Part shown: piece by piece, positions 1-64,000 of the stretch
How the letters are laid out: each line of letters starts with the position of its first letter
How positions within the stretch are numbered: the stretch's first letter is position 1
Origin: an uncultured Chloroflexia bacterium
GTDB lineage: Bacteria; Chloroflexota; Limnocylindria; Limnocylindrales; CSP1-4
NCBI GenBank assembly: GCA_963752475.1
Contig: CAVVYR010000005.1
Coordinates: 1 to 64,000 of the forward strand
Reading direction: 5' to 3'
DNA length: 64,000 nt
The notes under the pieces: model-generated
Databases searched by the model: none
What the model was told of the DNA's origin: nothing
What the model saw: only the letters and a program-made list of their open reading frames with translations
Program-made: the position numbers and the translations under genes

Positions 1-92
1 GACGCGTGTGCCGAGACGGTCCCGGAGCTGGAGCCCCTCGGCACGGGCGGCGCCGTGGCCTGTATCCGTGCCGACGAGATCGCGAAAGGTGC

Positions 93-515
93 CTAGCCGC
101 TCTCGGTGGCGTCCGGCGCGATCAGTCGCAGGCTGGGGAAGTAGGTGCGATAGCGGCCCGCGTCGCGTGTGAGCAACGCGTGGCCAGCGACGGCCGCATG
201 GGCCCCGATGTAGAAGTCGGGCGGTGGTGAGCGTCGCAGCCCACCGGCGGCGCGATAGCACCCGAACGCCTTGCCCGCCAGGAAGGCCGCTTCGAAGGGC
301 AGACCTTCGCGACGGAACACGTCCTGCGGCAACACCTCCTCGAGAGCCTCGATGGTGTCGAAGCCGACCGAGAGCTCGGCGTAGATGAGCGCGTTGACGA
401 TCAGGACCGACTCGTCAGCGACTCGCTGGAGCGATGCGCTGGACCAGGCGCCCCAGACAGCATCGTCGGTGATGACATCGATGAGGACGTTGCTGTCGAC
501 GAGGACGGCTGTCAC
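93..515 (-). CDS. vapC: PIN-domain toxin (VapC family)
   Basis: N-terminal VLVDSNVLID PIN motif and C-terminal PDFYIGAHA...LLTRD; overlaps the upstream AbrB-type antitoxin. Confidence 0.9.
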   Translation of the reverse strand: MTAVLVDSNVLIDVITDDAVWGAWSSASLQRVADESVLIVNALIYAELSVGFDTIEALEEVLPQDVFRREGLPFEAAFLAGKAFGCYRAAGGLRRSPPPDFYIGAHAAVAGHALLTRDAGRYRTYFPSLRLIAPDATESG

Positions 516-751
516 TCATCTCCTCGTGTGAGGGCCATGAGCTCTTCGGTACTCATCGACACGTTCGTAGCGCCACCACGCAGACGTGCGACCGTCCGCT
601 CTCCGCGGCTGGGCCGCTTCGAAGCCTTCGCCTTGACGATCCTCACGGCGCCGCCCTCGACGATGAACTCGACCTCCGTCTCGGGCAGTAGGCCGGCCTG
701 CTCCCGCACCGCCTGGGGGATGGTCACCTGCCCCTTGGATGTGATGCGCAC
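512..751 (-). CDS. vapB: AbrB/MazE/SpoVT-family antitoxin
   Basis: VRITSKGQVTIP motif; GTG start at 751 preceded by a GGAGA RBS. Confidence 0.88.
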   Translation of the reverse strand: MRITSKGQVTIPQAVREQAGLLPETEVEFIVEGGAVRIVKAKASKRPSRGERTVARLRGGATNVSMSTEELMALTRGDE

Positions 752-761
752 GACGTCGTCT

Positions 762-789
762 CCATTCTTACTGACAGAAGTAAGAATGG
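762..789. promoter_or_regulatory. Inverted repeat, probable antitoxin operator
   Basis: CCATTCTTAC-N8-GTAAGAATGG, a perfect 10-bp inverted repeat immediately upstream of the antitoxin start. Confidence 0.7.
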
Positions 790-1027
790 CAGCGCCAAAC
801 GCCGGGTTCGAGCGCCCTCGGATCATCCGAGTCGACGAGCGCCGGCTTCGATGCACATCCTCGGAGCATGGGAATGGGCGCTGATCCGGCACTTGCTCGC
901 GCCATCGCTGCCACTTCGTTCCCGCTCATTCGGCTCACTGGGTCGGAAGAGCCCAAGCTCGACATGCGGGTGCACGAACCCGGTGTGGACGGAGAGGGCC
1001 ACCGTTCAGGGCGACCCCCTCCAGGAC

Positions 1028-2656
1028 TCAGCGAGCGAACCGCAGGACGCTGTTGTCGCCGTCGACCGAGACGTAGATCGAACCATCGGGACCGACCGCC
1101 ACGCCGTTGAAGTTGCCGTGCGGGAACGCCCCCGGGATGACACGGTCTCCGAGCGCCAGGCCCTCGATGACCACGCTCTTCGCGCCGCTGTCGAGGTCGA
1201 TGGCCGTGACCTGGCCGAGTCCCTGCTCGACGACCAGCAAGCGATCGCCGTCGAGCGCGAGGCCTTCGGGCCCTGCGAGCTCCGTCGCCAGCGTCGTGGG
1301 TTCGCCATCGGCCGGCACGGCGAAGACGGTCCCCTGGGCCCAGTCCGCGACGTACAGCGTCTGGCCGTCTGAGGCCAGGCCGAGCGGCAGCGCCAGTCCA
1401 CCGAGGAGCTCCTCGCCCGTGGCCGCGTCGACCACGTTGTTGCCCTCGGGCAGGCCGCCCTGGCTGGCCACCAGCCGCTCTCCATGCCGGATGGCGTTGG
1501 TCGGCGCGGCCAGCGTGCGGATGTCCTCCTTCACCTCGTTCGTGGCGGGGTCGAACACCTGGACGTAGTTGCCGAACCAACTGGTAGTGATGAGGTCGCT
1601 ACCGTCAGCCGCGACCGTGAAGCCCGTGGCCGGCACGCTGCCGGGTGGGTCGAATCGGTCGTAGAAGGCTGTCTCAGGCTGACCGCTCTCGTCGTAGCTG
1701 CGCAGCACGAACAGATCGCCGACGGCCCAGAGCGTCCCGTCGTCGGTCACAGCCACGCCTGCAGGCGCGGTGAAGCCCGGCTCGTTGATGGCCGTGAGTT
1801 CCCCATCCGGATCCCGCCGCCAGACCTGCCCTTCGGCTGAAGCCACGGCGAAGAGGCGGTCGTCGGCATCGAAGGCCATGTTGTCGAGCGTGCCCTCGAT
1901 GTCGATGAGAACCTCGCGCTCGCCACTATCGAGGTCGACCCGCAGGACCTGACCCTCGGCCAGGTCGAGCGCATGCAGGGTTCCGGATGAGTCGAACTTG
2001 ACCGAGGTCGGGACCCGTAGGCCCTCGACCACGAACTCGGCGGTCGGCTCCTCGGCGTCGACATCGATGCGGACCACGCCGCCACCGAACTGGAGTGGGC
2101 CGTAGAGCATCCCATCGGGGCCGAAGTCCATGCCGTTCAGGGAGACGATATCCTCGATCACGACCTGTGGCGGCTCGACCAACTCGGGATCGAGCTCGTA
2201 GAGGCCATCGCCCATGAACACGCGAGCCACGAATAGGCGGCCATCGTCGGACATGGTGATGGGGTTCACGCCGGGCCCGATCTGCTGGACCGTGAACGAG
2301 CCATCGGGCTTGAGCATGCCCACGTTGCCGCCGAGGATCTCGGTCCAGTAGACGGTGCCGTCGTCGGTCACGAAGACATCGTCCGGGCCGTGGACACCTC
2401 GCTCGGGCCCGATGCGGTCGAGCACCTCGCCCGTGTCGGGATCCTGCACGGTGATCTCGTCGCCGAACACGCTGGCGGCGTAGACGTTGCCGTCGGGGCC
2501 CACGTAGACACCGTTGGCGCTGTTGAGCACCGACGACTGCCAGATGGGCTCGCCTTCGGCTGCGGGATAGGGCTCGGTCTGGGCGAGCGTGGCGCCCGGG
2601 AACATGGTGGCTGCCAGCGCTGCTGCAGCCAAGGTGGTCAGGTTGCGCTTCTGCAC
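1028..2656 (-). CDS. Secreted SMP-30/gluconolactonase/NHL-like beta-propeller protein
   Basis: Signal peptide followed by repeated GPDG..Y, P.G.A and DNMAFD blade motifs; GTG start after GGAGG. Confidence 0.8.
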   Translation of the reverse strand: MQKRNLTTLAAAALAATMFPGATLAQTEPYPAAEGEPIWQSSVLNSANGVYVGPDGNVYAASVFGDEITVQDPDTGEVLDRIGPERGVHGPDDVFVTDDGTVYWTEILGGNVGMLKPDGSFTVQQIGPGVNPITMSDDGRLFVARVFMGDGLYELDPELVEPPQVVIEDIVSLNGMDFGPDGMLYGPLQFGGGVVRIDVDAEEPTAEFVVEGLRVPTSVKFDSSGTLHALDLAEGQVLRVDLDSGEREVLIDIEGTLDNMAFDADDRLFAVASAEGQVWRRDPDGELTAINEPGFTAPAGVAVTDDGTLWAVGDLFVLRSYDESGQPETAFYDRFDPPGSVPATGFTVAADGSDLITTSWFGNYVQVFDPATNEVKEDIRTLAAPTNAIRHGERLVASQGGLPEGNNVVDAATGEELLGGLALPLGLASDGQTLYVADWAQGTVFAVPADGEPTTLATELAGPEGLALDGDRLLVVEQGLGQVTAIDLDSGAKSVVIEGLALGDRVIPGAFPHGNFNGVAVGPDGSIYVSVDGDNSVLRFAR

Positions 2657-2802
2657 GAAGCGTCCTCCTTCTCCCCCTCGGAGGGGTGCGGCCATAGAGC
2701 CCCCCTGCACCCCTCACCTACAAGACACACGGCGGCGGAAGAAGGTTCATCGGCGCAGGCGGTGCCGTGGCCCGCATCCGCGCCGATGAGATCGCGCGGT
2801 GC

Positions 2803-3339
2803 CTAGACGGCCTCGCAGGTCAACGAGGAGACATACGTGCCGGTGGAGGTGCCGTCGTCGTTCGGTGCGGCAACGCCGGTCTCGGCGTAGCTGCCGCTTG
2901 CCATCAGCGTGCCGCCGGGCACGATGGTGTAGACGTCGGCCTCGAAGGTGTTGCTGCCGTCCTCGTTGACCGTGCCGTTGCCGGCGTAGTCAAGCTGCAG
3001 CGTGCCGCTGCCACAGCCCTCCATCATGCCTGCGAAGTGCGCGGTGCCGAAGCTCCTGAACGTGCCGTCATCAGGGTTCGGGGCGTAGGACCCGTTGAGC
3101 ACGAGGATGCCGTCGAGGGCGCCCGATGCCTGCTGCGGGTTGCTGTACGTGAGCACGAACGGATTGCCGGCCTCATCTGGGCCGCACGGTGCCATGTCGG
3201 AGCCCTGCCCGAACTCGCACGTCGGGTTCAGCAGGAAGGTCAGGGCGATCTCGCCCTCGGTCTGGGCCGCTGCGGCGGCTGGGATCATGGCGGCCGCGAA
3301 GACTGTCGCGGCCAGAGTGGTCAGGTGTCGCTTCTTCAC
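2803..3339 (-). CDS. Secreted hypothetical protein
   Basis: Signal peptide MKKRHLTTLAATVFAAAMIPAAAAA; GGAGG RBS. Confidence 0.75.
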   Translation of the reverse strand: MKKRHLTTLAATVFAAAMIPAAAAAQTEGEIALTFLLNPTCEFGQGSDMAPCGPDEAGNPFVLTYSNPQQASGALDGILVLNGSYAPNPDDGTFRSFGTAHFAGMMEGCGSGTLQLDYAGNGTVNEDGSNTFEADVYTIVPGGTLMASGSYAETGVAAPNDDGTSTGTYVSSLTCEAV

Positions 3340-3562
3340 GAAGCGTCCTCCATCTCCCCCCTTGGAAAGGCGCGGCTGCAGAGCCCCCGCTCACCGCACC
3401 CCTCATGTGGAAGAGTACCCTGCCCGCGGAACCGCAATATGGCCAGGATGCCGACGTCGTTCCGACGTAGGCCCTCTATTCCCTTGGGTATCGCGACGGG
3501 CCGGGCTTGTCCCGGTATCGGAGACTTCCCATGGCCCTGGTGGCTGCGTGATACTTCGGACC

Positions 3563-3805
3563 ATGGATGAGGCCGAACCGGACGGTCCGGAGGTCGTCTA
3601 CTACGACAACGGCAACGTCAAGCACCGCGGTGGCTACCTCGACGGCGAGATGCATGGACCGTGGGAGTTCTTCCGACGCGATGGCTCGACGATGCGCACG
3701 GGCACGTTCGACCGTGGGAAGCAGGTCGGCATCTGGCGCACGTACGACCACGAGTCGATCGTGACCAAGGAGACCGACCTCGGGGATGGCGACGAGGACA
3801 CCTGA
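3563..3805 (+). CDS. MORN-variant repeat protein (YwqK-like)
   Basis: YYDNGNVKHRGGYLDGEMHGPWEFFRRDG / GTFDRGKQVGIWRTYD repeats. Confidence 0.75.
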   Translation: MDEAEPDGPEVVYYDNGNVKHRGGYLDGEMHGPWEFFRRDGSTMRTGTFDRGKQVGIWRTYDHESIVTKETDLGDGDEDT

Positions 3806-3901
3806 CGAACTGCCTGACCGCCTCCATTACCCGTCTCGCTGTCGCACCCGTACGGACGGCGTGCTGACCTCTCGAGGGCTGGCTGCTAGGTTGCGACCAC
3901 G

Positions 3902-4921
3902 ATGTCCCGATCCACCCGCGCCGGTCGCTTCCTGTTGGTGGTGGCGGCTGGGCTCCTGATCGCTCCGGGCGCCACCGTCGCATCCGACGCACGAGAGCTG
4001 GAGACGGCGGCGCCGGTCCGATACGTCGGCAACGGCAAGCCCTCGAGCTGCACGGCCAAGCGAGTCGTGCAGGCAGTGGCGCGGGGCGGTGTCATCCGGT
4101 TCCGCTGCGGCCCCAAGCCCATCACGATCAAGATGACCGCCACCGCCAAGGTGCGCAACGACCGACCATCGGTGGTGCTGGATGGTGGCGGCAAGGTCAC
4201 GCTCGACGGTATGGGCAAGCGCCGGATCCTGTACATGAATACCTGCGACCCGAAGCAGGTCTGGACCACGCCCCACTGCCAGAACCAGGCTCATCCGACC
4301 CTGACGGTGAAGAGCATCACGTTCAAGAACGGGCGATCGGTCGGCCGAGGCACACAGGATGGGGGCGGCGCGATCTTCGTGCGCGGTGGGCGACTGAGGG
4401 TGATCGACTCGAAGTTCTTCGGCAACCGCTGTGCGCCTACCGGGCCCGATGTCGCCGGTGGGGCGATCCAGGTGTTCTCGCAGTACCAGGGCCTGCCGGT
4501 CTACGTCGTGAACAGCACGTTCGGCGGCCCGAAGGGCAAGGGCAACCGGTGCTCCAACGGCGGCGCGATCGGCAGCATCGGCGTCTCGTGGACCATCGTC
4601 AGCAGCCGCTTCGCCGGCAACACGGCCACGGGGCGTGGCGCGAACCCACCGAAGTCAGGCCTGCCCGGCGGTGGCAACGGTGGCGCCATCTACAACGATG
4701 GCAACACCATGACGTTGAAGGTGCAGGGCTCGAGGATCGCCAGCAACCGCTCCAATGGTGAAGGCGGAAGCGGCATCTTCTTCGTCAGCAACGATCGCTC
4801 TGGCGTCGTGCGCATCGTCAACTCGGTCATGCGCAACAACCGCGGGGACGGCTTCAAGACGCATCCCGGCATCTTCTTCCTCGGTCGTCGCATCTCCTTC
4901 GCCAAGACCATCCTGGAGTAG
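3902..4921 (+). CDS. Secreted pectin-lyase-like beta-helix protein
   Basis: Signal peptide; repeated GGAI motifs with F.GN.A. Confidence 0.75.
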   Translation: MSRSTRAGRFLLVVAAGLLIAPGATVASDARELETAAPVRYVGNGKPSSCTAKRVVQAVARGGVIRFRCGPKPITIKMTATAKVRNDRPSVVLDGGGKVTLDGMGKRRILYMNTCDPKQVWTTPHCQNQAHPTLTVKSITFKNGRSVGRGTQDGGGAIFVRGGRLRVIDSKFFGNRCAPTGPDVAGGAIQVFSQYQGLPVYVVNSTFGGPKGKGNRCSNGGAIGSIGVSWTIVSSRFAGNTATGRGANPPKSGLPGGGNGGAIYNDGNTMTLKVQGSRIASNRSNGEGGSGIFFVSNDRSGVVRIVNSVMRNNRGDGFKTHPGIFFLGRRISFAKTILE

Positions 4922-5220
4922 GGACTCCGCAGACGGCAGCGGCGGCGGTCTCGCGCAGCGGCATCGGTCGCGCACGGCGCTGGCCGTGAGCCGGCGGTCG
5001 CGCGTGCCATGGCCGCCCGCCCATGGGCGCGCGGCCGTTCAGTCAGGACCTGTGGAGTCTGCGCGTTTCCTGTGATGCGACGGTAGCCCTTGTCAAGGTG
5101 GAGCCGTATCGGCATAGTCAGGTCGCGATCCCGACGGGCGGCTCGTCGCTCGCCGGACAAGACCGGGCTCGTCCTCCCAGCCCCCGATATCGGTTGCCTC
5201 ACAGGCAGGGAGGACAGAGC

Positions 5221-6537
5221 ATGAAAGCCATCCAGCCCCGATCGATGACCCTGATCGTGGCCATCGGCCTCATCATCCCCCTCGTCATTCCCGTGCCCGC
5301 CATGGCGCAGGACGCCGAAGCCGCCGAGCCCGGATCGGCAGAGGCGACGGAGACCGCCACAGCCCAGAAGACCGCCCTGGTACGGTTCCTCGACGCCTCA
5401 CACGCCGGCAGCATGGACTTCCATGTCGACGACGCCCCCATGGTCGTCGGGCTGCCCGATGACGGCATCACCGAGTACATGGAGGTTCCCGCGGGCAAGC
5501 GACGGATCACCGTGGTGGCTACAGATCCGCCGTCCACCGACGAAGTCAAGGTCAAGCTCAAGCCCGGCACCAGGACCACCATCGCCGGCACCTCCGGGAA
5601 CGATGATTCGTCGGTCACGGTGGTACGGGCCATCAAGGACAAGCCCAAGCCGGTCGTGGGGTCTGCTCGGCTGCGGATCGTCAACCTCTGCTCGACCTGC
5701 GGCGACGTGGACGTGATGCCGGATGGCAAGAAGAAGCAACGCCTGGCCAGGAAGCTCAAGTTCCCGAAGGCCACCAAGGATCTGAACGTGCAGCCGGGCG
5801 AACTTGACCTCAAGGTCAAGCCAGCAGACAAGAACCAACAGACCTGGGACATCGAGCCCATCGTTCTCGAGGGCAGCACCGCCGGCACTCTCTTCCTGAC
5901 GCGCTGGATCATCGACGACACGTTCAAGCCCATCTTCGTCGCCGAGGGCGGAGCCTCCAGCCTCATGGCCCTGAACCCCGCCCGCGAGGGCATGCCGGTG
6001 GACGTCTACGTCGACGGCAAGCTTGCAGCCCAGAAGCTGGGCCCCGGATCGTTCCGTAAGCCCGCGAAGCTCGCCAGCGGGGAGCACCTGGTGCAGGTCG
6101 TCGAGACCGGCGCAGCGCCGGTCGACGGGGTACTCGTGGAGGAGACGCTCGATCTCGAGCCGGGGCCGCTGGCCGTGATCGTGGGGGTCGGCAGTTCGCT
6201 CGAGGCCGCTCCGGCGCTCACGTCTCGGGCGCCCGCCGCGGAGACGCCCCAGATCCGGTTCGTTCACGCGGACGCGGAGACACCGGCCCTCGATGTCGAG
6301 CTCCGAGATCTCGACCCGATCCTCGATCTGGAGTTCGGAGAGTCGACCGACTACATCACGCTGGCCGACCAATCGTCGTACGCGTGGTTCCGCCCGGCCG
6401 ACGGCTCGGGTGGGCCGTTCCACGAGATGCCGCTCGACCTGGGCCCGGGGAACTACACCGCCTATGTCGGCGGTACGCCCGAGCCTCCGACGATCGACAT
6501 CGTCATCGTGCCGGACAAGCTGGGCAAGAAGAAGTAG
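5221..6537 (+). CDS. Secreted DUF4397-domain protein
   Basis: Signal peptide; repeated VRF..AS / RIVN / RFVHA..D.PALDV modules. Confidence 0.75.
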   Translation: MKAIQPRSMTLIVAIGLIIPLVIPVPAMAQDAEAAEPGSAEATETATAQKTALVRFLDASHAGSMDFHVDDAPMVVGLPDDGITEYMEVPAGKRRITVVATDPPSTDEVKVKLKPGTRTTIAGTSGNDDSSVTVVRAIKDKPKPVVGSARLRIVNLCSTCGDVDVMPDGKKKQRLARKLKFPKATKDLNVQPGELDLKVKPADKNQQTWDIEPIVLEGSTAGTLFLTRWIIDDTFKPIFVAEGGASSLMALNPAREGMPVDVYVDGKLAAQKLGPGSFRKPAKLASGEHLVQVVETGAAPVDGVLVEETLDLEPGPLAVIVGVGSSLEAAPALTSRAPAAETPQIRFVHADAETPALDVELRDLDPILDLEFGESTDYITLADQSSYAWFRPADGSGGPFHEMPLDLGPGNYTAYVGGTPEPPTIDIVIVPDKLGKKK

Positions 6538-6626
6538 TCCGAGCGAACAACCTGAGGAAGGCTGGCCGGGACGACCCTCGATCCGAACGGTGGACCTGGA
6601 CCGCGCAGACCCGGCCGGGTGTGGGG

Positions 6627-7346
6627 TCAAGCGCGGGGCTGTGGCGAGGGCCGGTAGCCGTGGCCGGCCAGCCATGCGCGTGCCCGGCCCTGGCTGCGTT
6701 CGTCTGCGAAGCGGTGGAATCGCTCCAGTTCGCCGATGCCCGCGAGGCTCTCCTTGAAACGCCGGAACACGCCGCGTCCGTGGAGTCGGTCCGCTAGACG
6801 CTGTGCGATCGCTTCGTCCTCGATCGTGTCGAGGAAGGCGACCATGTCGTCATAGCCCGGGCCCGAGCCATCCGAGTGGATGACCAACCAGCGGTCGGGA
6901 TCGTCGTCCTCGTCTTCTTCGTCATCCAGGTACGAGTCGAACATCGGCGTCTCGTGGAAGACTTCGCCGGTGTGCAGGTCGAGTCGCCCGCCAGTGAGCA
7001 TCGGGTCGCCCTCCATGGCGGACGAGAGTTCGTCCAAATCCACCGGAAGGGGCCGGAGCAGCGGGGCCGGCGCGATTCCCAGCGCTGCGTCGAGCTGGTC
7101 AGCCAGGTCCTGATCACCCTCCCAGTAGCGCTCGCGAAGGGCAGCACCGGCAACAGACGCAAGGTCGGCTGCACCGTCCACGTGCTGCGCCAGTGCGGCG
7201 AGCAGCCCGTCTCCCGTGAGCTGCAGGGCGGACATCGGGACCTCGCTCGCCAGCGCTGCCACCACACCCGCGCCATCGCCCCGGTAGGCCGCTCCCCGCA
7301 GGTCACGCAGGCGCTCGTCTGGCAGATCGGTCGTCAGCATGGGCAT
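6627..7346 (-). CDS. UPF0158-family protein
   Basis: VDLDELSSAME...LDLHTGEV and GRGVFRRFKE motifs. Confidence 0.75.
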   Translation of the reverse strand: MPMLTTDLPDERLRDLRGAAYRGDGAGVVAALASEVPMSALQLTGDGLLAALAQHVDGAADLASVAGAALRERYWEGDQDLADQLDAALGIAPAPLLRPLPVDLDELSSAMEGDPMLTGGRLDLHTGEVFHETPMFDSYLDDEEDEDDDPDRWLVIHSDGSGPGYDDMVAFLDTIEDEAIAQRLADRLHGRGVFRRFKESLAGIGELERFHRFADERSQGRARAWLAGHGYRPSPQPRA

Positions 7347-7416
7347 GACCAGATGAGTGTACGGCGACCTCGCGCCGCGGGCAGTCGCTCGGAGAACAGC
7401 GGGTCCAGCGAGAGGG

Positions 7417-7821
7417 TCAGGCGGTCAGGACGGAGAGACCGATGGCGCGGGCTGCCTGTGCCTGGCGAATGTCGAACGTCAGGAAGCCGACGCCTGGCGC
7501 GGAGATCCGCTGTGCGGCAGCGAGATGGAGCGCGTCAAGCGTTCGCACACCGGTAGACTCCGCGATCAACGCGGCCGAATCGCATGTCGCCTCGTCGAGT
7601 TCGATGATCGAGATGGAGCGCAGGTCATGGGCGAAAGCCGCTCGGGCGGCGGCGAGATCGCGCCCCGAGAGCAAGCGAGCCAGGTTCCGACGGACTTCCA
7701 CGATCGTGTGTCTGGCCGTGAGAAGCATGCTGTCGGCCTGCAGCAGGGCATCAGCGTCGGCGGAGTCGGCCTCGTCCACGTAGCGCTTGAGCAAGGCGCT
7801 CGCAGCGACGTACGTACTCAT
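7417..7821 (-). CDS. vapC: PIN-domain toxin (VapC family)
   Basis: YV.ASALLKRYVDE and RTLDALHLAAA...FLTFD motifs; the first catalytic Asp appears to be replaced by Ala. Confidence 0.85.
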   Translation of the reverse strand: MSTYVAASALLKRYVDEADSADADALLQADSMLLTARHTIVEVRRNLARLLSGRDLAAARAAFAHDLRSISIIELDEATCDSAALIAESTGVRTLDALHLAAAQRISAPGVGFLTFDIRQAQAARAIGLSVLTA

Positions 7822-8079
7822 TCACCACGGTCCTCGGCCAAGACATCGAGTACGCGCCCGGTTGCCTTCGCTCGATGCACTGGGCCAAGTGGCGAACCGG
7901 TCCCCGGAGTGATCCGATCCAGTGCGGATCCCCTCCTCGATCCGTGCGCGGCCGGGCACCGGTCCGAGCACCGCCTTGGGGCGGCCACGGTGGGTGACCT
8001 GCACGACCTCACCTCGCTCCGCTCGGTCGAGGTACTCGGACAGGTGCTGTTTCAGTTCGCGGATGCCGATCTCAGCCAT
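7818..8079 (-). pseudogene. Phd/YefM-family antitoxin with apparent +1 frameshift near 7916
   Basis: IGIRELKQHLSEYLDRAERGEVVQVTHRGRP N-terminus; the typical ...VLDVLAEDRGE C-terminus is in another frame. Confidence 0.75.
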
Positions 8080-8111
8080 GTGTACACATTAGCATGCGGA
8101 TGTGTCCACAT
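8078..8111. promoter_or_regulatory. Tandem palindromic operators over a leaderless promoter
   Basis: ATGTGTACACAT (8078-8089) and ATGTGTCCACAT (8100-8111); on the minus strand TGC-TAATGT lies 6 nt before the ATG. Confidence 0.65.
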
Positions 8112-8168
8112 TGGGGATGCCCGACGCCGGAGAACAGACCGGGAATACCAGGAAGCAGACGCGAGTGC

Positions 8169-8708
8169 TCAGGGATGCTCCGGTCGTCCCCATCCTGGGC
8201 GTAGCGGAGGCAGGTCCACACCTCGAGGATCCGGAGGGAGCGGATCCTCCCCGTCGTCGGCATCCCAGCGACGGCCGTACTGGTCAGGGATGGTGCCCCA
8301 GCCCCAGTAGGCGAGCGGTGTCGCAGGAAGGATGCCCAGCTCCAGCTCTGGATCGATGCGCTCGGGCGCGACCGTGCACAGATGGGCCCAGTCGTCTCCC
8401 AGGTCGAACGTATACAGGAACTGCTCGCCGGGCTTGAGGCGCGACAGCCTTGTCCGTCGGTCGTCGAGCGATGGGCCGAATTCGTCCTCGTCACCGTAGG
8501 GAGTGGTCAGGCGGGTACCGTCCGCCAGGTGGAACTCGTGCAGGTGTGACAGGTCCCAGCGGGCGAAGCTGTCATCGATGGCGGCGGCGAGCGCGGCGAA
8601 GGTGTGGCGTCGAGCGGCGGCAAAGATGCGACCTGGCCGCGGCCATAGGCGCTCCCCGTGCCCTTCGACGAGATCGACCCTGATCGACAGCCACGTCCGA
8701 CTCATCAT
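8169..8708 (-). CDS. Plasmid pRiA4b ORF-3 family protein
   Basis: TFAALAAAIDDSFARWDLSHLHEF and YTFDLGDDWAH motifs. Confidence 0.75.
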   Translation of the reverse strand: MMSRTWLSIRVDLVEGHGERLWPRPGRIFAAARRHTFAALAAAIDDSFARWDLSHLHEFHLADGTRLTTPYGDEDEFGPSLDDRRTRLSRLKPGEQFLYTFDLGDDWAHLCTVAPERIDPELELGILPATPLAYWGWGTIPDQYGRRWDADDGEDPLPPDPRGVDLPPLRPGWGRPEHP

Positions 8709-8965
8709 TCGTCTCCCTTCATCCCGGCTCGCCGAGACCGGCATGGCGACTGGTCGGGCGACCAGCCGGCACGCGATACTACGAGTGTCGAGCACGATAG
8801 CCGCAACGTGGCGGTCGAGCTAGCGGTCCAGCACCGTCGTCGACACGCGTGAAACGCATGGGTCGGGAGGTCACATCGGCGCCAGCCGCCCAGGTGCATC
8901 GGCACGAGGAGCGAACACGACCCGTCCATTGGCACCTCCACGAACGGGTCACGGCTGGTGTCGAA

Positions 8966-8981
8966 TCACTCGTTCGGGTGA
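8966..8981. promoter_or_regulatory. LuxR/NarL-type box
   Basis: TCACTC-GTTC-GGGTGA about 80 bp upstream of a USP gene. Confidence 0.55.
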
Positions 8982-9061
8982 GCACGCCTGTGGACCCAGC
9001 CGCTACGCTGCCTGCACGACTGGGGATGGTCACCGCTGACGCCTGAACCGGGAGGTCGGCC

Positions 9062-9994
9062 ATGAATGACGCGCACCGAGAACCGTTCCGGGTGCTCCTC
9101 GCCACCGATGACTCGCCATCGGCGCGCAACGCGGAGACATGGGTGGCGCATGCGCGGTGGCCGGAGCCTTGCGTCGTCGACGTCCTCTGTGTGGCGAGTC
9201 ATGGGGTGGGGCGACGGGGCTGGCCCACCCCCTCAGACCGGTCGGCCGTCAGCCGGGCCATCGAGCAACTGCGAGAGAGCGAGGTGATGGCTGCCGAGCG
9301 CATCTCCAACGAGGTCGCCATCCGGCTCCAGCATGCTGGGTTGACGACCCGATCCTGGGCGCGTCAGGGTGAGGTTTGGACCCACCAGGGCAACGTGGCA
9401 TCGGAGATCCTTGCCACGGTCGATCTCGAACGACCGGATGTGGTCGTGGTCGGTCCACGAGGCCGCTCGGGCCTCGTCCAGCTGCTGCTCGGCAGCGTTT
9501 CACGGCGGATCATCGCGGAGTCGCGCTCGCCCGTCCTGGTGGCACGCAAGCCCGGGTTCGTCGATGACCGGCGGTTGCCCCACGGCCTACTCGTGCTTGT
9601 CGACGGCACCAGGACGACCGACAGTGCGATCGACTGGCTGATCTCGTCGGGCTGGGCCACAGGGTCGCGGGTCACACTGCTGGCGCTACTGGGCTTCCCG
9701 CCGGGTGTGGAGTACGACGATCCTGAACTCGTATCCCAGGTGAACCAGGCCCTGCAGAGCGATGCCGCGGCCACGCTCGAGGAGCTGACCGCACGCCTCG
9801 TGGCGCACGGTGCCGAGGTCAATTCGATGTTCGAACAAGGGCATCCGCACGAGGCGGCCGTGCGGGTCGCCGACCAACTCGAGCCGGACGCCATCGTCGT
9901 TGCCAGACCATCCGGCCAACGGGCCAATGAGCCGTTCGCCGAGAACGTCGCTCGCTACGCCTCGCTATCCACACTCGTCATCCCAGAGCCATAG
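9062..9994 (+). CDS. Universal stress protein (tandem USP domains)
   Basis: VLLATDDS and VVGPRGRSG...LLGSVS...PVLVAR. Confidence 0.9.
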   Translation: MNDAHREPFRVLLATDDSPSARNAETWVAHARWPEPCVVDVLCVASHGVGRRGWPTPSDRSAVSRAIEQLRESEVMAAERISNEVAIRLQHAGLTTRSWARQGEVWTHQGNVASEILATVDLERPDVVVVGPRGRSGLVQLLLGSVSRRIIAESRSPVLVARKPGFVDDRRLPHGLLVLVDGTRTTDSAIDWLISSGWATGSRVTLLALLGFPPGVEYDDPELVSQVNQALQSDAAATLEELTARLVAHGAEVNSMFEQGHPHEAAVRVADQLEPDAIVVARPSGQRANEPFAENVARYASLSTLVIPEP

Positions 9995-10124
9995 ACCGCC
10001 CTTGCGGGCGGCAACAGCCTCGGCCACGCCACCAGGCAGGGACGGTCGGAAGGGCGGTTGTCAGGCCGCCGGTCAGGACGTTCGGCCCTGCTACTTGCCT
10101 CCCCTGCGGACCAGAATCCTGGCC

Positions 10125-10832
10125 ATGGGGACAAGGTCGATTCGGGTATTCGTGATCGGAATGGCTGTCACGCTGCCGCTCGTCGCGGGCAGCGTGCTGC
10201 TCTCGGCGTACGCAGGCGCGAGCACGTTATTGACCGCCTCGGCGGGGATCGGGCTCGTCGCAGCCACGTTCGGGCTCGCGGCGGGTATCGTTGCGGTCCT
10301 CGTCGCTTGCAGTGCCGCGGTCGTGCTCGAGATGGCTCCAGCCGGAGAGTTCCATGTCGAGCGGCCCAAGGACGCGCTGTCACTGACCCTCTTCGCCGCC
10401 AACGGCCTGGTGGTCGCCGCCATCGGATCGCTGCTGCAGGGCCATCGGTCGCGGCAAGCCTCGCCGGCGGCTTGCGAGGAGGCACCACAGGGACGGATGA
10501 CGGCGATCGACCACGTTCAGCCAACCGCGCTTTCCCGGACGCTGGCCCCGCTCAGCCTCAGGCGGGAGCCGCTCACCGAACGTGAGACTGAAGTGCTGAC
10601 ACTCCTGGCGACAGGGATGTCCAATGCCGAGATCGGCGCCGAGCTGTTCATATCGGTCAACACGGTCAAGTCCCACCTGAAGAACGTCTACGGCAAGCTC
10701 GGCGTAAGCAACCGCACCGGGGCACTGTCGACAGCCCTGGAGCTCGGGGTCATCCCTCCCGACCATGCGGCCGAGCGACGCTCGGGCGGGCAGGCGCGCC
10801 CCCTCGTCGGCGAGGACGACCTGGCAGCCTAG
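10125..10832 (+). CDS. Membrane-anchored LuxR-family regulator (DUF4118-like TM region plus HTH)
   Basis: Several hydrophobic helices followed by LTERETEVLTLLATGMSNAEIGAELFISVNTVKSHLKNVYGKLGVSNR. Confidence 0.85.
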   Translation: MGTRSIRVFVIGMAVTLPLVAGSVLLSAYAGASTLLTASAGIGLVAATFGLAAGIVAVLVACSAAVVLEMAPAGEFHVERPKDALSLTLFAANGLVVAAIGSLLQGHRSRQASPAACEEAPQGRMTAIDHVQPTALSRTLAPLSLRREPLTERETEVLTLLATGMSNAEIGAELFISVNTVKSHLKNVYGKLGVSNRTGALSTALELGVIPPDHAAERRSGGQARPLVGEDDLAA

Positions 10833-10888
10833 TTCGATCGGCGGCACGCCCAGGCCGGTTCGCACATCGAAGCGGGTCATCCACGGGT

Positions 10889-10938
10889 TCACCCGAAGGG
10901 GTGATGCGGGTGGGTTGCCACATCACTAGCGTGGGTGA
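10889..10938. promoter_or_regulatory. Two LuxR/NarL-type boxes
   Basis: TCACCC-GAAG-GGGTGA (10889-10904) and TCACTA-GCGT-GGGTGA (10923-10938) upstream of the antiporter. Confidence 0.65.
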
Positions 10939-10974
10939 TGGTCAGGCAAGACATGACTGACGAAGGTCCTGCGC

Positions 10975-12750
10975 ATGCCTGGAACCCACGAACCCGGGCT
11001 CATCCCGACCGTCGCCATCGGCTTGGCCCTTGCCTTCCTCGGCGGGCTCATGGCCAAGCGGCTTGGGCTGCCGTCGATCGTGGGCTACCTTCTGGCCGGC
11101 GTCTTGATCGGCCCCTACACGCCCGGGTTCGTCGCCGATGCCGACCTGGCCCAGGAACTCGCCGAGCTCGGCGTCATCCTGCTCATGTTCGGGGTGGGCC
11201 TCCGCTTCTCGCTGCGCGACCTCATGGCCGTGCGCGCCATCGCGGTTCCGGGCGCCGTCGGGCAGATCGCCGTCGCAAGCATCCTGGGTACCGGCCTGGG
11301 TTCATTGCTGGGCTGGCCCATAGCGGACGCCGTCGTCCTTGGTCTGGCGATCTCGGTGGCCAGCACCGTCGTATTGGTCCACGCCCTCATGGACCGAGGC
11401 GAGCTGCTCTCGACACAGGGGCGGATCGCGGTCGGATGGCTCATCGTGGAGGATGTCTTCACGGTCGCGGTCCTCGTGCTGCTGCCGAGTCTCGCGGCGT
11501 TCAGTGGTGCCGCGGACGCAGCGGAGGCGGGGCCCCTCGACGCCCTGGTCGGGGTCGCGCTGGCCGTCGTGCGTGCCGGCGTCTTCGTCCTGCTCATCGT
11601 GATCGTCGGCACACGGGTCCTGCCCAGGGCACTCGCGTACGTCGCCCGCCAGCGCGACCATGAGATCTTCACGCTCGCCGCCGTCGCCATCGCCCTCGGG
11701 GTCGCCTACCTGTCGTCCTCGGTCTTCGGCGTCTCGCTGGCCCTGGGCGCGTTCCTGGCGGGCGCTGTCGTCAACGAGTCGGACACCAGCAACCAGGTCG
11801 ACGCCGACGCACGGCCCCTCCGGGAGGTCTTCTCGGTCCTCTTCTTCGTGTCGGTGGGCATGCTCTTCGACCCGGGCTACGCCGTCGCCAACGTGCCCGC
11901 GGTCGTGGCCGCCCTGCTCGTCATCGTGGTCGCCAAGGCCATGGCGGCCTTCATCATCGTGGCGCTGCTCGGACAGCTGCCTCGCGTCGGCCTGACGGTC
12001 GCTGCGGGTCTGGCACAGATCGGCGAGTTCTCGTTCATCCTCGTGACGTCCGCGAGCGCCTTCGGCCTATTCCCCGACGAGGGACTCCAGCTCGTGGTGA
12101 GCGCCGCGATCGTCTCTATCACGCTGAACCCGTTCCTCTTCAGGGCCGTCGACCCCCTCGCGAGACTCTTCGCCCGCGACTCACGCCTGGCCAGGCTGGC
12201 CGGTTCGCGCCCGAGAACACTCTCACGGCTGCAGGCCGAGGGCACAGGAGCGGGGCCTCGAGACCATGCCGTGGTAGTCGGCTCGGGCAGGGTCGGTCGA
12301 GTCGTGCTCGGCGGGCTGGCTCGCAGGGGCTTCCAGTTCGTGGTGGTCAGCGCCGATCGACGCGATGTCGAGCGCCTTCGCGAGCAGGGACAGCCAGCGG
12401 TGTTCGGGGATGCCTCGAACGCCGAGGTGCTCGATGAAGCTCGCCTGGAGGCCGCACGCATCATCGTGGTCGCCATCCCCGACGCCCACGCGGCTCGTCT
12501 CATCGTCCAGCATGCCCGAGAGGCGAACCCCAGCATCGCACTGGTGGTGCGCGCACACGACCATCGCCTGCTAGCCGAGATGACCTCGATGGGCGGCAGC
12601 GTCTACGTCATCCATGGCGAGGTGGAGCTTGGCGTTCAGATGACGCGCTACACACTGCGACGCTTCGGCGTCAGCACCATCGAAGCAGAGGCCATCGCTG
12701 AGGGCTTGCGCGGCCGCGGTGGCCGGCCCTGGCCGCTCGAGTCGGCCTGA
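10975..12750 (+). CDS. CPA2 cation:proton antiporter with TrkA-N domain (YbaL/RosB-like)
   Basis: ELGVILLMFGVGL, SVASTVV, QIGEFSF and VVGSGRVG (RCK) motifs. Confidence 0.92.
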   Translation: MPGTHEPGLIPTVAIGLALAFLGGLMAKRLGLPSIVGYLLAGVLIGPYTPGFVADADLAQELAELGVILLMFGVGLRFSLRDLMAVRAIAVPGAVGQIAVASILGTGLGSLLGWPIADAVVLGLAISVASTVVLVHALMDRGELLSTQGRIAVGWLIVEDVFTVAVLVLLPSLAAFSGAADAAEAGPLDALVGVALAVVRAGVFVLLIVIVGTRVLPRALAYVARQRDHEIFTLAAVAIALGVAYLSSSVFGVSLALGAFLAGAVVNESDTSNQVDADARPLREVFSVLFFVSVGMLFDPGYAVANVPAVVAALLVIVVAKAMAAFIIVALLGQLPRVGLTVAAGLAQIGEFSFILVTSASAFGLFPDEGLQLVVSAAIVSITLNPFLFRAVDPLARLFARDSRLARLAGSRPRTLSRLQAEGTGAGPRDHAVVVGSGRVGRVVLGGLARRGFQFVVVSADRRDVERLREQGQPAVFGDASNAEVLDEARLEAARIIVVAIPDAHAARLIVQHAREANPSIALVVRAHDHRLLAEMTSMGGSVYVIHGEVELGVQMTRYTLRRFGVSTIEAEAIAEGLRGRGGRPWPLESA

Positions 12751-12789
12751 CGGTCTTGCGCGTCAAGCGTGTGCTGTCGGGCGGACCCG

Positions 12790-15534
12790 TCACGTCGCAG
12801 CCACACGCCGGCGAAGCCACTTCTCGGCCTCGACGATGAGGTAGATCGCCAGCCCGACGCCGAGGATGGAGAGCCACCACACCGCATCGATGGGCGCGCT
12901 GTGGAAGATCGTGTTCATCAGGGGCACGTATGTGAAGGCGAGTTGCAGGGCGATCATGATGGCGACGCCACCGAGGAGCCAGCGGTTGGTCAAGAGTCCG
13001 ACCGCGAACATGGACCTCGTCAGCGATCGGCAGTTGAAGAGGTAGAAGAGTTCGCCGAAGACGAACACGTTTACGGCGATCGTGCGCGCAACTTCCTCAC
13101 TCACGCCCTGGCTGAGCGCCAGTTCGAAGAGCCCGAAAGCACCGATGAGCAGCAGGATACCCACCAGCAGGATCCTGGTCAGGAGCGCGCGAGAGAGGAT
13201 CGGGCTCTCAGGGTCGCGCGGTGGCCGCAGCATCAGGTCCTGCTCCTTGGGCTCGAACGCCAGCATCAACCCCAGTAACAGGGCCGTGGTCATGTTGACC
13301 CACAGGATCTGCACCGGCAGGATGGGCAGGGTCGCACCGAGGAGCACCGCGAGCAGGATGACCAAGCCCTCGCCCACGTTGGTGGGCAGGGTCCACGTGA
13401 TGAACTTCGTCAGGTTGGCGAAGACGCCCCTGCCCTCTTCGACGGCCGCGACGATCGAGGAGAAGTCGTCATCGGTCAGCACCATGTCGGCAGCCTCCTT
13501 CGCCACCTCGGTGCCCGAGATGCCCATCGAGACGCCGATATCGGCCCGACGCAGCGCCGGCGCGTCGTTGACGCCATCCCCGGTCATGGCGATGACGTCG
13601 CCACGATGCTGCAGGGACTCGACGAGGCGCAGCTTCTGCTCGGGGGCGACGCGGGCGAACACCGGAGTCTCGTGTGCGAGCGACACCAGCTCGGTGTCGG
13701 AGAACTCGTTCATCTGCGCCCCGGTGACCACGCTCGGTGTGGCACCGTCAGCGGCCGAGCTACCTGGCACCGCACCGTCTGGCGTGTCACCGTCGAGCTC
13801 GAGCTGCCGGGCGATGGCGACGGCGGTGTCGGCATGGTCGCCGGTGATCATCTTCACGCGGATACCGGCGCGCCGGCACTCCGCGATGGACCGTGCGGCC
13901 TCGACCCGGGGCGGATCCATCATGCCTTGCAGCCCGAGGAAGGTGAACTCGTCGGCCACGTCTTCGTGATGGATCGTCGTCGTCCCCGCCGGCAACTCCC
14001 GACGCGCGAAGGCGAGCACACGCAGGCCCTCGGAGGCCATCGCCGCCACGCGGGACTCGTGCAGGCTGCGATCGAAGGACTGGAGCTCCCCAGCCGGATC
14101 GAGCACGCGCGAGCAGCGTTGGAAGATGGCCTCGGGCGATCCCTTCATGTAGACGACCGCCGGTCGGTCGTCGGAGGTCTCGTGCAGGGTGGCCATGTAC
14201 TGGTGCTGCGATTCGAAGGGGATAGCGTCCACGCGCGGCAGCGCGGCCGCCGCAGTGCGAGCGTCCAGCCCGGCCTTCCGGGCGGCGACGATGAGGGCCA
14301 CCTCCGTGGGATCGCCTTCGGCGCGCCACCCATCGTCGGTCTGGATGAGGCCCGACTCGTTGGCGAGTACGCCTGCCGTCAGGCACTCCATCAGTGCCAC
14401 GTCCGTCTGCGCGTCGACGTGGGCGCCGTCGCGTGTGACCGTACCCTCGGGATCCCAGCCGAGCCCGGAGAACTCGGCCGCATCCCCGCCGGCGAAGGCT
14501 TCTCGCACCGTCATCTGGTTCTGCGTGAGCGTGCCGGTCTTGTCGGAGCAGATGACGGTGGTGCTGCCAAGTGTCTCGACGGCGGGCAGGCTGCGGATGA
14601 TCGAGTGCCGCTTCGCCATCCGGCCCACACCGATGGCGAGGGTGATGGTGACGGCGGCCGGAAGCCCTTCGGGGATGGCTCCCACCGCCAGGGCCACGGC
14701 GGCCATGAACATGTCCACCAGCGCCTCCCCGCGAAGGACGCCGACCAGGAAGGTGAGCGCAGCCAGGCCGAGGATGGCGTACAGCAGCACATGGCTGAAC
14801 TGCGCGATCCGCCGAGTCAACGGCGTGGCCAACTTCTCGGTCGATGAGATGAGCTCCGAGATGCGGCCGATCTCGGTGTTGTCGCCGATGGCCACCACGA
14901 TGCCGGTCGCCCGGCCGTAGGTCACGAGCGTCGACATGTAGGTCATGTTCCGTCGGTCGGTCAGCACCGCGTCGTGGTCGAGGACCATCATGGCCTTGTC
15001 CACCGGCACCAATTCGCCGGTCAGCGACGACTCGTCGACATAGAGGTCGCGGGCAGCGAGCAGTCGCATGTCGGCGGGTACCTTGTCGCCCGACTGCAGG
15101 ACCACGATGTCGCCCGGCACGAGTTCGGACGCCGGGATCCGGCTGCGCTCGCCGGCCCGCACGACCGTCGCCTCGGTACCCATGTACTGCGCCAGCGCCG
15201 CGATCGCACTGTGGGCTTTCGACTCCTGGATGAACCCGATGGTGGCGGTGACCAGGACGACGCCGAGGATGACGATGGAGTCGATCCACTCCCCCAGCAC
15301 GGCGGTGATGATGGCAGCGACCAAGAGGATGAGGAGCAGTGGTTGCCGAAGCTGCGCGAGGAAGCGCTCCAGTGGCCCCGGGCCCTCCTTCTCCGCGATC
15401 TCGTTGGCGCCGAAGCGGCGTTGGCGTTCCTCGACCTCGAGGATGTCCAGCCCCGAGTGGCGTTCGGATTCCAGGAGGTCCAGGACCTCCTCCTCGGGAA
15501 GGTGATGCCAATGCCTGCTCAGGATCGTCTGCAC
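12790..15534 (-). CDS. Type II P-type cation-transporting ATPase (CtpF/PacL-like)
   Basis: PEGLP, DKTGTLT, KGSPE, MITGD and GDGVNDAPAL motifs; the actuator motif reads TGEL rather than TGES. Confidence 0.95.
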   Translation of the reverse strand: MQTILSRHWHHLPEEEVLDLLESERHSGLDILEVEERQRRFGANEIAEKEGPGPLERFLAQLRQPLLLILLVAAIITAVLGEWIDSIVILGVVLVTATIGFIQESKAHSAIAALAQYMGTEATVVRAGERSRIPASELVPGDIVVLQSGDKVPADMRLLAARDLYVDESSLTGELVPVDKAMMVLDHDAVLTDRRNMTYMSTLVTYGRATGIVVAIGDNTEIGRISELISSTEKLATPLTRRIAQFSHVLLYAILGLAALTFLVGVLRGEALVDMFMAAVALAVGAIPEGLPAAVTITLAIGVGRMAKRHSIIRSLPAVETLGSTTVICSDKTGTLTQNQMTVREAFAGGDAAEFSGLGWDPEGTVTRDGAHVDAQTDVALMECLTAGVLANESGLIQTDDGWRAEGDPTEVALIVAARKAGLDARTAAAALPRVDAIPFESQHQYMATLHETSDDRPAVVYMKGSPEAIFQRCSRVLDPAGELQSFDRSLHESRVAAMASEGLRVLAFARRELPAGTTTIHHEDVADEFTFLGLQGMMDPPRVEAARSIAECRRAGIRVKMITGDHADTAVAIARQLELDGDTPDGAVPGSSAADGATPSVVTGAQMNEFSDTELVSLAHETPVFARVAPEQKLRLVESLQHRGDVIAMTGDGVNDAPALRRADIGVSMGISGTEVAKEAADMVLTDDDFSSIVAAVEEGRGVFANLTKFITWTLPTNVGEGLVILLAVLLGATLPILPVQILWVNMTTALLLGLMLAFEPKEQDLMLRPPRDPESPILSRALLTRILLVGILLLIGAFGLFELALSQGVSEEVARTIAVNVFVFGELFYLFNCRSLTRSMFAVGLLTNRWLLGGVAIMIALQLAFTYVPLMNTIFHSAPIDAVWWLSILGVGLAIYLIVEAEKWLRRRVAAT

Positions 15535-15603
15535 GTAGTCGCCTTTCTGTCTCGGAAGCGTGGCCTCGAAGGGCCAGGGGGAACAGGGAAGCCCGCCGCC
15601 CGT

Positions 15604-16506
15604 CTAGGGTTCGGGAGCGATGACCACGGTGGTCTTGGCGTAACGGGCGATCTTCTCGCCGAAGGGGTCGTGTCCCTGGTGCTGCCGGGGCACGATGATG
15701 AGATCCGGATCGATGCGCTCAGCGGCTTGCAGAGCCGCATCGACGGGATGTCCGCCCTCCGACTCGAGCGTCACGTCGGATCCCTGTTCTGCGAGCTCCT
15801 CCGCGAGTTCGTCGAGGCTGGCCGCAGCCTCGTCACGCAGCATCGCCGTGACCTGCCGCACGAGCTCAGGATCCTCCTGGTCGATGCCGGTCGGATTGCC
15901 CAGGAGTCCGAGCAGCGTGATCCGGATGTCGCGCGCCCAGCCGGTGGAGAGCAGCCAGCTCGTGGCGCTTTTCCCGGCCGCCGTCCCGTCGAGCAGGACG
16001 AGGATGCTCCGGGGCAGCGGACCCTCATCCACGTGCGGTTCCCGCGCGACCAGCACCGGCCGATCGGTCTCACCGATGACCTGCCGCGAGACGCTGCCCA
16101 GCAGGAACTGCGAGACACGTGAGCGTCCCCGGTGGCCGATGGCCACGAGGTCGGGCGCTTCGGAGCGGATCGCGGCAACGATCTCATCGGCCACCTCGCC
16201 CTGACGCAGGAGCGTGCTCGTCAGGAAGCCGGCCTGCTGTAACCGGTGTCCCGCCTCGTTGGCCGTCCTCTCCGCAGCGATCACCTCCGTCCGGCGGAGC
16301 TGCTCCATGATCGTGCGTCCCGAGCTCAGGTCGCCCTCCCGCAGCCAACCGAGACGGGAAACGCCATAGGTCGCGACGCACAGGACGGCGACCTGGCACG
16401 GATGATCCCACCGCAATCGCGACACCCACGCTTCGGCGTTGAGCGCCTCGTCCGAGGCATCGGTCGCGAGCAGCACACGGAAAGGCCGCTCCATCGTCTG
16501 GGCCAT
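15604..16506 (-). CDS. Universal stress protein, paralogue of 9062-9994
   Basis: PFRVLLATD...GHRGRS...LLGSVS. Confidence 0.9.
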   Translation of the reverse strand: MAQTMERPFRVLLATDASDEALNAEAWVSRLRWDHPCQVAVLCVATYGVSRLGWLREGDLSSGRTIMEQLRRTEVIAAERTANEAGHRLQQAGFLTSTLLRQGEVADEIVAAIRSEAPDLVAIGHRGRSRVSQFLLGSVSRQVIGETDRPVLVAREPHVDEGPLPRSILVLLDGTAAGKSATSWLLSTGWARDIRITLLGLLGNPTGIDQEDPELVRQVTAMLRDEAAASLDELAEELAEQGSDVTLESEGGHPVDAALQAAERIDPDLIIVPRQHQGHDPFGEKIARYAKTTVVIAPEP

Positions 16507-16598
16507 CGTCAGTCTCCAAGCTCGGCACTTCAGTCCCCCGACGGCCTCTCCGTCGGCGACTTCGACGTCGAGGCTATCTGCGAGTGACACGGGTGCCC

Positions 16599-16614
16599 TC
16601 ACCCAGAGGGGTGA
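16599..16614. promoter_or_regulatory. LuxR/NarL-type box
   Basis: TCACCC-AGAG-GGGTGA upstream of the USP-ATPase unit. Confidence 0.65.
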
Positions 16615-16680
16615 TTTGATCTCCAAAGCCAGGCTCAGCGAGGTTCGCCTGCTTCGACGAGTCGCCCGTGGACGGGTGAC

Positions 16681-17583
16681 TCAGCTGCTGTTCGAGGGCA
16701 CCACGAGGACCGATACGGTGAGGTACCGGGTCACCTTCTCGGCCAATGGATAGCGGCCTGGCGTGTGCTCCGGCCGGGCTAGGACGACGAGGTCAGCCTG
16801 GGACCGTTCGGCCATGTCACGGCACTCACCCAGCGGGTGGCCGTGTCGCACCTCGACCGAGACGTCCAGGGCCTTCGAAGCGATGTGCTCGGCGAGGTCG
16901 TCAAGGACATGCCGGGCAGTGCGTTGCGCCTCCGTCATGATCGCCCCGACCGGGCCGCCGTCGGCCTCCATCCCGGAGCCCGCGGATCCAAGTAGGCCGA
17001 GCAAGATCACGCGGGAGCGGTCCAGCCAGCCATGACGATCGAGCCATGCGACGGCTGCTCGTGCCTTGGTCTCGGGATCGACGACCAGCACGACCCGCTG
17101 CGGCAGTGCCTCGACGAGGGCCCCGGCCTGACGAGCGACGAGAGCGGGGGCGGTCGTGTACCTCGCGACCTGTGCCGAGACACTGCCGAGGAGCATCGGC
17201 TGGATATCGGATCGACCACGGGAGCCGATGGCGACCAGCGAGGGACGCAGCTCCCTGACTCGCGCCAGGAGCTCGATCGCCGGTTCGCCGTACCTGGTGG
17301 TGGCGGAGCTGGCGAATCCGGCGTCGATCAATCGAGCAGCGGCTCCCTCGCCGATGCCCGAGGCCTCCGCCAGGTGCTCCTCGTGCAGGTTCTCCACCAG
17401 CACGTCGACCTGTGGGTCGCCCGGCCGCTGCAGCCAACCCGGGAGCGTCGCACTGACGTCGGCCACGGAAAGCACCTCGACGTGCGGCTTGGTGCGCCAG
17501 GTCAGGCCCTGGATCCAGACCTCGGGCCAATGCGCAGCCAGCGAGCCGTCGGTCGCGAGCAGGACATGGTGCTGGCTGTCCAT
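16681..17583 (-). CDS. Universal stress protein
   Basis: VLLATDGS...GSRGRS...LLGSVS. Confidence 0.9.
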   Translation of the reverse strand: MDSQHHVLLATDGSLAAHWPEVWIQGLTWRTKPHVEVLSVADVSATLPGWLQRPGDPQVDVLVENLHEEHLAEASGIGEGAAARLIDAGFASSATTRYGEPAIELLARVRELRPSLVAIGSRGRSDIQPMLLGSVSAQVARYTTAPALVARQAGALVEALPQRVVLVVDPETKARAAVAWLDRHGWLDRSRVILLGLLGSAGSGMEADGGPVGAIMTEAQRTARHVLDDLAEHIASKALDVSVEVRHGHPLGECRDMAERSQADLVVLARPEHTPGRYPLAEKVTRYLTVSVLVVPSNSS

Positions 17584-17670
17584 GCCACCTCCTATCGGGC
17601 TGATGGAACTCGAGTGAAGCAGAAACCGAATCGCCCTGACCCAACCTACCGCGGTCGCGTCTCGGCCTCC

Positions 17671-17686
17671 TCACCCGGTCGGGTGG
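17671..17686. promoter_or_regulatory. LuxR/NarL-type box
   Basis: TCACCC-GGTC-GGGTGG about 90 bp upstream of the third USP gene. Confidence 0.55.
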
Positions 17687-17920
17687 TTCGGCCGGGCACT
17701 GACTCCGACCGGCGTGGGCCTGGACCTCATGGGGTGACCGTGGCTCGACTCTCGCCGTCGGTCGGATGAGGGCTTCGGGTGAGGTCGGCGACCGTGCTCA
17801 GGCCCCGGTCATGGCCTTGTGTGCCACGGTCATGCCGGTCATGGAGGTGGCCGCTGGCACTGCAGCGCCAGCGGCAGACCTGATGGGCCAAGACGGACCC
17901 GCCGGGCGCTTCCCAGGGGA

Positions 17921-18787
17921 TCATCTTGGGCGACTGTCGGCAGGCACCAGCAGGCGCCGGCGAGCATGCTCGATGATCTCGACCGCGACCCCGTAGGCCT
18001 CCTGCACATGCTGCGACGTCAGCACCTCGGAAGGCTCGCCGGTGGCGACGGTGTTGGTGATGTGGTTCGGCTGCATCGCGACAGCAGGATCCTCTCCCTC
18101 GTGGGCAGCGAGCTTGCGCAGCAGGACCGCCCGGTCAGCGTAGGCGAAGGCCTGATTGGGGTCATGGATGGTCATGAGCACGGTGAGGCCCTGCGCTCGC
18201 GCCTGCTCGTGGACGGTGTCGAGGACCTTGACCTGGTTGCGGAGATCGAGATACGTCGTGGGCTCGTCCAACAGCAGCACGCGCGGCTCTTGCGCCAGCG
18301 CTCGCGCGACCATGACCAGCTGACGCTCGCCGCCGCTGAGCGTGCTGATGGGCTGATGCTCGAGGTGACGGATGCCGAACCAGTCGAGCACATCCTGGCA
18401 GTAGCGCACGTCGCTGGCGCTCGGCGAAGCGAAGATCGAGACGAACGGCATACGTCCGGTCAGCAGGATGTCGAGCGCCGTGAAGGGGAACGTCGTCTGA
18501 TGTACCTGCGGCACGCTGGCCACGGTCTTCGCGAGCTGCGCCTGGCTCATGTCGAGCACATCCCGACCCATGAGGCGCACGTTCCCGCTCGCGGGCTCGA
18601 GGAGCTTGCCGATGACGCGCAACAACGTCGTCTTGCCACAGCCGTTGGGTCCCAGCAGGGCCAGGGTCTCGCCGCGTCGCACCTCGAAGGTGACGTCGCG
18701 CAGCACCATCGACTGCCCGTAGCCCGCGCTTACGCGGTCGATCTCGAGGATCGGCTCGGCCGAACTGTCGGGCGGCGCCTGGCTCAT
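17921..18787 (-). CDS. ABC transporter ATP-binding subunit (FepC/BtuD-like)
   Basis: GPNGCGKTT, LSGGERQ, LLLDEPT and TIHD motifs. Confidence 0.93.
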   Translation of the reverse strand: MSQAPPDSSAEPILEIDRVSAGYGQSMVLRDVTFEVRRGETLALLGPNGCGKTTLLRVIGKLLEPASGNVRLMGRDVLDMSQAQLAKTVASVPQVHQTTFPFTALDILLTGRMPFVSIFASPSASDVRYCQDVLDWFGIRHLEHQPISTLSGGERQLVMVARALAQEPRVLLLDEPTTYLDLRNQVKVLDTVHEQARAQGLTVLMTIHDPNQAFAYADRAVLLRKLAAHEGEDPAVAMQPNHITNTVATGEPSEVLTSQHVQEAYGVAVEIIEHARRRLLVPADSRPR

Positions 18788-19854
18788 TCCCAGCCGCTCG
18801 ACCTGGTCGTGCGCAACAGCAGCCAGAAGAACGGCGCGCCGATGAGCGTGGTGATGATGCTGAGCGGGATCTCGACACCGAAGGCGGCTCGCGCGAGGTC
18901 GTCGACGAGCACCAGGTAGGTAGCGCCGAGCGCGGCCGAGAGCGGCAACAGGATGCGGTGGTCGGGTCCGGCGATCATGCGCACCATGTGCGGCACGATG
19001 AGTCCGACGAGCGCGACGATCCCGGCCATGGCCACCGCCACCGCCGAGACCAGCGCGGCCGAGATGATGAAGACAGCCTTGTAGCGCTCGACGTTCATAC
19101 CCGCGGAGCGCGCCTCGTCGTCACCCAGGGCCAACACGTTGAGGCGCCAGCGCAGCAGGATCATGACAGCGGTGCCGGCGACGATGAGGAGCCAGCCTTG
19201 CGAGAGGGTGGGCCACGTCACCGCGTTGAAGCTGCCCATGATCCAGCGCACGATCGTCTGTAGCGAGCGCTCATGGACGCTGATCTGCACGATCGACAGC
19301 AGCGCCGTGAAGATGGCACCGGTGATCACGCCCGAGAGGATGAGCGAGACGATGGGCACGCGGCCCCCCGTGCGCGCCATCGAGTAGGCGATGCCCATGG
19401 CCAGGAGGCCGAAGGCGAAGGCCGTGAGCTGGACGGGCAGCCACGTGGCCACCGCGATGGCGAGCGCGGCACCGAAGGCGGCGCCGGCCGAGAGGCCCAG
19501 GATGTAGGGGTCGACGAGCGGGTTGCGCAACACGCCCTGGAGCACGGCGCCAGAGACGGAGACACCCATACCCACGAGCATGGCGGCCACGACGCGTGGC
19601 AGGCGGATCTCCAGGAGCACCGTGGCGGTCATGCCCTCGTATGCATCGGTTCCCACGACCCGGGACCAGATCACGCCGAAGACGTCTTCGGCCGCGATGC
19701 CGAAGCTTCCGACCATCATCGAGAAGACGAAGGCCGGGATCGGCGAGATCGCGACCAGGCCGATGGCGATCGTGCGCCAGTAGCCCGGCAGCCCCAGGCC
19801 GGCCCGCACCGATGCTGGCAGGCGGTCGACCGTCAGCCTCCCGAGGTCGGCCAC
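18784..19854 (-). CDS. FecCD/BtuC-family permease
   Basis: IRLPRV, LQGVLRNPLVDPYILG and VGLIVPH motifs. Confidence 0.93.
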   Translation of the reverse strand: MADLGRLTVDRLPASVRAGLGLPGYWRTIAIGLVAISPIPAFVFSMMVGSFGIAAEDVFGVIWSRVVGTDAYEGMTATVLLEIRLPRVVAAMLVGMGVSVSGAVLQGVLRNPLVDPYILGLSAGAAFGAALAIAVATWLPVQLTAFAFGLLAMGIAYSMARTGGRVPIVSLILSGVITGAIFTALLSIVQISVHERSLQTIVRWIMGSFNAVTWPTLSQGWLLIVAGTAVMILLRWRLNVLALGDDEARSAGMNVERYKAVFIISAALVSAVAVAMAGIVALVGLIVPHMVRMIAGPDHRILLPLSAALGATYLVLVDDLARAAFGVEIPLSIITTLIGAPFFWLLLRTTRSSGWE

Positions 19855-19861
19855 GCGAGCG

Positions 19862-20965
19862 TCAGCCGACCGGCTCGTAGTCCGGGTAGCTGACCCCGTA
19901 CATCGACCGGAAGAACTCGTCGTACGCGACGTCGAGCTCGACGTCGGCGAAGGCTTCGGGGTTGATGTCCTTGGCGATCTTGAGCGTGGCGATCGGCTGA
20001 CGACCGGTCATGAAGTCGTAGAGGAACGGATCGTCGAGCTCGAAGACGCGTCCGTCCTGAACGGCTGAGAGCCCGCTCCAGGTGCTGAAGTCGACGCCCG
20101 CGACCTGCGCGCCGTCGATGACGTCCTGGGGGTCGATGTCTGGGTTGAACCAGAGGTAGATGACCTCGGGGTCGAGCGCCGCGATCGTCTCCATCGGCAG
20201 CTGCACAGCCTCGTCTGACTTGGCCGCGTCGTCCCAGGTCTCGATGACGTTGATGCCGCCGGCGGCGGTGATGAGGTCGTTGGCCGTAGAGACGGTGCCG
20301 GCGGTACGGAAGGGATCGCCCCACATCCAGTACACGGTAGGTCGCTCGTCCTCAGGGATGGCCGAGGAGATGCTCGTGATGTCGGCCATGGTCGACGCGA
20401 TCTGGGCCACGACCTCCTCGCCACGCACAGGATCGCCGACGATAGCGGCCATGTCCTGCGTGAGCTTGGTGAGGTCGTCGAACGAGGTCAGGAACACACC
20501 GTAGACGGGGACGCCAAGGCTGCTCTCGATGGCGGTGGTGTCCTTGTCGTCGATATCGGCCGACCACAGCACCACGAGGTCGGGGTCGGTCGCAGCCAGC
20601 GCCTCGAGGTCGACCGAGCCCTCGTCGGTGGAGACGAGCGGCGTCTCTGCGAAGTCGGGGTCGACGCTGCCGAAGAAGTCGACCTTGTAGTCGGGCTGCC
20701 AGAGCGTGCCGATGCCGGAGATACGGTCGGCACCGCCCACCGCGTAGAACGTGTTCATCGCGTTCTCCACGAGGAAGACGACGTTGTCCGCGCCCGCCGG
20801 CATCTCGATCGACTTGCCCCGGAAGTCGGTGAGGCTGACCGTGTCGCTCGGGGCGTCATCCTGCGCCGCCACCACGCCACCGCTACCGCCGACAAGACCG
20901 ATGGCCAGGGCCAGGGCCAGGCCAGACCGCGACCGGCCCGTGACCACACTGCTGCTACTTGACAT
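19862..20965 (-). CDS. Class III substrate-binding protein (iron-siderophore/cobalamin type)
   Basis: Signal peptide, TDFRGK, D.EAL...PDLV and LSAVQDGRVF; GGAGG RBS before the ATG at 20965. Confidence 0.88.
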   Translation of the reverse strand: MSSSSSVVTGRSRSGLALALAIGLVGGSGGVVAAQDDAPSDTVSLTDFRGKSIEMPAGADNVVFLVENAMNTFYAVGGADRISGIGTLWQPDYKVDFFGSVDPDFAETPLVSTDEGSVDLEALAATDPDLVVLWSADIDDKDTTAIESSLGVPVYGVFLTSFDDLTKLTQDMAAIVGDPVRGEEVVAQIASTMADITSISSAIPEDERPTVYWMWGDPFRTAGTVSTANDLITAAGGINVIETWDDAAKSDEAVQLPMETIAALDPEVIYLWFNPDIDPQDVIDGAQVAGVDFSTWSGLSAVQDGRVFELDDPFLYDFMTGRQPIATLKIAKDINPEAFADVELDVAYDEFFRSMYGVSYPDYEPVG

Positions 20966-21384
20966 GCAAGACCTCCAACACTCGCTCGATGCGGGTGGTG
21001 TCAACCGGCGTGACCGGATCGACACCCGCCGGGTCAGCCCGTGACCGGCGTCTTCGTGCAGGATACCGGCAGGTGCGAGAGACCGCTGTTGCGAAGCATT
21101 GCGATAGCGTCCGGCCACGACGTGGGCCTCCGCCACACGCTCGCCCAGCGGCGAGCCGTTGCATACCGCATCGGCGATCGCATCGCCGGCAGCCGCGGAC
21201 TCGCCGACGCAGGCTCAGGACCGACGGGCAGCCCGATAGAGGGGTCATTGCCCGTGGCGGCCCCGTGCAAGACCCTCGATGATGAGCATCGAGGGCCAGT
21301 AGCCCTACTCGAAGCGAAGCGACAAGATGCGACCCATCAGCCGCCCTCCGCCGGAGGCCCCTCGCGTCAACGCCCTACACCCCG

Positions 21385-21666
21385 TCAGACGACACCCATG
21401 TCGGCGGCATGCTCGCAGCAGAAGTGATCGTAGAGCCAGGCAGCCTGAGTCGCCTGATCGACGAGTACGACCCTCGCCATGTCGGCGGCATGCTCGCAGC
21501 AGAAGTGATCGTGTAGCCAGGCAGCCTGGGTCGCCGGATCGACGGACTGGCCAACGGCATCACTCGCGACCGTCGCTCCCGATACGAGCAGTGTCGCCGC
21601 GAGGACAAGTGCCCCACTGGCCATGAGTCGACGCGTGTGGGCTCGGGACTTCGTCCGCGTCTTCAT
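21385..21666 (-). CDS. Small secreted peptide with two His/Cys-rich repeats
   Basis: Signal peptide followed by two copies of VD(P/Q)ATQAAWL(H/Y)DHFCCEHAADM; AAGGGG RBS. Confidence 0.7.
   Translation of the reverse strand: MKTRTKSRAHTRRLMASGALVLAATLLVSGATVASDAVGQSVDPATQAAWLHDHFCCEHAADMARVVLVDQATQAAWLYDHFCCEHAADMGVV
21396..21543. repeat. Tandem repeat, two ~67-bp copies with an 81-bp (27-codon) period
   Basis: CCATGTCGGCGGCATGCTCGCAGCAGAAGTGATCGT... at 21396 and 21477. Confidence 0.9.
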
Positions 21667-21904
21667 CGGTAACCCCCTTGCCGCGTACACACGCGGCATC
21701 ACACCGGCGGGCCGGGTTCGCCAGTGGCTCAGACGCGGTCCCGGCGGCCAGGGTTTGGGCCGTGCCTCAACGCCTCCCGCTCGTGCTCCGGAGTGTCTCG
21801 CGCTGCTAGCAGGAGACACAAGAGGCAGAGGTCACGAACGCTCGCGGCGACGAGCGCCATCGGTGGCTGGCCCGGGTCGTATCGGTGCCGCAGGTCGGAG
21901 GTCG

Positions 21905-22705
21905 CTACTCTGCAGATACGTCGACAGGGTCTGGGTATCGGGGCAGCGCTCCGGGGAAGATGAGACCCTGGATCTCGGCCGAGCCGAAGGGCCCGACGCC
22001 CTCGAGAAGGGCGGAGAGCCCATCGTAGCCGCCCGTTCCGGTCAACTCGATGTGCCAGTGCCTCGTCGCTGGGCCCATGGTGGCGTAGCCGCGAAGGCTG
22101 CCGAGCCAGGATCCTTCGGCGCTGACGAGCTCGAGTGTGCCGGTGAAGGTCTCCCCTTGGTGATACTCGTACCTGGGGCCGATCATGTCGAGGTTCTTCA
22201 GCCCGTAGGCCGTGCCGTTCAGACGTGGATCGTCCGTCTCGACGGTCCACGTGAAGCCGCCACCCCGATTGGTCATGCGATCGACCTCCTGGACGACGTC
22301 CGCGCCCGCCATGGCCGGCGCCCACTCCACGCCTTCGGCGTCCTCATTCACCGTGCCGGTGACGGGCACGGGAGGCTCGTAGGTCGGCTCGGCTGAGACC
22401 GATTCAGCCGCAGGGACGGGCACCTCCTGTGGGCTCGTCGGGACACCAGCGAGCAGGAAACCGCCGAACAGCGCCACGATGACACCCGCGGCAGCGAGCT
22501 TGACTGCGGAGAACATGGAGTACCCCCTTTCCGTCGGGGGCGCCGAATCGCGGCCCCGGCGCCATCGAGTGGTGAGTGACCCGCGCGAGGACGGGGTCGC
22601 GACCGTGCGCACCATGGCCGTCACATCGACGCGACGGCCGGGCCCGGCCATGTGGTCGAGCTCGCCGGCGACCTGCCGCTCGAAGGTGGTCATCTCATCC
22701 ATCAC
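21905..22705 (-). CDS. Putative anti-sigma / membrane-anchored partner of the ECF sigma factor
   Basis: Overlaps the sigma stop codon; short N-domain, one TM helix and an extracytoplasmic beta domain. Confidence 0.65.
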   Translation of the reverse strand: MMDEMTTFERQVAGELDHMAGPGRRVDVTAMVRTVATPSSRGSLTTRWRRGRDSAPPTERGYSMFSAVKLAAAGVIVALFGGFLLAGVPTSPQEVPVPAAESVSAEPTYEPPVPVTGTVNEDAEGVEWAPAMAGADVVQEVDRMTNRGGGFTWTVETDDPRLNGTAYGLKNLDMIGPRYEYHQGETFTGTLELVSAEGSWLGSLRGYATMGPATRHWHIELTGTGGYDGLSALLEGVGPFGSAEIQGLIFPGALPRYPDPVDVSAE

Positions 22706-23241
22706 TCGAGTTCCTGTCTGAGTCGGGCGAGCAAGCGTTCGAGCCGGGTACGGGTGCCTGAGGGGCTGAGGCCCAGTGCGACCGAAAGCTCGGTGGCATT
22801 GAAGCCCGCGAGGTAGCGCATCGCCAGCAGTGCCCGCTCGTCGGCATCGAGCCGCTCGAGCGCGAGCCTTAGGTCAAGGGATGCGACGCCAGTAGTGGGA
22901 TCGACACCGCCCGCCTGATCGGCCCCTTCGAGCGAGAACTCGACACCCGAGCGTCGCCGTCGCTGCTTGAGCAGCTTCTTGGCCTCGTTCACCGCGACCG
23001 AAACGAGCCACGGACGAACCCGCTCGGGTTGCCGAAGCGTCCTGAGCTTGCGCCAGGCGATGCACCAGGCCGACTGGACTGCGTCAGCAGCGATGACCGG
23101 ATCCCGGCCGACGGCCACGCAGATGCGATACATCTCATCGTCGCAGGCAGCCACGATGCGCCCGAAGGCGACCTCGTCGCCACCGGCGGCAGACTCGACG
23201 ATCCCTGCGAGTTCGCCAGCCGTCCCTGCCATGGCCTCCAT
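22702..23241 (-). CDS. ECF RNA polymerase sigma factor
   Basis: GDEVAF, DAVQ...W, WL..VAVN (region 2); L..L..DERALL.MRY..G....E (region 4). Confidence 0.9.
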   Translation of the reverse strand: MEAMAGTAGELAGIVESAAGGDEVAFGRIVAACDDEMYRICVAVGRDPVIAADAVQSAWCIAWRKLRTLRQPERVRPWLVSVAVNEAKKLLKQRRRRSGVEFSLEGADQAGGVDPTTGVASLDLRLALERLDADERALLAMRYLAGFNATELSVALGLSPSGTRTRLERLLARLRQELE

Positions 23242-23387
23242 GTAGGTTAGATACCTACTACGGCACGAAGTGTCTCAGGCACCCGCAAGTGGTCAGTCCA
23301 TCCGGCGTGAGACGCGTGTCTCAGGCTCGTCACCCGACGCGTGGTGGTCGCTAGCTCACTTGCCCGTCCCTGCGCCTGTCCTGCGGA

Positions 23388-24149
23388 TCATGGGGTCAAG
23401 TCGAACCACTGCTGGAGAAGGCGCTCCCATTCGTCGCCCGGCTCGACAGGTCGTTCCGTCCACTCGCCGTTGCGGCGCAGCTTCAGGCTGTTCTCGAGCA
23501 GCGTCACGCGATCGGGCCCGCCGTCGAGGAGCCGTGTCGCGAAGCGCTTCTGGCGCCACTTCTGCTGCGGGTCGGTCCGCTTGCGTTCCGACACATCGAC
23601 GAAGTCGACGGCACTGAAGGCGCCTGACCCGAACCGATACTGCGGCTGGGGACCGACCGGACCGTCGAAGATGAGCGTCGTGTGCTCCGCAGCGAACTCG
23701 AAGCGGTATGCGCCCGATCCGCCATCGTGAGGGCCCGGATCGTCCAGCGGCAGCGGGCGGATGAACGAATCGCCGAAGCCGACATCGACCAGGTAGGGGC
23801 GCTCCAGCGTGACCTCGAGCGCCAGGTGCGCGAGCTCCATCGCTCCAGGCTCCAACAAGACGGTCGCCCCGAGTTGCTTGACCCGGAAGCCCAGCTCGCC
23901 GAGCAGCCAGGCGAAGGCGCCGTTGAGCTCGTAGCACCAACCGCCCCGCCCGCGGTCGACGATCTTCGGGATCGACCAGTCGAGGTCGGTGCGGACCTCC
24001 CGTCCGGCGAAGACGTCGAGGCTGTAGAACGGCACCCGCGTGAGGTGTGCCCGCTGGAGCTGTTCGAGCCCTTCGACCGTGCGCGCGACAGACTCGTCGA
24101 CCCCGATCCTTGCGAGGTAGGCCCTAGCGCGGGGCGTCGTCACGATCAA
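23388..24149 (-). CDS. Arylamine N-acetyltransferase family protein
   Basis: YLARIG, RGGWCYELNG, HLAL and YLVDVGFG (Cys-His-Asp triad). Confidence 0.92.
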   Translation of the reverse strand: MIVTTPRARAYLARIGVDESVARTVEGLEQLQRAHLTRVPFYSLDVFAGREVRTDLDWSIPKIVDRGRGGWCYELNGAFAWLLGELGFRVKQLGATVLLEPGAMELAHLALEVTLERPYLVDVGFGDSFIRPLPLDDPGPHDGGSGAYRFEFAAEHTTLIFDGPVGPQPQYRFGSGAFSAVDFVDVSERKRTDPQQKWRQKRFATRLLDGGPDRVTLLENSLKLRRNGEWTERPVEPGDEWERLLQQWFDLTP

Positions 24150-24220
24150 GTCGGTCGATCCACGGAGTCCGCATGGCGACCAGCGTAGCGCCCGGAGGTT
24201 CGGGCTGCGGACGGCGCTTG

Positions 24221-24259
24221 GAGCACCAAGATGCCAACTACTGATGCTATGGTGCTCAC
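24221..24259 (+). promoter_or_regulatory. Inverted repeat over a leaderless promoter of a TA operon
   Basis: GAGCACCA (24221) / TGGTGCTC (24250); TGC-TATGGT lies 6 nt before the ATG at 24260. Confidence 0.6.
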
Positions 24260-24514
24260 ATGAGGACTACGATCCGCATCGACGACGAGGTCTACCGCCG
24301 GGTGAAGCAGGCCGCCGACGAGTCGGACCGGACCATCGGCCAGGTCATCGAAGATGCCATCCAGCTCGCGCTCCGGCCCACAGGGAGCGACACGCCGATC
24401 ACGGTGCTCCCCGTGTACGGGGGAAGCGGGACCATGCCCGGGGTCGACCTGACATCGAACCGGTCGGTCGCTGAGGCCATGGACGAGGACGTCTCGCTCG
24501 ATGCGATGCGTTGA
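24260..24514 (+). CDS. vapB: RHH/CopG-family antitoxin
   Basis: MRTTIRIDDEVYRRVK...GVDL motif. Confidence 0.88.
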   Translation: MRTTIRIDDEVYRRVKQAADESDRTIGQVIEDAIQLALRPTGSDTPITVLPVYGGSGTMPGVDLTSNRSVAEAMDEDVSLDAMR

Positions 24515-24938
24515 TGTCAACGTCCTCGTGTACGCCCACCGGCCTGAGAGCCCGGGCCACGAGCGCTACCGAGGCTGGCTGGAACAGGTCCGACGCGACG
24601 ACGAGCCTCTCGCGCTCTCCAGCCCCGTCCTGTCCGGCTTCCTGAGGGTCGTGACCCACCACCGGGTCTTCCGGGAGCCGACACCCCGGGCGACGGCGGT
24701 CGAATTCGTCGAAGCGCTGCGATCGTCGGCGAACGCCATCTGGATCAGCCCGGGAGAGCGCCACTGGGACATCTTCATGGAGCTGTGCCGCGAGATCGAC
24801 GCCCGTGGCAATGATGTGACTGACGCGTATCACGCGGCCGTCGCGGTGGAACACGGTGCGACTTGGTACAGCGCAGATCGGGGGTTCGCCCGGTTCCGGA
24901 GTCTTCGCTGGGCTCACCCGCTCGAACCCCGCGCGTAG
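24501..24938 (+). CDS. vapC: PIN-domain toxin
   Basis: VDVNVLVYAH, DAYHAAVAVEHG and SADRGFARF. Confidence 0.92.
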   Translation: MRCVDVNVLVYAHRPESPGHERYRGWLEQVRRDDEPLALSSPVLSGFLRVVTHHRVFREPTPRATAVEFVEALRSSANAIWISPGERHWDIFMELCREIDARGNDVTDAYHAAVAVEHGATWYSADRGFARFRSLRWAHPLEPRA

Positions 24939-25522
24939 GCCCGACCGCGAAGTCGGGTACTTCAGGTCGGATGGTTGGCCGAGAGGGCCGAGGAGTGAGC
25001 GCGAGTTGCCCTGGCGGGCCGTCGGCTACCGCTCACTCATCGGTGCGGTCGTCCTGCTCCCCATCGCTGCGTTCCTCTCCCGGGTCGGCGAGGGCTTCGA
25101 CTGGACGACTCGAATCGTGACCGCGGTGACCGTCCTGCAGGGGATCCTCGTGACCCAGGCCCTGTCGGCCCCGCCTGCCGCACCGAGCGCCGGCCCGACT
25201 CCCGGCCAGCGCTCGGGTATGACCGCCGGCCAGGTGTAGGCATTCGCTAGAAAGGCACTGACGGCCCAGGCGAGGGTCAGGCAGCTGGACTCCCCGGGCC
25301 AGCGGCCCACGACCTTCGTGCGTCGTCGGACCTCGCGCGCGAGCGCCCGAGCAGGTACGTCGAGCGCAGGCGGCGGCCGAGGTGGCCCGAGCCCACGACT
25401 GGAACGTCGAGCTGCTCTTCCGCGACGTCTATGGTATCGGTGGCGAGCGATACCGCCTGCGCACCTGGGTCGAGCTGGCGCGGCGGGTGTTCGACACATA
25501 GCCGATCGATGGGAGGACCCCG

Positions 25523-26614
25523 ATGAACGCACGTGAGCGAGTACTGACCACGTTCAGGCGAGACGGTGTGCCAGACCGGGTACCGGTACAGTTCGATCTG
25601 TGCCGCACGCTGCTGGAGGCGTTCGGGGAGAAGCACGGCATCCCGGTCCACTACACCAAGTCCTACTTCGACGACCTGACCTACCGCATCTCGGCCAACG
25701 AGCTACGCACGGCCATGGGCAGCGACGTCGTCATCGTCGGTGGTGGCCTGCCCAGCGGCTACGGCCACGAAGTACCGCAGGAAGGGCGGTTCATCGACGA
25801 GTTCGGCCTACTCATGGAGCGAGGTCCGCTGTACTTGCAGGCGGTCGAGGCCCCGCTCAGCGGCACCACCAGCGTCCAGGACGTCAGAGACCATCCCCTC
25901 CCCGATCCGTACGCGCCGGGCCGGTTCGATGATGCCCGCGAGATCACGCGGCGGTTCAAGGACGACTACGCCGTCGTTGGCGACGTCGAGTGGGGCCTGT
26001 TCGAGATGTCGTGGTTCCTCACCGGCATGGAGAAGTTCCTGTTCGACATGTCCATGGGCGAGGCCTATGTCGAGGTACTCATCGACCGCCTGATGGGTTG
26101 GAGCATCGGGATCGCGAAGCAGTTGGTGGACGTCGGGGTGGACGTGCTCTGGTTCGGCGACGACTTCGGCGCCCAGAATGGCATGCTCATCTCACCCGAC
26201 ATGTGGCGAAGGCTCTTCAAGCCCCGCTACGCCGAGATGTGGCAGGAGGTCAAGTCCCAGAACCCGGAGATCATCATCGCGTACCACTGCGACGGAGCCG
26301 TGTCGCCCATCCTCGGCGACCTGGCGGACATCGGCATGCAGGTCTTCAACCCGGTCCAGCCCAACGTGCCCGGCCATGAGCCGCAGGAGCTGAAGGACCG
26401 GTTCGGCGACCGCATCGCCTTCTGGGGTGCCATCGACCAGCAGGACCTGCTGCCCCACGGACCGGCCGAAGCGATCAAGGCCGCTGTGGCCGAACGCATG
26501 CGGATCCTGGGCGAAGATGGTGGCTACCTCTGCTCACCGGCCCACATCATCCAGGCCGATACCTCGATGGACCACGTGGAGACCTTCATCGCCGCGGTCC
26601 GCGACCCAGGCTGA
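25523..26614 (+). CDS. Uroporphyrinogen decarboxylase-family (URO-D/MtaA-like) protein
   Basis: MNARERV...PDRVP, GDDFG.Q, YHCDG, FWGAIDQQ and PAHIIQ. Confidence 0.88.
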   Translation: MNARERVLTTFRRDGVPDRVPVQFDLCRTLLEAFGEKHGIPVHYTKSYFDDLTYRISANELRTAMGSDVVIVGGGLPSGYGHEVPQEGRFIDEFGLLMERGPLYLQAVEAPLSGTTSVQDVRDHPLPDPYAPGRFDDAREITRRFKDDYAVVGDVEWGLFEMSWFLTGMEKFLFDMSMGEAYVEVLIDRLMGWSIGIAKQLVDVGVDVLWFGDDFGAQNGMLISPDMWRRLFKPRYAEMWQEVKSQNPEIIIAYHCDGAVSPILGDLADIGMQVFNPVQPNVPGHEPQELKDRFGDRIAFWGAIDQQDLLPHGPAEAIKAAVAERMRILGEDGGYLCSPAHIIQADTSMDHVETFIAAVRDPG

Positions 26615-26726
26615 TCATCCTCCGAGCCATGCCACGGCTGGGCCGATGACCTACGCCCTCGCGGCCATGCTGGGAGCCACGTCAAGCGCCAGCCGGATGC
26701 GGATGAGGGCGTGCCGGTGCAGTGGC

Positions 26727-27128
26727 CTAGACCTCGGCAGTCAAGCGGGTCAACCCGGGCATCGCGTCGAAACCGCGGTCGAACGTCAGGATGCGAGTGA
26801 TCCCGTGCCGACGCATGACCGCGGCGTGCACCGCGTCGCGGGCCGATAGCGACGTTCGCTCCAGGAGCGTTTGCGCACCCAAGACGTCAGAGCGCTCGAT
26901 CGGGAGCACGGAATCGACGACACCCAGGATGGCCGACATGGCGTCCGCGATGGCCTCGCGCCGGCCGATGGCCGCGTAGCGATGCAGGATCTCCTGTAGC
27001 ACCTCGGCGTCGGTAGTCAGGAACTCCCCATCGGCCACAGCCTGGCTCAGCAACCACTGCGAGCGATCCTTGTTCGGGTGTGCCGCTCCCACCAGGTACA
27101 TGGGGATGTTCGAGTCGACGAATATCAA
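26727..27128 (-). CDS. vapC: PIN-domain toxin
   Basis: [27 protein letters not shown] and TFDRGFD; TTG start overlaps the antitoxin stop. Confidence 0.9.
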
Positions 27129-27382
27129 GGTGCGCTCGTGTCCCCGTAGCCCCGCTCGATCTCGGCGAGCATCTGGTCGATCTCCGCGGTTGGATGCGTG
27201 TGCTCCACGGCCTCGCGGATCGCCTGCAGCTTCCGGCGTGCGTCGGGCCGACTGGAAGTATCGCGCGCAGCCCGAAGGGCATCGCGCACCCACGCGGCCG
27301 TCGTCTGGTGGCGCCGCCGCGCGAGGGCCTGGATCTCGGCTAGCTCGTCCTCGTCGAGCAGCACCTGGAGTCGCTTGCTCAT
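27125..27382 (-). CDS. vapB: Antitoxin (RHH-like)
   Basis: [11 protein letters not shown]...WVRDALR...[12 protein letters not shown]; directly upstream of vapC. Confidence 0.85.
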
Positions 27383-27417
27383 AGCCTGAGCCTATTTGAC
27401 TCATCTACATGAGTCAA
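27383..27417 (-). promoter_or_regulatory. Leaderless sigma70 promoter with overlapping operator
   Basis: Minus strand TTGACT-N17-TAGGCT-N6-ATG; perfect inverted repeat TTGACTCAT-N4-ATGAGTCAA (27396-27417). Confidence 0.75.
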
Positions 27418-27872
27418 GGCGTGCCTTCGCGGTGCGGCCCTTCGGGCCAACCACGTTCGAGATAGCGGATGGATCGCCACGTGCGGCTCACCCAATCGTG
27501 GTCGTCGCCGGTGACCGTGGCCAGCAGCAGGTGGCCGTCCACGGCCAGCAATCCAGACACGGCGCGTGAGGCGACCGACGACGGGTCGGCCTCCGCCTCG
27601 ACCGCCCAGCCGGCAAGACCTTTCGGCAGGATCTCGACTCGGTTCCCCTCTGGGGGTGGCATCTGCTCTACGAGCGACGCCGCAGGCACAGGTCCGTGCT
27701 CGTCGTGCACCACAATGCTGGTCAGCGAGACCGATCGTTCGCTGTCCCGCGCGTGCCAGTAGCCCGCGCCTTCCTCCACGTAGGTCTCCTCGAACGCGGG
27801 CGGGATAGCGACCGACCAGTGGGGAAACACCTGCCGCACGATGGCGATCCGTTCACGGGCGTCGGTATCCAT
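27414..27872 (-). CDS. Hypothetical protein
   Basis: Plausible ORF; TACGTT lies 6 nt before the ATG. Confidence 0.6.
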   Translation of the reverse strand: MDTDARERIAIVRQVFPHWSVAIPPAFEETYVEEGAGYWHARDSERSVSLTSIVVHDEHGPVPAASLVEQMPPPEGNRVEILPKGLAGWAVEAEADPSSVASRAVSGLLAVDGHLLLATVTGDDHDWVSRTWRSIRYLERGWPEGPHREGTP

Positions 27873-28123
27873 CGACAGAACGTAGCCGGGGCCACTTGCC
27901 CGACACGTATCGCGGCCTTGGCCAGGCCTTATCGACATAGCCAGGCCAACGGCATCGGCTGGTCGATCGAGATGCGCCTCGAGAGCCTCGGACGCGGTCA
28001 GGGCCCCGTGCTGATCTCGCTCGCGAGCCGCGTCGCGCCCATGGTCTTCGCATCCATGTCGAGCTCTTGGCCACTTGCCCGTGTCCTACGCCGAGCGGTG
28101 CACGACGCAGAGGGCGGCGGAGG

Positions 28124-28513
28124 CTACGGCTCGTTCGCGCCCTCCCCGACGGCTATGAGGTTGCCTTCCGAATCATGGAACCAGGCACCCCGGAAGTCGC
28201 CGATCTGCGCAATCGATGTATCGGGGTCGTAGCCCTCCACGTCAACCGCCTCGAAGCGCACACCGCGTTCCCTGAGCTCGCGCATCTCCCGATCGAGGTC
28301 ATCGACGCGGAACGTGAGCTGGGTGTGGTTGCCCGACGGCTGGCCACTCGAAGGGAAGAGGAGGAACTCATTCCCGTTGCCGGCCTTGTAGGACACTCCC
28401 TCGTCGGTGGCGTGGGTGGCCTGGAAGCCGAGCGTGTCCTCGTAGAACGTCCGAGCCCGCGCGATATCGCTGGCCGGAAGCGTGGCGAAGTCCTGTTGCT
28501 GGTTCAGCATCAT
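28124..28513 (-). CDS. VOC/glyoxalase family protein
   Basis: ATLPASDIARARTFY...LG, F.VDDLD and AWFHDSEGNLI. Confidence 0.9.
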   Translation of the reverse strand: MMLNQQQDFATLPASDIARARTFYEDTLGFQATHATDEGVSYKAGNGNEFLLFPSSGQPSGNHTQLTFRVDDLDREMRELRERGVRFEAVDVEGYDPDTSIAQIGDFRGAWFHDSEGNLIAVGEGANEP

Positions 28514-28647
28514 TCATGCTCCTTCTGCTTGTCCGGGGCCCGCTGGCGAGCTCCCTTGCGTGCGGACGCCACGCTGGGGCGCCCGCCATCGATGCGGTGA
28601 CAGACCGCCGTGCGTCAAGGCCTCGGCGGTATCACGGCGCCCACTCG

Positions 28648-29220
28648 TCAGGCGCCGGCAGCTGTCCGCGGCTCGAGTACGAGCCGGTCGACGACGATGC
28701 TTGGCTCGCCCTCCCAGCGCCCGAACAAGCCGTCGTGCAGCACGATGTCGAGCTCGTCGGCCATCTGCTCCCGGTCGAACTCGTCCACCACGCCGGTGAA
28801 GCGCACTTCATCCTCGTCGCCGACGAGGCCAGAGAGGGCGAACGGCACCGTGGGGGACGTGGGGTAGCCGCTTACGAAGGCGGTCGAGCGGATGACCAGC
28901 AGCAGCTCGTCGGTTGCCTCGCCCTGGACCACGAGCGTGCGGTCGGTCAAGAGCTCCTTCACCTCGCCGTCGCTCGCGACCCGATCGCCCTCGAACGTGG
29001 CCGGCTCATCGACGATCTGGGCCACGCTCGCATCTGCCGGCGGGCTACCGCTCGAGCCGCCCACGACCGCGACTGCGCCAATGGCAATCAAAGCGCCGAT
29101 GCCAAGGGCGATGAGCGCGTTACGGCCTCGGCCGGGTGGCTCCGTCCAGTCTCGGGGATCCCAGTCCGTGCCCCGGTCACGATCCTGGGTACGGGTTGGC
29201 CTGTTCATCGAGAAAGACAT
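28648..29220 (-). CDS. Membrane-anchored hypothetical protein
   Basis: Single TM helix followed by an acidic beta-rich domain; GAGG RBS. Confidence 0.65.
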   Translation of the reverse strand: MSFSMNRPTRTQDRDRGTDWDPRDWTEPPGRGRNALIALGIGALIAIGAVAVVGGSSGSPPADASVAQIVDEPATFEGDRVASDGEVKELLTDRTLVVQGEATDELLLVIRSTAFVSGYPTSPTVPFALSGLVGDEDEVRFTGVVDEFDREQMADELDIVLHDGLFGRWEGEPSIVVDRLVLEPRTAAGA

Positions 29221-29587
29221 GGTCGATACCTCGTCTGTCGTTGGGGTAGGTTCGGTGGCCCGGCGCAGGTGCTGGGGCATCTGCAGGGCCGACGTCGGAC
29301 AGGCTCGGGCGTTGCGCCTAACGATTGCGCGGCCATAAGCACGGATAGGCTTGGAGCGAGATATCAAGGCGCTCGGCCACGGGTCCTGACACGATGGCCA
29401 AGCAGCTGCTCTACGACGAAATCACTCGTCGTTCGCTCAAGTACGGCTGACCGACGCGGCACCTGGCCGGATATGCTTCACTCTGGGCTTCGGCCGAGCG
29501 TCGACGACGAACGCTGGGTGGCTAGCCAGTGGCGGCGACGACTCATGATAGGCCCCGTCATCTCTGCACGAAGGAGGCAACACGCTC

Positions 29588-31450
29588 GTGGCATCGAACC
29601 CGATCTTGCCGTCTGTCGGATCAGCCAACGCGAAGCTCCTGGCCGAGCTTCCGTTCGACGACACCCAGGACTTCGAGGACGCCCGACGCGGCCTCATCGG
29701 TCGGCTCGAGCCATGCGTCGTCCACGACGCCGACGGTCGAGTGGTCTGGGACAACGAGTCCTACCGTGCCTTCCTGGATGGCCCGGCGCCCGACAGCGCC
29801 AACCCCAGCCTCTGGCGCCAGTCGCGACTGAATGCCATCGACGGCCTGTTCGAGGTCGTCCCCGGCATCTACCAGGCGCGTGGCTTCGATCTCTCGAACA
29901 TCACCTTCGTCGAGGGCGAGACCGGCGTGCTCGTCATCGACCCCCTCGTCTCGTCCGAGACCGCCGCCGCGGCGCTCGCGCTCTACCGGCGGCATCGCGG
30001 TGATCGACCCGTGGTCGGCGTCATCTACAGCCACAGCCACGTCGACCACTTCGGCGGCGTCAAGGGCGTGACCAGCCAGGAGGACGTGGACGCTGGCCGC
30101 TGCGTCGTGCTCGCTCCTGACGGGTTCATGGAGCACGCCGCCTCGGAGAACGTGTACGCGGGGACGGCGATGATGCGGCGCTCCGGCTACATGTTCGGGG
30201 CCGCCCTGGAGCGCGGACCGGCGGGGCAGATCGGGACCGGCCTGGGCCAGACGAACTCGACCGGCACCGTGACGCTCATCGCACCCACCGACACGATCAC
30301 GACCACGGGCGAGACGCGCGTGGTCGACGGCATCCGGATGGAGTTCCAGAACACGCCCGGTACCGAGGCGCCGGCGGAGATGAACACGCTCTTCCCCGAC
30401 CACGGCGCACTCTGGATGGCCGAGAACGCCACCCACGTGCTCCACAACATCCTGACCATCCGGGGCGCGCTCGTGCGCGACGCTCGTGTCTGGGCTCGCT
30501 ACCTGACCGAGGCCATCGACCTCTACGGCGAGCGGATGGACGTGGTGTTCGCCTCCCACCACTGGCCCACCTGGGGTCGCGAGCGGGCCATCAGGTTCCT
30601 GTCGGAGCAGCGTGACCTCTATGCGTACCTCCACGACCAGACCCTCCGCATGCTCAATCAGGGTCTCAATGGTGCCGAGATCGCCGAGGCCATCCAGATG
30701 CCACCAGCCCTCGAGGAAACCTGGAACACCCGCGGCTACTACGGCTCGGTGAGCCACAACGTGAAAGCCATCTACCAGCGCTACATGGGCTGGTACGACG
30801 GCAACCCCGCGCGGCTGTGGCAGCACACGCCAGAGGAGCAGGCGAAGCGATATGTCGCCGCCATGGGTGGCATCGATGACGTCGTCGCCCAGGCGCGGAC
30901 GGCCTACGACTCGGGCGACCTTCGGTGGGCGGCGGAGTTGCTGGACCGCGCCATCTTCGCCGATCCCGGGCACGCGGAAGCGAGGGCGCTCCAGGCCGAC
31001 ACCTTCGAGCAACTCGCCTTCGGGGCAGAGAACGGGTCCTGGCGCAATGCGTACCTCGCGGGCGCCACGGAACTCCGCCAAGGCCCCTTCGGGACGCCGG
31101 TCACGACCTCACCGGACCTGCTGCGCGCCCTCACCCCCGAGATGATCCTCGATGCCATCGCCATCCGGGTCAACGGGCCCAAGGCCTGGGACGAGCAGTT
31201 GTCCATCGGCATCACCCTGGCGGACCTGGGCCGGTCCTGGCGCCTCGACCTGCACAACGGCGTCCTCATCCATCGCGAGACTGGGGTCGAAGGGGCGGAT
31301 GTCGTACTTCGGCTGCCCGCGGCCGGGCTGCCGAGCCTGCTCGCGGGGCAGATGGACGGCATCGACATCGACGGCGACCAGGGTGTCCTGGGGCGGCTAA
31401 TGGCAGTCCTCGACGAGCCTGACCCTGATTTCGCCATCGTGACGCCATAG
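29588..31450 (+). CDS. Alkyl sulfatase (SdsA1-like; MBL fold, dimerisation and SCP2 domains)
   Basis: ANPSLWRQS, HSHVDHFGG, ASHHWP and RGYYGSVSHN. Confidence 0.95.
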   Translation: MASNPILPSVGSANAKLLAELPFDDTQDFEDARRGLIGRLEPCVVHDADGRVVWDNESYRAFLDGPAPDSANPSLWRQSRLNAIDGLFEVVPGIYQARGFDLSNITFVEGETGVLVIDPLVSSETAAAALALYRRHRGDRPVVGVIYSHSHVDHFGGVKGVTSQEDVDAGRCVVLAPDGFMEHAASENVYAGTAMMRRSGYMFGAALERGPAGQIGTGLGQTNSTGTVTLIAPTDTITTTGETRVVDGIRMEFQNTPGTEAPAEMNTLFPDHGALWMAENATHVLHNILTIRGALVRDARVWARYLTEAIDLYGERMDVVFASHHWPTWGRERAIRFLSEQRDLYAYLHDQTLRMLNQGLNGAEIAEAIQMPPALEETWNTRGYYGSVSHNVKAIYQRYMGWYDGNPARLWQHTPEEQAKRYVAAMGGIDDVVAQARTAYDSGDLRWAAELLDRAIFADPGHAEARALQADTFEQLAFGAENGSWRNAYLAGATELRQGPFGTPVTTSPDLLRALTPEMILDAIAIRVNGPKAWDEQLSIGITLADLGRSWRLDLHNGVLIHRETGVEGADVVLRLPAAGLPSLLAGQMDGIDIDGDQGVLGRLMAVLDEPDPDFAIVTP

Positions 31451-31477
31451 CGCCCAGCGGCCGCGGAGCCCGGGGGC

Positions 31478-32338
31478 CTAGCCCTCCGCTTCGAGTGCTC
31501 CGGCGGGCGTCTCCAGGCGCACCGCGATCTCCCGTAGGCGGATGAGCTCCTGGGCATAGCCGGGGAGCGTGGCCAGGAGCTCGATATAGGCCAGCACGTA
31601 GATGAGCCCCGAGATCACGAGGCCGATCTCGGGTTCGCCACCGACGATGACGACGAGCGAGCAAACGAGGAACACAGCGGCCCCGGCGGCCACGATCGTG
31701 GTGTTGGCCGTGTCGAGGTCCCAGAGCTTGACGTCCCAGCGCACCAGGCGGGCGAAGTGCTCGCGCGTGGACGTCTCGTCATGCCCGAGTGCCGCGACCT
31801 GCCGCTCCAGCTCATCGTTGTAGCCCTCGTTTAGGCGCAGGTTGAGGCGTCCCGTGGCCGCGTAGACGATCACCACCAACACCAGCAGCGCGATGCAGGC
31901 GACGAGCAGCCTGGTATCGATCCCGGCCAGGATGAGCACGGTCCCGAGGATGCCCACGGCACCGGTCGTCAGATGCGGCACCGATACTTGGAAGAAGGCC
32001 ACGAGCTCCTCGACCAGTCCCGCGCGCGCCGCGACGACCGAGACGTCGCTCGACGCCGTCTTCTCTCGGGCGGCGACGTCGCCGGCCACGTCCTCGAACA
32101 TCGAAGCGTAGAGGCGAGCGTCGTAGACGCGGCGGATGGCCGAGACGGCGACGATCGCGACAGCGAGCCCCGCGAGTGCCGCCAGCCCGGCGTACGAGTC
32201 GGCCAGCAAGTCCTCCACCGCCAGGCCGATGACGAGGGGGGCCAACAGGTAGCCGAGGCCCTCGAGCAGGATGAGCGCCAGGGACAGGCCGATCCGCCAT
32301 CGGTAGCGACGAGCCAGAGACCGGACCGAGACCCGCAT
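31478..32338 (-). CDS. ABC-type six-TM domain protein (no ATPase domain)
   Basis: PLVIG.AV, RRVYDARLY and YNDELERQV motifs. Confidence 0.75.
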   Translation of the reverse strand: MRVSVRSLARRYRWRIGLSLALILLEGLGYLLAPLVIGLAVEDLLADSYAGLAALAGLAVAIVAVSAIRRVYDARLYASMFEDVAGDVAAREKTASSDVSVVAARAGLVEELVAFFQVSVPHLTTGAVGILGTVLILAGIDTRLLVACIALLVLVVIVYAATGRLNLRLNEGYNDELERQVAALGHDETSTREHFARLVRWDVKLWDLDTANTTIVAAGAAVFLVCSLVVIVGGEPEIGLVISGLIYVLAYIELLATLPGYAQELIRLREIAVRLETPAGALEAEG

Positions 32339-33063
32339 CACGGAGGGCCGACAGCGCCATGGCGACGCCACTCCACCACCAGCGTCACGGCGCTGACCAG
32401 GAAGACCCAGAGCGGGAAGAGCAGCACGACCCACTGCAGGAACGAGAGGCTCAGCAGCATCACCAGGCCGACGGCATAGCCCACGAGCGCCAGGAGGTGC
32501 GGCAGCGCACGCGAACGCCAGATGATCGTCGAGGTCACCAGCACGAACACGGCCGCGGCTCGGGCCGCAAGGACGAAGAGGAACGAGAAGGCGGATGAGC
32601 GGACCGCCTCGAGCCCCGCGGTCGTGAGCGGCGGGGCGGCGTCGAAGCGGTTGCCCGCGACGAGGCTGGCGAACTGCGCGGCGCCGGCCCAGTACATGGC
32701 CACGAAGAGCAGGCCGCTACCAAGGAAGACGGTCGCGAAGAGCTGGTCCTCGCGCGTGCCGATGCGGGAGCGGATGAGGCCGATGAACCAGAGGAAGGCG
32801 ATGCCGGCGAAGGGCGCCACATAGAGGGCCGCGACCGTCACAGATGCGAGTGCATTGGCCTCGTACCAGTCAACGAAGGCGGTTTCGCCGAGGCCCTCGG
32901 GTGGCCGGGCACTGACGAGGAAGAGGGACGCGACGAAGAGCAGCGAGAAGGCCATGCCGGCGATCCCGGCCGAGCGGAGGACGAGGTGTGGTGTGCTGGC
33001 GCCGGCGTCGATGTCGGCCCCGCGAGAGGCGTCGCGCGTGTCGCTTCGATCAAACGGCGCCAT
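32338..33063 (-). CDS. Integral membrane protein
   Basis: About 6 TM helices; PFAGIAFLWFIG and EDQLFATVFLGSGLLF. Confidence 0.8.
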   Translation of the reverse strand: MAPFDRSDTRDASRGADIDAGASTPHLVLRSAGIAGMAFSLLFVASLFLVSARPPEGLGETAFVDWYEANALASVTVAALYVAPFAGIAFLWFIGLIRSRIGTREDQLFATVFLGSGLLFVAMYWAGAAQFASLVAGNRFDAAPPLTTAGLEAVRSSAFSFLFVLAARAAAVFVLVTSTIIWRSRALPHLLALVGYAVGLVMLLSLSFLQWVVLLFPLWVFLVSAVTLVVEWRRHGAVGPP

Positions 33064-34747
33064 CGTGGCTGCCTCCCTCCTCGCTCGATGCTGCCGACCG
33101 GGCAGCGACCCAGGCCTCGGCGTCAGCATGGGCGAGGCGGAGTGCCGCTCCCACGCGTTCGCTGCCGGCATACACGTTCTCGGACCCGATGAGCGCGGTG
33201 ATCCCGGCTACGCGGAGCTGCTCCTCCACGCGCTCGTTGGTGGACACGATGACGAGCTTGCTGCCGACCGCACCCAGGCTGACAGCGTACCGGCGCAGCA
33301 GACCCAGGAAGGTAACCCCCAGCTCCACGCGGCCACGTACGCGGATGATCACGACACTGCCTCGCGATGTCGCATCCGGCGTGGGCAAGAGCGTCTCCAG
33401 CACCGGCGCTGCGGCGAAGAAGAGGCTGCCGTAGGGCTGGAGCACCACGACCTCATGGGCTGCCAGGCGAGCCGGGGGCTCGGTCTCGGTGGCATGCCCT
33501 TGCTCGTCGAGCTCCCAGCGCTTCATCGTCACCTGGTTCGACTGCCGTACGACATGGAGGATGAGAGACAGGCCGACCCCGACGAGCACCGCGTGCTGCA
33601 TCGGGATCACCAGTGTCAGCACGAAGGTCGTCGCCACGACGACCTTCTGGATGGGACCCGTGCGCCAGACCGACCACACGTCCGCGGGCTTGACGGTACG
33701 GAAGCCGACCACGATGAGCAGTCCTGCCAGCGACGGCATAGCGAGGCTGCCGACGACATCCCCGAAGACCACGATGACGATGGCCATGACGAGGCTGGTC
33801 AGCAGCAAGGCCAGACGAGAGGCCGCGCCGGCGTGTTTGATGATGGCCGTGGCGGAGAGCGATCCACCGACCGGCATGCCCTGGAATACGCCAGCCGCCA
33901 CGTTGGCCACGCCCTGGCCCGTGAAGTCGCGTGACGTGTCCGGGTAGCGGCCGTCGGGGTTGGGGAAGCTGGCCGAGATGCTGGCACCCTGCACCAGCCC
34001 CACGAACGCCAGGGAGATGGCTGGGAGCAACAGGGCCGGAACGAGCGAGAGGTCGGGCATGACTGGCAGCGGCAGGGAGCCGGTGGCCACGCCGAGGTCA
34101 TCGATCGTGGCGACGCCGCCCCAGCCCAGCGCCCAAGGGATGGCGGATGCGACGACGACGGCGACTACCAAGCTCATGGCGCCTAGGCGCGTGCGTCCGA
34201 TGAGGACGATGAGCGCGATCGTGAGGAGGCCGACGCCGAGCGACGGCAGATGGATCTCAGCCGGGCTCAGGAACGTGCCGATGGCACGCGCGATGCGATT
34301 GGGTCCGTCGGCGGCATAGCCGGTCAGATCGGCCAGCTGGCCGAGCACGATGTTGACGCCGACCGCGTTGATGAAGCCGACCATGACCGCGTTGGAGACG
34401 AAGCGCATGATCGAACCGAGGCGCAACAGGCCCACCACGAGCATGATCACGCCGGTGACCACCGCGAGCGTGAAGAGGGCCACTGCGGGATCGAGGGCGG
34501 TGTGGACCTCGGGGATATCCGCGATGACGACGGCCATCGCGCCGGTGCCCTGGACGGCCATGAACGCCGAGCTCGTGACCAAGGCGCCCGCGGCCGGACC
34601 CACCAGATACGCGTACAGCCCCGCAAGCGGGTTCACGCCCGCCAGCAACCCGTTCGCCAGCCCTGCCGGAACGCTCTGGATACCGAGCACGAGCGCAGCC
34701 ACGGCGTCGCGCTGGAGGGCCGGGCGGAACGTGGCGAGTCGGCTCAA
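33050..34747 (-). CDS. SulP-family anion transporter with STAS domain
   Basis: VP.GLA.GLLAGVNP..GLY, QGVAN.AAG.FQGMP.GGS and YGSLFFA. Confidence 0.92.
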   Translation of the reverse strand: MSRLATFRPALQRDAVAALVLGIQSVPAGLANGLLAGVNPLAGLYAYLVGPAAGALVTSSAFMAVQGTGAMAVVIADIPEVHTALDPAVALFTLAVVTGVIMLVVGLLRLGSIMRFVSNAVMVGFINAVGVNIVLGQLADLTGYAADGPNRIARAIGTFLSPAEIHLPSLGVGLLTIALIVLIGRTRLGAMSLVVAVVVASAIPWALGWGGVATIDDLGVATGSLPLPVMPDLSLVPALLLPAISLAFVGLVQGASISASFPNPDGRYPDTSRDFTGQGVANVAAGVFQGMPVGGSLSATAIIKHAGAASRLALLLTSLVMAIVIVVFGDVVGSLAMPSLAGLLIVVGFRTVKPADVWSVWRTGPIQKVVVATTFVLTLVIPMQHAVLVGVGLSLILHVVRQSNQVTMKRWELDEQGHATETEPPARLAAHEVVVLQPYGSLFFAAAPVLETLLPTPDATSRGSVVIIRVRGRVELGVTFLGLLRRYAVSLGAVGSKLVIVSTNERVEEQLRVAGITALIGSENVYAGSERVGAALRLAHADAEAWVAARSAASSEEGGSHDGAV

Positions 34748-35084
34748 GCGGTGTCCCCTCGATCGTAGTGGGCAACAGATGCGCGGGCCTTGGCCCGCAC
34801 ACGGGGGAGTCTAGGATCACTGGCGTTCCTTGGGGGCAGCTGAGTCCGACGACTTCGAGCGCGCCGCTGACGAACACCAGGTGACCGCACGGGCATTCGG
34901 CACCATGCCCGCCGATCGGGCCGTCCGGTCCACGGCTCGACGAGGAAGCGAGCTCGGTCGTGGCGAGCGGGCTAGGAGCCGACACGCCGTGGTGGTGGAT
35001 GCGCGTGGGACGGTGAGAGCAACGTCAGCCGGTCATCTGACGTGGACTGACGAGCGCGACGACACGCCTGGACTGGCCCTTGGG

Positions 35085-35468
35085 CTAGCGCTCGTCGCCG
35101 TAGGCTCGGGTGATGATCTCCAGCATGTGTCCGCTGGGGTCATCGAAGTAGACGCCGCGGCCGCCGTCATGGGTGTTGATCTCACCTGGCTGGCGATGAC
35201 CCGGATCGGCCCAGAAGTCCAGACCTCGCTCGCGGATGCGGCCGAAGAGCCAGTCGAACTCGTCCTCGCTGACGAGGAAGGCGTAGTGCTGCGGAGATCC
35301 CGCCCCCCGTGCGTCGAAGAAGTCGAGGGTGACCTCGTTGGCCAGTTCGACGGTGAGGAACGAGCCCCACGCGACCGGCTCGGTCAGCCCGAACAGGTCG
35401 ACCAGCAGATCGGCTGAGGCCTGCCTGTCGGCTACGTACACGATGGTGTGGTTCAGCTTGATGGTCAT
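35085..35468 (-). CDS. VOC/glyoxalase family protein
   Basis: LNHTIV, QHYAFLVSEDEFD and GRGVYFDDPSGH.LE. Confidence 0.92.
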   Translation of the reverse strand: MTIKLNHTIVYVADRQASADLLVDLFGLTEPVAWGSFLTVELANEVTLDFFDARGAGSPQHYAFLVSEDEFDWLFGRIRERGLDFWADPGHRQPGEINTHDGGRGVYFDDPSGHMLEIITRAYGDER

Positions 35469-35653
35469 GCCTGCTCGACCTCCTGCTCCGACCTCCACCC
35501 CCCACGACCGCACGACTCTACCTGCCCTCGGAGCCCGAAAGGCTCGCAAAGGCCCGGCCCTGACTCACCCACTCCTCGCGACCGGCATGGCGGCACGAAG
35601 AATGAGGCCCGCCCCTCGCGGGACGGGCCTTGACTGTGAACGTGACCGCGAAC

Positions 35654-36934
35654 CTACTCCGTGCCCGCCACGGCCTCAGGGGTGATGACATAGAGGGCTC
35701 CATCGGCTCGTAGCCAGACGGAGCCGTCGGGTGCGACGTCCCAGTCACCGACGTCGTGACCCGCCAGGAAGTAGTGCCACGTCGAACCGTCGAACCGGGC
35801 GATGCCGTCGAAGGGGAGGTCCTTCGCGTCTCCCCGCCTGACCCAGGTTTCGGGCGCCACCACCCACAGTCCGCCGTCCGGGGCCACCTCGAGCTGGGGG
35901 CTCCAGCTCCACGTCAGCGAAGGCACGCCGTCGTCAGGTCCCCAGCGCTGCCACTCCGCCCCGTCGTAGCGCATGAGGAAGGAGTCCCCCGGCGCCGCGA
36001 TGGTGCCTCCTCCACCGATGCCCGCGTCCCACGTCGCGGTCTCACCATCGACGCGGGGTTCGACGCCCGCGTACCAGACGGTGCCGTCGGACCCGATCTC
36101 GACCGCACTGTTGCCGAGTGCGTACACCAATGCATCGGGCGTGACCTCCAGCCATTCGCTTCCGTCATCCCACTTCTTGAGGCGCAAGAGCCTGTCCTCT
36201 CCGCGCACGTACCGTGGGCCTTCGTCGTCGAAGAGGACCTCATGGCCGAGATGGGGAGGAACCCACCAGATGCCCCCGCTCTCAGTGACGACGAGGTCGC
36301 CGTAGGGCAGACCCTCCGTGTAATCGCCGAGCGTGGGCCTCGCGAACCGCTGCCACCCATCGGTCCCCAGTCGCCTGATGACGAGTCGGTTGCCGTCGTC
36401 CTTCTCGATGGCGACCCAGGCGGTCCCGTCGGGCGCGACCGTGAAGTCGGGGTCATGCGCACTATCGGGGACGCGGGTACGCAACCGCCTGGTCCATGTC
36501 CCGTCGTCGAGCGAGTGGATGAGATAGCGGTCGTTCCGTGTTCCAGACGCCCAGACGGTCCCGTCGGAGGACACCGCGAGGCTCGAATACCCAGGCGTTG
36601 GCACTTGGAATGACTCTTCAGAGCCGAGGCGAAAGAACGAAGCCCGTCGCCTCGGGGTTTCCTCACCCTGCTCGAGGAACAGGATGCTCCCGTCGTGTCC
36701 AGCGACGATGTCGTTGAAGTCGGTGTCGTATCCGAACCACGTTCGTACCCCATCGCTGACGACCCGGAATACCCCCGGCTCGACCTCCTCGACGGTCAGC
36801 TCGGCGCCGGGCAGGAGGTCGGTACGGACCGATGTCGCTGGTGCCTCGTTCGTGGTCGGGGTCTGGGCCGTGACCGGCACCGCAAGTGCCGCGAGCAGCA
36901 GGATCGTGAGCGGGAACGTGGACAGCCGACGCAT
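35654..36934 (-). CDS. Secreted beta-propeller-like protein
   Basis: Signal peptide; repeated VAPDG.VW and RFDG..W. Confidence 0.75.
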   Translation of the reverse strand: MRRLSTFPLTILLLAALAVPVTAQTPTTNEAPATSVRTDLLPGAELTVEEVEPGVFRVVSDGVRTWFGYDTDFNDIVAGHDGSILFLEQGEETPRRRASFFRLGSEESFQVPTPGYSSLAVSSDGTVWASGTRNDRYLIHSLDDGTWTRRLRTRVPDSAHDPDFTVAPDGTAWVAIEKDDGNRLVIRRLGTDGWQRFARPTLGDYTEGLPYGDLVVTESGGIWWVPPHLGHEVLFDDEGPRYVRGEDRLLRLKKWDDGSEWLEVTPDALVYALGNSAVEIGSDGTVWYAGVEPRVDGETATWDAGIGGGGTIAAPGDSFLMRYDGAEWQRWGPDDGVPSLTWSWSPQLEVAPDGGLWVVAPETWVRRGDAKDLPFDGIARFDGSTWHYFLAGHDVGDWDVAPDGSVWLRADGALYVITPEAVAGTE

Positions 36935-37167
36935 CTCGATACCCCCTTGCGTCTACGTGTCTCTATCGTCCACCCAAGGGTCAACCACCGCCTCGACACA
37001 CGCCCATCGTGTCGAAGGCAGCCGAGATGGCGGGTGGTGTGGCTTCGTTCGCCATCCCTTCAGCAGGCCGATGGCGACGACCGGGGTGTGCCGAGACGTG
37101 GAGGGCGTCTTGGTCGTACAGTCCCTCGTGAGGTCGGGGCAGCAGAGCCAGGGAAGGAAGGCCAAGA

Positions 37168-37536
37168 ATGGATGAGCAGCAAGTCCGCGAGCGCGCCGAG
37201 GCCGTGTGTGCCGCGCTCGTCGCCGGGGACATCTCACGCATGAGCGAGGACATCAGCCATGAGCTGAAACAGAACCTGGGCGAAGTGCTGGCGCTCCTCC
37301 CGCTCCCCGCGACGGAGGCAAACGTGGAGTCGGTCAAGCACGGGGGAGCCGCGTACGTGGTGGTCGTACGGCTCGTCGGTGAGAGCGAGGATGTCCGGAT
37401 CCAGTCCCGGTGGAAGGACCGCGGCGGGCGTCCGACGATCGTGGAGATGAGCCACCTCAGCCGCGAGGAGCGCGCTGACTCCGTCGACGCGCCCTCGGGC
37501 GATGCCGGCGCCGCCGACGAGGAGCAGCCAACCTGA
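37168..37536 (+). CDS. Hypothetical protein
   Basis: Globular ORF with GGAAGG RBS. Confidence 0.65.
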   Translation: MDEQQVRERAEAVCAALVAGDISRMSEDISHELKQNLGEVLALLPLPATEANVESVKHGGAAYVVVVRLVGESEDVRIQSRWKDRGGRPTIVEMSHLSREERADSVDAPSGDAGAADEEQPT

Positions 37537-37819
37537 ATGGTCGGAGGCGCTGGTCGATACATCGGCGTCGCGGAGGCACCCGGCCATGTCGATCGTGGCG
37601 CTACCTGACAGAGGCGTACAGCACGCACGCGCGGATCGTGGAACGCGATCACGACCCGACGCAGCACTACCGGCGCAGCTCGAGGGCGGAGGTCACACAG
37701 GTGGGTCTGGTCGGGCGCTCCACGAACTAGGCACCGGACCCTTGCAGGCCAAGCCTGTCACTGGGCGTCCGGAGTCCCCCTCGATGAGATGACCGCTGCG
37801 CGGCGGACGATGTCCAGAG

Positions 37820-38119
37820 GGGATCGAAACGCTCTGCCGCACCTACCGAGTCAAGCGTTTGGCTGTCTTCGGTTCGGCCGTCCGGGAGGACTTCGACCCT
37901 GGCCGGAGCGATGTCGACTTCCTCGTCGAGTTCGAGTCGGACCCCGACCTCAACACCTTCCATGCGTACATGGGCCTGCGTCGCGAGCTGTCGCGTCTAG
38001 TGGAGCGTCCAGTCGACCTGGTCATGCCTTCTGGTGTACGCAACCGCTACTTCGCGCAGGAGATCGAGGCGACTCGCGAGCCCCTGTATGGCGCGGGATC
38101 CGAGAGCGCTCTCGGCTGA
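37820..38119 (+). CDS. Minimal nucleotidyltransferase (MntA-type antitoxin); 5' end uncertain or truncated
   Basis: IETLCRTYRVKRLAVFGSAVREDFDPGRSDVDFLVEF; in-frame stop at 37790 with no standard start before the conserved region. Confidence 0.8.
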   Translation, partial: GIETLCRTYRVKRLAVFGSAVREDFDPGRSDVDFLVEFESDPDLNTFHAYMGLRRELSRLVERPVDLVMPSGVRNRYFAQEIEATREPLYGAGSESALG

Positions 38120-38456
38120 CGTTCAGGATGCCGCACGATCCATCGAACACTTCCGGAGGGACCTCGACCTGGATGGCTTCCGTGCCGACGAGTTGGTGCG
38201 TGCCGCCGTCGAGCGCAAGTTCGAAATCATCGGTGAGGCGCTGAATCGGCTCAGCCGCGAGGAACCAAGACTCGCCGAGCGCATCCCGGACGTCGCGCGC
38301 ATCGTCGGGTTTCGCAACGTCCTCGCCCACGGCTATGACGTCGTCGACGACGAGGTCGTGTGGGACGCGATCACGACCGATCTGCCTGTGCTCTCCAGGA
38401 CGGTGGGTACGCTGCTCGCGGAACTCGAGGCCGAGGAAGGGCCGGGACGCGGGTGA
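38088..38456 (+). CDS. HEPN/DUF86 ribonuclease toxin (HepT-type)
   Basis: AVERKFEIIGEA and FRNVLAHGY (RX4H motif). Confidence 0.9.
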   Translation: MARDPRALSADVQDAARSIEHFRRDLDLDGFRADELVRAAVERKFEIIGEALNRLSREEPRLAERIPDVARIVGFRNVLAHGYDVVDDEVVWDAITTDLPVLSRTVGTLLAELEAEEGPGRG

Positions 38457-38495
38457 CGCCGGATATCGAGCCGCGCATGAAGCGCGCCAAGTGGA

Positions 38496-38511
38496 TGGTC
38501 GGGGCGAGAGG
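38496..38511 (-). repeat. tRNA-Pro 3'-end copy 1 (putative att core)
   Basis: TGGTCGGGGCGAGAGG is the reverse complement of CCTCTCGCCCCGACCA. Confidence 0.7.
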
Positions 38512-38752
38512 GCTAGAGCCTTCACACCGTCACCATCTTTGATCATCCCCGTCACGAACGTCCCGAGCCGCATCGACTGCGACTGGAAGACCGCGTGACG
38601 AAAGGCCCGATGCTGTCGCGAAGACGGGTCCCCGGCCCGAAGACCGAGAGACCCGTTTCGGTGACTGTGGTCGCTACCCGCCTAGTGGACTCGAGTTGCA
38701 GGCCCCTCGTGGGAAGGACCTCACCACGATCTGTCGAGGCAGCGCGATCGGG

Positions 38753-39281
38753 TTACTCGGTGGGCGCAGGCGGCTCGGGGAACGGTGGCGCCTCACCGAC
38801 GAAGACCGCACCCTCGACAGGGAACGGCCCGTCGCCGCCCGAGTCCACGATGAGGTAGAGGGTGTGCCCTTCGTAGTCTCCCTCGCCGGTGAGCACGACG
38901 GTGCTGATCTCGGTGTCATCCACCTCATCGCCGCCGTGAACGAGGGCGGTGCCCTGACCGGACCAGGCGCCACCGTCGTTCTCGATGCGCCATCCGAGCG
39001 TCCGGAACATGGTGATCGTGCTCCTGGACCCGACGGCGCTCCGCGTAGCAGATCCGGACGAGTACGCGATAGCACCAGGCGTCGAAGCGGCCCGGGTCGC
39101 GCAGCCGTGGCAGTTCACGCCAGATGGTGACGATGGCCTGCTGCGCCGACTCCTCGGCGAGGTCCATATCGCGGAGCACGCCGTACGCCATCTTGCGCAA
39201 GCGGATGGCGATGCTCTCAGCGATGCTGGCGAACGCCTGTTGGTCGCCCTGTTGTGCCCGGACGATGAGGTCCACATCCAT
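38753..39281 (-). pseudogene. Internally deleted ECF sigma / partner pair
   Basis: Sigma region 2 with no region 4, joined near 39000 to a C-terminus similar to that of 21905-22705. Confidence 0.75.
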
Positions 39282-39479
39282 CGGTATGCATGTCGTCCCC
39301 CCGACGGCCTCCCGTGTGTCTCTGGGCGCCTCGTCGGCGCGTGGTCACAGCGTAAGGGGGCGAAGTCTGCCGCAAGGTTCCGTTTTCACGGTCAGGTACC
39401 AGGCTGACGGTTCGATGGGCGCTCATCGGCGAGTTCACCGAGACTCAGGTACAGCGACACAAGCCCAGGTAGGTGGGAC

Positions 39480-39495
39480 TGGTCGGGGCGAGAGG
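39480..39495 (-). repeat. tRNA-Pro 3'-end copy 2 (putative att core)
   Basis: Identical 16-mer TGGTCGGGGCGAGAGG. Confidence 0.7.
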
Positions 39496-40334
39496 TCTCG
39501 GCCCTTCACTATCCCGATACTCGTCAAGGTGGCATCAAGGGCCCATGCCATCGGGTCAAACGAACCGAGTGCCTAGACCGAGGACCTGCTGTCTACGACA
39601 CAGGTAACGAGCAGTTCTCCGCGTCATGCGAGGTGCCGCAACGTGTGCGGCTCCAGCCCGGTTCGTCCGCCCTTGGTCACCGGGGTCCGGCTTGTAGCGT
39701 GCGCTTGGCTACACAGCCCTCTTGTTGGGCCAGCGCCTGTGCGAGCCGCTTGCCGGCTGCCGGGATGCTCGCTCCGCGAGGACAGTCACTGTCTGCCTGT
39801 GCGGTAGCCCGTGGCCGTAGGGTTCCGGCGTCGCGTAGCGGAGCGACCTCGCCGGACTCGCTACGGACGGCCGTGCGGGTGCCACGGCCGGAAGTCGGAT
39901 CGGCGGTTTGGGTAGCGTTGCCGTCGAGTCAAAGAACCGCACATCGGTCGCCCTGAGGTGATTGAAGAAGGGGTCTGCCGCGATGTAGTCAGCCCCGGTC
40001 ACGCTCTTCAACCACCTATGCTCGCGAGCCTCCGAGGCGAGCAGCCAATGCTCGCGCGTGAGCTGCTCTGCGGCCATGTGCCCTTCCCAGACCGAGGTGT
40101 CGACCCCGCTGAGGTTCCCGCCTTCCAGAGCGTCGAGCGCGCAGAGCGCGACCACATCGTCATCGAGCCTCGACACCGCTCGCCCGGTCCCACTAGAGAG
40201 GACGCCCAGAAAGGCGCTGCGCCCGTAAACACTCTACAGACCCTTGACGTGCAGGAAACGATAGGCTAGAGTTCTTGGACAAACCATGTACACCAGCACC
40301 ATTCTGTACAGTGCTTGAAGGGAGCCTGAACCAA

Positions 40335-40757
40335 ATGACTCGACCTCGGCTGTCCACTTCCATGTCAGTCGTGCGCCGTCCACGCGCCATCTTCGCCTCG
40401 ATCCTGTCATTGACCATCCTCGCGGTGGCCCTGCCCGCCAGCGCGGTCGCGGCCCCGGAACGAGAGCGGGACGGGTTCTGCCGCGCAGGAAGCGAGTGGA
40501 ACCTCTACGTAGGTCGCGAAGACGGAAGCCGGCTCGAGGTCGATTTCGAAGTCGACAGCGAACGACGCGGTGAGAGGTGGCGTGTCGTCCTCAAGAACGA
40601 CGGCAAGGTGTTCCACCGCAGCACGCGTCGGACGAACCAAGCCGGTGAGTTCGACATCGAGCGCTACACGCGCGATGGCAGTGGCAAGGACAAGATCGTC
40701 GCACGTGCCAAGAGCCTCAGGACGGGCGAGGTGTGTCGGGCCGTCATCCGCATCTAG
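40335..40757 (+). CDS. Secreted hypothetical protein
   Basis: Signal peptide; LEVDFEVDS...WRVVL...GEVC with a Cys pair; start uncertain. Confidence 0.7.
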   Translation: MTRPRLSTSMSVVRRPRAIFASILSLTILAVALPASAVAAPERERDGFCRAGSEWNLYVGREDGSRLEVDFEVDSERRGERWRVVLKNDGKVFHRSTRRTNQAGEFDIERYTRDGSGKDKIVARAKSLRTGEVCRAVIRI

Positions 40758-40949
40758 GCTGACCTGCCGCGAAAACGGACATTAGTCCCTCACATCTATG
40801 ACACGTCGGCCCCGCGGCCCCTTGAAGCCGCGGGGCTGCCAGGGACGCCTGGACCGCCGGGGCCCATCAGTGGCCCCGGCGGTCTATTCCATGGCCGGAC
40901 GCCTAGTCAGCAGTCGGCAGCGAGCCGCTCCCGGAGTCCGCATGGCGAT

Positions 40950-41299
40950 GGACCACCCACCGCAAGGATCTGATGGGAGCGCACGAGTGGGCCCTCCATG
41001 GGTGGAAGGAGGGCGCCGCCCACCGCTTCTTCGGGCCGTCCAACGCCACGGACCTCTGGCACGTCAAGAAGGTCAGCCCCAACGCCATGGTCCATCTCAC
41101 CGAGAAGCCGGTGGAGCTGGCACGACGGGCCATCGAGTACAGCTCGCTGTCAGGTGAGGTCGTCCTCGACCCCTTCGCCGGCTCGGGCTCAACGCTCGTC
41201 GCCGCCGAGCAGACGGGGCGGCGGGCGTACCTCATGGAGCTCGACCCGCCGTACTGCGACGTCATCGTCGAACGCTGGAAGGCGTTCAGCGGGCAGTAG
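40950..41299 (+). pseudogene. C-terminal fragment of a phage-type N4/N6 DNA methyltransferase
   Basis: H.TEKPVEL, VLDPFAGSGST and MELDPPYCDVIVERW; the catalytic DPPY region of the N-terminal half is absent. Confidence 0.85.
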
Positions 41300-41321
41300 G
41301 CCCGGCGTGGGTAGGTCGCAG

Positions 41322-41477
41322 CTAGCGCTGGCGCTCGAAGAGGGCCCCGGCGAGCCCGCCGACGACGAGGCCCACCACGACCGCCAGGATCAGCTGGCCG
41401 AGGAGGAGGCCGATGATCAATCCGAGGGCCGCACCCACCCCGGCTCCCGATCCAGACCAGCGCATCGCGTCGGACAT
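41322..41477 (-). CDS. Small Gly-rich membrane protein
   Basis: GAAGGAG RBS; two hydrophobic helices. Confidence 0.55.
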   Translation of the reverse strand: MSDAMRWSGSGAGVGAALGLIIGLLLGQLILAVVVGLVVGGLAGALFERQR

Positions 41478-41620
41478 CTCGCACTCTCCTTCGGTCCACG
41501 GGTGCCCATGTCCCACCCATGGCCAGGGTCGCGCCTCAGCACTAGCCTGGCGCATCCCGGGACGCCGGCGGCAGGGTCTTCGGTCATCTCGCCCGGGGCC
41601 TTCGGACGCGCGGTGCTGGG

Positions 41621-41947
41621 ATGACCAACGGAACGGGCCCCACCTCTCGGCTCGAGCCCTACGACCAGGGCTACCGCGACGGCTGGCACGACATCCACAT
41701 CGCCCACCGCCAGCGCCGCACGCGACGACGAGCGCGGAGCACCGAGTACGCGCTCGGCCACCAGGACGGCCGCATCGACGGCGCGGAGTGGCCCGAGTAC
41801 CCCGAGTGGTGGCCGGACTTCGCGCAGGCGCCGAGGGTCGCCCACGATCCTGCGTCTCCCGCACGTTTCGAGGCCTCCGACGCCCGAGGCGCCGCAGAAG
41901 ACGCCGACCGGGTATCCGGGCCCACCGCAACCGCGGCGGCCGCCTGA
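41621..41947 (+). CDS. Phage hypothetical protein
   Basis: TGATG overlap with the terminase small subunit. Confidence 0.55.
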   Translation: MTNGTGPTSRLEPYDQGYRDGWHDIHIAHRQRRTRRRARSTEYALGHQDGRIDGAEWPEYPEWWPDFAQAPRVAHDPASPARFEASDARGAAEDADRVSGPTATAAAA

Positions 41948-42441
41948 TGGGCCGCAGGGGTCCCACCCGCGCGCCCGACGCCGCCAAGCTCCGCAAGGGC
42001 GAGACGCGTCCGAGCCGCCTCAACGGGATGGAGCCGCTGCCTCGGCATGCGGCACCGCGGATGCCGCGTGGCATGGACGAGGCCGCACAGCGGGTGTGGC
42101 GGCGGATCGTGCGCGAGATGGCGGGTAGTGGCGTCATCGAGGCCGCCGACACCGACATCCTGCGCTGCTACTGCGAGGCGGTCGCGGCCTACGAGCGCGA
42201 CGTGCCCCTGCTCATGCGGGGCGGCCCGGTCATCACCGGCAGTCGTGGCCGCGAGCTCGTGCGCAACCCGATGCACCAGATCGTGCGCGACGACCGCCAC
42301 GCCATCCGGCTCCTGGCGCGCGAGCTGGGCCTGTCGCCCGCGGCCAGGGCGAGCCTGCGCGTCGCACCCGATGCCGAGGCGCCCGACATCGACGCGGTCC
42401 TCGGACCCCCGCCACGGCTCCGGGTGGTCGGTGATGCCTGA
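41947..42441 (+). CDS. Phage terminase small subunit (P27 family)
   Basis: MGRRGP, VWRRIV, D...L..YCE, NP and ELGLSPAAR. Confidence 0.88.
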   Translation: MGRRGPTRAPDAAKLRKGETRPSRLNGMEPLPRHAAPRMPRGMDEAAQRVWRRIVREMAGSGVIEAADTDILRCYCEAVAAYERDVPLLMRGGPVITGSRGRELVRNPMHQIVRDDRHAIRLLARELGLSPAARASLRVAPDAEAPDIDAVLGPPPRLRVVGDA

Positions 42442-42444
42442 CCG

Positions 42445-43080
42445 ATGGTCCCCGATGAGCGCACCGGGGGTCCCCGCTTCGCGGCCTTCTGCGAGCGCTT
42501 CGTGCGCCATACGAAGGGACGCTGGTCGGGCCAGCCCTTCGTGCTCGAGCCTTGGCAACGCGAGTTCTGGTGGGAGGCGCTCGAGGTCGACCCTGCCACC
42601 GCCCTGCGGGTGTACACCGAGGTCGGGCTGGGGCTGCCTCGGAAGAACGGGAAGTCGGGCGTCGCCTCGGCGGCGGCCCATTACTTCCTCTCCGCCAACG
42701 GCGAGGCCGAGCCCGAGGTGTACGTCGCCGCGGCCGCGCGGGGCCAGGCGGGCATCGTCCTCGGCCAGGCCCGGCGCATGGCTCTCCAGAGCCCACCGCT
42801 GCGCCGGCTGCTGCGGGTCCAGACGCACCTGCTCGAGAACCACCGCAACGGCGGCGTCATGCGCGCCCTGTCGGCCGACGCCGCGCTCCAGCACGGGCTC
42901 AACCCCAGCGCCAACATCATCGACGAGCTCCACGCCCACCGCGACGGTGCCCTGCTCACTGCGCTCACGACCGGCACGCTCGCACGCGAGCAGCCCTTCA
43001 CCTGGTGGATCACGACCGCAGGGGCCTGTGATCCGTTCCTCGGCGAGATGTACGCGATCCCCGAGACCGGTGCCGGGTGA
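42445..43080 (+). pseudogene. Terminase large subunit, N-terminal ATPase only
   Basis: LEPWQ, PRKNGKS (Walker A), IIDELH (Walker B) and ITTAG, then an abrupt end with no nuclease domain. Confidence 0.88.
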
Positions 43081-43226
43081 TCCTGCAGCTGCTCGCCTAC
43101 GGGGAGGCCGCCCTCATCGCGCTGCAGGGCAAACATGTGGCCTACCCCATGCTGGCCATCGACCGCTACGCGGTCCTCCACGTCACTGCGGTCGGCTTCG
43201 TCGCGCAGGTCATCACAGTCCGACGC

Positions 43227-43268
43227 TTGACCGCGCGGATCGACTTGCGTACGCTATGCCGTACGTAC
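43227..43268 (+). promoter_or_regulatory. Sigma70 promoter with CGTACG operator palindromes
   Basis: TTGACC-N17-TACGCT; GCGTACGC (43247) and GTACGTAC (43261). Confidence 0.65.
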
Positions 43269-43288
43269 TAGGCACGCGAAGGGGCCCG

Positions 43289-43531
43289 ATGGCAACCGTC
43301 AGCACAACCGAGGCGAGGAAGGACCTCTACCGCCTCGTCGACCAGGTCCAGGACACACACGAGCCGATCCAGATCAATGGCAAGCGTGGCAACGCGGTGC
43401 TCGTGAGTGAAGCTGACTGGCAGGCCTTGCAGGAGACGCTCTTCTTGGTCTCGATCCCCGGCATGCGTGAGTCCATCCTCGAGGGCATGGCAACCCCTCC
43501 GGACGAGCTCGAGGATGAGCCCGGCTGGTGA
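43289..43531 (+). CDS. yefM: Phd/YefM antitoxin
   Basis: TEARKDLYRLVD...GKRGNAVLVSE.DW..LQETL.L.SIPGMRESI. Confidence 0.92.
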   Translation: MATVSTTEARKDLYRLVDQVQDTHEPIQINGKRGNAVLVSEADWQALQETLFLVSIPGMRESILEGMATPPDELEDEPGW

Positions 43532-43791
43532 GATGGCGCCTCGTCTACACACGCGCGGCGCAAAAGGATGCGAGGCGACTCGCCGCTGCAGGGCTCCGGG
43601 ACCGGGCGCAGGCCCTGCTCGAGCTACTGGCCGATGACCCCTTTCGGAGCCCTCCGCCCTTCGAGAAGCTCGTAGGTGACCTCGCCGGCGCCTACTCACG
43701 ACGGATCAACATCCAGCACCGGCTGGTCTACCAGGTCCTCCCGCAGGAACGGATCGTCAAGGTCCTACGGATGTGGTCGCACTACGAGTAG
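43528..43791 (+). CDS. yoeB: Txe/YoeB toxin
   Basis: EKLVGDLAGAYSRRINIQHRLVYQ...MWSHYE. Confidence 0.93.
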   Translation: MRWRLVYTRAAQKDARRLAAAGLRDRAQALLELLADDPFRSPPPFEKLVGDLAGAYSRRINIQHRLVYQVLPQERIVKVLRMWSHYE

Positions 43792-43807
43792 GAATGAGCT
43801 AGAAGGG

Positions 43808-43823
43808 TGGTCGGGGCGAGAGG
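43808..43823 (-). repeat. tRNA-Pro 3'-end copy 3 (putative att core)
   Basis: Identical 16-mer; the reading frame through it ends in a TGATG overlap with mini-LuxR copy 1. Confidence 0.7.
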
Positions 43824-43927
43824 GGTGGCGCCAGCTTGACCCACCTGCGGTTCCGGCCGCGATTCGTGCTCGAGAACCGGACTCCGGCGGCGAGATCGTG
43901 GCCCGCTGCGTACCGGAAGGCCGGCTG

Positions 43928-44158
43928 ATGGCGAGGCAGCGGCCGACCCGCCGGCAGCTCGAGGTCCTGCGGGCGTACATCCGGGTGGGGTCAGTGGCGG
44001 CCGCCGCCTACGAGCTCGGCATCAGCGAGACGACGGTGCGTCAGCATCTCTCGGGGTTGTACCGGCGGACGGGGTGCTTGAACGCGGCGCAGGCGGCATA
44101 CTGGCTGGGCAGCGGCCGGATCGGTCTCGATGTGGCCGGGTCCGACCTGACCATCTGA
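43928..44158 (+). CDS. Stand-alone LuxR-type HTH protein, copy 1
   Basis: PTRRQLEVL...AAYELGISETTVRQHLSGLYRRTG. Confidence 0.85.
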   Translation: MARQRPTRRQLEVLRAYIRVGSVAAAAYELGISETTVRQHLSGLYRRTGCLNAAQAAYWLGSGRIGLDVAGSDLTI

Positions 44159-44201
44159 TGCACCGCCTGGTCGTGCTGGGTAGTCCGAGCCTTGGAGCAC
44201 G

Positions 44202-45488
44202 ATGACCGAAACCGATCCGCGTATAGGGCCGGCGGCGGTACCGCCGACTGGGTTCCTGTGGTCGCGAGTGTGGTGGCGCCTGCTGGGCCTGTCACTTGGG
44301 CTCGGGCTTCTCAGCACCATCGGCGCCCTCGTCTTCGTGGGGCTCGTCCAGGTGGGGACCGACATCGTCTGGGCCGATGGCCCTACGTCGGCAAACCTCT
44401 TCAGCGGCTCGCCGCTGATCGTCGTGATCATGACCGTGGCCGGAGCCTTGGTGGGACTGATCTACCGGTTCGTACCAGCTGTCGGGGCCCCGGATGTGTT
44501 CGCGGCCATCGTCACGGGCCGACTCGATCCGCGGCCGGTGCCGGGGGGCCTGCTGGTCGCGCTAGCCACGCTCGTGGGCGGCTTCAGCCTGGGTCCTGAG
44601 GTGCCGACCGGGATGCTGGCCGGCGGCACCGCCTCGGCCGTCGCGGATCGGCGAGACTGGGACTTGACGACGCGGAAAGTGACGCTGGGCTCGTCGGTGG
44701 CGGCTACCTATGCTGGTCTCTTCACTTCGCCCTTCGTCTCGGTGATGCTCCTGCTCGAGCTGGCGCAGTCGCGCTACGTGGTGTCACTCGCGTTCCTGGT
44801 CATCCAGGCCGCGGCGGCGCTACTCGGATTCGCGGTGTTCTTCGCCGTCGGTGGCTTCTCCAGCCTGCTGGCGTCGCTGTCGCTGCCTGACTACCAGCTG
44901 GAGCTGTGGCACTTCGCGGCGGCCGCTGTGATCGCCATCGTCGCGGTCGGCCTGGGAGTACTGACCGCCGTCTTCGCCTCGCTCTTCCGACGCCTTGCTG
45001 CGCCACTCGCCGAGCGAGTCGTCCTGCGTGGTGCCTTGGCGGGTCTCGGCCTGGGCCTCTTGGGGATGGCCGTGCCGCTGACGCTCTTCTACGGCGCCTC
45101 GGCGCTGCCGCAGACGACAGCGGACGCTGCCGAGATCGGAGCGGCGGTCCTGGTGATCTCTCTGGTAGCGAAGCTCGCGGCCATGACGGCTGCGCGGTCG
45201 TTCGGCTTCATCGGCGGTCCGATCTTTCCACTCGTTTTCGCCGGCGCGGCTCTCGGCGCAGCAGTCAACGTCATCGTGCCTGACATCCCCGCGGAGCTGG
45301 CCGTCACCGCAGGGATGGCGGCGATCCCGGCGGCAGTGCTTCCGCTGCCACTGGCGTTGGGAGTGCTGGCCGTCGTCATCGCCGGGACATCCTTCGAGCT
45401 CGTCACGCCCGCGCTGACCGCTTCCCTGCTAGCCACGACGATCGTCCGGGGCGTCAGGCGCACCCAGGGCTACGGCGAGCCCGGCTAG
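44202..45488 (+). CDS. ClC-family chloride channel/transporter (YfeO-like)
   Basis: GFSLGPEVP, GLFTSP and GFIGGPIFP motifs; many TM helices. Confidence 0.85.
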   Translation: MTETDPRIGPAAVPPTGFLWSRVWWRLLGLSLGLGLLSTIGALVFVGLVQVGTDIVWADGPTSANLFSGSPLIVVIMTVAGALVGLIYRFVPAVGAPDVFAAIVTGRLDPRPVPGGLLVALATLVGGFSLGPEVPTGMLAGGTASAVADRRDWDLTTRKVTLGSSVAATYAGLFTSPFVSVMLLLELAQSRYVVSLAFLVIQAAAALLGFAVFFAVGGFSSLLASLSLPDYQLELWHFAAAAVIAIVAVGLGVLTAVFASLFRRLAAPLAERVVLRGALAGLGLGLLGMAVPLTLFYGASALPQTTADAAEIGAAVLVISLVAKLAAMTAARSFGFIGGPIFPLVFAGAALGAAVNVIVPDIPAELAVTAGMAAIPAAVLPLPLALGVLAVVIAGTSFELVTPALTASLLATTIVRGVRRTQGYGEPG

Positions 45489-45575
45489 AGCCGGGCGCGG
45501 ACCAACCACCCTCGTCCGCGTGCCCATCCGCGGAAGGGCCAGGTGGTTGGCCTCGACACGCGAGAGGTCGGCGTC

Positions 45576-45887
45576 ATGAGCGATGCCAGGCGAAGGCCTA
45601 CGCGCCGTCAGCTCGAGGTCCTGCGCGCCTACATCCGGGCCGGCTCCGTGGTGGCGGCGGCCTACGAGCTCGGCATCAGCGAGACGACCGTGCGGCAGCA
45701 TCTCTCAGGCCTGTACCGGCGGACGGGCTGCGTGAACGCTGCGCAAGCGGTGTACTGGCTGGGGTCGGGACAGTTGGGTGGAGGGCACATCGACGCAGCC
45801 ATCCACGGCGTCGGCAACGTGCCCTCCGCGAGGACCGAGGATCCATCGAGAAATCCCGGCCGCGCAGGGGCTGGCCTCAGGGGGTGA
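45576..45887 (+). CDS. Stand-alone LuxR-type HTH protein, copy 2
   Basis: Same ~57-aa core; ATGA overlap with an orphan upstream frame. Confidence 0.8.
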   Translation: MSDARRRPTRRQLEVLRAYIRAGSVVAAAYELGISETTVRQHLSGLYRRTGCVNAAQAVYWLGSGQLGGGHIDAAIHGVGNVPSARTEDPSRNPGRAGAGLRG

Positions 45888-47709
45888 CGATGGCGAAGTC
45901 CGGGTCGGGAGCTTCGAGCACCGCGGTAAGTCGCCCGAGCACACCGGTATCACCCTCGGTGGTCATGCCTTCGGTCTTGCCGGCGAGCAGGCCCACCAGC
46001 ACCGCCCTCGGCAGACGGAGCACGAGGTCGGCACCGTCCGCTGGTGCCTGACGGTGTACCAGCACACCGTTGCGCAGGTCCAGCCGATACGACTCTCCCG
46101 CGTCGGTGATCTCGACACCGATCGAGAGGCGCTCGCCCCAAGCCCTTGGGCCGTCGACGCGGATGGCGATGGCATCGAAGACCTGCTGCGGCGAGAGGGC
46201 CGCGAACATGTCCGGCGACGCGGCCTCGGTGGGCGTGCCGAAGTTGCCCTTGCGCAGCTCGGTGGCACCCGCGAGGTAGGCGCTCCGCCACGTGCCGTTC
46301 TCCGAGCCGAAGCCGAGCTGCTCGAAAGTGTCCGCCTGGAGCGCTGACGCGGCCGCATGGGTCGGTTCGGTGAACAGGACGTGGTTGAGGATCTCGGCCG
46401 CCCAGCGGTAGTCGGTCGCGTCGAAGGCCTCCTGCGCCACGGCCACGACCTTGTCGGCCCCGCCCATGGCCTCGACGTAGCGCTTGCCGGCTTCCTCGGG
46501 CGTGTGCTGCCAGAGGTGCGCGGGATTCCCGTCATACCAGCCCATGTAGCGCTGGTAGATGGCCTTCACGTTGTGGCTCACCGAGCCGTAGTAGCCACGG
46601 GCGTGCCAGGCGTTCTCGAGCGCCGGCGGCATGACGATGGTCTCGGCGATCTCACTGCCCGTGAGCCCGGCGTTGAGCATGCGCAGCGTCTGGTCGTGCA
46701 GGTACGCATAGAGGTCACGCTGCAGTGAGAGGAACCCGACGGCCCGCTCCTGTCCCCACGTCGGCCAGTGGTGGGAGGCGAAGACGACCTCCATCCGCTC
46801 GCCGAAGCGGTCGATGGCCTCGGTCAGGTAGCGCGACCAGATCCTCGGGTCGCGGACCAGCGCTCCGCGGATGGTGAGGATGTTGTGCAGGTTGTGGGTC
46901 GCGTTCTCGGCCATGCACAGCGCCTGACGGTCGGGGAAGAGGACGTTCATCTCGGCGGGCGCCTCGGTCCCAGGCGTCAGCTGGAACTCCATCCGGATGC
47001 CGTCGACCTCCCGGGTCTCGCCGGTGGCGGTGATCGAGTCGGTGGGGATGATGAGCGTGACTGTTCCGGTCGAAGTCGTCTGGCCTAGGCCGGCACCGAT
47101 CTGACCGGTGGCGTCCCGTTGGAGGGCGGCACCGTACATGTAGCCCGCGCGCCGGCCCATGGCCGTGCCGGCATAGACGTTCTCGGCGACCGCGTGCTCG
47201 ACGAAGTGCTCGGGCGCGATGATCACACACTTCCCGGCGTCGACGTCGGCCTGCGTGGTGACGCCCTTCACGCCACCGAAGTGGTCGACATGGCTATGCG
47301 TGTAGATGACTCCGACGACCGGCCGATCGCCACGATGCTCGCGGTAGAGCGCCAGCGCAGCCCTTGCGGTCTCGGTGCTGATGAGCGGATCGATGACGAT
47401 GACGCCGGTGTCGCCCTCGATGAAGCTGATGTTGGAGAGGTCCATGCCCCGCACCTGGTAGACACCGGGGACGACCTCGAAGAGCCCGTCCATGGCCACG
47501 AGCTGCGACTGTCGCCAGAGGCTGGGGTTGGCCGTGTCGGGCGCAGGCCCCTCGAGGAAGCCGTAGCTCGAGTTGTCCCATACGACGCGCCCGTCATCGG
47601 CCCTGACGACGCAGGGCTCCAAGCGTCCGAGGAGCCCTCGCCTCGCGTCCTCGAAGTCGGCGGTGTCGTCGAAGGGCAGTGCGGTCGCGGGGGACGATCG
47701 GTCAGCCAT
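45877..47709 (-). CDS. Alkyl sulfatase (SdsA1-like), paralogue of 29588-31450
   Basis: Same motifs; AAGGAG RBS before the ATG at 47709. Confidence 0.95.
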   Translation of the reverse strand: MADRSSPATALPFDDTADFEDARRGLLGRLEPCVVRADDGRVVWDNSSYGFLEGPAPDTANPSLWRQSQLVAMDGLFEVVPGVYQVRGMDLSNISFIEGDTGVIVIDPLISTETARAALALYREHRGDRPVVGVIYTHSHVDHFGGVKGVTTQADVDAGKCVIIAPEHFVEHAVAENVYAGTAMGRRAGYMYGAALQRDATGQIGAGLGQTTSTGTVTLIIPTDSITATGETREVDGIRMEFQLTPGTEAPAEMNVLFPDRQALCMAENATHNLHNILTIRGALVRDPRIWSRYLTEAIDRFGERMEVVFASHHWPTWGQERAVGFLSLQRDLYAYLHDQTLRMLNAGLTGSEIAETIVMPPALENAWHARGYYGSVSHNVKAIYQRYMGWYDGNPAHLWQHTPEEAGKRYVEAMGGADKVVAVAQEAFDATDYRWAAEILNHVLFTEPTHAAASALQADTFEQLGFGSENGTWRSAYLAGATELRKGNFGTPTEAASPDMFAALSPQQVFDAIAIRVDGPRAWGERLSIGVEITDAGESYRLDLRNGVLVHRQAPADGADLVLRLPRAVLVGLLAGKTEGMTTEGDTGVLGRLTAVLEAPDPDFAIVTP

Positions 47710-48190
47710 CGGGCGGGTCTCCTTGTGGTGCGCTTGGACTCCGGCCCCCGGGTCCGGGGGCCGCTGCGGTCGATGCCGAGCGATGCACCTCGCTCGCGCG
47801 AAGCTCGGCCAACAGTTCCTGCCCGCGCCGATGGCCGTGCTCGAGATCGGCACCGACGTGCGAATCCCTGGACAGGACGTTCGCGGGACCGAGACGCTCG
47901 AGGAACTCGGTCGGATCGAGTGTCTCACGAGCGACAGCGCTGATGCCCACAAGGACCAGGGCACTCCCATGCGCGGCGAGCTTCGCGTGGTACTTGCCCA
48001 GCTCCTTGAGCATCGTGCTCGAGAAGGAGTCCAGCACGCCGACGTCGAGGACGAGCATCCCGGGGTGGGCAGGGTCGGCCATCGGGAGTCGCTCGGCGAC
48101 GGTCGGGACATCGGCGAAGAAGTCGGGGCCGGCATAGCGCACGAGAAGGGGTCGGTCCGGGGGGAGGGTCGAGGGGATGTCCGTGCTCAT
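47702..48190 (-). pseudogene. STAS-like C-terminal remnant of a SulP transporter
   Basis: Y.GPDFFA...L.LVG...LG..NV resembles the C-terminus of the SulP at 33050; no TM domain. Confidence 0.6.
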
Positions 48191-48740
48191 CGCGGTCGAG
48201 GACCATCTCCATACCGCCGGGGTCGTCGTCCTCTTCGCCGATGAACGCCTCCTCTCCTCGGACCCGGGTTCCTGGGACCAGTTCATCCGCGAGGCCCACG
48301 AGGCCGAGGCGTACAGCCGGAAGCTCTCCAAGCGTGTGAGCGAGGGCTACGCCGCCAAGCGGAGGAGGCTCGGCATCCCCGGCGGCAGCAAGATGCCCTA
48401 CGGTCTCATCCGGGAGGGCAAGCCCTCGGTCCTGCGGGTGGACGAGGCGCAGGCTGCCGTCGTCGTGAAGGCCTACCAGCTCGCGGCCGCCGGGTCCACC
48501 GACTGGGAGGTGGACGCCCAGACCGGGCTCGCCAAGACCCACGTGTCCGAGGTCCTCGCCAACCCCATCTACGCCGGCCGGCTGCGCACCGGGGAGGTGG
48601 CAGCCATCGCCCCGATCGTCGACCCCTCGCTGTGGTCGACCGTCCAGACCCGACGGGAACGCCGAAGGACCAGGACGCCGGGGCGCATCGTGAAAGGCCG
48701 GTACGCCCTGCGCCTCTGCTGTGCGAGCTGCGGGAAGCGA
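48183..48740 (+). pseudogene. Large serine recombinase, internal fragment
   Basis: E.YSRKLSKRV.EG (helix E), PYG, VLANPIYAG, PIVD..LW..VQ and LCCASCG (zinc-ribbon start); no catalytic N-terminus. Confidence 0.85.
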
Positions 48741-48741
48741 A

Positions 48742-48943
48742 GGGGCGACCGACGCGTCGGCAGCTCGAGGTCCTGCGGGCCTACATCTCCGCAGGGTCCG
48801 TGGCGGCCGCCGCGTACGAGCTCGGCATCAGCGAGACGACGGTGCGACAGCATCTTTCGGGGTTGTATCGGCGGACGGGCTGCCTGAACGCGGCGCAGGC
48901 GGCGTACTGGCTGGGAGCGGCGATGAGCGGGTCACCACGCTGA
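48742..48943 (+). pseudogene. Stand-alone LuxR-type HTH, copy 3 (start lost, abuts the recombinase fragment)
   Basis: Same core sequence. Confidence 0.8.
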
Positions 48944-49179
48944 CACGCGAGAAGCGCGGGCGGCACGGATGAGCATGCGCGAACGGCGGTCCACTCGGGC
49001 CCGTAGAGTCTGGGTGAGAGGTGGGTAGGCCGGGCAGAAGCACTCCCTTCAGTGGTTGCCAACGGTTTGCGCCCACCACGCACACCGAAGCCGTGGACCT
49101 CAGAGCTGGCGCACCCGGAGGAACGGGAGAGCCAACATGAGGACGGTGGCCAGCGGCCCCGGCCATCCTTGAGGCCAGC

Positions 49180-49219
49180 AAACGGCAGGTCCTCGGTCCA
49201 GATCCGAGTGTCGGCCCCA
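49180..49219 (+). pseudogene. Degenerate tRNA 3' half (tRNA-Thr-like), putative att scar
   Basis: AAACGGCAGGTC-CTCGG-TCCAGAT-CCGAG-TGTCGGC-C-CCA: intact T-stem, mutated T-loop, acceptor strand and CCA. Confidence 0.6.
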
Positions 49220-49231
49220 GCGCCTTGAACG

Positions 49232-49260
49232 AAGAAGCCGGCCGCTAGGCCGGCTTCTTT
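49232..49260. terminator. Bidirectional intrinsic terminator
   Basis: AAGAAGCCGGCC-GCTA-GGCCGGCTTCTTT. Confidence 0.8.
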
Positions 49261-49305
49261 CATCGAGATGCGCTGGCGGAAGGCCTGCGCATCGGTGTTG
49301 GCCGA

Positions 49306-58835: not shown

Positions 58836-59419
58836 CTGCGCTCCTCTCCGATCATGCCGTGGCCCGCGTCACTCTAACGGGTGGTCGTCGCCCGAATCGC
58901 CTGGCCCGAGATCTCCGCGCTCGTTCTGGCTCATACAAGAGCGTGCCCTTCGCGGTCGCCTTCGGCGAAGACCTCTCGACGGCGCGATCACTCGTGCCGA
59001 GGCTGTCACTGCGCTTGAGGCGGTCCACGACGGCCCGAGCCGGTCTAATACATCCACGCCCTGGGTGGTGACAGGGCAGCGAAGAGGGTCCTCGGCACTC
59101 GCCTCGCCGCCGACATCAAGCTGGGCACGCCGGAGGTGATCCTCTACGAGGGCGGCCCGGCCGAGGACCGAGCCGGATCGGCCGGCCGGTCATCAGGATC
59201 AATGGAAGCAACGGATGGAAGCAGCGCCGGCGGACACTGACGGACGATCGGCCCCACCATTCCCCTGATCCGAGCGCGAGTGCGGTCAGCGGCCTCCGGC
59301 TGGAGACCAGCATGTGCGTTTCGAGCGTAGTTGGCCCCTCCGCTACCGCCGACTCGGCGCGCTGTGTACCGTGTCCACGCACGAACCCTCGTCGGGGCGT
59401 AGCGCACATGCCGCATACG

Positions 59420-59488
59420 ACATCCGTACGGCTTCCCGAACATCCGTACGACGCCTCGCTTGACGCCACCCTGACCGCCCCGTAGACC
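59420..59488 (+). promoter_or_regulatory. Sigma70 promoter with upstream 11-bp direct repeats
   Basis: ACATCCGTACG at 59420 and 59440; TTGACG-N17-TAGACC (59460-59488). Confidence 0.6.
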
Positions 59489-59536
59489 GGAGACGTGCAC
59501 GGACGTCCTCCCCTCCTCCATCCGCGTCGGGCCGGG
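59476..59536. repeat. Dispersed ~60-bp element, copy B
   Basis: CGTGCACGG.CGTCCTCCCCTCCT.CATCCGCGTCGGGCCGGG shared with 50049-50110. Confidence 0.8.
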
Positions 59537-59571
59537 ACGGTGCGCCGAGCCCGGCCGACGCGCCTTCGCCG

Positions 59572-59697
59572 ATGAGCCCGCTCGAGTTCGTCCTCTTCGG
59601 CGTCGCCTGCTACCTCTTCGGCCTCGTCACCGGTGCCGTCGTCATCCCCTGGCTCGTGGACCGGGGCCTCTTCCCGGTCCGCCGGCATGGGCGATGA
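59572..59697 (+). CDS. Small single-TM phage protein
   Basis: MSPLEFVLFGVACYLFGLVTGAVVIPWLVDRG...; overlaps the next gene. Confidence 0.5.
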   Translation: MSPLEFVLFGVACYLFGLVTGAVVIPWLVDRGLFPVRRHGR

Positions 59698-59887
59698 CCG
59701 TGATCCACCGTCGGAGTACCGCTGGGCTCGCGGGGTCTCGGCGGTCCTGCTCATCGCGGTGGTCGTCCTCGTCGTGGTCCTCGACGTCATCGTCGAGGGC
59801 TATGACGTGAGCCCGCCGGTGCTCGTGCCGCTGCTCCTGACCGCGGCTGGGCTGCTCTCGGTCGACCTGCCGAGGGTGCGCGGCTGA
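59687..59887 (+). CDS. Small two-TM phage protein (holin-like)
   Basis: Two hydrophobic helices; TGATG coupling to the HNH gene. Confidence 0.55.
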   Translation: MGDDRDPPSEYRWARGVSAVLLIAVVVLVVVLDVIVEGYDVSPPVLVPLLLTAAGLLSVDLPRVRG

Positions 59888-60471
59888 TGGCGACGTTCGA
59901 GCGGACCGGACCCCTACGGCTCGAGCGACAGCTCGACGGCTCGGCCACCGGGGCGTTCCTCGGGCGCTTCGCCCACCTGGTCGAGGTGGGTCCCGCCTGC
60001 TGGGTATGGACCGGCTCTCGCACGCGCTACCGCGAAGGCGAAGGGTATGGCCGTGTGAGCATCCGTGGGCGGATGGTGCTCGCTCACCGAGCCATCTACG
60101 AGGCCCTCGTGGGCCCCATCCCCGCGGGCCTGCAGATCGACAACCTCTGCCGCAACCGGCTCTGCGTCCGACCGGACCACCTCGAGCCCGTCACACCAGC
60201 CGAGAACATGCGGCGGCGAGTGGCCGCCAACGGACCGGCCACGCACTGCAAGCGCGGCCACTCCCTCGCGGACGCGTACCCACGGGGATCGTCGCGCCGA
60301 TGTCGGACCTGCGCCCGCGCGGCCTGGCAGCGGGCGAACGCGAAGCAGGCGGCATCGCGCGAGCCCCGCAGCACGTGTCGCAACGGCCTCCACCCGTACA
60401 CGGCCGGTGGCTGTCCCGAATGCAGTCGTGCCCGCTCGCTCCGCTGGTGGCGCCGCCAGCAGGCGGCCTGA
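59887..60471 (+). CDS. HNH endonuclease (phage type)
   Basis: CWVWTG, GYG, AHR..YE...GPIP, LCRNRLCVRPDHLEPVT..EN and THCKRGH; the usual DHLC reads DNLC. Confidence 0.88.
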   Translation: MATFERTGPLRLERQLDGSATGAFLGRFAHLVEVGPACWVWTGSRTRYREGEGYGRVSIRGRMVLAHRAIYEALVGPIPAGLQIDNLCRNRLCVRPDHLEPVTPAENMRRRVAANGPATHCKRGHSLADAYPRGSSRRCRTCARAAWQRANAKQAASREPRSTCRNGLHPYTAGGCPECSRARSLRWWRRQQAA

Positions 60472-61277
60472 TGGTCCGACTCGTCACCCAGCTGACCGGT
60501 GCGGGGACCGCCTCGTTCGACTGCGGGCCGGCCACGACGGCGATGGCCGCCGACCGGGCCTCGGCTGGCCGGCTACGGCCCTCGATCCGGGTCGTGCGGA
60601 GGAAGATGGGTGTGCCCAGCGGACCGACGAACCCGCGGGACTGGAAACGTGCCCTCGACGGCCTCGAGCGGGCCATGGCGCGCAAGGGCCTCCGGCCCAT
60701 CCCCAGCCGCGTCGTCGTCGGGGGCCAGCTGTCGGACCTCCACGAGCTGCTGACCGAGAAGCGCCGCGGCGTGCTCCTCGCCATCGACTACGGCACCGTC
60801 GCACGCCTGGCACCGCGCCGCTGGTCGAGCACGAGCTACCGGGGCAACCACGCCGTCCTCGTCTCCGGCAGCCGCGAACGCGACGGTCGCGATGAGGTCC
60901 TGGTGTTCGACCCGCTCGCGGACGGACGCACCATCGGCGGCAAGCGCATGGTGCGTGGCCCCCGTTGGTGGCCGTGGTCACTCGTCGGGGCCGCGGCGGC
61001 GAACGTCAAGGACGGCGACGGAGAGCGCATCTACCCGGGGCGTGACCGCTGGCTCGGCGTCGTCGTCCGGCGCGCCGCGTCAGCGGAGCGGCCCGAGCCG
61101 CCCGACACCGAGCCGGAGCCGGAGGAGCCCCCGACGTCCGATGACCGGCTCGCCGATGCCCTCGATGCGCTCGAACGACAGATCGAGGGCCTCCAGGATG
61201 CCTACGAGCTCGTCCGCGCGGCCGCGGGTGAGGACAGTGCCAGCATCGGCGAGCCCGCCGACGGGGTGCGGCCATGA
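60471..61277 (+). CDS. C39-like papain-fold peptidase, possible endolysin
   Basis: TQL...DCGPA (Gln/Cys), NHAV (His) and VFDPL (Asp); lies between membrane genes. Confidence 0.65.
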   Translation: MVRLVTQLTGAGTASFDCGPATTAMAADRASAGRLRPSIRVVRRKMGVPSGPTNPRDWKRALDGLERAMARKGLRPIPSRVVVGGQLSDLHELLTEKRRGVLLAIDYGTVARLAPRRWSSTSYRGNHAVLVSGSRERDGRDEVLVFDPLADGRTIGGKRMVRGPRWWPWSLVGAAAANVKDGDGERIYPGRDRWLGVVVRRAASAERPEPPDTEPEPEEPPTSDDRLADALDALERQIEGLQDAYELVRAAAGEDSASIGEPADGVRP

Positions 61278-61549
61278 CCCAAGCTGAGGCACCACCGCGC
61301 GAGGAGTCGACGTTCCGCTGGCTGTGGCGCTTCGGCCTGGTGCGGTCTGTCCTGGCCATCGGCTTCATCGGCGTGACCCTCATCCAGGCCGCGCTCGAAC
61401 AGCTGCCCGACCCCTCCGAGCAGCAATGGAACCTCGCCGAGCTCGCCTTCGTCTTCTACTTCGCCACCGCGGCCGCACAAGGCATCGCCGCGCAGACCGC
61501 GGCGCAGGTGTCCGGCTCGACCGAGCGTCGGGATGGCGGCTCGGGCTGA
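61274..61549 (+). CDS. Holin-like membrane protein
   Basis: Two TM helices with a FYF motif; coupled to the peptidase. Confidence 0.5.
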   Translation: MTQAEAPPREESTFRWLWRFGLVRSVLAIGFIGVTLIQAALEQLPDPSEQQWNLAELAFVFYFATAAAQGIAAQTAAQVSGSTERRDGGSG

Positions 61550-61555
61550 GCATGG

Positions 61556-61936
61556 ATGACCCGCTCCCGCGTCTGCGCCTGTCGAGGCTGCGAGGCCCAC
61601 ACCGGCGCCTGCGGCTGGCCCACGACGAACGAGCGCCGTTGCGACCGCTGCGGCCGCCCGGGCTTCGCGAACCGCTTCCGCCGCACACCCGACCACCCGG
61701 TGCGGCGGACGTCCGCCTGGCGACGGCTGGCGAAGCGGACGGTCGAGGCCCACGTCGCGGTCCACGGCTGGCGCTGTCCCGGCTGGCACCGCGAGCCGCA
61801 CCCGGTGCGACCCGGCGAGCTCGCCGCCGACCATCCGGTGCCGCTCGTCCTCGGGGGCGAGGCGCTGCCGGTTCGTCCCGGCGTCCTCTGCTCGAGCTGC
61901 AACGCGCGCAAGGGGTTGAGCAAGCGGCGGCGCTGA
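61556..61936 (+). CDS. Small HNH endonuclease (packaging-associated type)
   Basis: WRRL...ADHPVPL..GG...LCSSCNARKG. Confidence 0.8.
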   Translation: MTRSRVCACRGCEAHTGACGWPTTNERRCDRCGRPGFANRFRRTPDHPVRRTSAWRRLAKRTVEAHVAVHGWRCPGWHREPHPVRPGELAADHPVPLVLGGEALPVRPGVLCSSCNARKGLSKRRR

Positions 61937-62032
61937 GCGATGGTGCCGGTGATCGGACCGAACGGGTGCACACGGGCCCCCGCGGAGGTGCATGCTACGC
62001 CTGACGCGCCGGACGGCTAGCGGAGGATCGAG

Positions 62033-62896
62033 ATGTCAACACAGCAACCTGTGCCCCGACCAGAGGGCGGACTTGGTCAGCGAACGCTTGTCATCGCTGT
62101 CGTGGTCGCCGCGCTGATGACGAGTGGAGCGAGCGCGCTGGGGCAGTCACCGGCGCCGGGGGATGGCGACACTACAGACGCCTCCACCGCGATCCCCATC
62201 CCCCTCACGTCACTTGGCGACCTGACCTCGCTGGAGGCGACCGCCACCTTGAGCGCCTCGGGCTCACTGATGGGCGAGGAGATGTCCGGTGACCTGACGG
62301 TGCAGCTCGTCGGCGATGAGCAGCAGCAGTACCGCATCGACATCACGGGCGACCTGCTCGGACCGGTCGCAGCCCAGGTCGGCGGCAAGCTGGTGAATCT
62401 CTTCCGGCCGAAGCAAGTCAGCGTCTACGTCGTGGAGGACGGCAACTACGTCGTCGTATCCGGGCTTACCGATCTCTGCATCCAGACGGAGGACACCGAC
62501 GTCACGGAGGCCCTGAGCCAGCTCAGCCCACGGACCCTCATGGCCATCCTGACCGATAGCGACGTGGCCAACGGCATCCCCATCGGGGCCGAGTCCATCG
62601 ACGGCGTCGCAGTCGACCACTACGTCATCGATGGGCCGACCTTCCTGACGGCGGCACAGGAGAGTAGCGACCCCGCCGTACAGACCTTCGGGCAGGCCCT
62701 GCGGAGCGCCGGCGACGCGGACATCTACATCGACACCGAGACGGGCTACCCCGTGCGCTACGAGGGCGCCTTCAGTGGAGCCTATGAGCCCGTTGGCCTC
62801 GACGGCGACTTCAGCGTGCGCATCGACCTGACCCAGGTCGGCACGGACAGCACCGTGACCCTGCCGAAGGCCTGCGCCACGCCCATCTCGATGTAG
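62033..62896 (+). CDS. Secreted LppX/LolA-like beta-sheet protein
   Basis: GGAGG RBS; signal peptide; GAESIDGVAVDHY and IYID..TGYP. Confidence 0.65.
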   Translation: MSTQQPVPRPEGGLGQRTLVIAVVVAALMTSGASALGQSPAPGDGDTTDASTAIPIPLTSLGDLTSLEATATLSASGSLMGEEMSGDLTVQLVGDEQQQYRIDITGDLLGPVAAQVGGKLVNLFRPKQVSVYVVEDGNYVVVSGLTDLCIQTEDTDVTEALSQLSPRTLMAILTDSDVANGIPIGAESIDGVAVDHYVIDGPTFLTAAQESSDPAVQTFGQALRSAGDADIYIDTETGYPVRYEGAFSGAYEPVGLDGDFSVRIDLTQVGTDSTVTLPKACATPISM

Positions 62897-63289
62897 CCGG
62901 GCAGGGTAGGCGTATTCGTCATCCCGCCGGAGGGAGGCAGGGGTAGCCAGCTCGGCCGGGCGTCCTCTGCTCCGACTGCATCGCCTGCAAGGGCCCTGAG
63001 CCAGCGGCGGCGCTGTGCCCTGTGGGTAGCCCGGCGCTGACCCGGGCTACCCACAGGGCGCGGAGATGGGCGCACGGGGACCCCGTAGCGTGTTGCACGC
63101 GCGGCCGAGTTTCGCGGAATTACGCCGAGCGCTGAGCGTCGTCCGAGCGTGGCGGGCCGGCCACGGTTCTCCCACGAGCGCGACGGGGCGCCCACGTGGC
63201 GCGATGCCGGTCGAGGCGGCATCGGTGGCCAGCCCAAGCGAAAGGCCCCGGACGTTCGCCCGGGGCCCGTGGGGCGGCGGCCGGCCGCG

Positions 63290-63529
63290 CTAAGCGGCGT
63301 CGGCCTCCGTTGCGGCCGGGGCCGAGGCCTGGTCAGCCGTGGCGGCCTTCCGCGCCTCGCGCAGGCCCTTGACGTACGCGCGCCAGTGCTCGGTGCACAT
63401 CGTGCCCAGACCGTCCTTGCGGGACGGCTGCTTCGGGAACTCGGCCACCGGTGCCTCGTGCGGCTCGATGCCGAAGCGGGCGCTGCCCGTGCAGCGGCGG
63501 AGTTCGGTCGAGGTCTTCTTCGTGGTCAT
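63290..63529 (-). CDS. Phage-like hypothetical protein
   Basis: Cys/His motifs (RRC...H...C..HW); translationally coupled to neighbouring small genes. Confidence 0.55.
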   Translation of the reverse strand: MTTKKTSTELRRCTGSARFGIEPHEAPVAEFPKQPSRKDGLGTMCTEHWRAYVKGLREARKAATADQASAPAATEADAA

Positions 63530-63786
63530 CAGTGGTCTCCTTCCCATGGTTCGTTGAGGTAGCCGACGATGTCGGGGACCTCGGTTGGCGCGTGCTTGCC
63601 CTCCGCGAACAGGCGATCGGAGACGGCCCGTAGGGCACGGACGGCCTCGGCCATGTCACCGACATCGCCCCAGCGGAGTCCTTCTGGCCACTCGCCGTCG
63701 GCGAGGCGGTCATGGATGCGACCGGCGATCGCGATGGCCTCGAGCAGGAGCTGGTCGAACTCTGGAGTCGCAGACGAGGCGGTCAC
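63529..63786 (-). CDS. Phage-like hypothetical protein
   Basis: WGDVGDMAE motif; overlapping stop/start codons on both sides. Confidence 0.55.
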   Translation of the reverse strand: MTASSATPEFDQLLLEAIAIAGRIHDRLADGEWPEGLRWGDVGDMAEAVRALRAVSDRLFAEGKHAPTEVPDIVGYLNEPWEGDH

Positions 63787-63998
63787 TGGAGTGCGTCCTC
63801 GATCTCGTCGAGCCAACCCTCGAGCGACTGGCCACCGCCCTCGTCGTAGCCGGTGCCCACGCGGTAGGCCTCGATTCGGTCGGTGCTCATGCCGGCGGAG
63901 CGCATCGCGCGCTGGACGCCCGCCCAGGCGTCTTGCCAGTCGCGCCAGGCCTGGCGGGCTTCCTCGAGCGCGTCATAGACCGCGTCGCGGGTGCCCGT
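63783..63998 (-). CDS. Hypothetical protein, 5'-partial
   Basis: Open frame running off the window edge; GTGA overlap with the next gene. Confidence 0.5.
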   Translation of the reverse strand, partial: TGTRDAVYDALEEARQAWRDWQDAWAGVQRAMRSAGMSTDRIEAYRVGTGYDEGGGQSLEGWLDEIEDALQ

Positions 63999-64000
63999 GT

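Follow-up and report, generated by a model that had tools for sequence, protein, structure and literature searches.

Repeats downstream of a Chloroflexota tRNA-Pro gene are probably att cores of decayed, stacked prophages whose serine integrase gene contains attP

Large serine integrases of the PhiC31, Bxb1, TP901-1 and A118/LI type carry a resolvase domain with the motif R-E-S-T-x-x-Q, a recombinase domain, CxxC motifs and two long helices. Their attP sites are short (~50 bp) with an imperfect dyad, and the integrase gene lies at one end of the prophage. The Chloroflexota integrases described here resemble them in all of these respects, the two helices being predicted ones. They differ in that the target is a tRNA 3' end with a 16-bp identity that rebuilds the tRNA, that attP lies within the coding end of the integrase itself, and that the prophages stack, with up to 6 cores in an array. 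To our knowledge, the reactions of classical large serine integrases are confined to attP with attB, which leaves the stacking in need of an extra explanation.

A 16-bp direct repeat of a tRNA 3' end and tandem accretion together form the textbook signature of tyrosine integrases. In the accretion of CIMEs and ICEs at streptococcal tRNA genes, for example, tyrosine integrases able to act on attL and attR produce arrays in which repeated att cores delimit both intact elements and decayed, integrase-less ones. The Chloroflexota array has the same layout but a serine integrase. Mycobacteriophages of the BPs type, which also use a tyrosine integrase and a tRNA target, place attP in the 3' end of the repressor gene, and the tail removed by integration is a functional degradation tag. 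The Chloroflexota case is similar in that a tRNA is targeted and attP occupies the 3' end of a gene, whose C-terminus integration alters; however, the affected gene encodes the integrase, and the exchanged tail shows no protein-level constraint.

Two other groups of elements are comparable. Tyrosine integrases of the archaeal SSV1 type and of Riemerella RAP44-like phages, as far as the accessible parts of the sources describe them, have attP inside the integrase gene and integrate at tRNA 3' ends, and the site lies in the body or 5' end of the gene, which is thereby split or truncated (PMC8371274, PMC12169736). In the Chloroflexota case, a serine recombinase keeps its conserved residues together, and only the stop and a nonconserved extension change. 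The original prediction for this locus held that tRNA targeting is mostly known for tyrosine recombinases. This needs qualification, because tRNA-directed integration by serine recombinases has been predicted for group 1 proviruses of Thermotogota (tRNA-Glu/Phe/Pro) and for Paracoccus phage vB_PamS_Pami6 (tRNA-Met); the portions of these reports that are accessible mention neither an integrase ORF overlapping the att core or tRNA nor tandem stacking (10.1101/2020.11.07.368316, PMC6536676).

The window analyzed here is a 64-kb stretch of contig C5 from a Chloroflexota genome (G000). A scan of the whole window found the 16-mer TGGTCGGGGCGAGAGG on the + strand at 38496, 39480 and 43808, exactly where it had been reported, and no further match with up to two mismatches. 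By chance, 0.15 occurrences are expected, and three matches were reached in none of 100 shuffles. Beyond the window, the same contig carries exact copies at 68712 and 71768. All five exact cores are on one strand, the rightmost belongs to a tRNA gene, and a decayed sixth copy lies at 37708. These copies support the proposal that each repeat marks a junction in a tandem series of integrated elements.

In reverse complement, the 16-mer equals the final 16 nt of tRNA-Pro(CGG), comprising the 3' strands of the T-stem and acceptor stem, the discriminator and CCA. ARAGORN located an intact tRNA-Pro(CGG) gene on the minus strand of C5 (71768-71844), and a second one on contig C32 (16385-16461). Thus, the predicted tRNA-Pro identity is correct, and an intact minus-strand gene ending in the 16-mer does lie to the right. 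The tRNA-Pro(GGG) gene on contig C14 has only the first 12 nt in common with the 16-mer. Same-strand 3'-end repeats downstream of an intact tRNA gene, together with mobile-element genes, were found in G000, in the related genome G008 and in the genus; on C5, prophage genes are present between the cores. The features of the window, all on the + strand, are as follows.

37657..37720, +, integrase 3'-end remnant, ...AALPAQLEGGGHTGG..., then a decayed core TGGTCGGG, divergent thereafter
38034..38456, +, HepT-like RNase toxin gene (PF01934, E 7.8e-22), ending 40 nt before core 1
38496..38511, +, core copy 1, exact; distal-type junction of a decayed element
39400..39479, +, decayed, frame-broken remnant (flank comparison, read by eye, unscored)
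39480..39495, +, core copy 2, exact match
40960..43823, +, copy 1 of a 2,873-bp direct repeat (blastn self-comparison)
41947..42441, +, small terminase subunit, P27 family (PF05119, E 1.1e-18, on ORF 41413-42441; start taken from sequence reading)
42445..43080, +, truncated large terminase, 211 aa, ATPase domain only (PF03354, E 4.5e-18)
43289..43791, +, YefM antitoxin and YoeB/ParE-type toxin pair (PF02604, 4.5e-19; PF06769, 2.5e-09)
43808..43823, +, core copy 3, exact; left boundary of a LuxR-carrying (A-type) phage-derived element
43824..43927, +, attP P' arm and spacer, the "tail" of the original prediction
43928..44158, +, mini-LuxR/GerE HTH gene, 76 aa, paralog 1 of 4 (PF00196, E 7.8e-08), the first gene behind core 3
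45543..45887, +, mini-LuxR paralog 2 (PF00196, 9.6e-08; 86% nucleotide identity to paralog 1)
48177..48743, +, large serine recombinase fragment (PF07508, 22.9-23.9 bits, cut-off 21.1 bits; integrase homology C5 48180-48785)
48745..48943, +, mini-LuxR paralog 3, out of frame with the recombinase fragment to which it is joined
50222..50449, +, mini-LuxR paralog 4 (PF00196, 1.2e-05, on ORF 49955-50449; 87% nucleotide identity to paralog 1)
59887..60471, +, HNH endonuclease (PF13392, 4.4e-14)

The leftmost recognizable junction of the array is the remnant at 37657..37720. It shares 85% identity with C32 16334-16392, immediately next to the second tRNA-Pro(CGG) gene, and its C-terminal motif is also present in intact integrases; a contig from sequencing run X2 joins its flank directly to tRNA-body sequence. 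At core 1, the right flank GCTAGAGCCTTCAC is a loose mimic of the tRNA T-arm. The remnant before core 2 resembles, by unscored inspection, the C-terminus of a divergent integrase at 71544-71786, which adjoins the tRNA, with GAGTTCACCG...ACAAG in common.

The 2,873-bp repeat that ends with core 3 has its partner at 65855-68727 of the contig, and each copy ends at the last base of a core. It comprises a DNA methylase C-terminus, the small terminase, the truncated large terminase and YefM/YoeB (PF01555, PF05119, PF03354, PF02604, PF06769). Longer relatives of the large terminase are located in element A of G008. The toxin's stop lies 16 nt upstream of core 3, and this toxin-antitoxin-to-core junction recurs in G001, G009, G339 and G340. 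To the right, a 24.9-kb element extends from 43824 to contig position 68711; its phage-like right part starts at the HNH endonuclease, continues past the window and includes a ParB-like/methylase region at 64741-66209.

The original prediction placed the att core in the 3' end of a recombinase gene, but no recombinase adjoins the cores at 38496, 39480 and 43808 on the left, where HepT, the decayed remnant and YoeB are found. The gene at 38034..38456 is HepT-like and not a recombinase. In the G000 genome (89% complete), there is no PF00239 match anywhere, and recombinases survive only as fragments. The fragment at 48177..48743 starts near the end of the catalytic domain and continues through the alpha-E helix and recombinase domain to the first CxxC. 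Missing from it are the N-terminal Ser domain and all of the sequence past the start of the zinc ribbon, and it is fused to the third LuxR paralog. It is 78% identical to aa 102-302 of an intact integrase (P0003) from relatives and 82-93% identical to integrases of the same genus. Two further remnants are at C32 16068-16352 and C5 71544-71786 (tblastn); the latter reads ...GEFTAQVRRNGRGERI and enters the tRNA as ...GRGERI. The window therefore holds only scars, the relics of distal junctions in an array of stacked prophages.

The class of the recombinase is apparent from P0003, which matches PF00239 (5.9e-11), contains the motif W-F-R-E-S-T-A-G-Q, and matches the phrog_95 family "integrase" (4.8e-36). 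Its PF07508 score of 19.5 bits is just under the cut-off. The family profile matches the catalytic domains of PhiC31, TP901-1 and 3g13 in the PDB. No zinc ribbon was detected in P0003 with PF13408; C282 and C285 are invariant in nine integrase sequences. An AlphaFold2 model, poor overall (mean pLDDT 60, pTM 0.31, C-terminus below 50), places strands at residues 290-297 and a pair of long helices at 373-414 (pLDDT about 87).

Relatives show how the integrase gene meets the core. We fetched 30 loci by integrase similarity alone; they come from related MAGs and are not independent samples. A large serine recombinase of ~500 aa reads through the exact 16-mer in the GRGER frame at 26 of the 30, and in each of the 26 no stop interrupts this frame over at least 98 codons upstream of the core. 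A second integrase lineage crosses the core in the frame LVGARG. Hence the expected GRGER-type C-terminal ends do exist in related recombinases. Many of the integrases are interrupted: at roughly half of the loci the open frame spans 98-160 codons, which may reflect decay or long-read assembly error.

At 13 of the 26 loci, the core lies in an intact convergent tRNA-Pro(CGG) gene, and the integrase ends as ...FGRGERI* inside it. In L089, L090, L036 and L043, the same frame continues into extensions of 38-40 codons, so the C-terminus depends on the junction. The viral contig L089 (41 kb) is the free-phage attP form. No tRNA is found on it, and its order is YqaJ, RecT, integrase, core, 38-codon tail, TGATG, a SprT-like gene, methylase and large terminase. 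The JGI contig L090 and one contig from sequencing run X1 have the same integrase-core-A-arm junction. The original idea of an integrase split in halves does not hold, because every conserved residue is kept and only the stop and a nonconserved extension change. Partition of the SSV1 type is absent: the conserved residues, GRGER included, stay on the tRNA-proximal side, and the stop comes from the T-loop.

The core is flanked by an inverted repeat. Relative to the core start, its arms are the 7-mers at -8..-2 and +31..+37. In L089, L036 and L043 they match as reverse complements at all seven positions, and a compensatory change distinguishes the pair GGTGGGT/ACCCACC from GGTGAGT/ACTCACC. In the window, ACCCACC occupies +31..+37 behind core 3 as the inverted partner of the integrase-encoded GGTGGGT. 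The dyad matches at 6-7 of 7 positions at nine attP-like junctions (L089, L036, L043, L032, L056, L070, L022, L027 and WIN-type arms), and at 1-3 of 7 at the 12 tabulated tRNA junctions. Its center falls at core bases 15/16, and crossover is likely to occur near the right edge of the core, as judged from sequence.

Similar arrays occur elsewhere in the genus. By our count from the table, 18 of 49 genomes have same-strand core arrays on one contig, some of them megabase contigs, with up to 6 cores; a reversed-pattern control over the genus genomes gave 0 matches everywhere. In G008, two complete elements of 38.3 and 40.7 kb are stacked, each with a serine integrase at its tRNA-proximal end, and one encodes a large terminase, an HK97-type capsid protein and Prim-Pol.

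We consider it probable that the 16-mers are direct-repeat att cores at phage-distal (attL-type) junctions of decayed, stacked temperate-phage elements whose serine integrase contains attP. At least four decayed elements would form a head-to-tail stack of about 34 kb downstream of a single tRNA-Pro(CGG) gene (C5 37708-71783), derived from temperate phages of this Chloroflexota genus that integrate by a large serine recombinase. In this phage family, attP falls within the 3' coding end of the integrase: the P arm, GGTGGGT or GGTGAGT, encodes residues G-G/E-F, and the 16-bp core, encoding G-R-G-E-R, is antisense to the last 16 nt of the tRNA, which is therefore rebuilt on integration. At the tRNA, the T-loop TGA stops the integrase ORF (...GRGERI*). 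Where two phages join in tandem, and in the free phage, 38-40 extra codons run through the P' arm to a stop in a TGATG overlap with the next gene, which in the window's element type is the mini-LuxR gene. This recombinase presumably catalyzes the integrations, and the elements of the window may have lost their integrases by later deletion. Counting against this explanation, the YoeB-to-core junctions at 43808 and 68712 match the dyad at only 1 of 7 positions and have no integrase-like P arm.

The alternative that survives best, although we regard it as doubtful, is an integration-state switch, in which the long-tailed integrase of the free or tandem form and its translational coupling to the downstream gene (LuxR) are selected, and integration alters integrase activity or stability and shuts off or rewires LuxR. 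Since no stop codon precedes the core in the integrase frame, the junction necessarily determines the enzyme's C-terminus. The reported tail lengths of 30-40 codons were confirmed, the window's GRGER frames running 33, 31 and 39 codons to ...DCDWKTA*, ...NEPSA* and ...YRKAG*. However, they are no longer than chance predicts at 68% GC; open frames of at least 31-39 codons start at 57-63% of window positions, so tail length alone is uninformative. Also confirmed were CCTTCAC at the same offset after cores 1 and 2 (+7 past the core) and the overlap of the third tail's TGA with the ATG of the mini-LuxR gene, preceded by GGAAGG, read as a likely ribosome-binding site.

The core-tail-TGATG-LuxR layout recurs in relatives, and at three loci (L032, L036 and L043) the same core and arm as at core 3 lie directly behind an integrase. 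Tail length and an exact TGATG end are conserved in 7 of 13 LuxR junctions, and TGATG also occurs in L089 and L090, where the next gene is not LuxR; the tail lengths of 38, 39 and 40 codons preserve the frame. Yet the other six junctions lack the overlap: L032, L046, L055 and L062 have another tail length or have lost the frame, L021 combines a tRNA-mimic arm with a tail of 6 codons, and in L064 the 39-codon length and the position of the stop are unchanged, with the ATG further on. The frame-keeping indels represent only two events among related sequences. Moreover, in L018, L021 and L026, which have tRNA-mimic arms, the integrase still has the short GRGERI*/S* end although no tRNA is present at the junction.

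Codon positions also argue against the switch. Variable columns number 11/11/12 by codon position in the tails, as opposed to 8/4/31 in LuxR, which marks mini-LuxR as a real coding gene. Over the last 40 codons ahead of the core, compared in 13 integrases, pairwise differences by codon position are 0.23/0.21/0.42; immediately past the core they are 0.31/0.24/0.30. These substitution patterns indicate that coding constraint runs up to the core, with none after it. The tails thus lack the third-position excess expected of protein-coding C-termini, as which they had been read, or of a selected C-terminal peptide, and their nucleotide conservation follows from the first ~25 nt being the P' arm.

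It is very unlikely that these are ordinary tyrosine-integrase islands at a tRNA 3' end, with the serine recombinase as a passenger or a resident neighbor of the tRNA. The type of repeat and the accretion fit that textbook signature, and G000 has tyrosine integrases elsewhere, on C14 and C1. However, PF00589 has no match on C5, and although G008 has five matches in its genome, none is in the array. In addition, at 26 of 30 loci the serine integrase runs into the core in one constant frame, the core and arms occur in a phage genome without a tRNA, and the dyad arms covary with the integrase's own codons.

An assembly error or segmental duplication in the MAG, as opposed to successive integrations, is slightly less probable still: the 2,873-bp repeats are 99.4% identical, X1 contig depth about doubles over 42846-44181, estimated contamination is 5.8%, and C5 ends 67 bp past the tRNA inside a repeat common to C32, but cores 1, 2, 3/4 and 5 each have a distinct flank on one side or both, the genus contains comparable arrays, and X1 contigs cover cores 1 and 3 with the window's flanks.

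Returning to att cores of a phage whose serine integrase contains attP, a tentative extension, which we think improbable as a whole, is a phage family in which integration trims ~38 residues from the integrase and cuts its translational coupling to the next gene, a mini-LuxR or another one (the switch), and in which the tRNA-mimic P' arms of some phages enable stacking. If so, P' arms that mimic the tRNA T-arm would recreate an attB-like site with each integration, allowing normally strict serine integrases to build 100-kb prophage arrays.

An original prediction placed split serine-integrase elements in this window, stacked at one tRNA-Pro gene, with the att core in the integrase 3' end and a LuxR gene behind it. 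In related genomes, the core position, the stacking and the LuxR gene all stand; the window itself holds only fossils of such elements.

The core, TGGTCGGGGCGAGAGG, is antisense to the 3' end of tRNA-Pro(CGG) and encodes the peptide GRGER in the integrase frame. It is found on the plus strand at 38496, 39480 and 43808, as first described, and no further copy is present in the window with up to two mismatches allowed. The chance expectation is 0.15 matches, and three matches were reached in 0 of 100 shuffles. The GRGER frames of 33, 31 and 39 codons have the endings first described, CCTTCAC recurs at the same offset after copies 1 and 2, and the TGA of the third tail (the open frame past the core) overlaps the ATG of a gene for a 76-aa GerE/LuxR HTH protein. 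ARAGORN finds no tRNA gene within the window, which makes up bases 1-64000 of contig C5 (71,911 bp). The window's genome, GCA_963752475.1, contains six copies of the 16-mer: the three in the window, two further along the same contig (C5 68712 and 71768) and one on contig C32 (16385). At C5 71768 and C32 16385, the copy forms the 3' end of an intact minus-strand tRNA-Pro(CGG) gene; the gene at C5 71768 is the intact tRNA expected to the right of the copies. The tRNA-Pro(GGG) gene on contig C14 has only the first 12 bases in common with the core. The array on C5 is laid out as follows.

Features of the core array on contig C5 (cores 1 to 3 on the plus strand)
37657-37720: remnant of an integrase 3' end and a decayed core; 85% identity to the sequence adjoining the C32 tRNA
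38034-38456: HepT toxin gene, followed by core 1 at 38496
38925-39281: sigma-factor stump, in the ~1 kb between cores 1 and 2
Core 2 (39480) to core 3 (43808): 4.3 kb, ending with a methylase stump, small terminase, truncated large terminase (211 aa), and YefM/YoeB
Core 3 to core 4 (68712): 24.9-kb element with mini-LuxR first, then CLC channel, alkyl sulfatase, PLP decarboxylase and SulP transporter as cargo, three more mini-LuxR paralogs, HNH endonuclease and ParB-methylase
48177-48743: serine recombinase fragment cut on both sides, inside the 24.9-kb element
Core 4 to the tRNA (71768): 3 kb with ECF sigma factor, HTH protein and divergent integrase remnant

This 34-kb patchwork, in which terminase stumps and metabolic cargo lie among toxin-antitoxin pairs and four mini-LuxR paralogs, can be explained as a phage graveyard at one tRNA. 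The integrase remnant beside the C5 tRNA has 83 residues and reads ...GRGERI into the tRNA. Pfam and PHROGs give no match for many of the ORFs that lie between cores.

No recombinase gene lies left of any of the three window cores. The split integrase genes that had been proposed there are not borne out, because the left neighbors of the tails include HepT and YoeB and the ORF lengths are at chance level: open frames of at least 31-39 codons begin at 57-63% of window positions. The three tails were rejected as genes on these grounds, and the frame of the core 3 tail is also shut by a TAG three codons upstream. The genome, which is 89% complete, contains no resolvase-domain match at all and only one fragment matching the recombinase domain; its tyrosine integrases are on contigs other than C5. 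Taken alone, the window contains att scars, not split integrase genes.

The single recombinase fragment lacks both ends, and its frame breaks within the first zinc-ribbon CxxC, where it runs directly into LuxR paralog 3 in a different frame. On its sequence, this stretch (48177-48943) looks like a deletion joint that took the integrase C-terminal half, core and arm.

The fragment has full-length relatives in the same genus that are 82-93% identical. In the first five regions fetched, the 16-mer lies at the end of the integrase gene and is read through in the GRGER frame. An intact 501-aa member of the family, P0003, matches PF00239 (5.9e-11) and phrog_95 "integrase" (4.8e-36). A phmmer search of PDB sequences with P0003 gave no match; a profile of nine family integrases matches the PhiC31 and TP901-1 integrases in PDB. 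An AlphaFold2 model of P0003 from the nine-sequence alignment is poor and too weak for claims about the C-terminal fold.

P0003 was used as a query against one genome per species, and this query carries core information only in the protein's own last residues. The exact 16-mer is at the integrase 3' end, in the GRGER frame, in 26 of the 30 loci returned, although these are related loci from MAGs, as are all genomes compared, and do not count as independent events. The records are titled as Chloroflexota, Limnocylindrales or uncultured Chloroflexia MAGs. Of the four remaining loci, two are short fragments and two are on contigs that stop before the gene does. Upstream of the core, all 26 core-bearing loci have an open GRGER frame of at least 98 codons. 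Interruptions affect roughly half of the integrases in relatives and could reflect decay or long-read error.

Thirteen of the 26 loci have the core as the 3' end of an intact tRNA-Pro(CGG) gene convergent with the integrase gene. There, the integrase reads ...F-G-R-G-E-R-I-stop at its end, and the T-loop ATTTGA supplies the TGA stop. In the other 13, the core is followed by non-tRNA sequence. Three of these (L032, L036 and L043) have the window-type arm (GG.AGCGCCAGCTTG.CCCACC...) and then a mini-LuxR gene, which confirms in relatives the predicted LuxR gene behind the core. Three more (L018, L021 and L026) have an arm that imitates the tRNA (ATTTGAACCTCCCGGTCCC...) and in which the short stop is retained, and the rest have other arms or reach the contig end.

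Junctions resembling attP share a dyad: the 7-mers at -8 to -2 and +31 to +37 from the core start are reverse complements. The pair GGTGGGT/ACCCACC matches at 7/7 positions in L036 and L043 and at 6/7 in L032 and L056, and GGTGAGT/ACTCACC matches at 7/7 in the free phage L089. At the 12 tabulated tRNA junctions, 1-3 of 7 positions match, and at the YoeB junctions 1/7. The change of 7-mer between junctions is compensatory, and the left 7-mer doubles as the integrase codons G-G-F or G-E-F. The dyad centers on core bases 15/16, where we infer that crossover may occur. If so, the element would supply the last ~15 nt of the tRNA, which would explain why identity spans the CCA end to the T-stem.

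Patterns of coding constraint favor this reading. Over the 40 codons before GRGER in 13 integrases, pairwise differences are 0.23, 0.21 and 0.42 at codon positions 1, 2 and 3. Over the 21 codons after the core at eight junctions, they are 0.31, 0.24 and 0.30. Variable columns in five close relatives number 11, 11 and 12 in the tail versus 8, 4 and 31 in the downstream LuxR gene. The integrase is thus constrained as a protein right up to the core, and conservation past it is at the level of DNA (P' arm, that is, right of the core, and spacing) rather than protein.

These data bear on whether integration acts as a switch, in which a long-tailed integrase and its coupling to LuxR are functional; the integration-dependent immunity of BPs-type phages is a system for comparison. 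Among 13 distinct core-to-LuxR junctions, the GRGER frame stops exactly in the TGATG at the LuxR start in seven, the diverged arm of the related genome G008 included, and L043 keeps this ending with one extra codon. Six junctions are without it: L032, L046, L055 and L062 have a different tail length or have lost the frame, L021, with its tRNA-mimic arm, has a six-codon tail, and in L064 the stop is in place but the ATG does not overlap it. In L089 and L090, TGATG precedes a non-LuxR gene. Translational coupling of the tail to LuxR is only suggestive, because the sequences are related by descent and include just two frame-keeping indels. Exchange of the integrase C-terminus is a fact of the sequences, but the tail is free of protein-level constraint and some arms retain the short integrase end, so we consider a functional switch unlikely.

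L089 (IMG/VR, 41 kb) carries, in order, YqaJ, RecT, integrase, core, a 38-codon extension, TGATG, a SprT-like gene, a methylase and the large terminase. It has no tRNA, and the integrase separates recombination genes from packaging genes. This is the gene order of an unintegrated attP. It was the one locus returned by the viral-contig scan; a metagenome pattern scan likewise gave one, JGI contig L090, with an integrase end, core, 39-codon tail and TGATG. Just after the L089 terminase (15087-17265), a DarT-like ORF (weak, E 2.1e-4, below the Pfam cut-off) lies beside an ADP-ribosylglycohydrolase (E 1.4e-50).

Sequencing runs were compared through Logan contigs only, where coverage gaps and depth differences carry no weight. 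In run X1, the probable source run, one contig connects an integrase 3' end with core 3 and the arm of that core, and a run X2 contig joins the flank at 37715 directly to tRNA-body sequence; both junctions are contig-based hints. Further joints (39312>42917 in X2; 42465>41835 and 45909>46453 in X3) have short sides or belong to other strains.

Stacking at tRNA-Pro, as predicted, is evident from same-strand arrays in relatives. The 16-mer is present in 39 of 49 genomes of the genus (a reversed-pattern control gave 0 in all), and 18 of the 49, counted from the table, carry between two and six copies on the same strand of a single contig. The order in G008 is core, 38.3-kb prophage, core, 40.7-kb element, tRNA. 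Its prophage has mini-LuxR at the left end and integrase at the right, with a large terminase, HK97-type capsid protein, Prim-Pol/AAA_25 protein and PD-(D/E)XK nuclease between them. The 40.7-kb element encodes an integrase of 38% identity, whose gene runs across the core in an LVGARG frame (G008:C3 about 267294-268895; L052 9294-10895). None of the five PF00589 matches of this genome lies inside the array. The divergent integrase ORF is open antisense through the whole tRNA-Pro gene and about 20 codons beyond.

We consider it most likely that related temperate phages integrated successively into tRNA-Pro(CGG) by their own large serine integrases and that deletion followed. One phage after another would have entered at this tRNA. 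The window's elements would later have lost their integrases and structural genes by deletion, keeping toxin-antitoxin pairs, cargo genes and att scars.

Classical serine integrases recombine only attP with attB. Stacking is at odds with this rule. Where the P' arm of an element imitates the T-arm, its attL may still resemble attB and so allow stacking, which would fit the order A-type integrase (the LuxR-bearing type of window core 3), core, tRNA-mimic arm in G008, L018, L021 and L026. The attP-identical phage-phage junctions in L032, L036 and L043 could reflect dimer integration or homologous recombination.

A 2,873-bp direct repeat (40960-43823 and C5 65855-68727, the latter L001 5855-8727) is 99.4% identical, and both copies stop on the last base of a core (3 and 4). 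It contains the large terminase cut at 211 aa, then a 64-aa ORF, then YefM/YoeB. The YoeB stop is 16 nt from the core, and the junction has no integrase-type P arm (left of the core); thus, no integrase of this serine family should act on it. The same YoeB-core-arm-LuxR junction is found in G009, and the YoeB-core junction also in G001, G339 and G340, all of the same genus.

Proviruses with serine recombinases beside tRNA genes have been predicted in Thermotogota (10.1101/2020.11.07.368316) and for a Paracoccus phage (PMC6536676). A survey of 29 mycobacterial attB sites reported tRNA or tmRNA use only in tyrosine systems. An attP within the integrase gene is described for archaeal SSV-type tyrosine integrases (PMC8371274) and Riemerella RAP44-like phages (PMC12169736). 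Our limited literature search found no serine integrase ORF that spans attP and ends antisense to its tRNA target, nor one that only spans attP or overlaps a tRNA.

Large serine integrases are widely used genome-engineering tools; very short shared cores usually make their att sites difficult to predict. The attP/attB pair of this tRNA-Pro integrase family can be read straight from genomes, as a 16-bp core located within a conserved tRNA gene. Its putative P-arm recognition motif consists of the integrase's own codons, with natural variant pairs available. Set against the attP x attB rule, the recurrent stacking raises the question of whether the attL of a tRNA-mimicking element serves as attB.

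Four mini-LuxR/GerE paralogs lie within 6.5 kb (43928-44158, 45543-45887, 48745-48943 and 50222-50449). They are 85-90% identical in nucleotides, each in a different upstream context, and in all four the similarity starts almost exactly at the start codon; blastn finds no copy elsewhere in the genome. One possibility is that each marks the left end of one of four elements stacked in succession, with cores since decayed. Toxin-antitoxin modules lie directly against att cores: HepT with a probable upstream partner (38034-38456) and YefM/YoeB (43289-43791). This placement fits addiction modules that outlasted the elements that carried them.

A second tRNA-Pro(CGG) on C32 (16068-16528; L002 about 9684-10144) has an integrase-3' remnant and no array. 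Its tRNA stretch and the final 144 bp of C5 are 99.3% identical, and C5 stops 67 bp past its own tRNA. The two may be separate loci, or array-plus and array-minus strain variants co-binned in one MAG. C5 37657-37707 and the stretch left of the C32 tRNA were rejected as native chromosomal flank, being integrase 3' end.

The alkyl sulfatase gene of the island (45877-48135, minus strand) is matched by an inverted paralog elsewhere on this contig, beyond the array (46131-47679 versus 29648-31196, 78% identical). The ECF sigma gene beside the C5 tRNA-Pro(CGG) (C5 69707-70467; L001 9707-10467) is 79% identical to C14 27110-27843, which adjoins tRNA-Pro(GGG). In this genome, sigma genes seem either to move together with proline tRNA genes or to be their neighbors.
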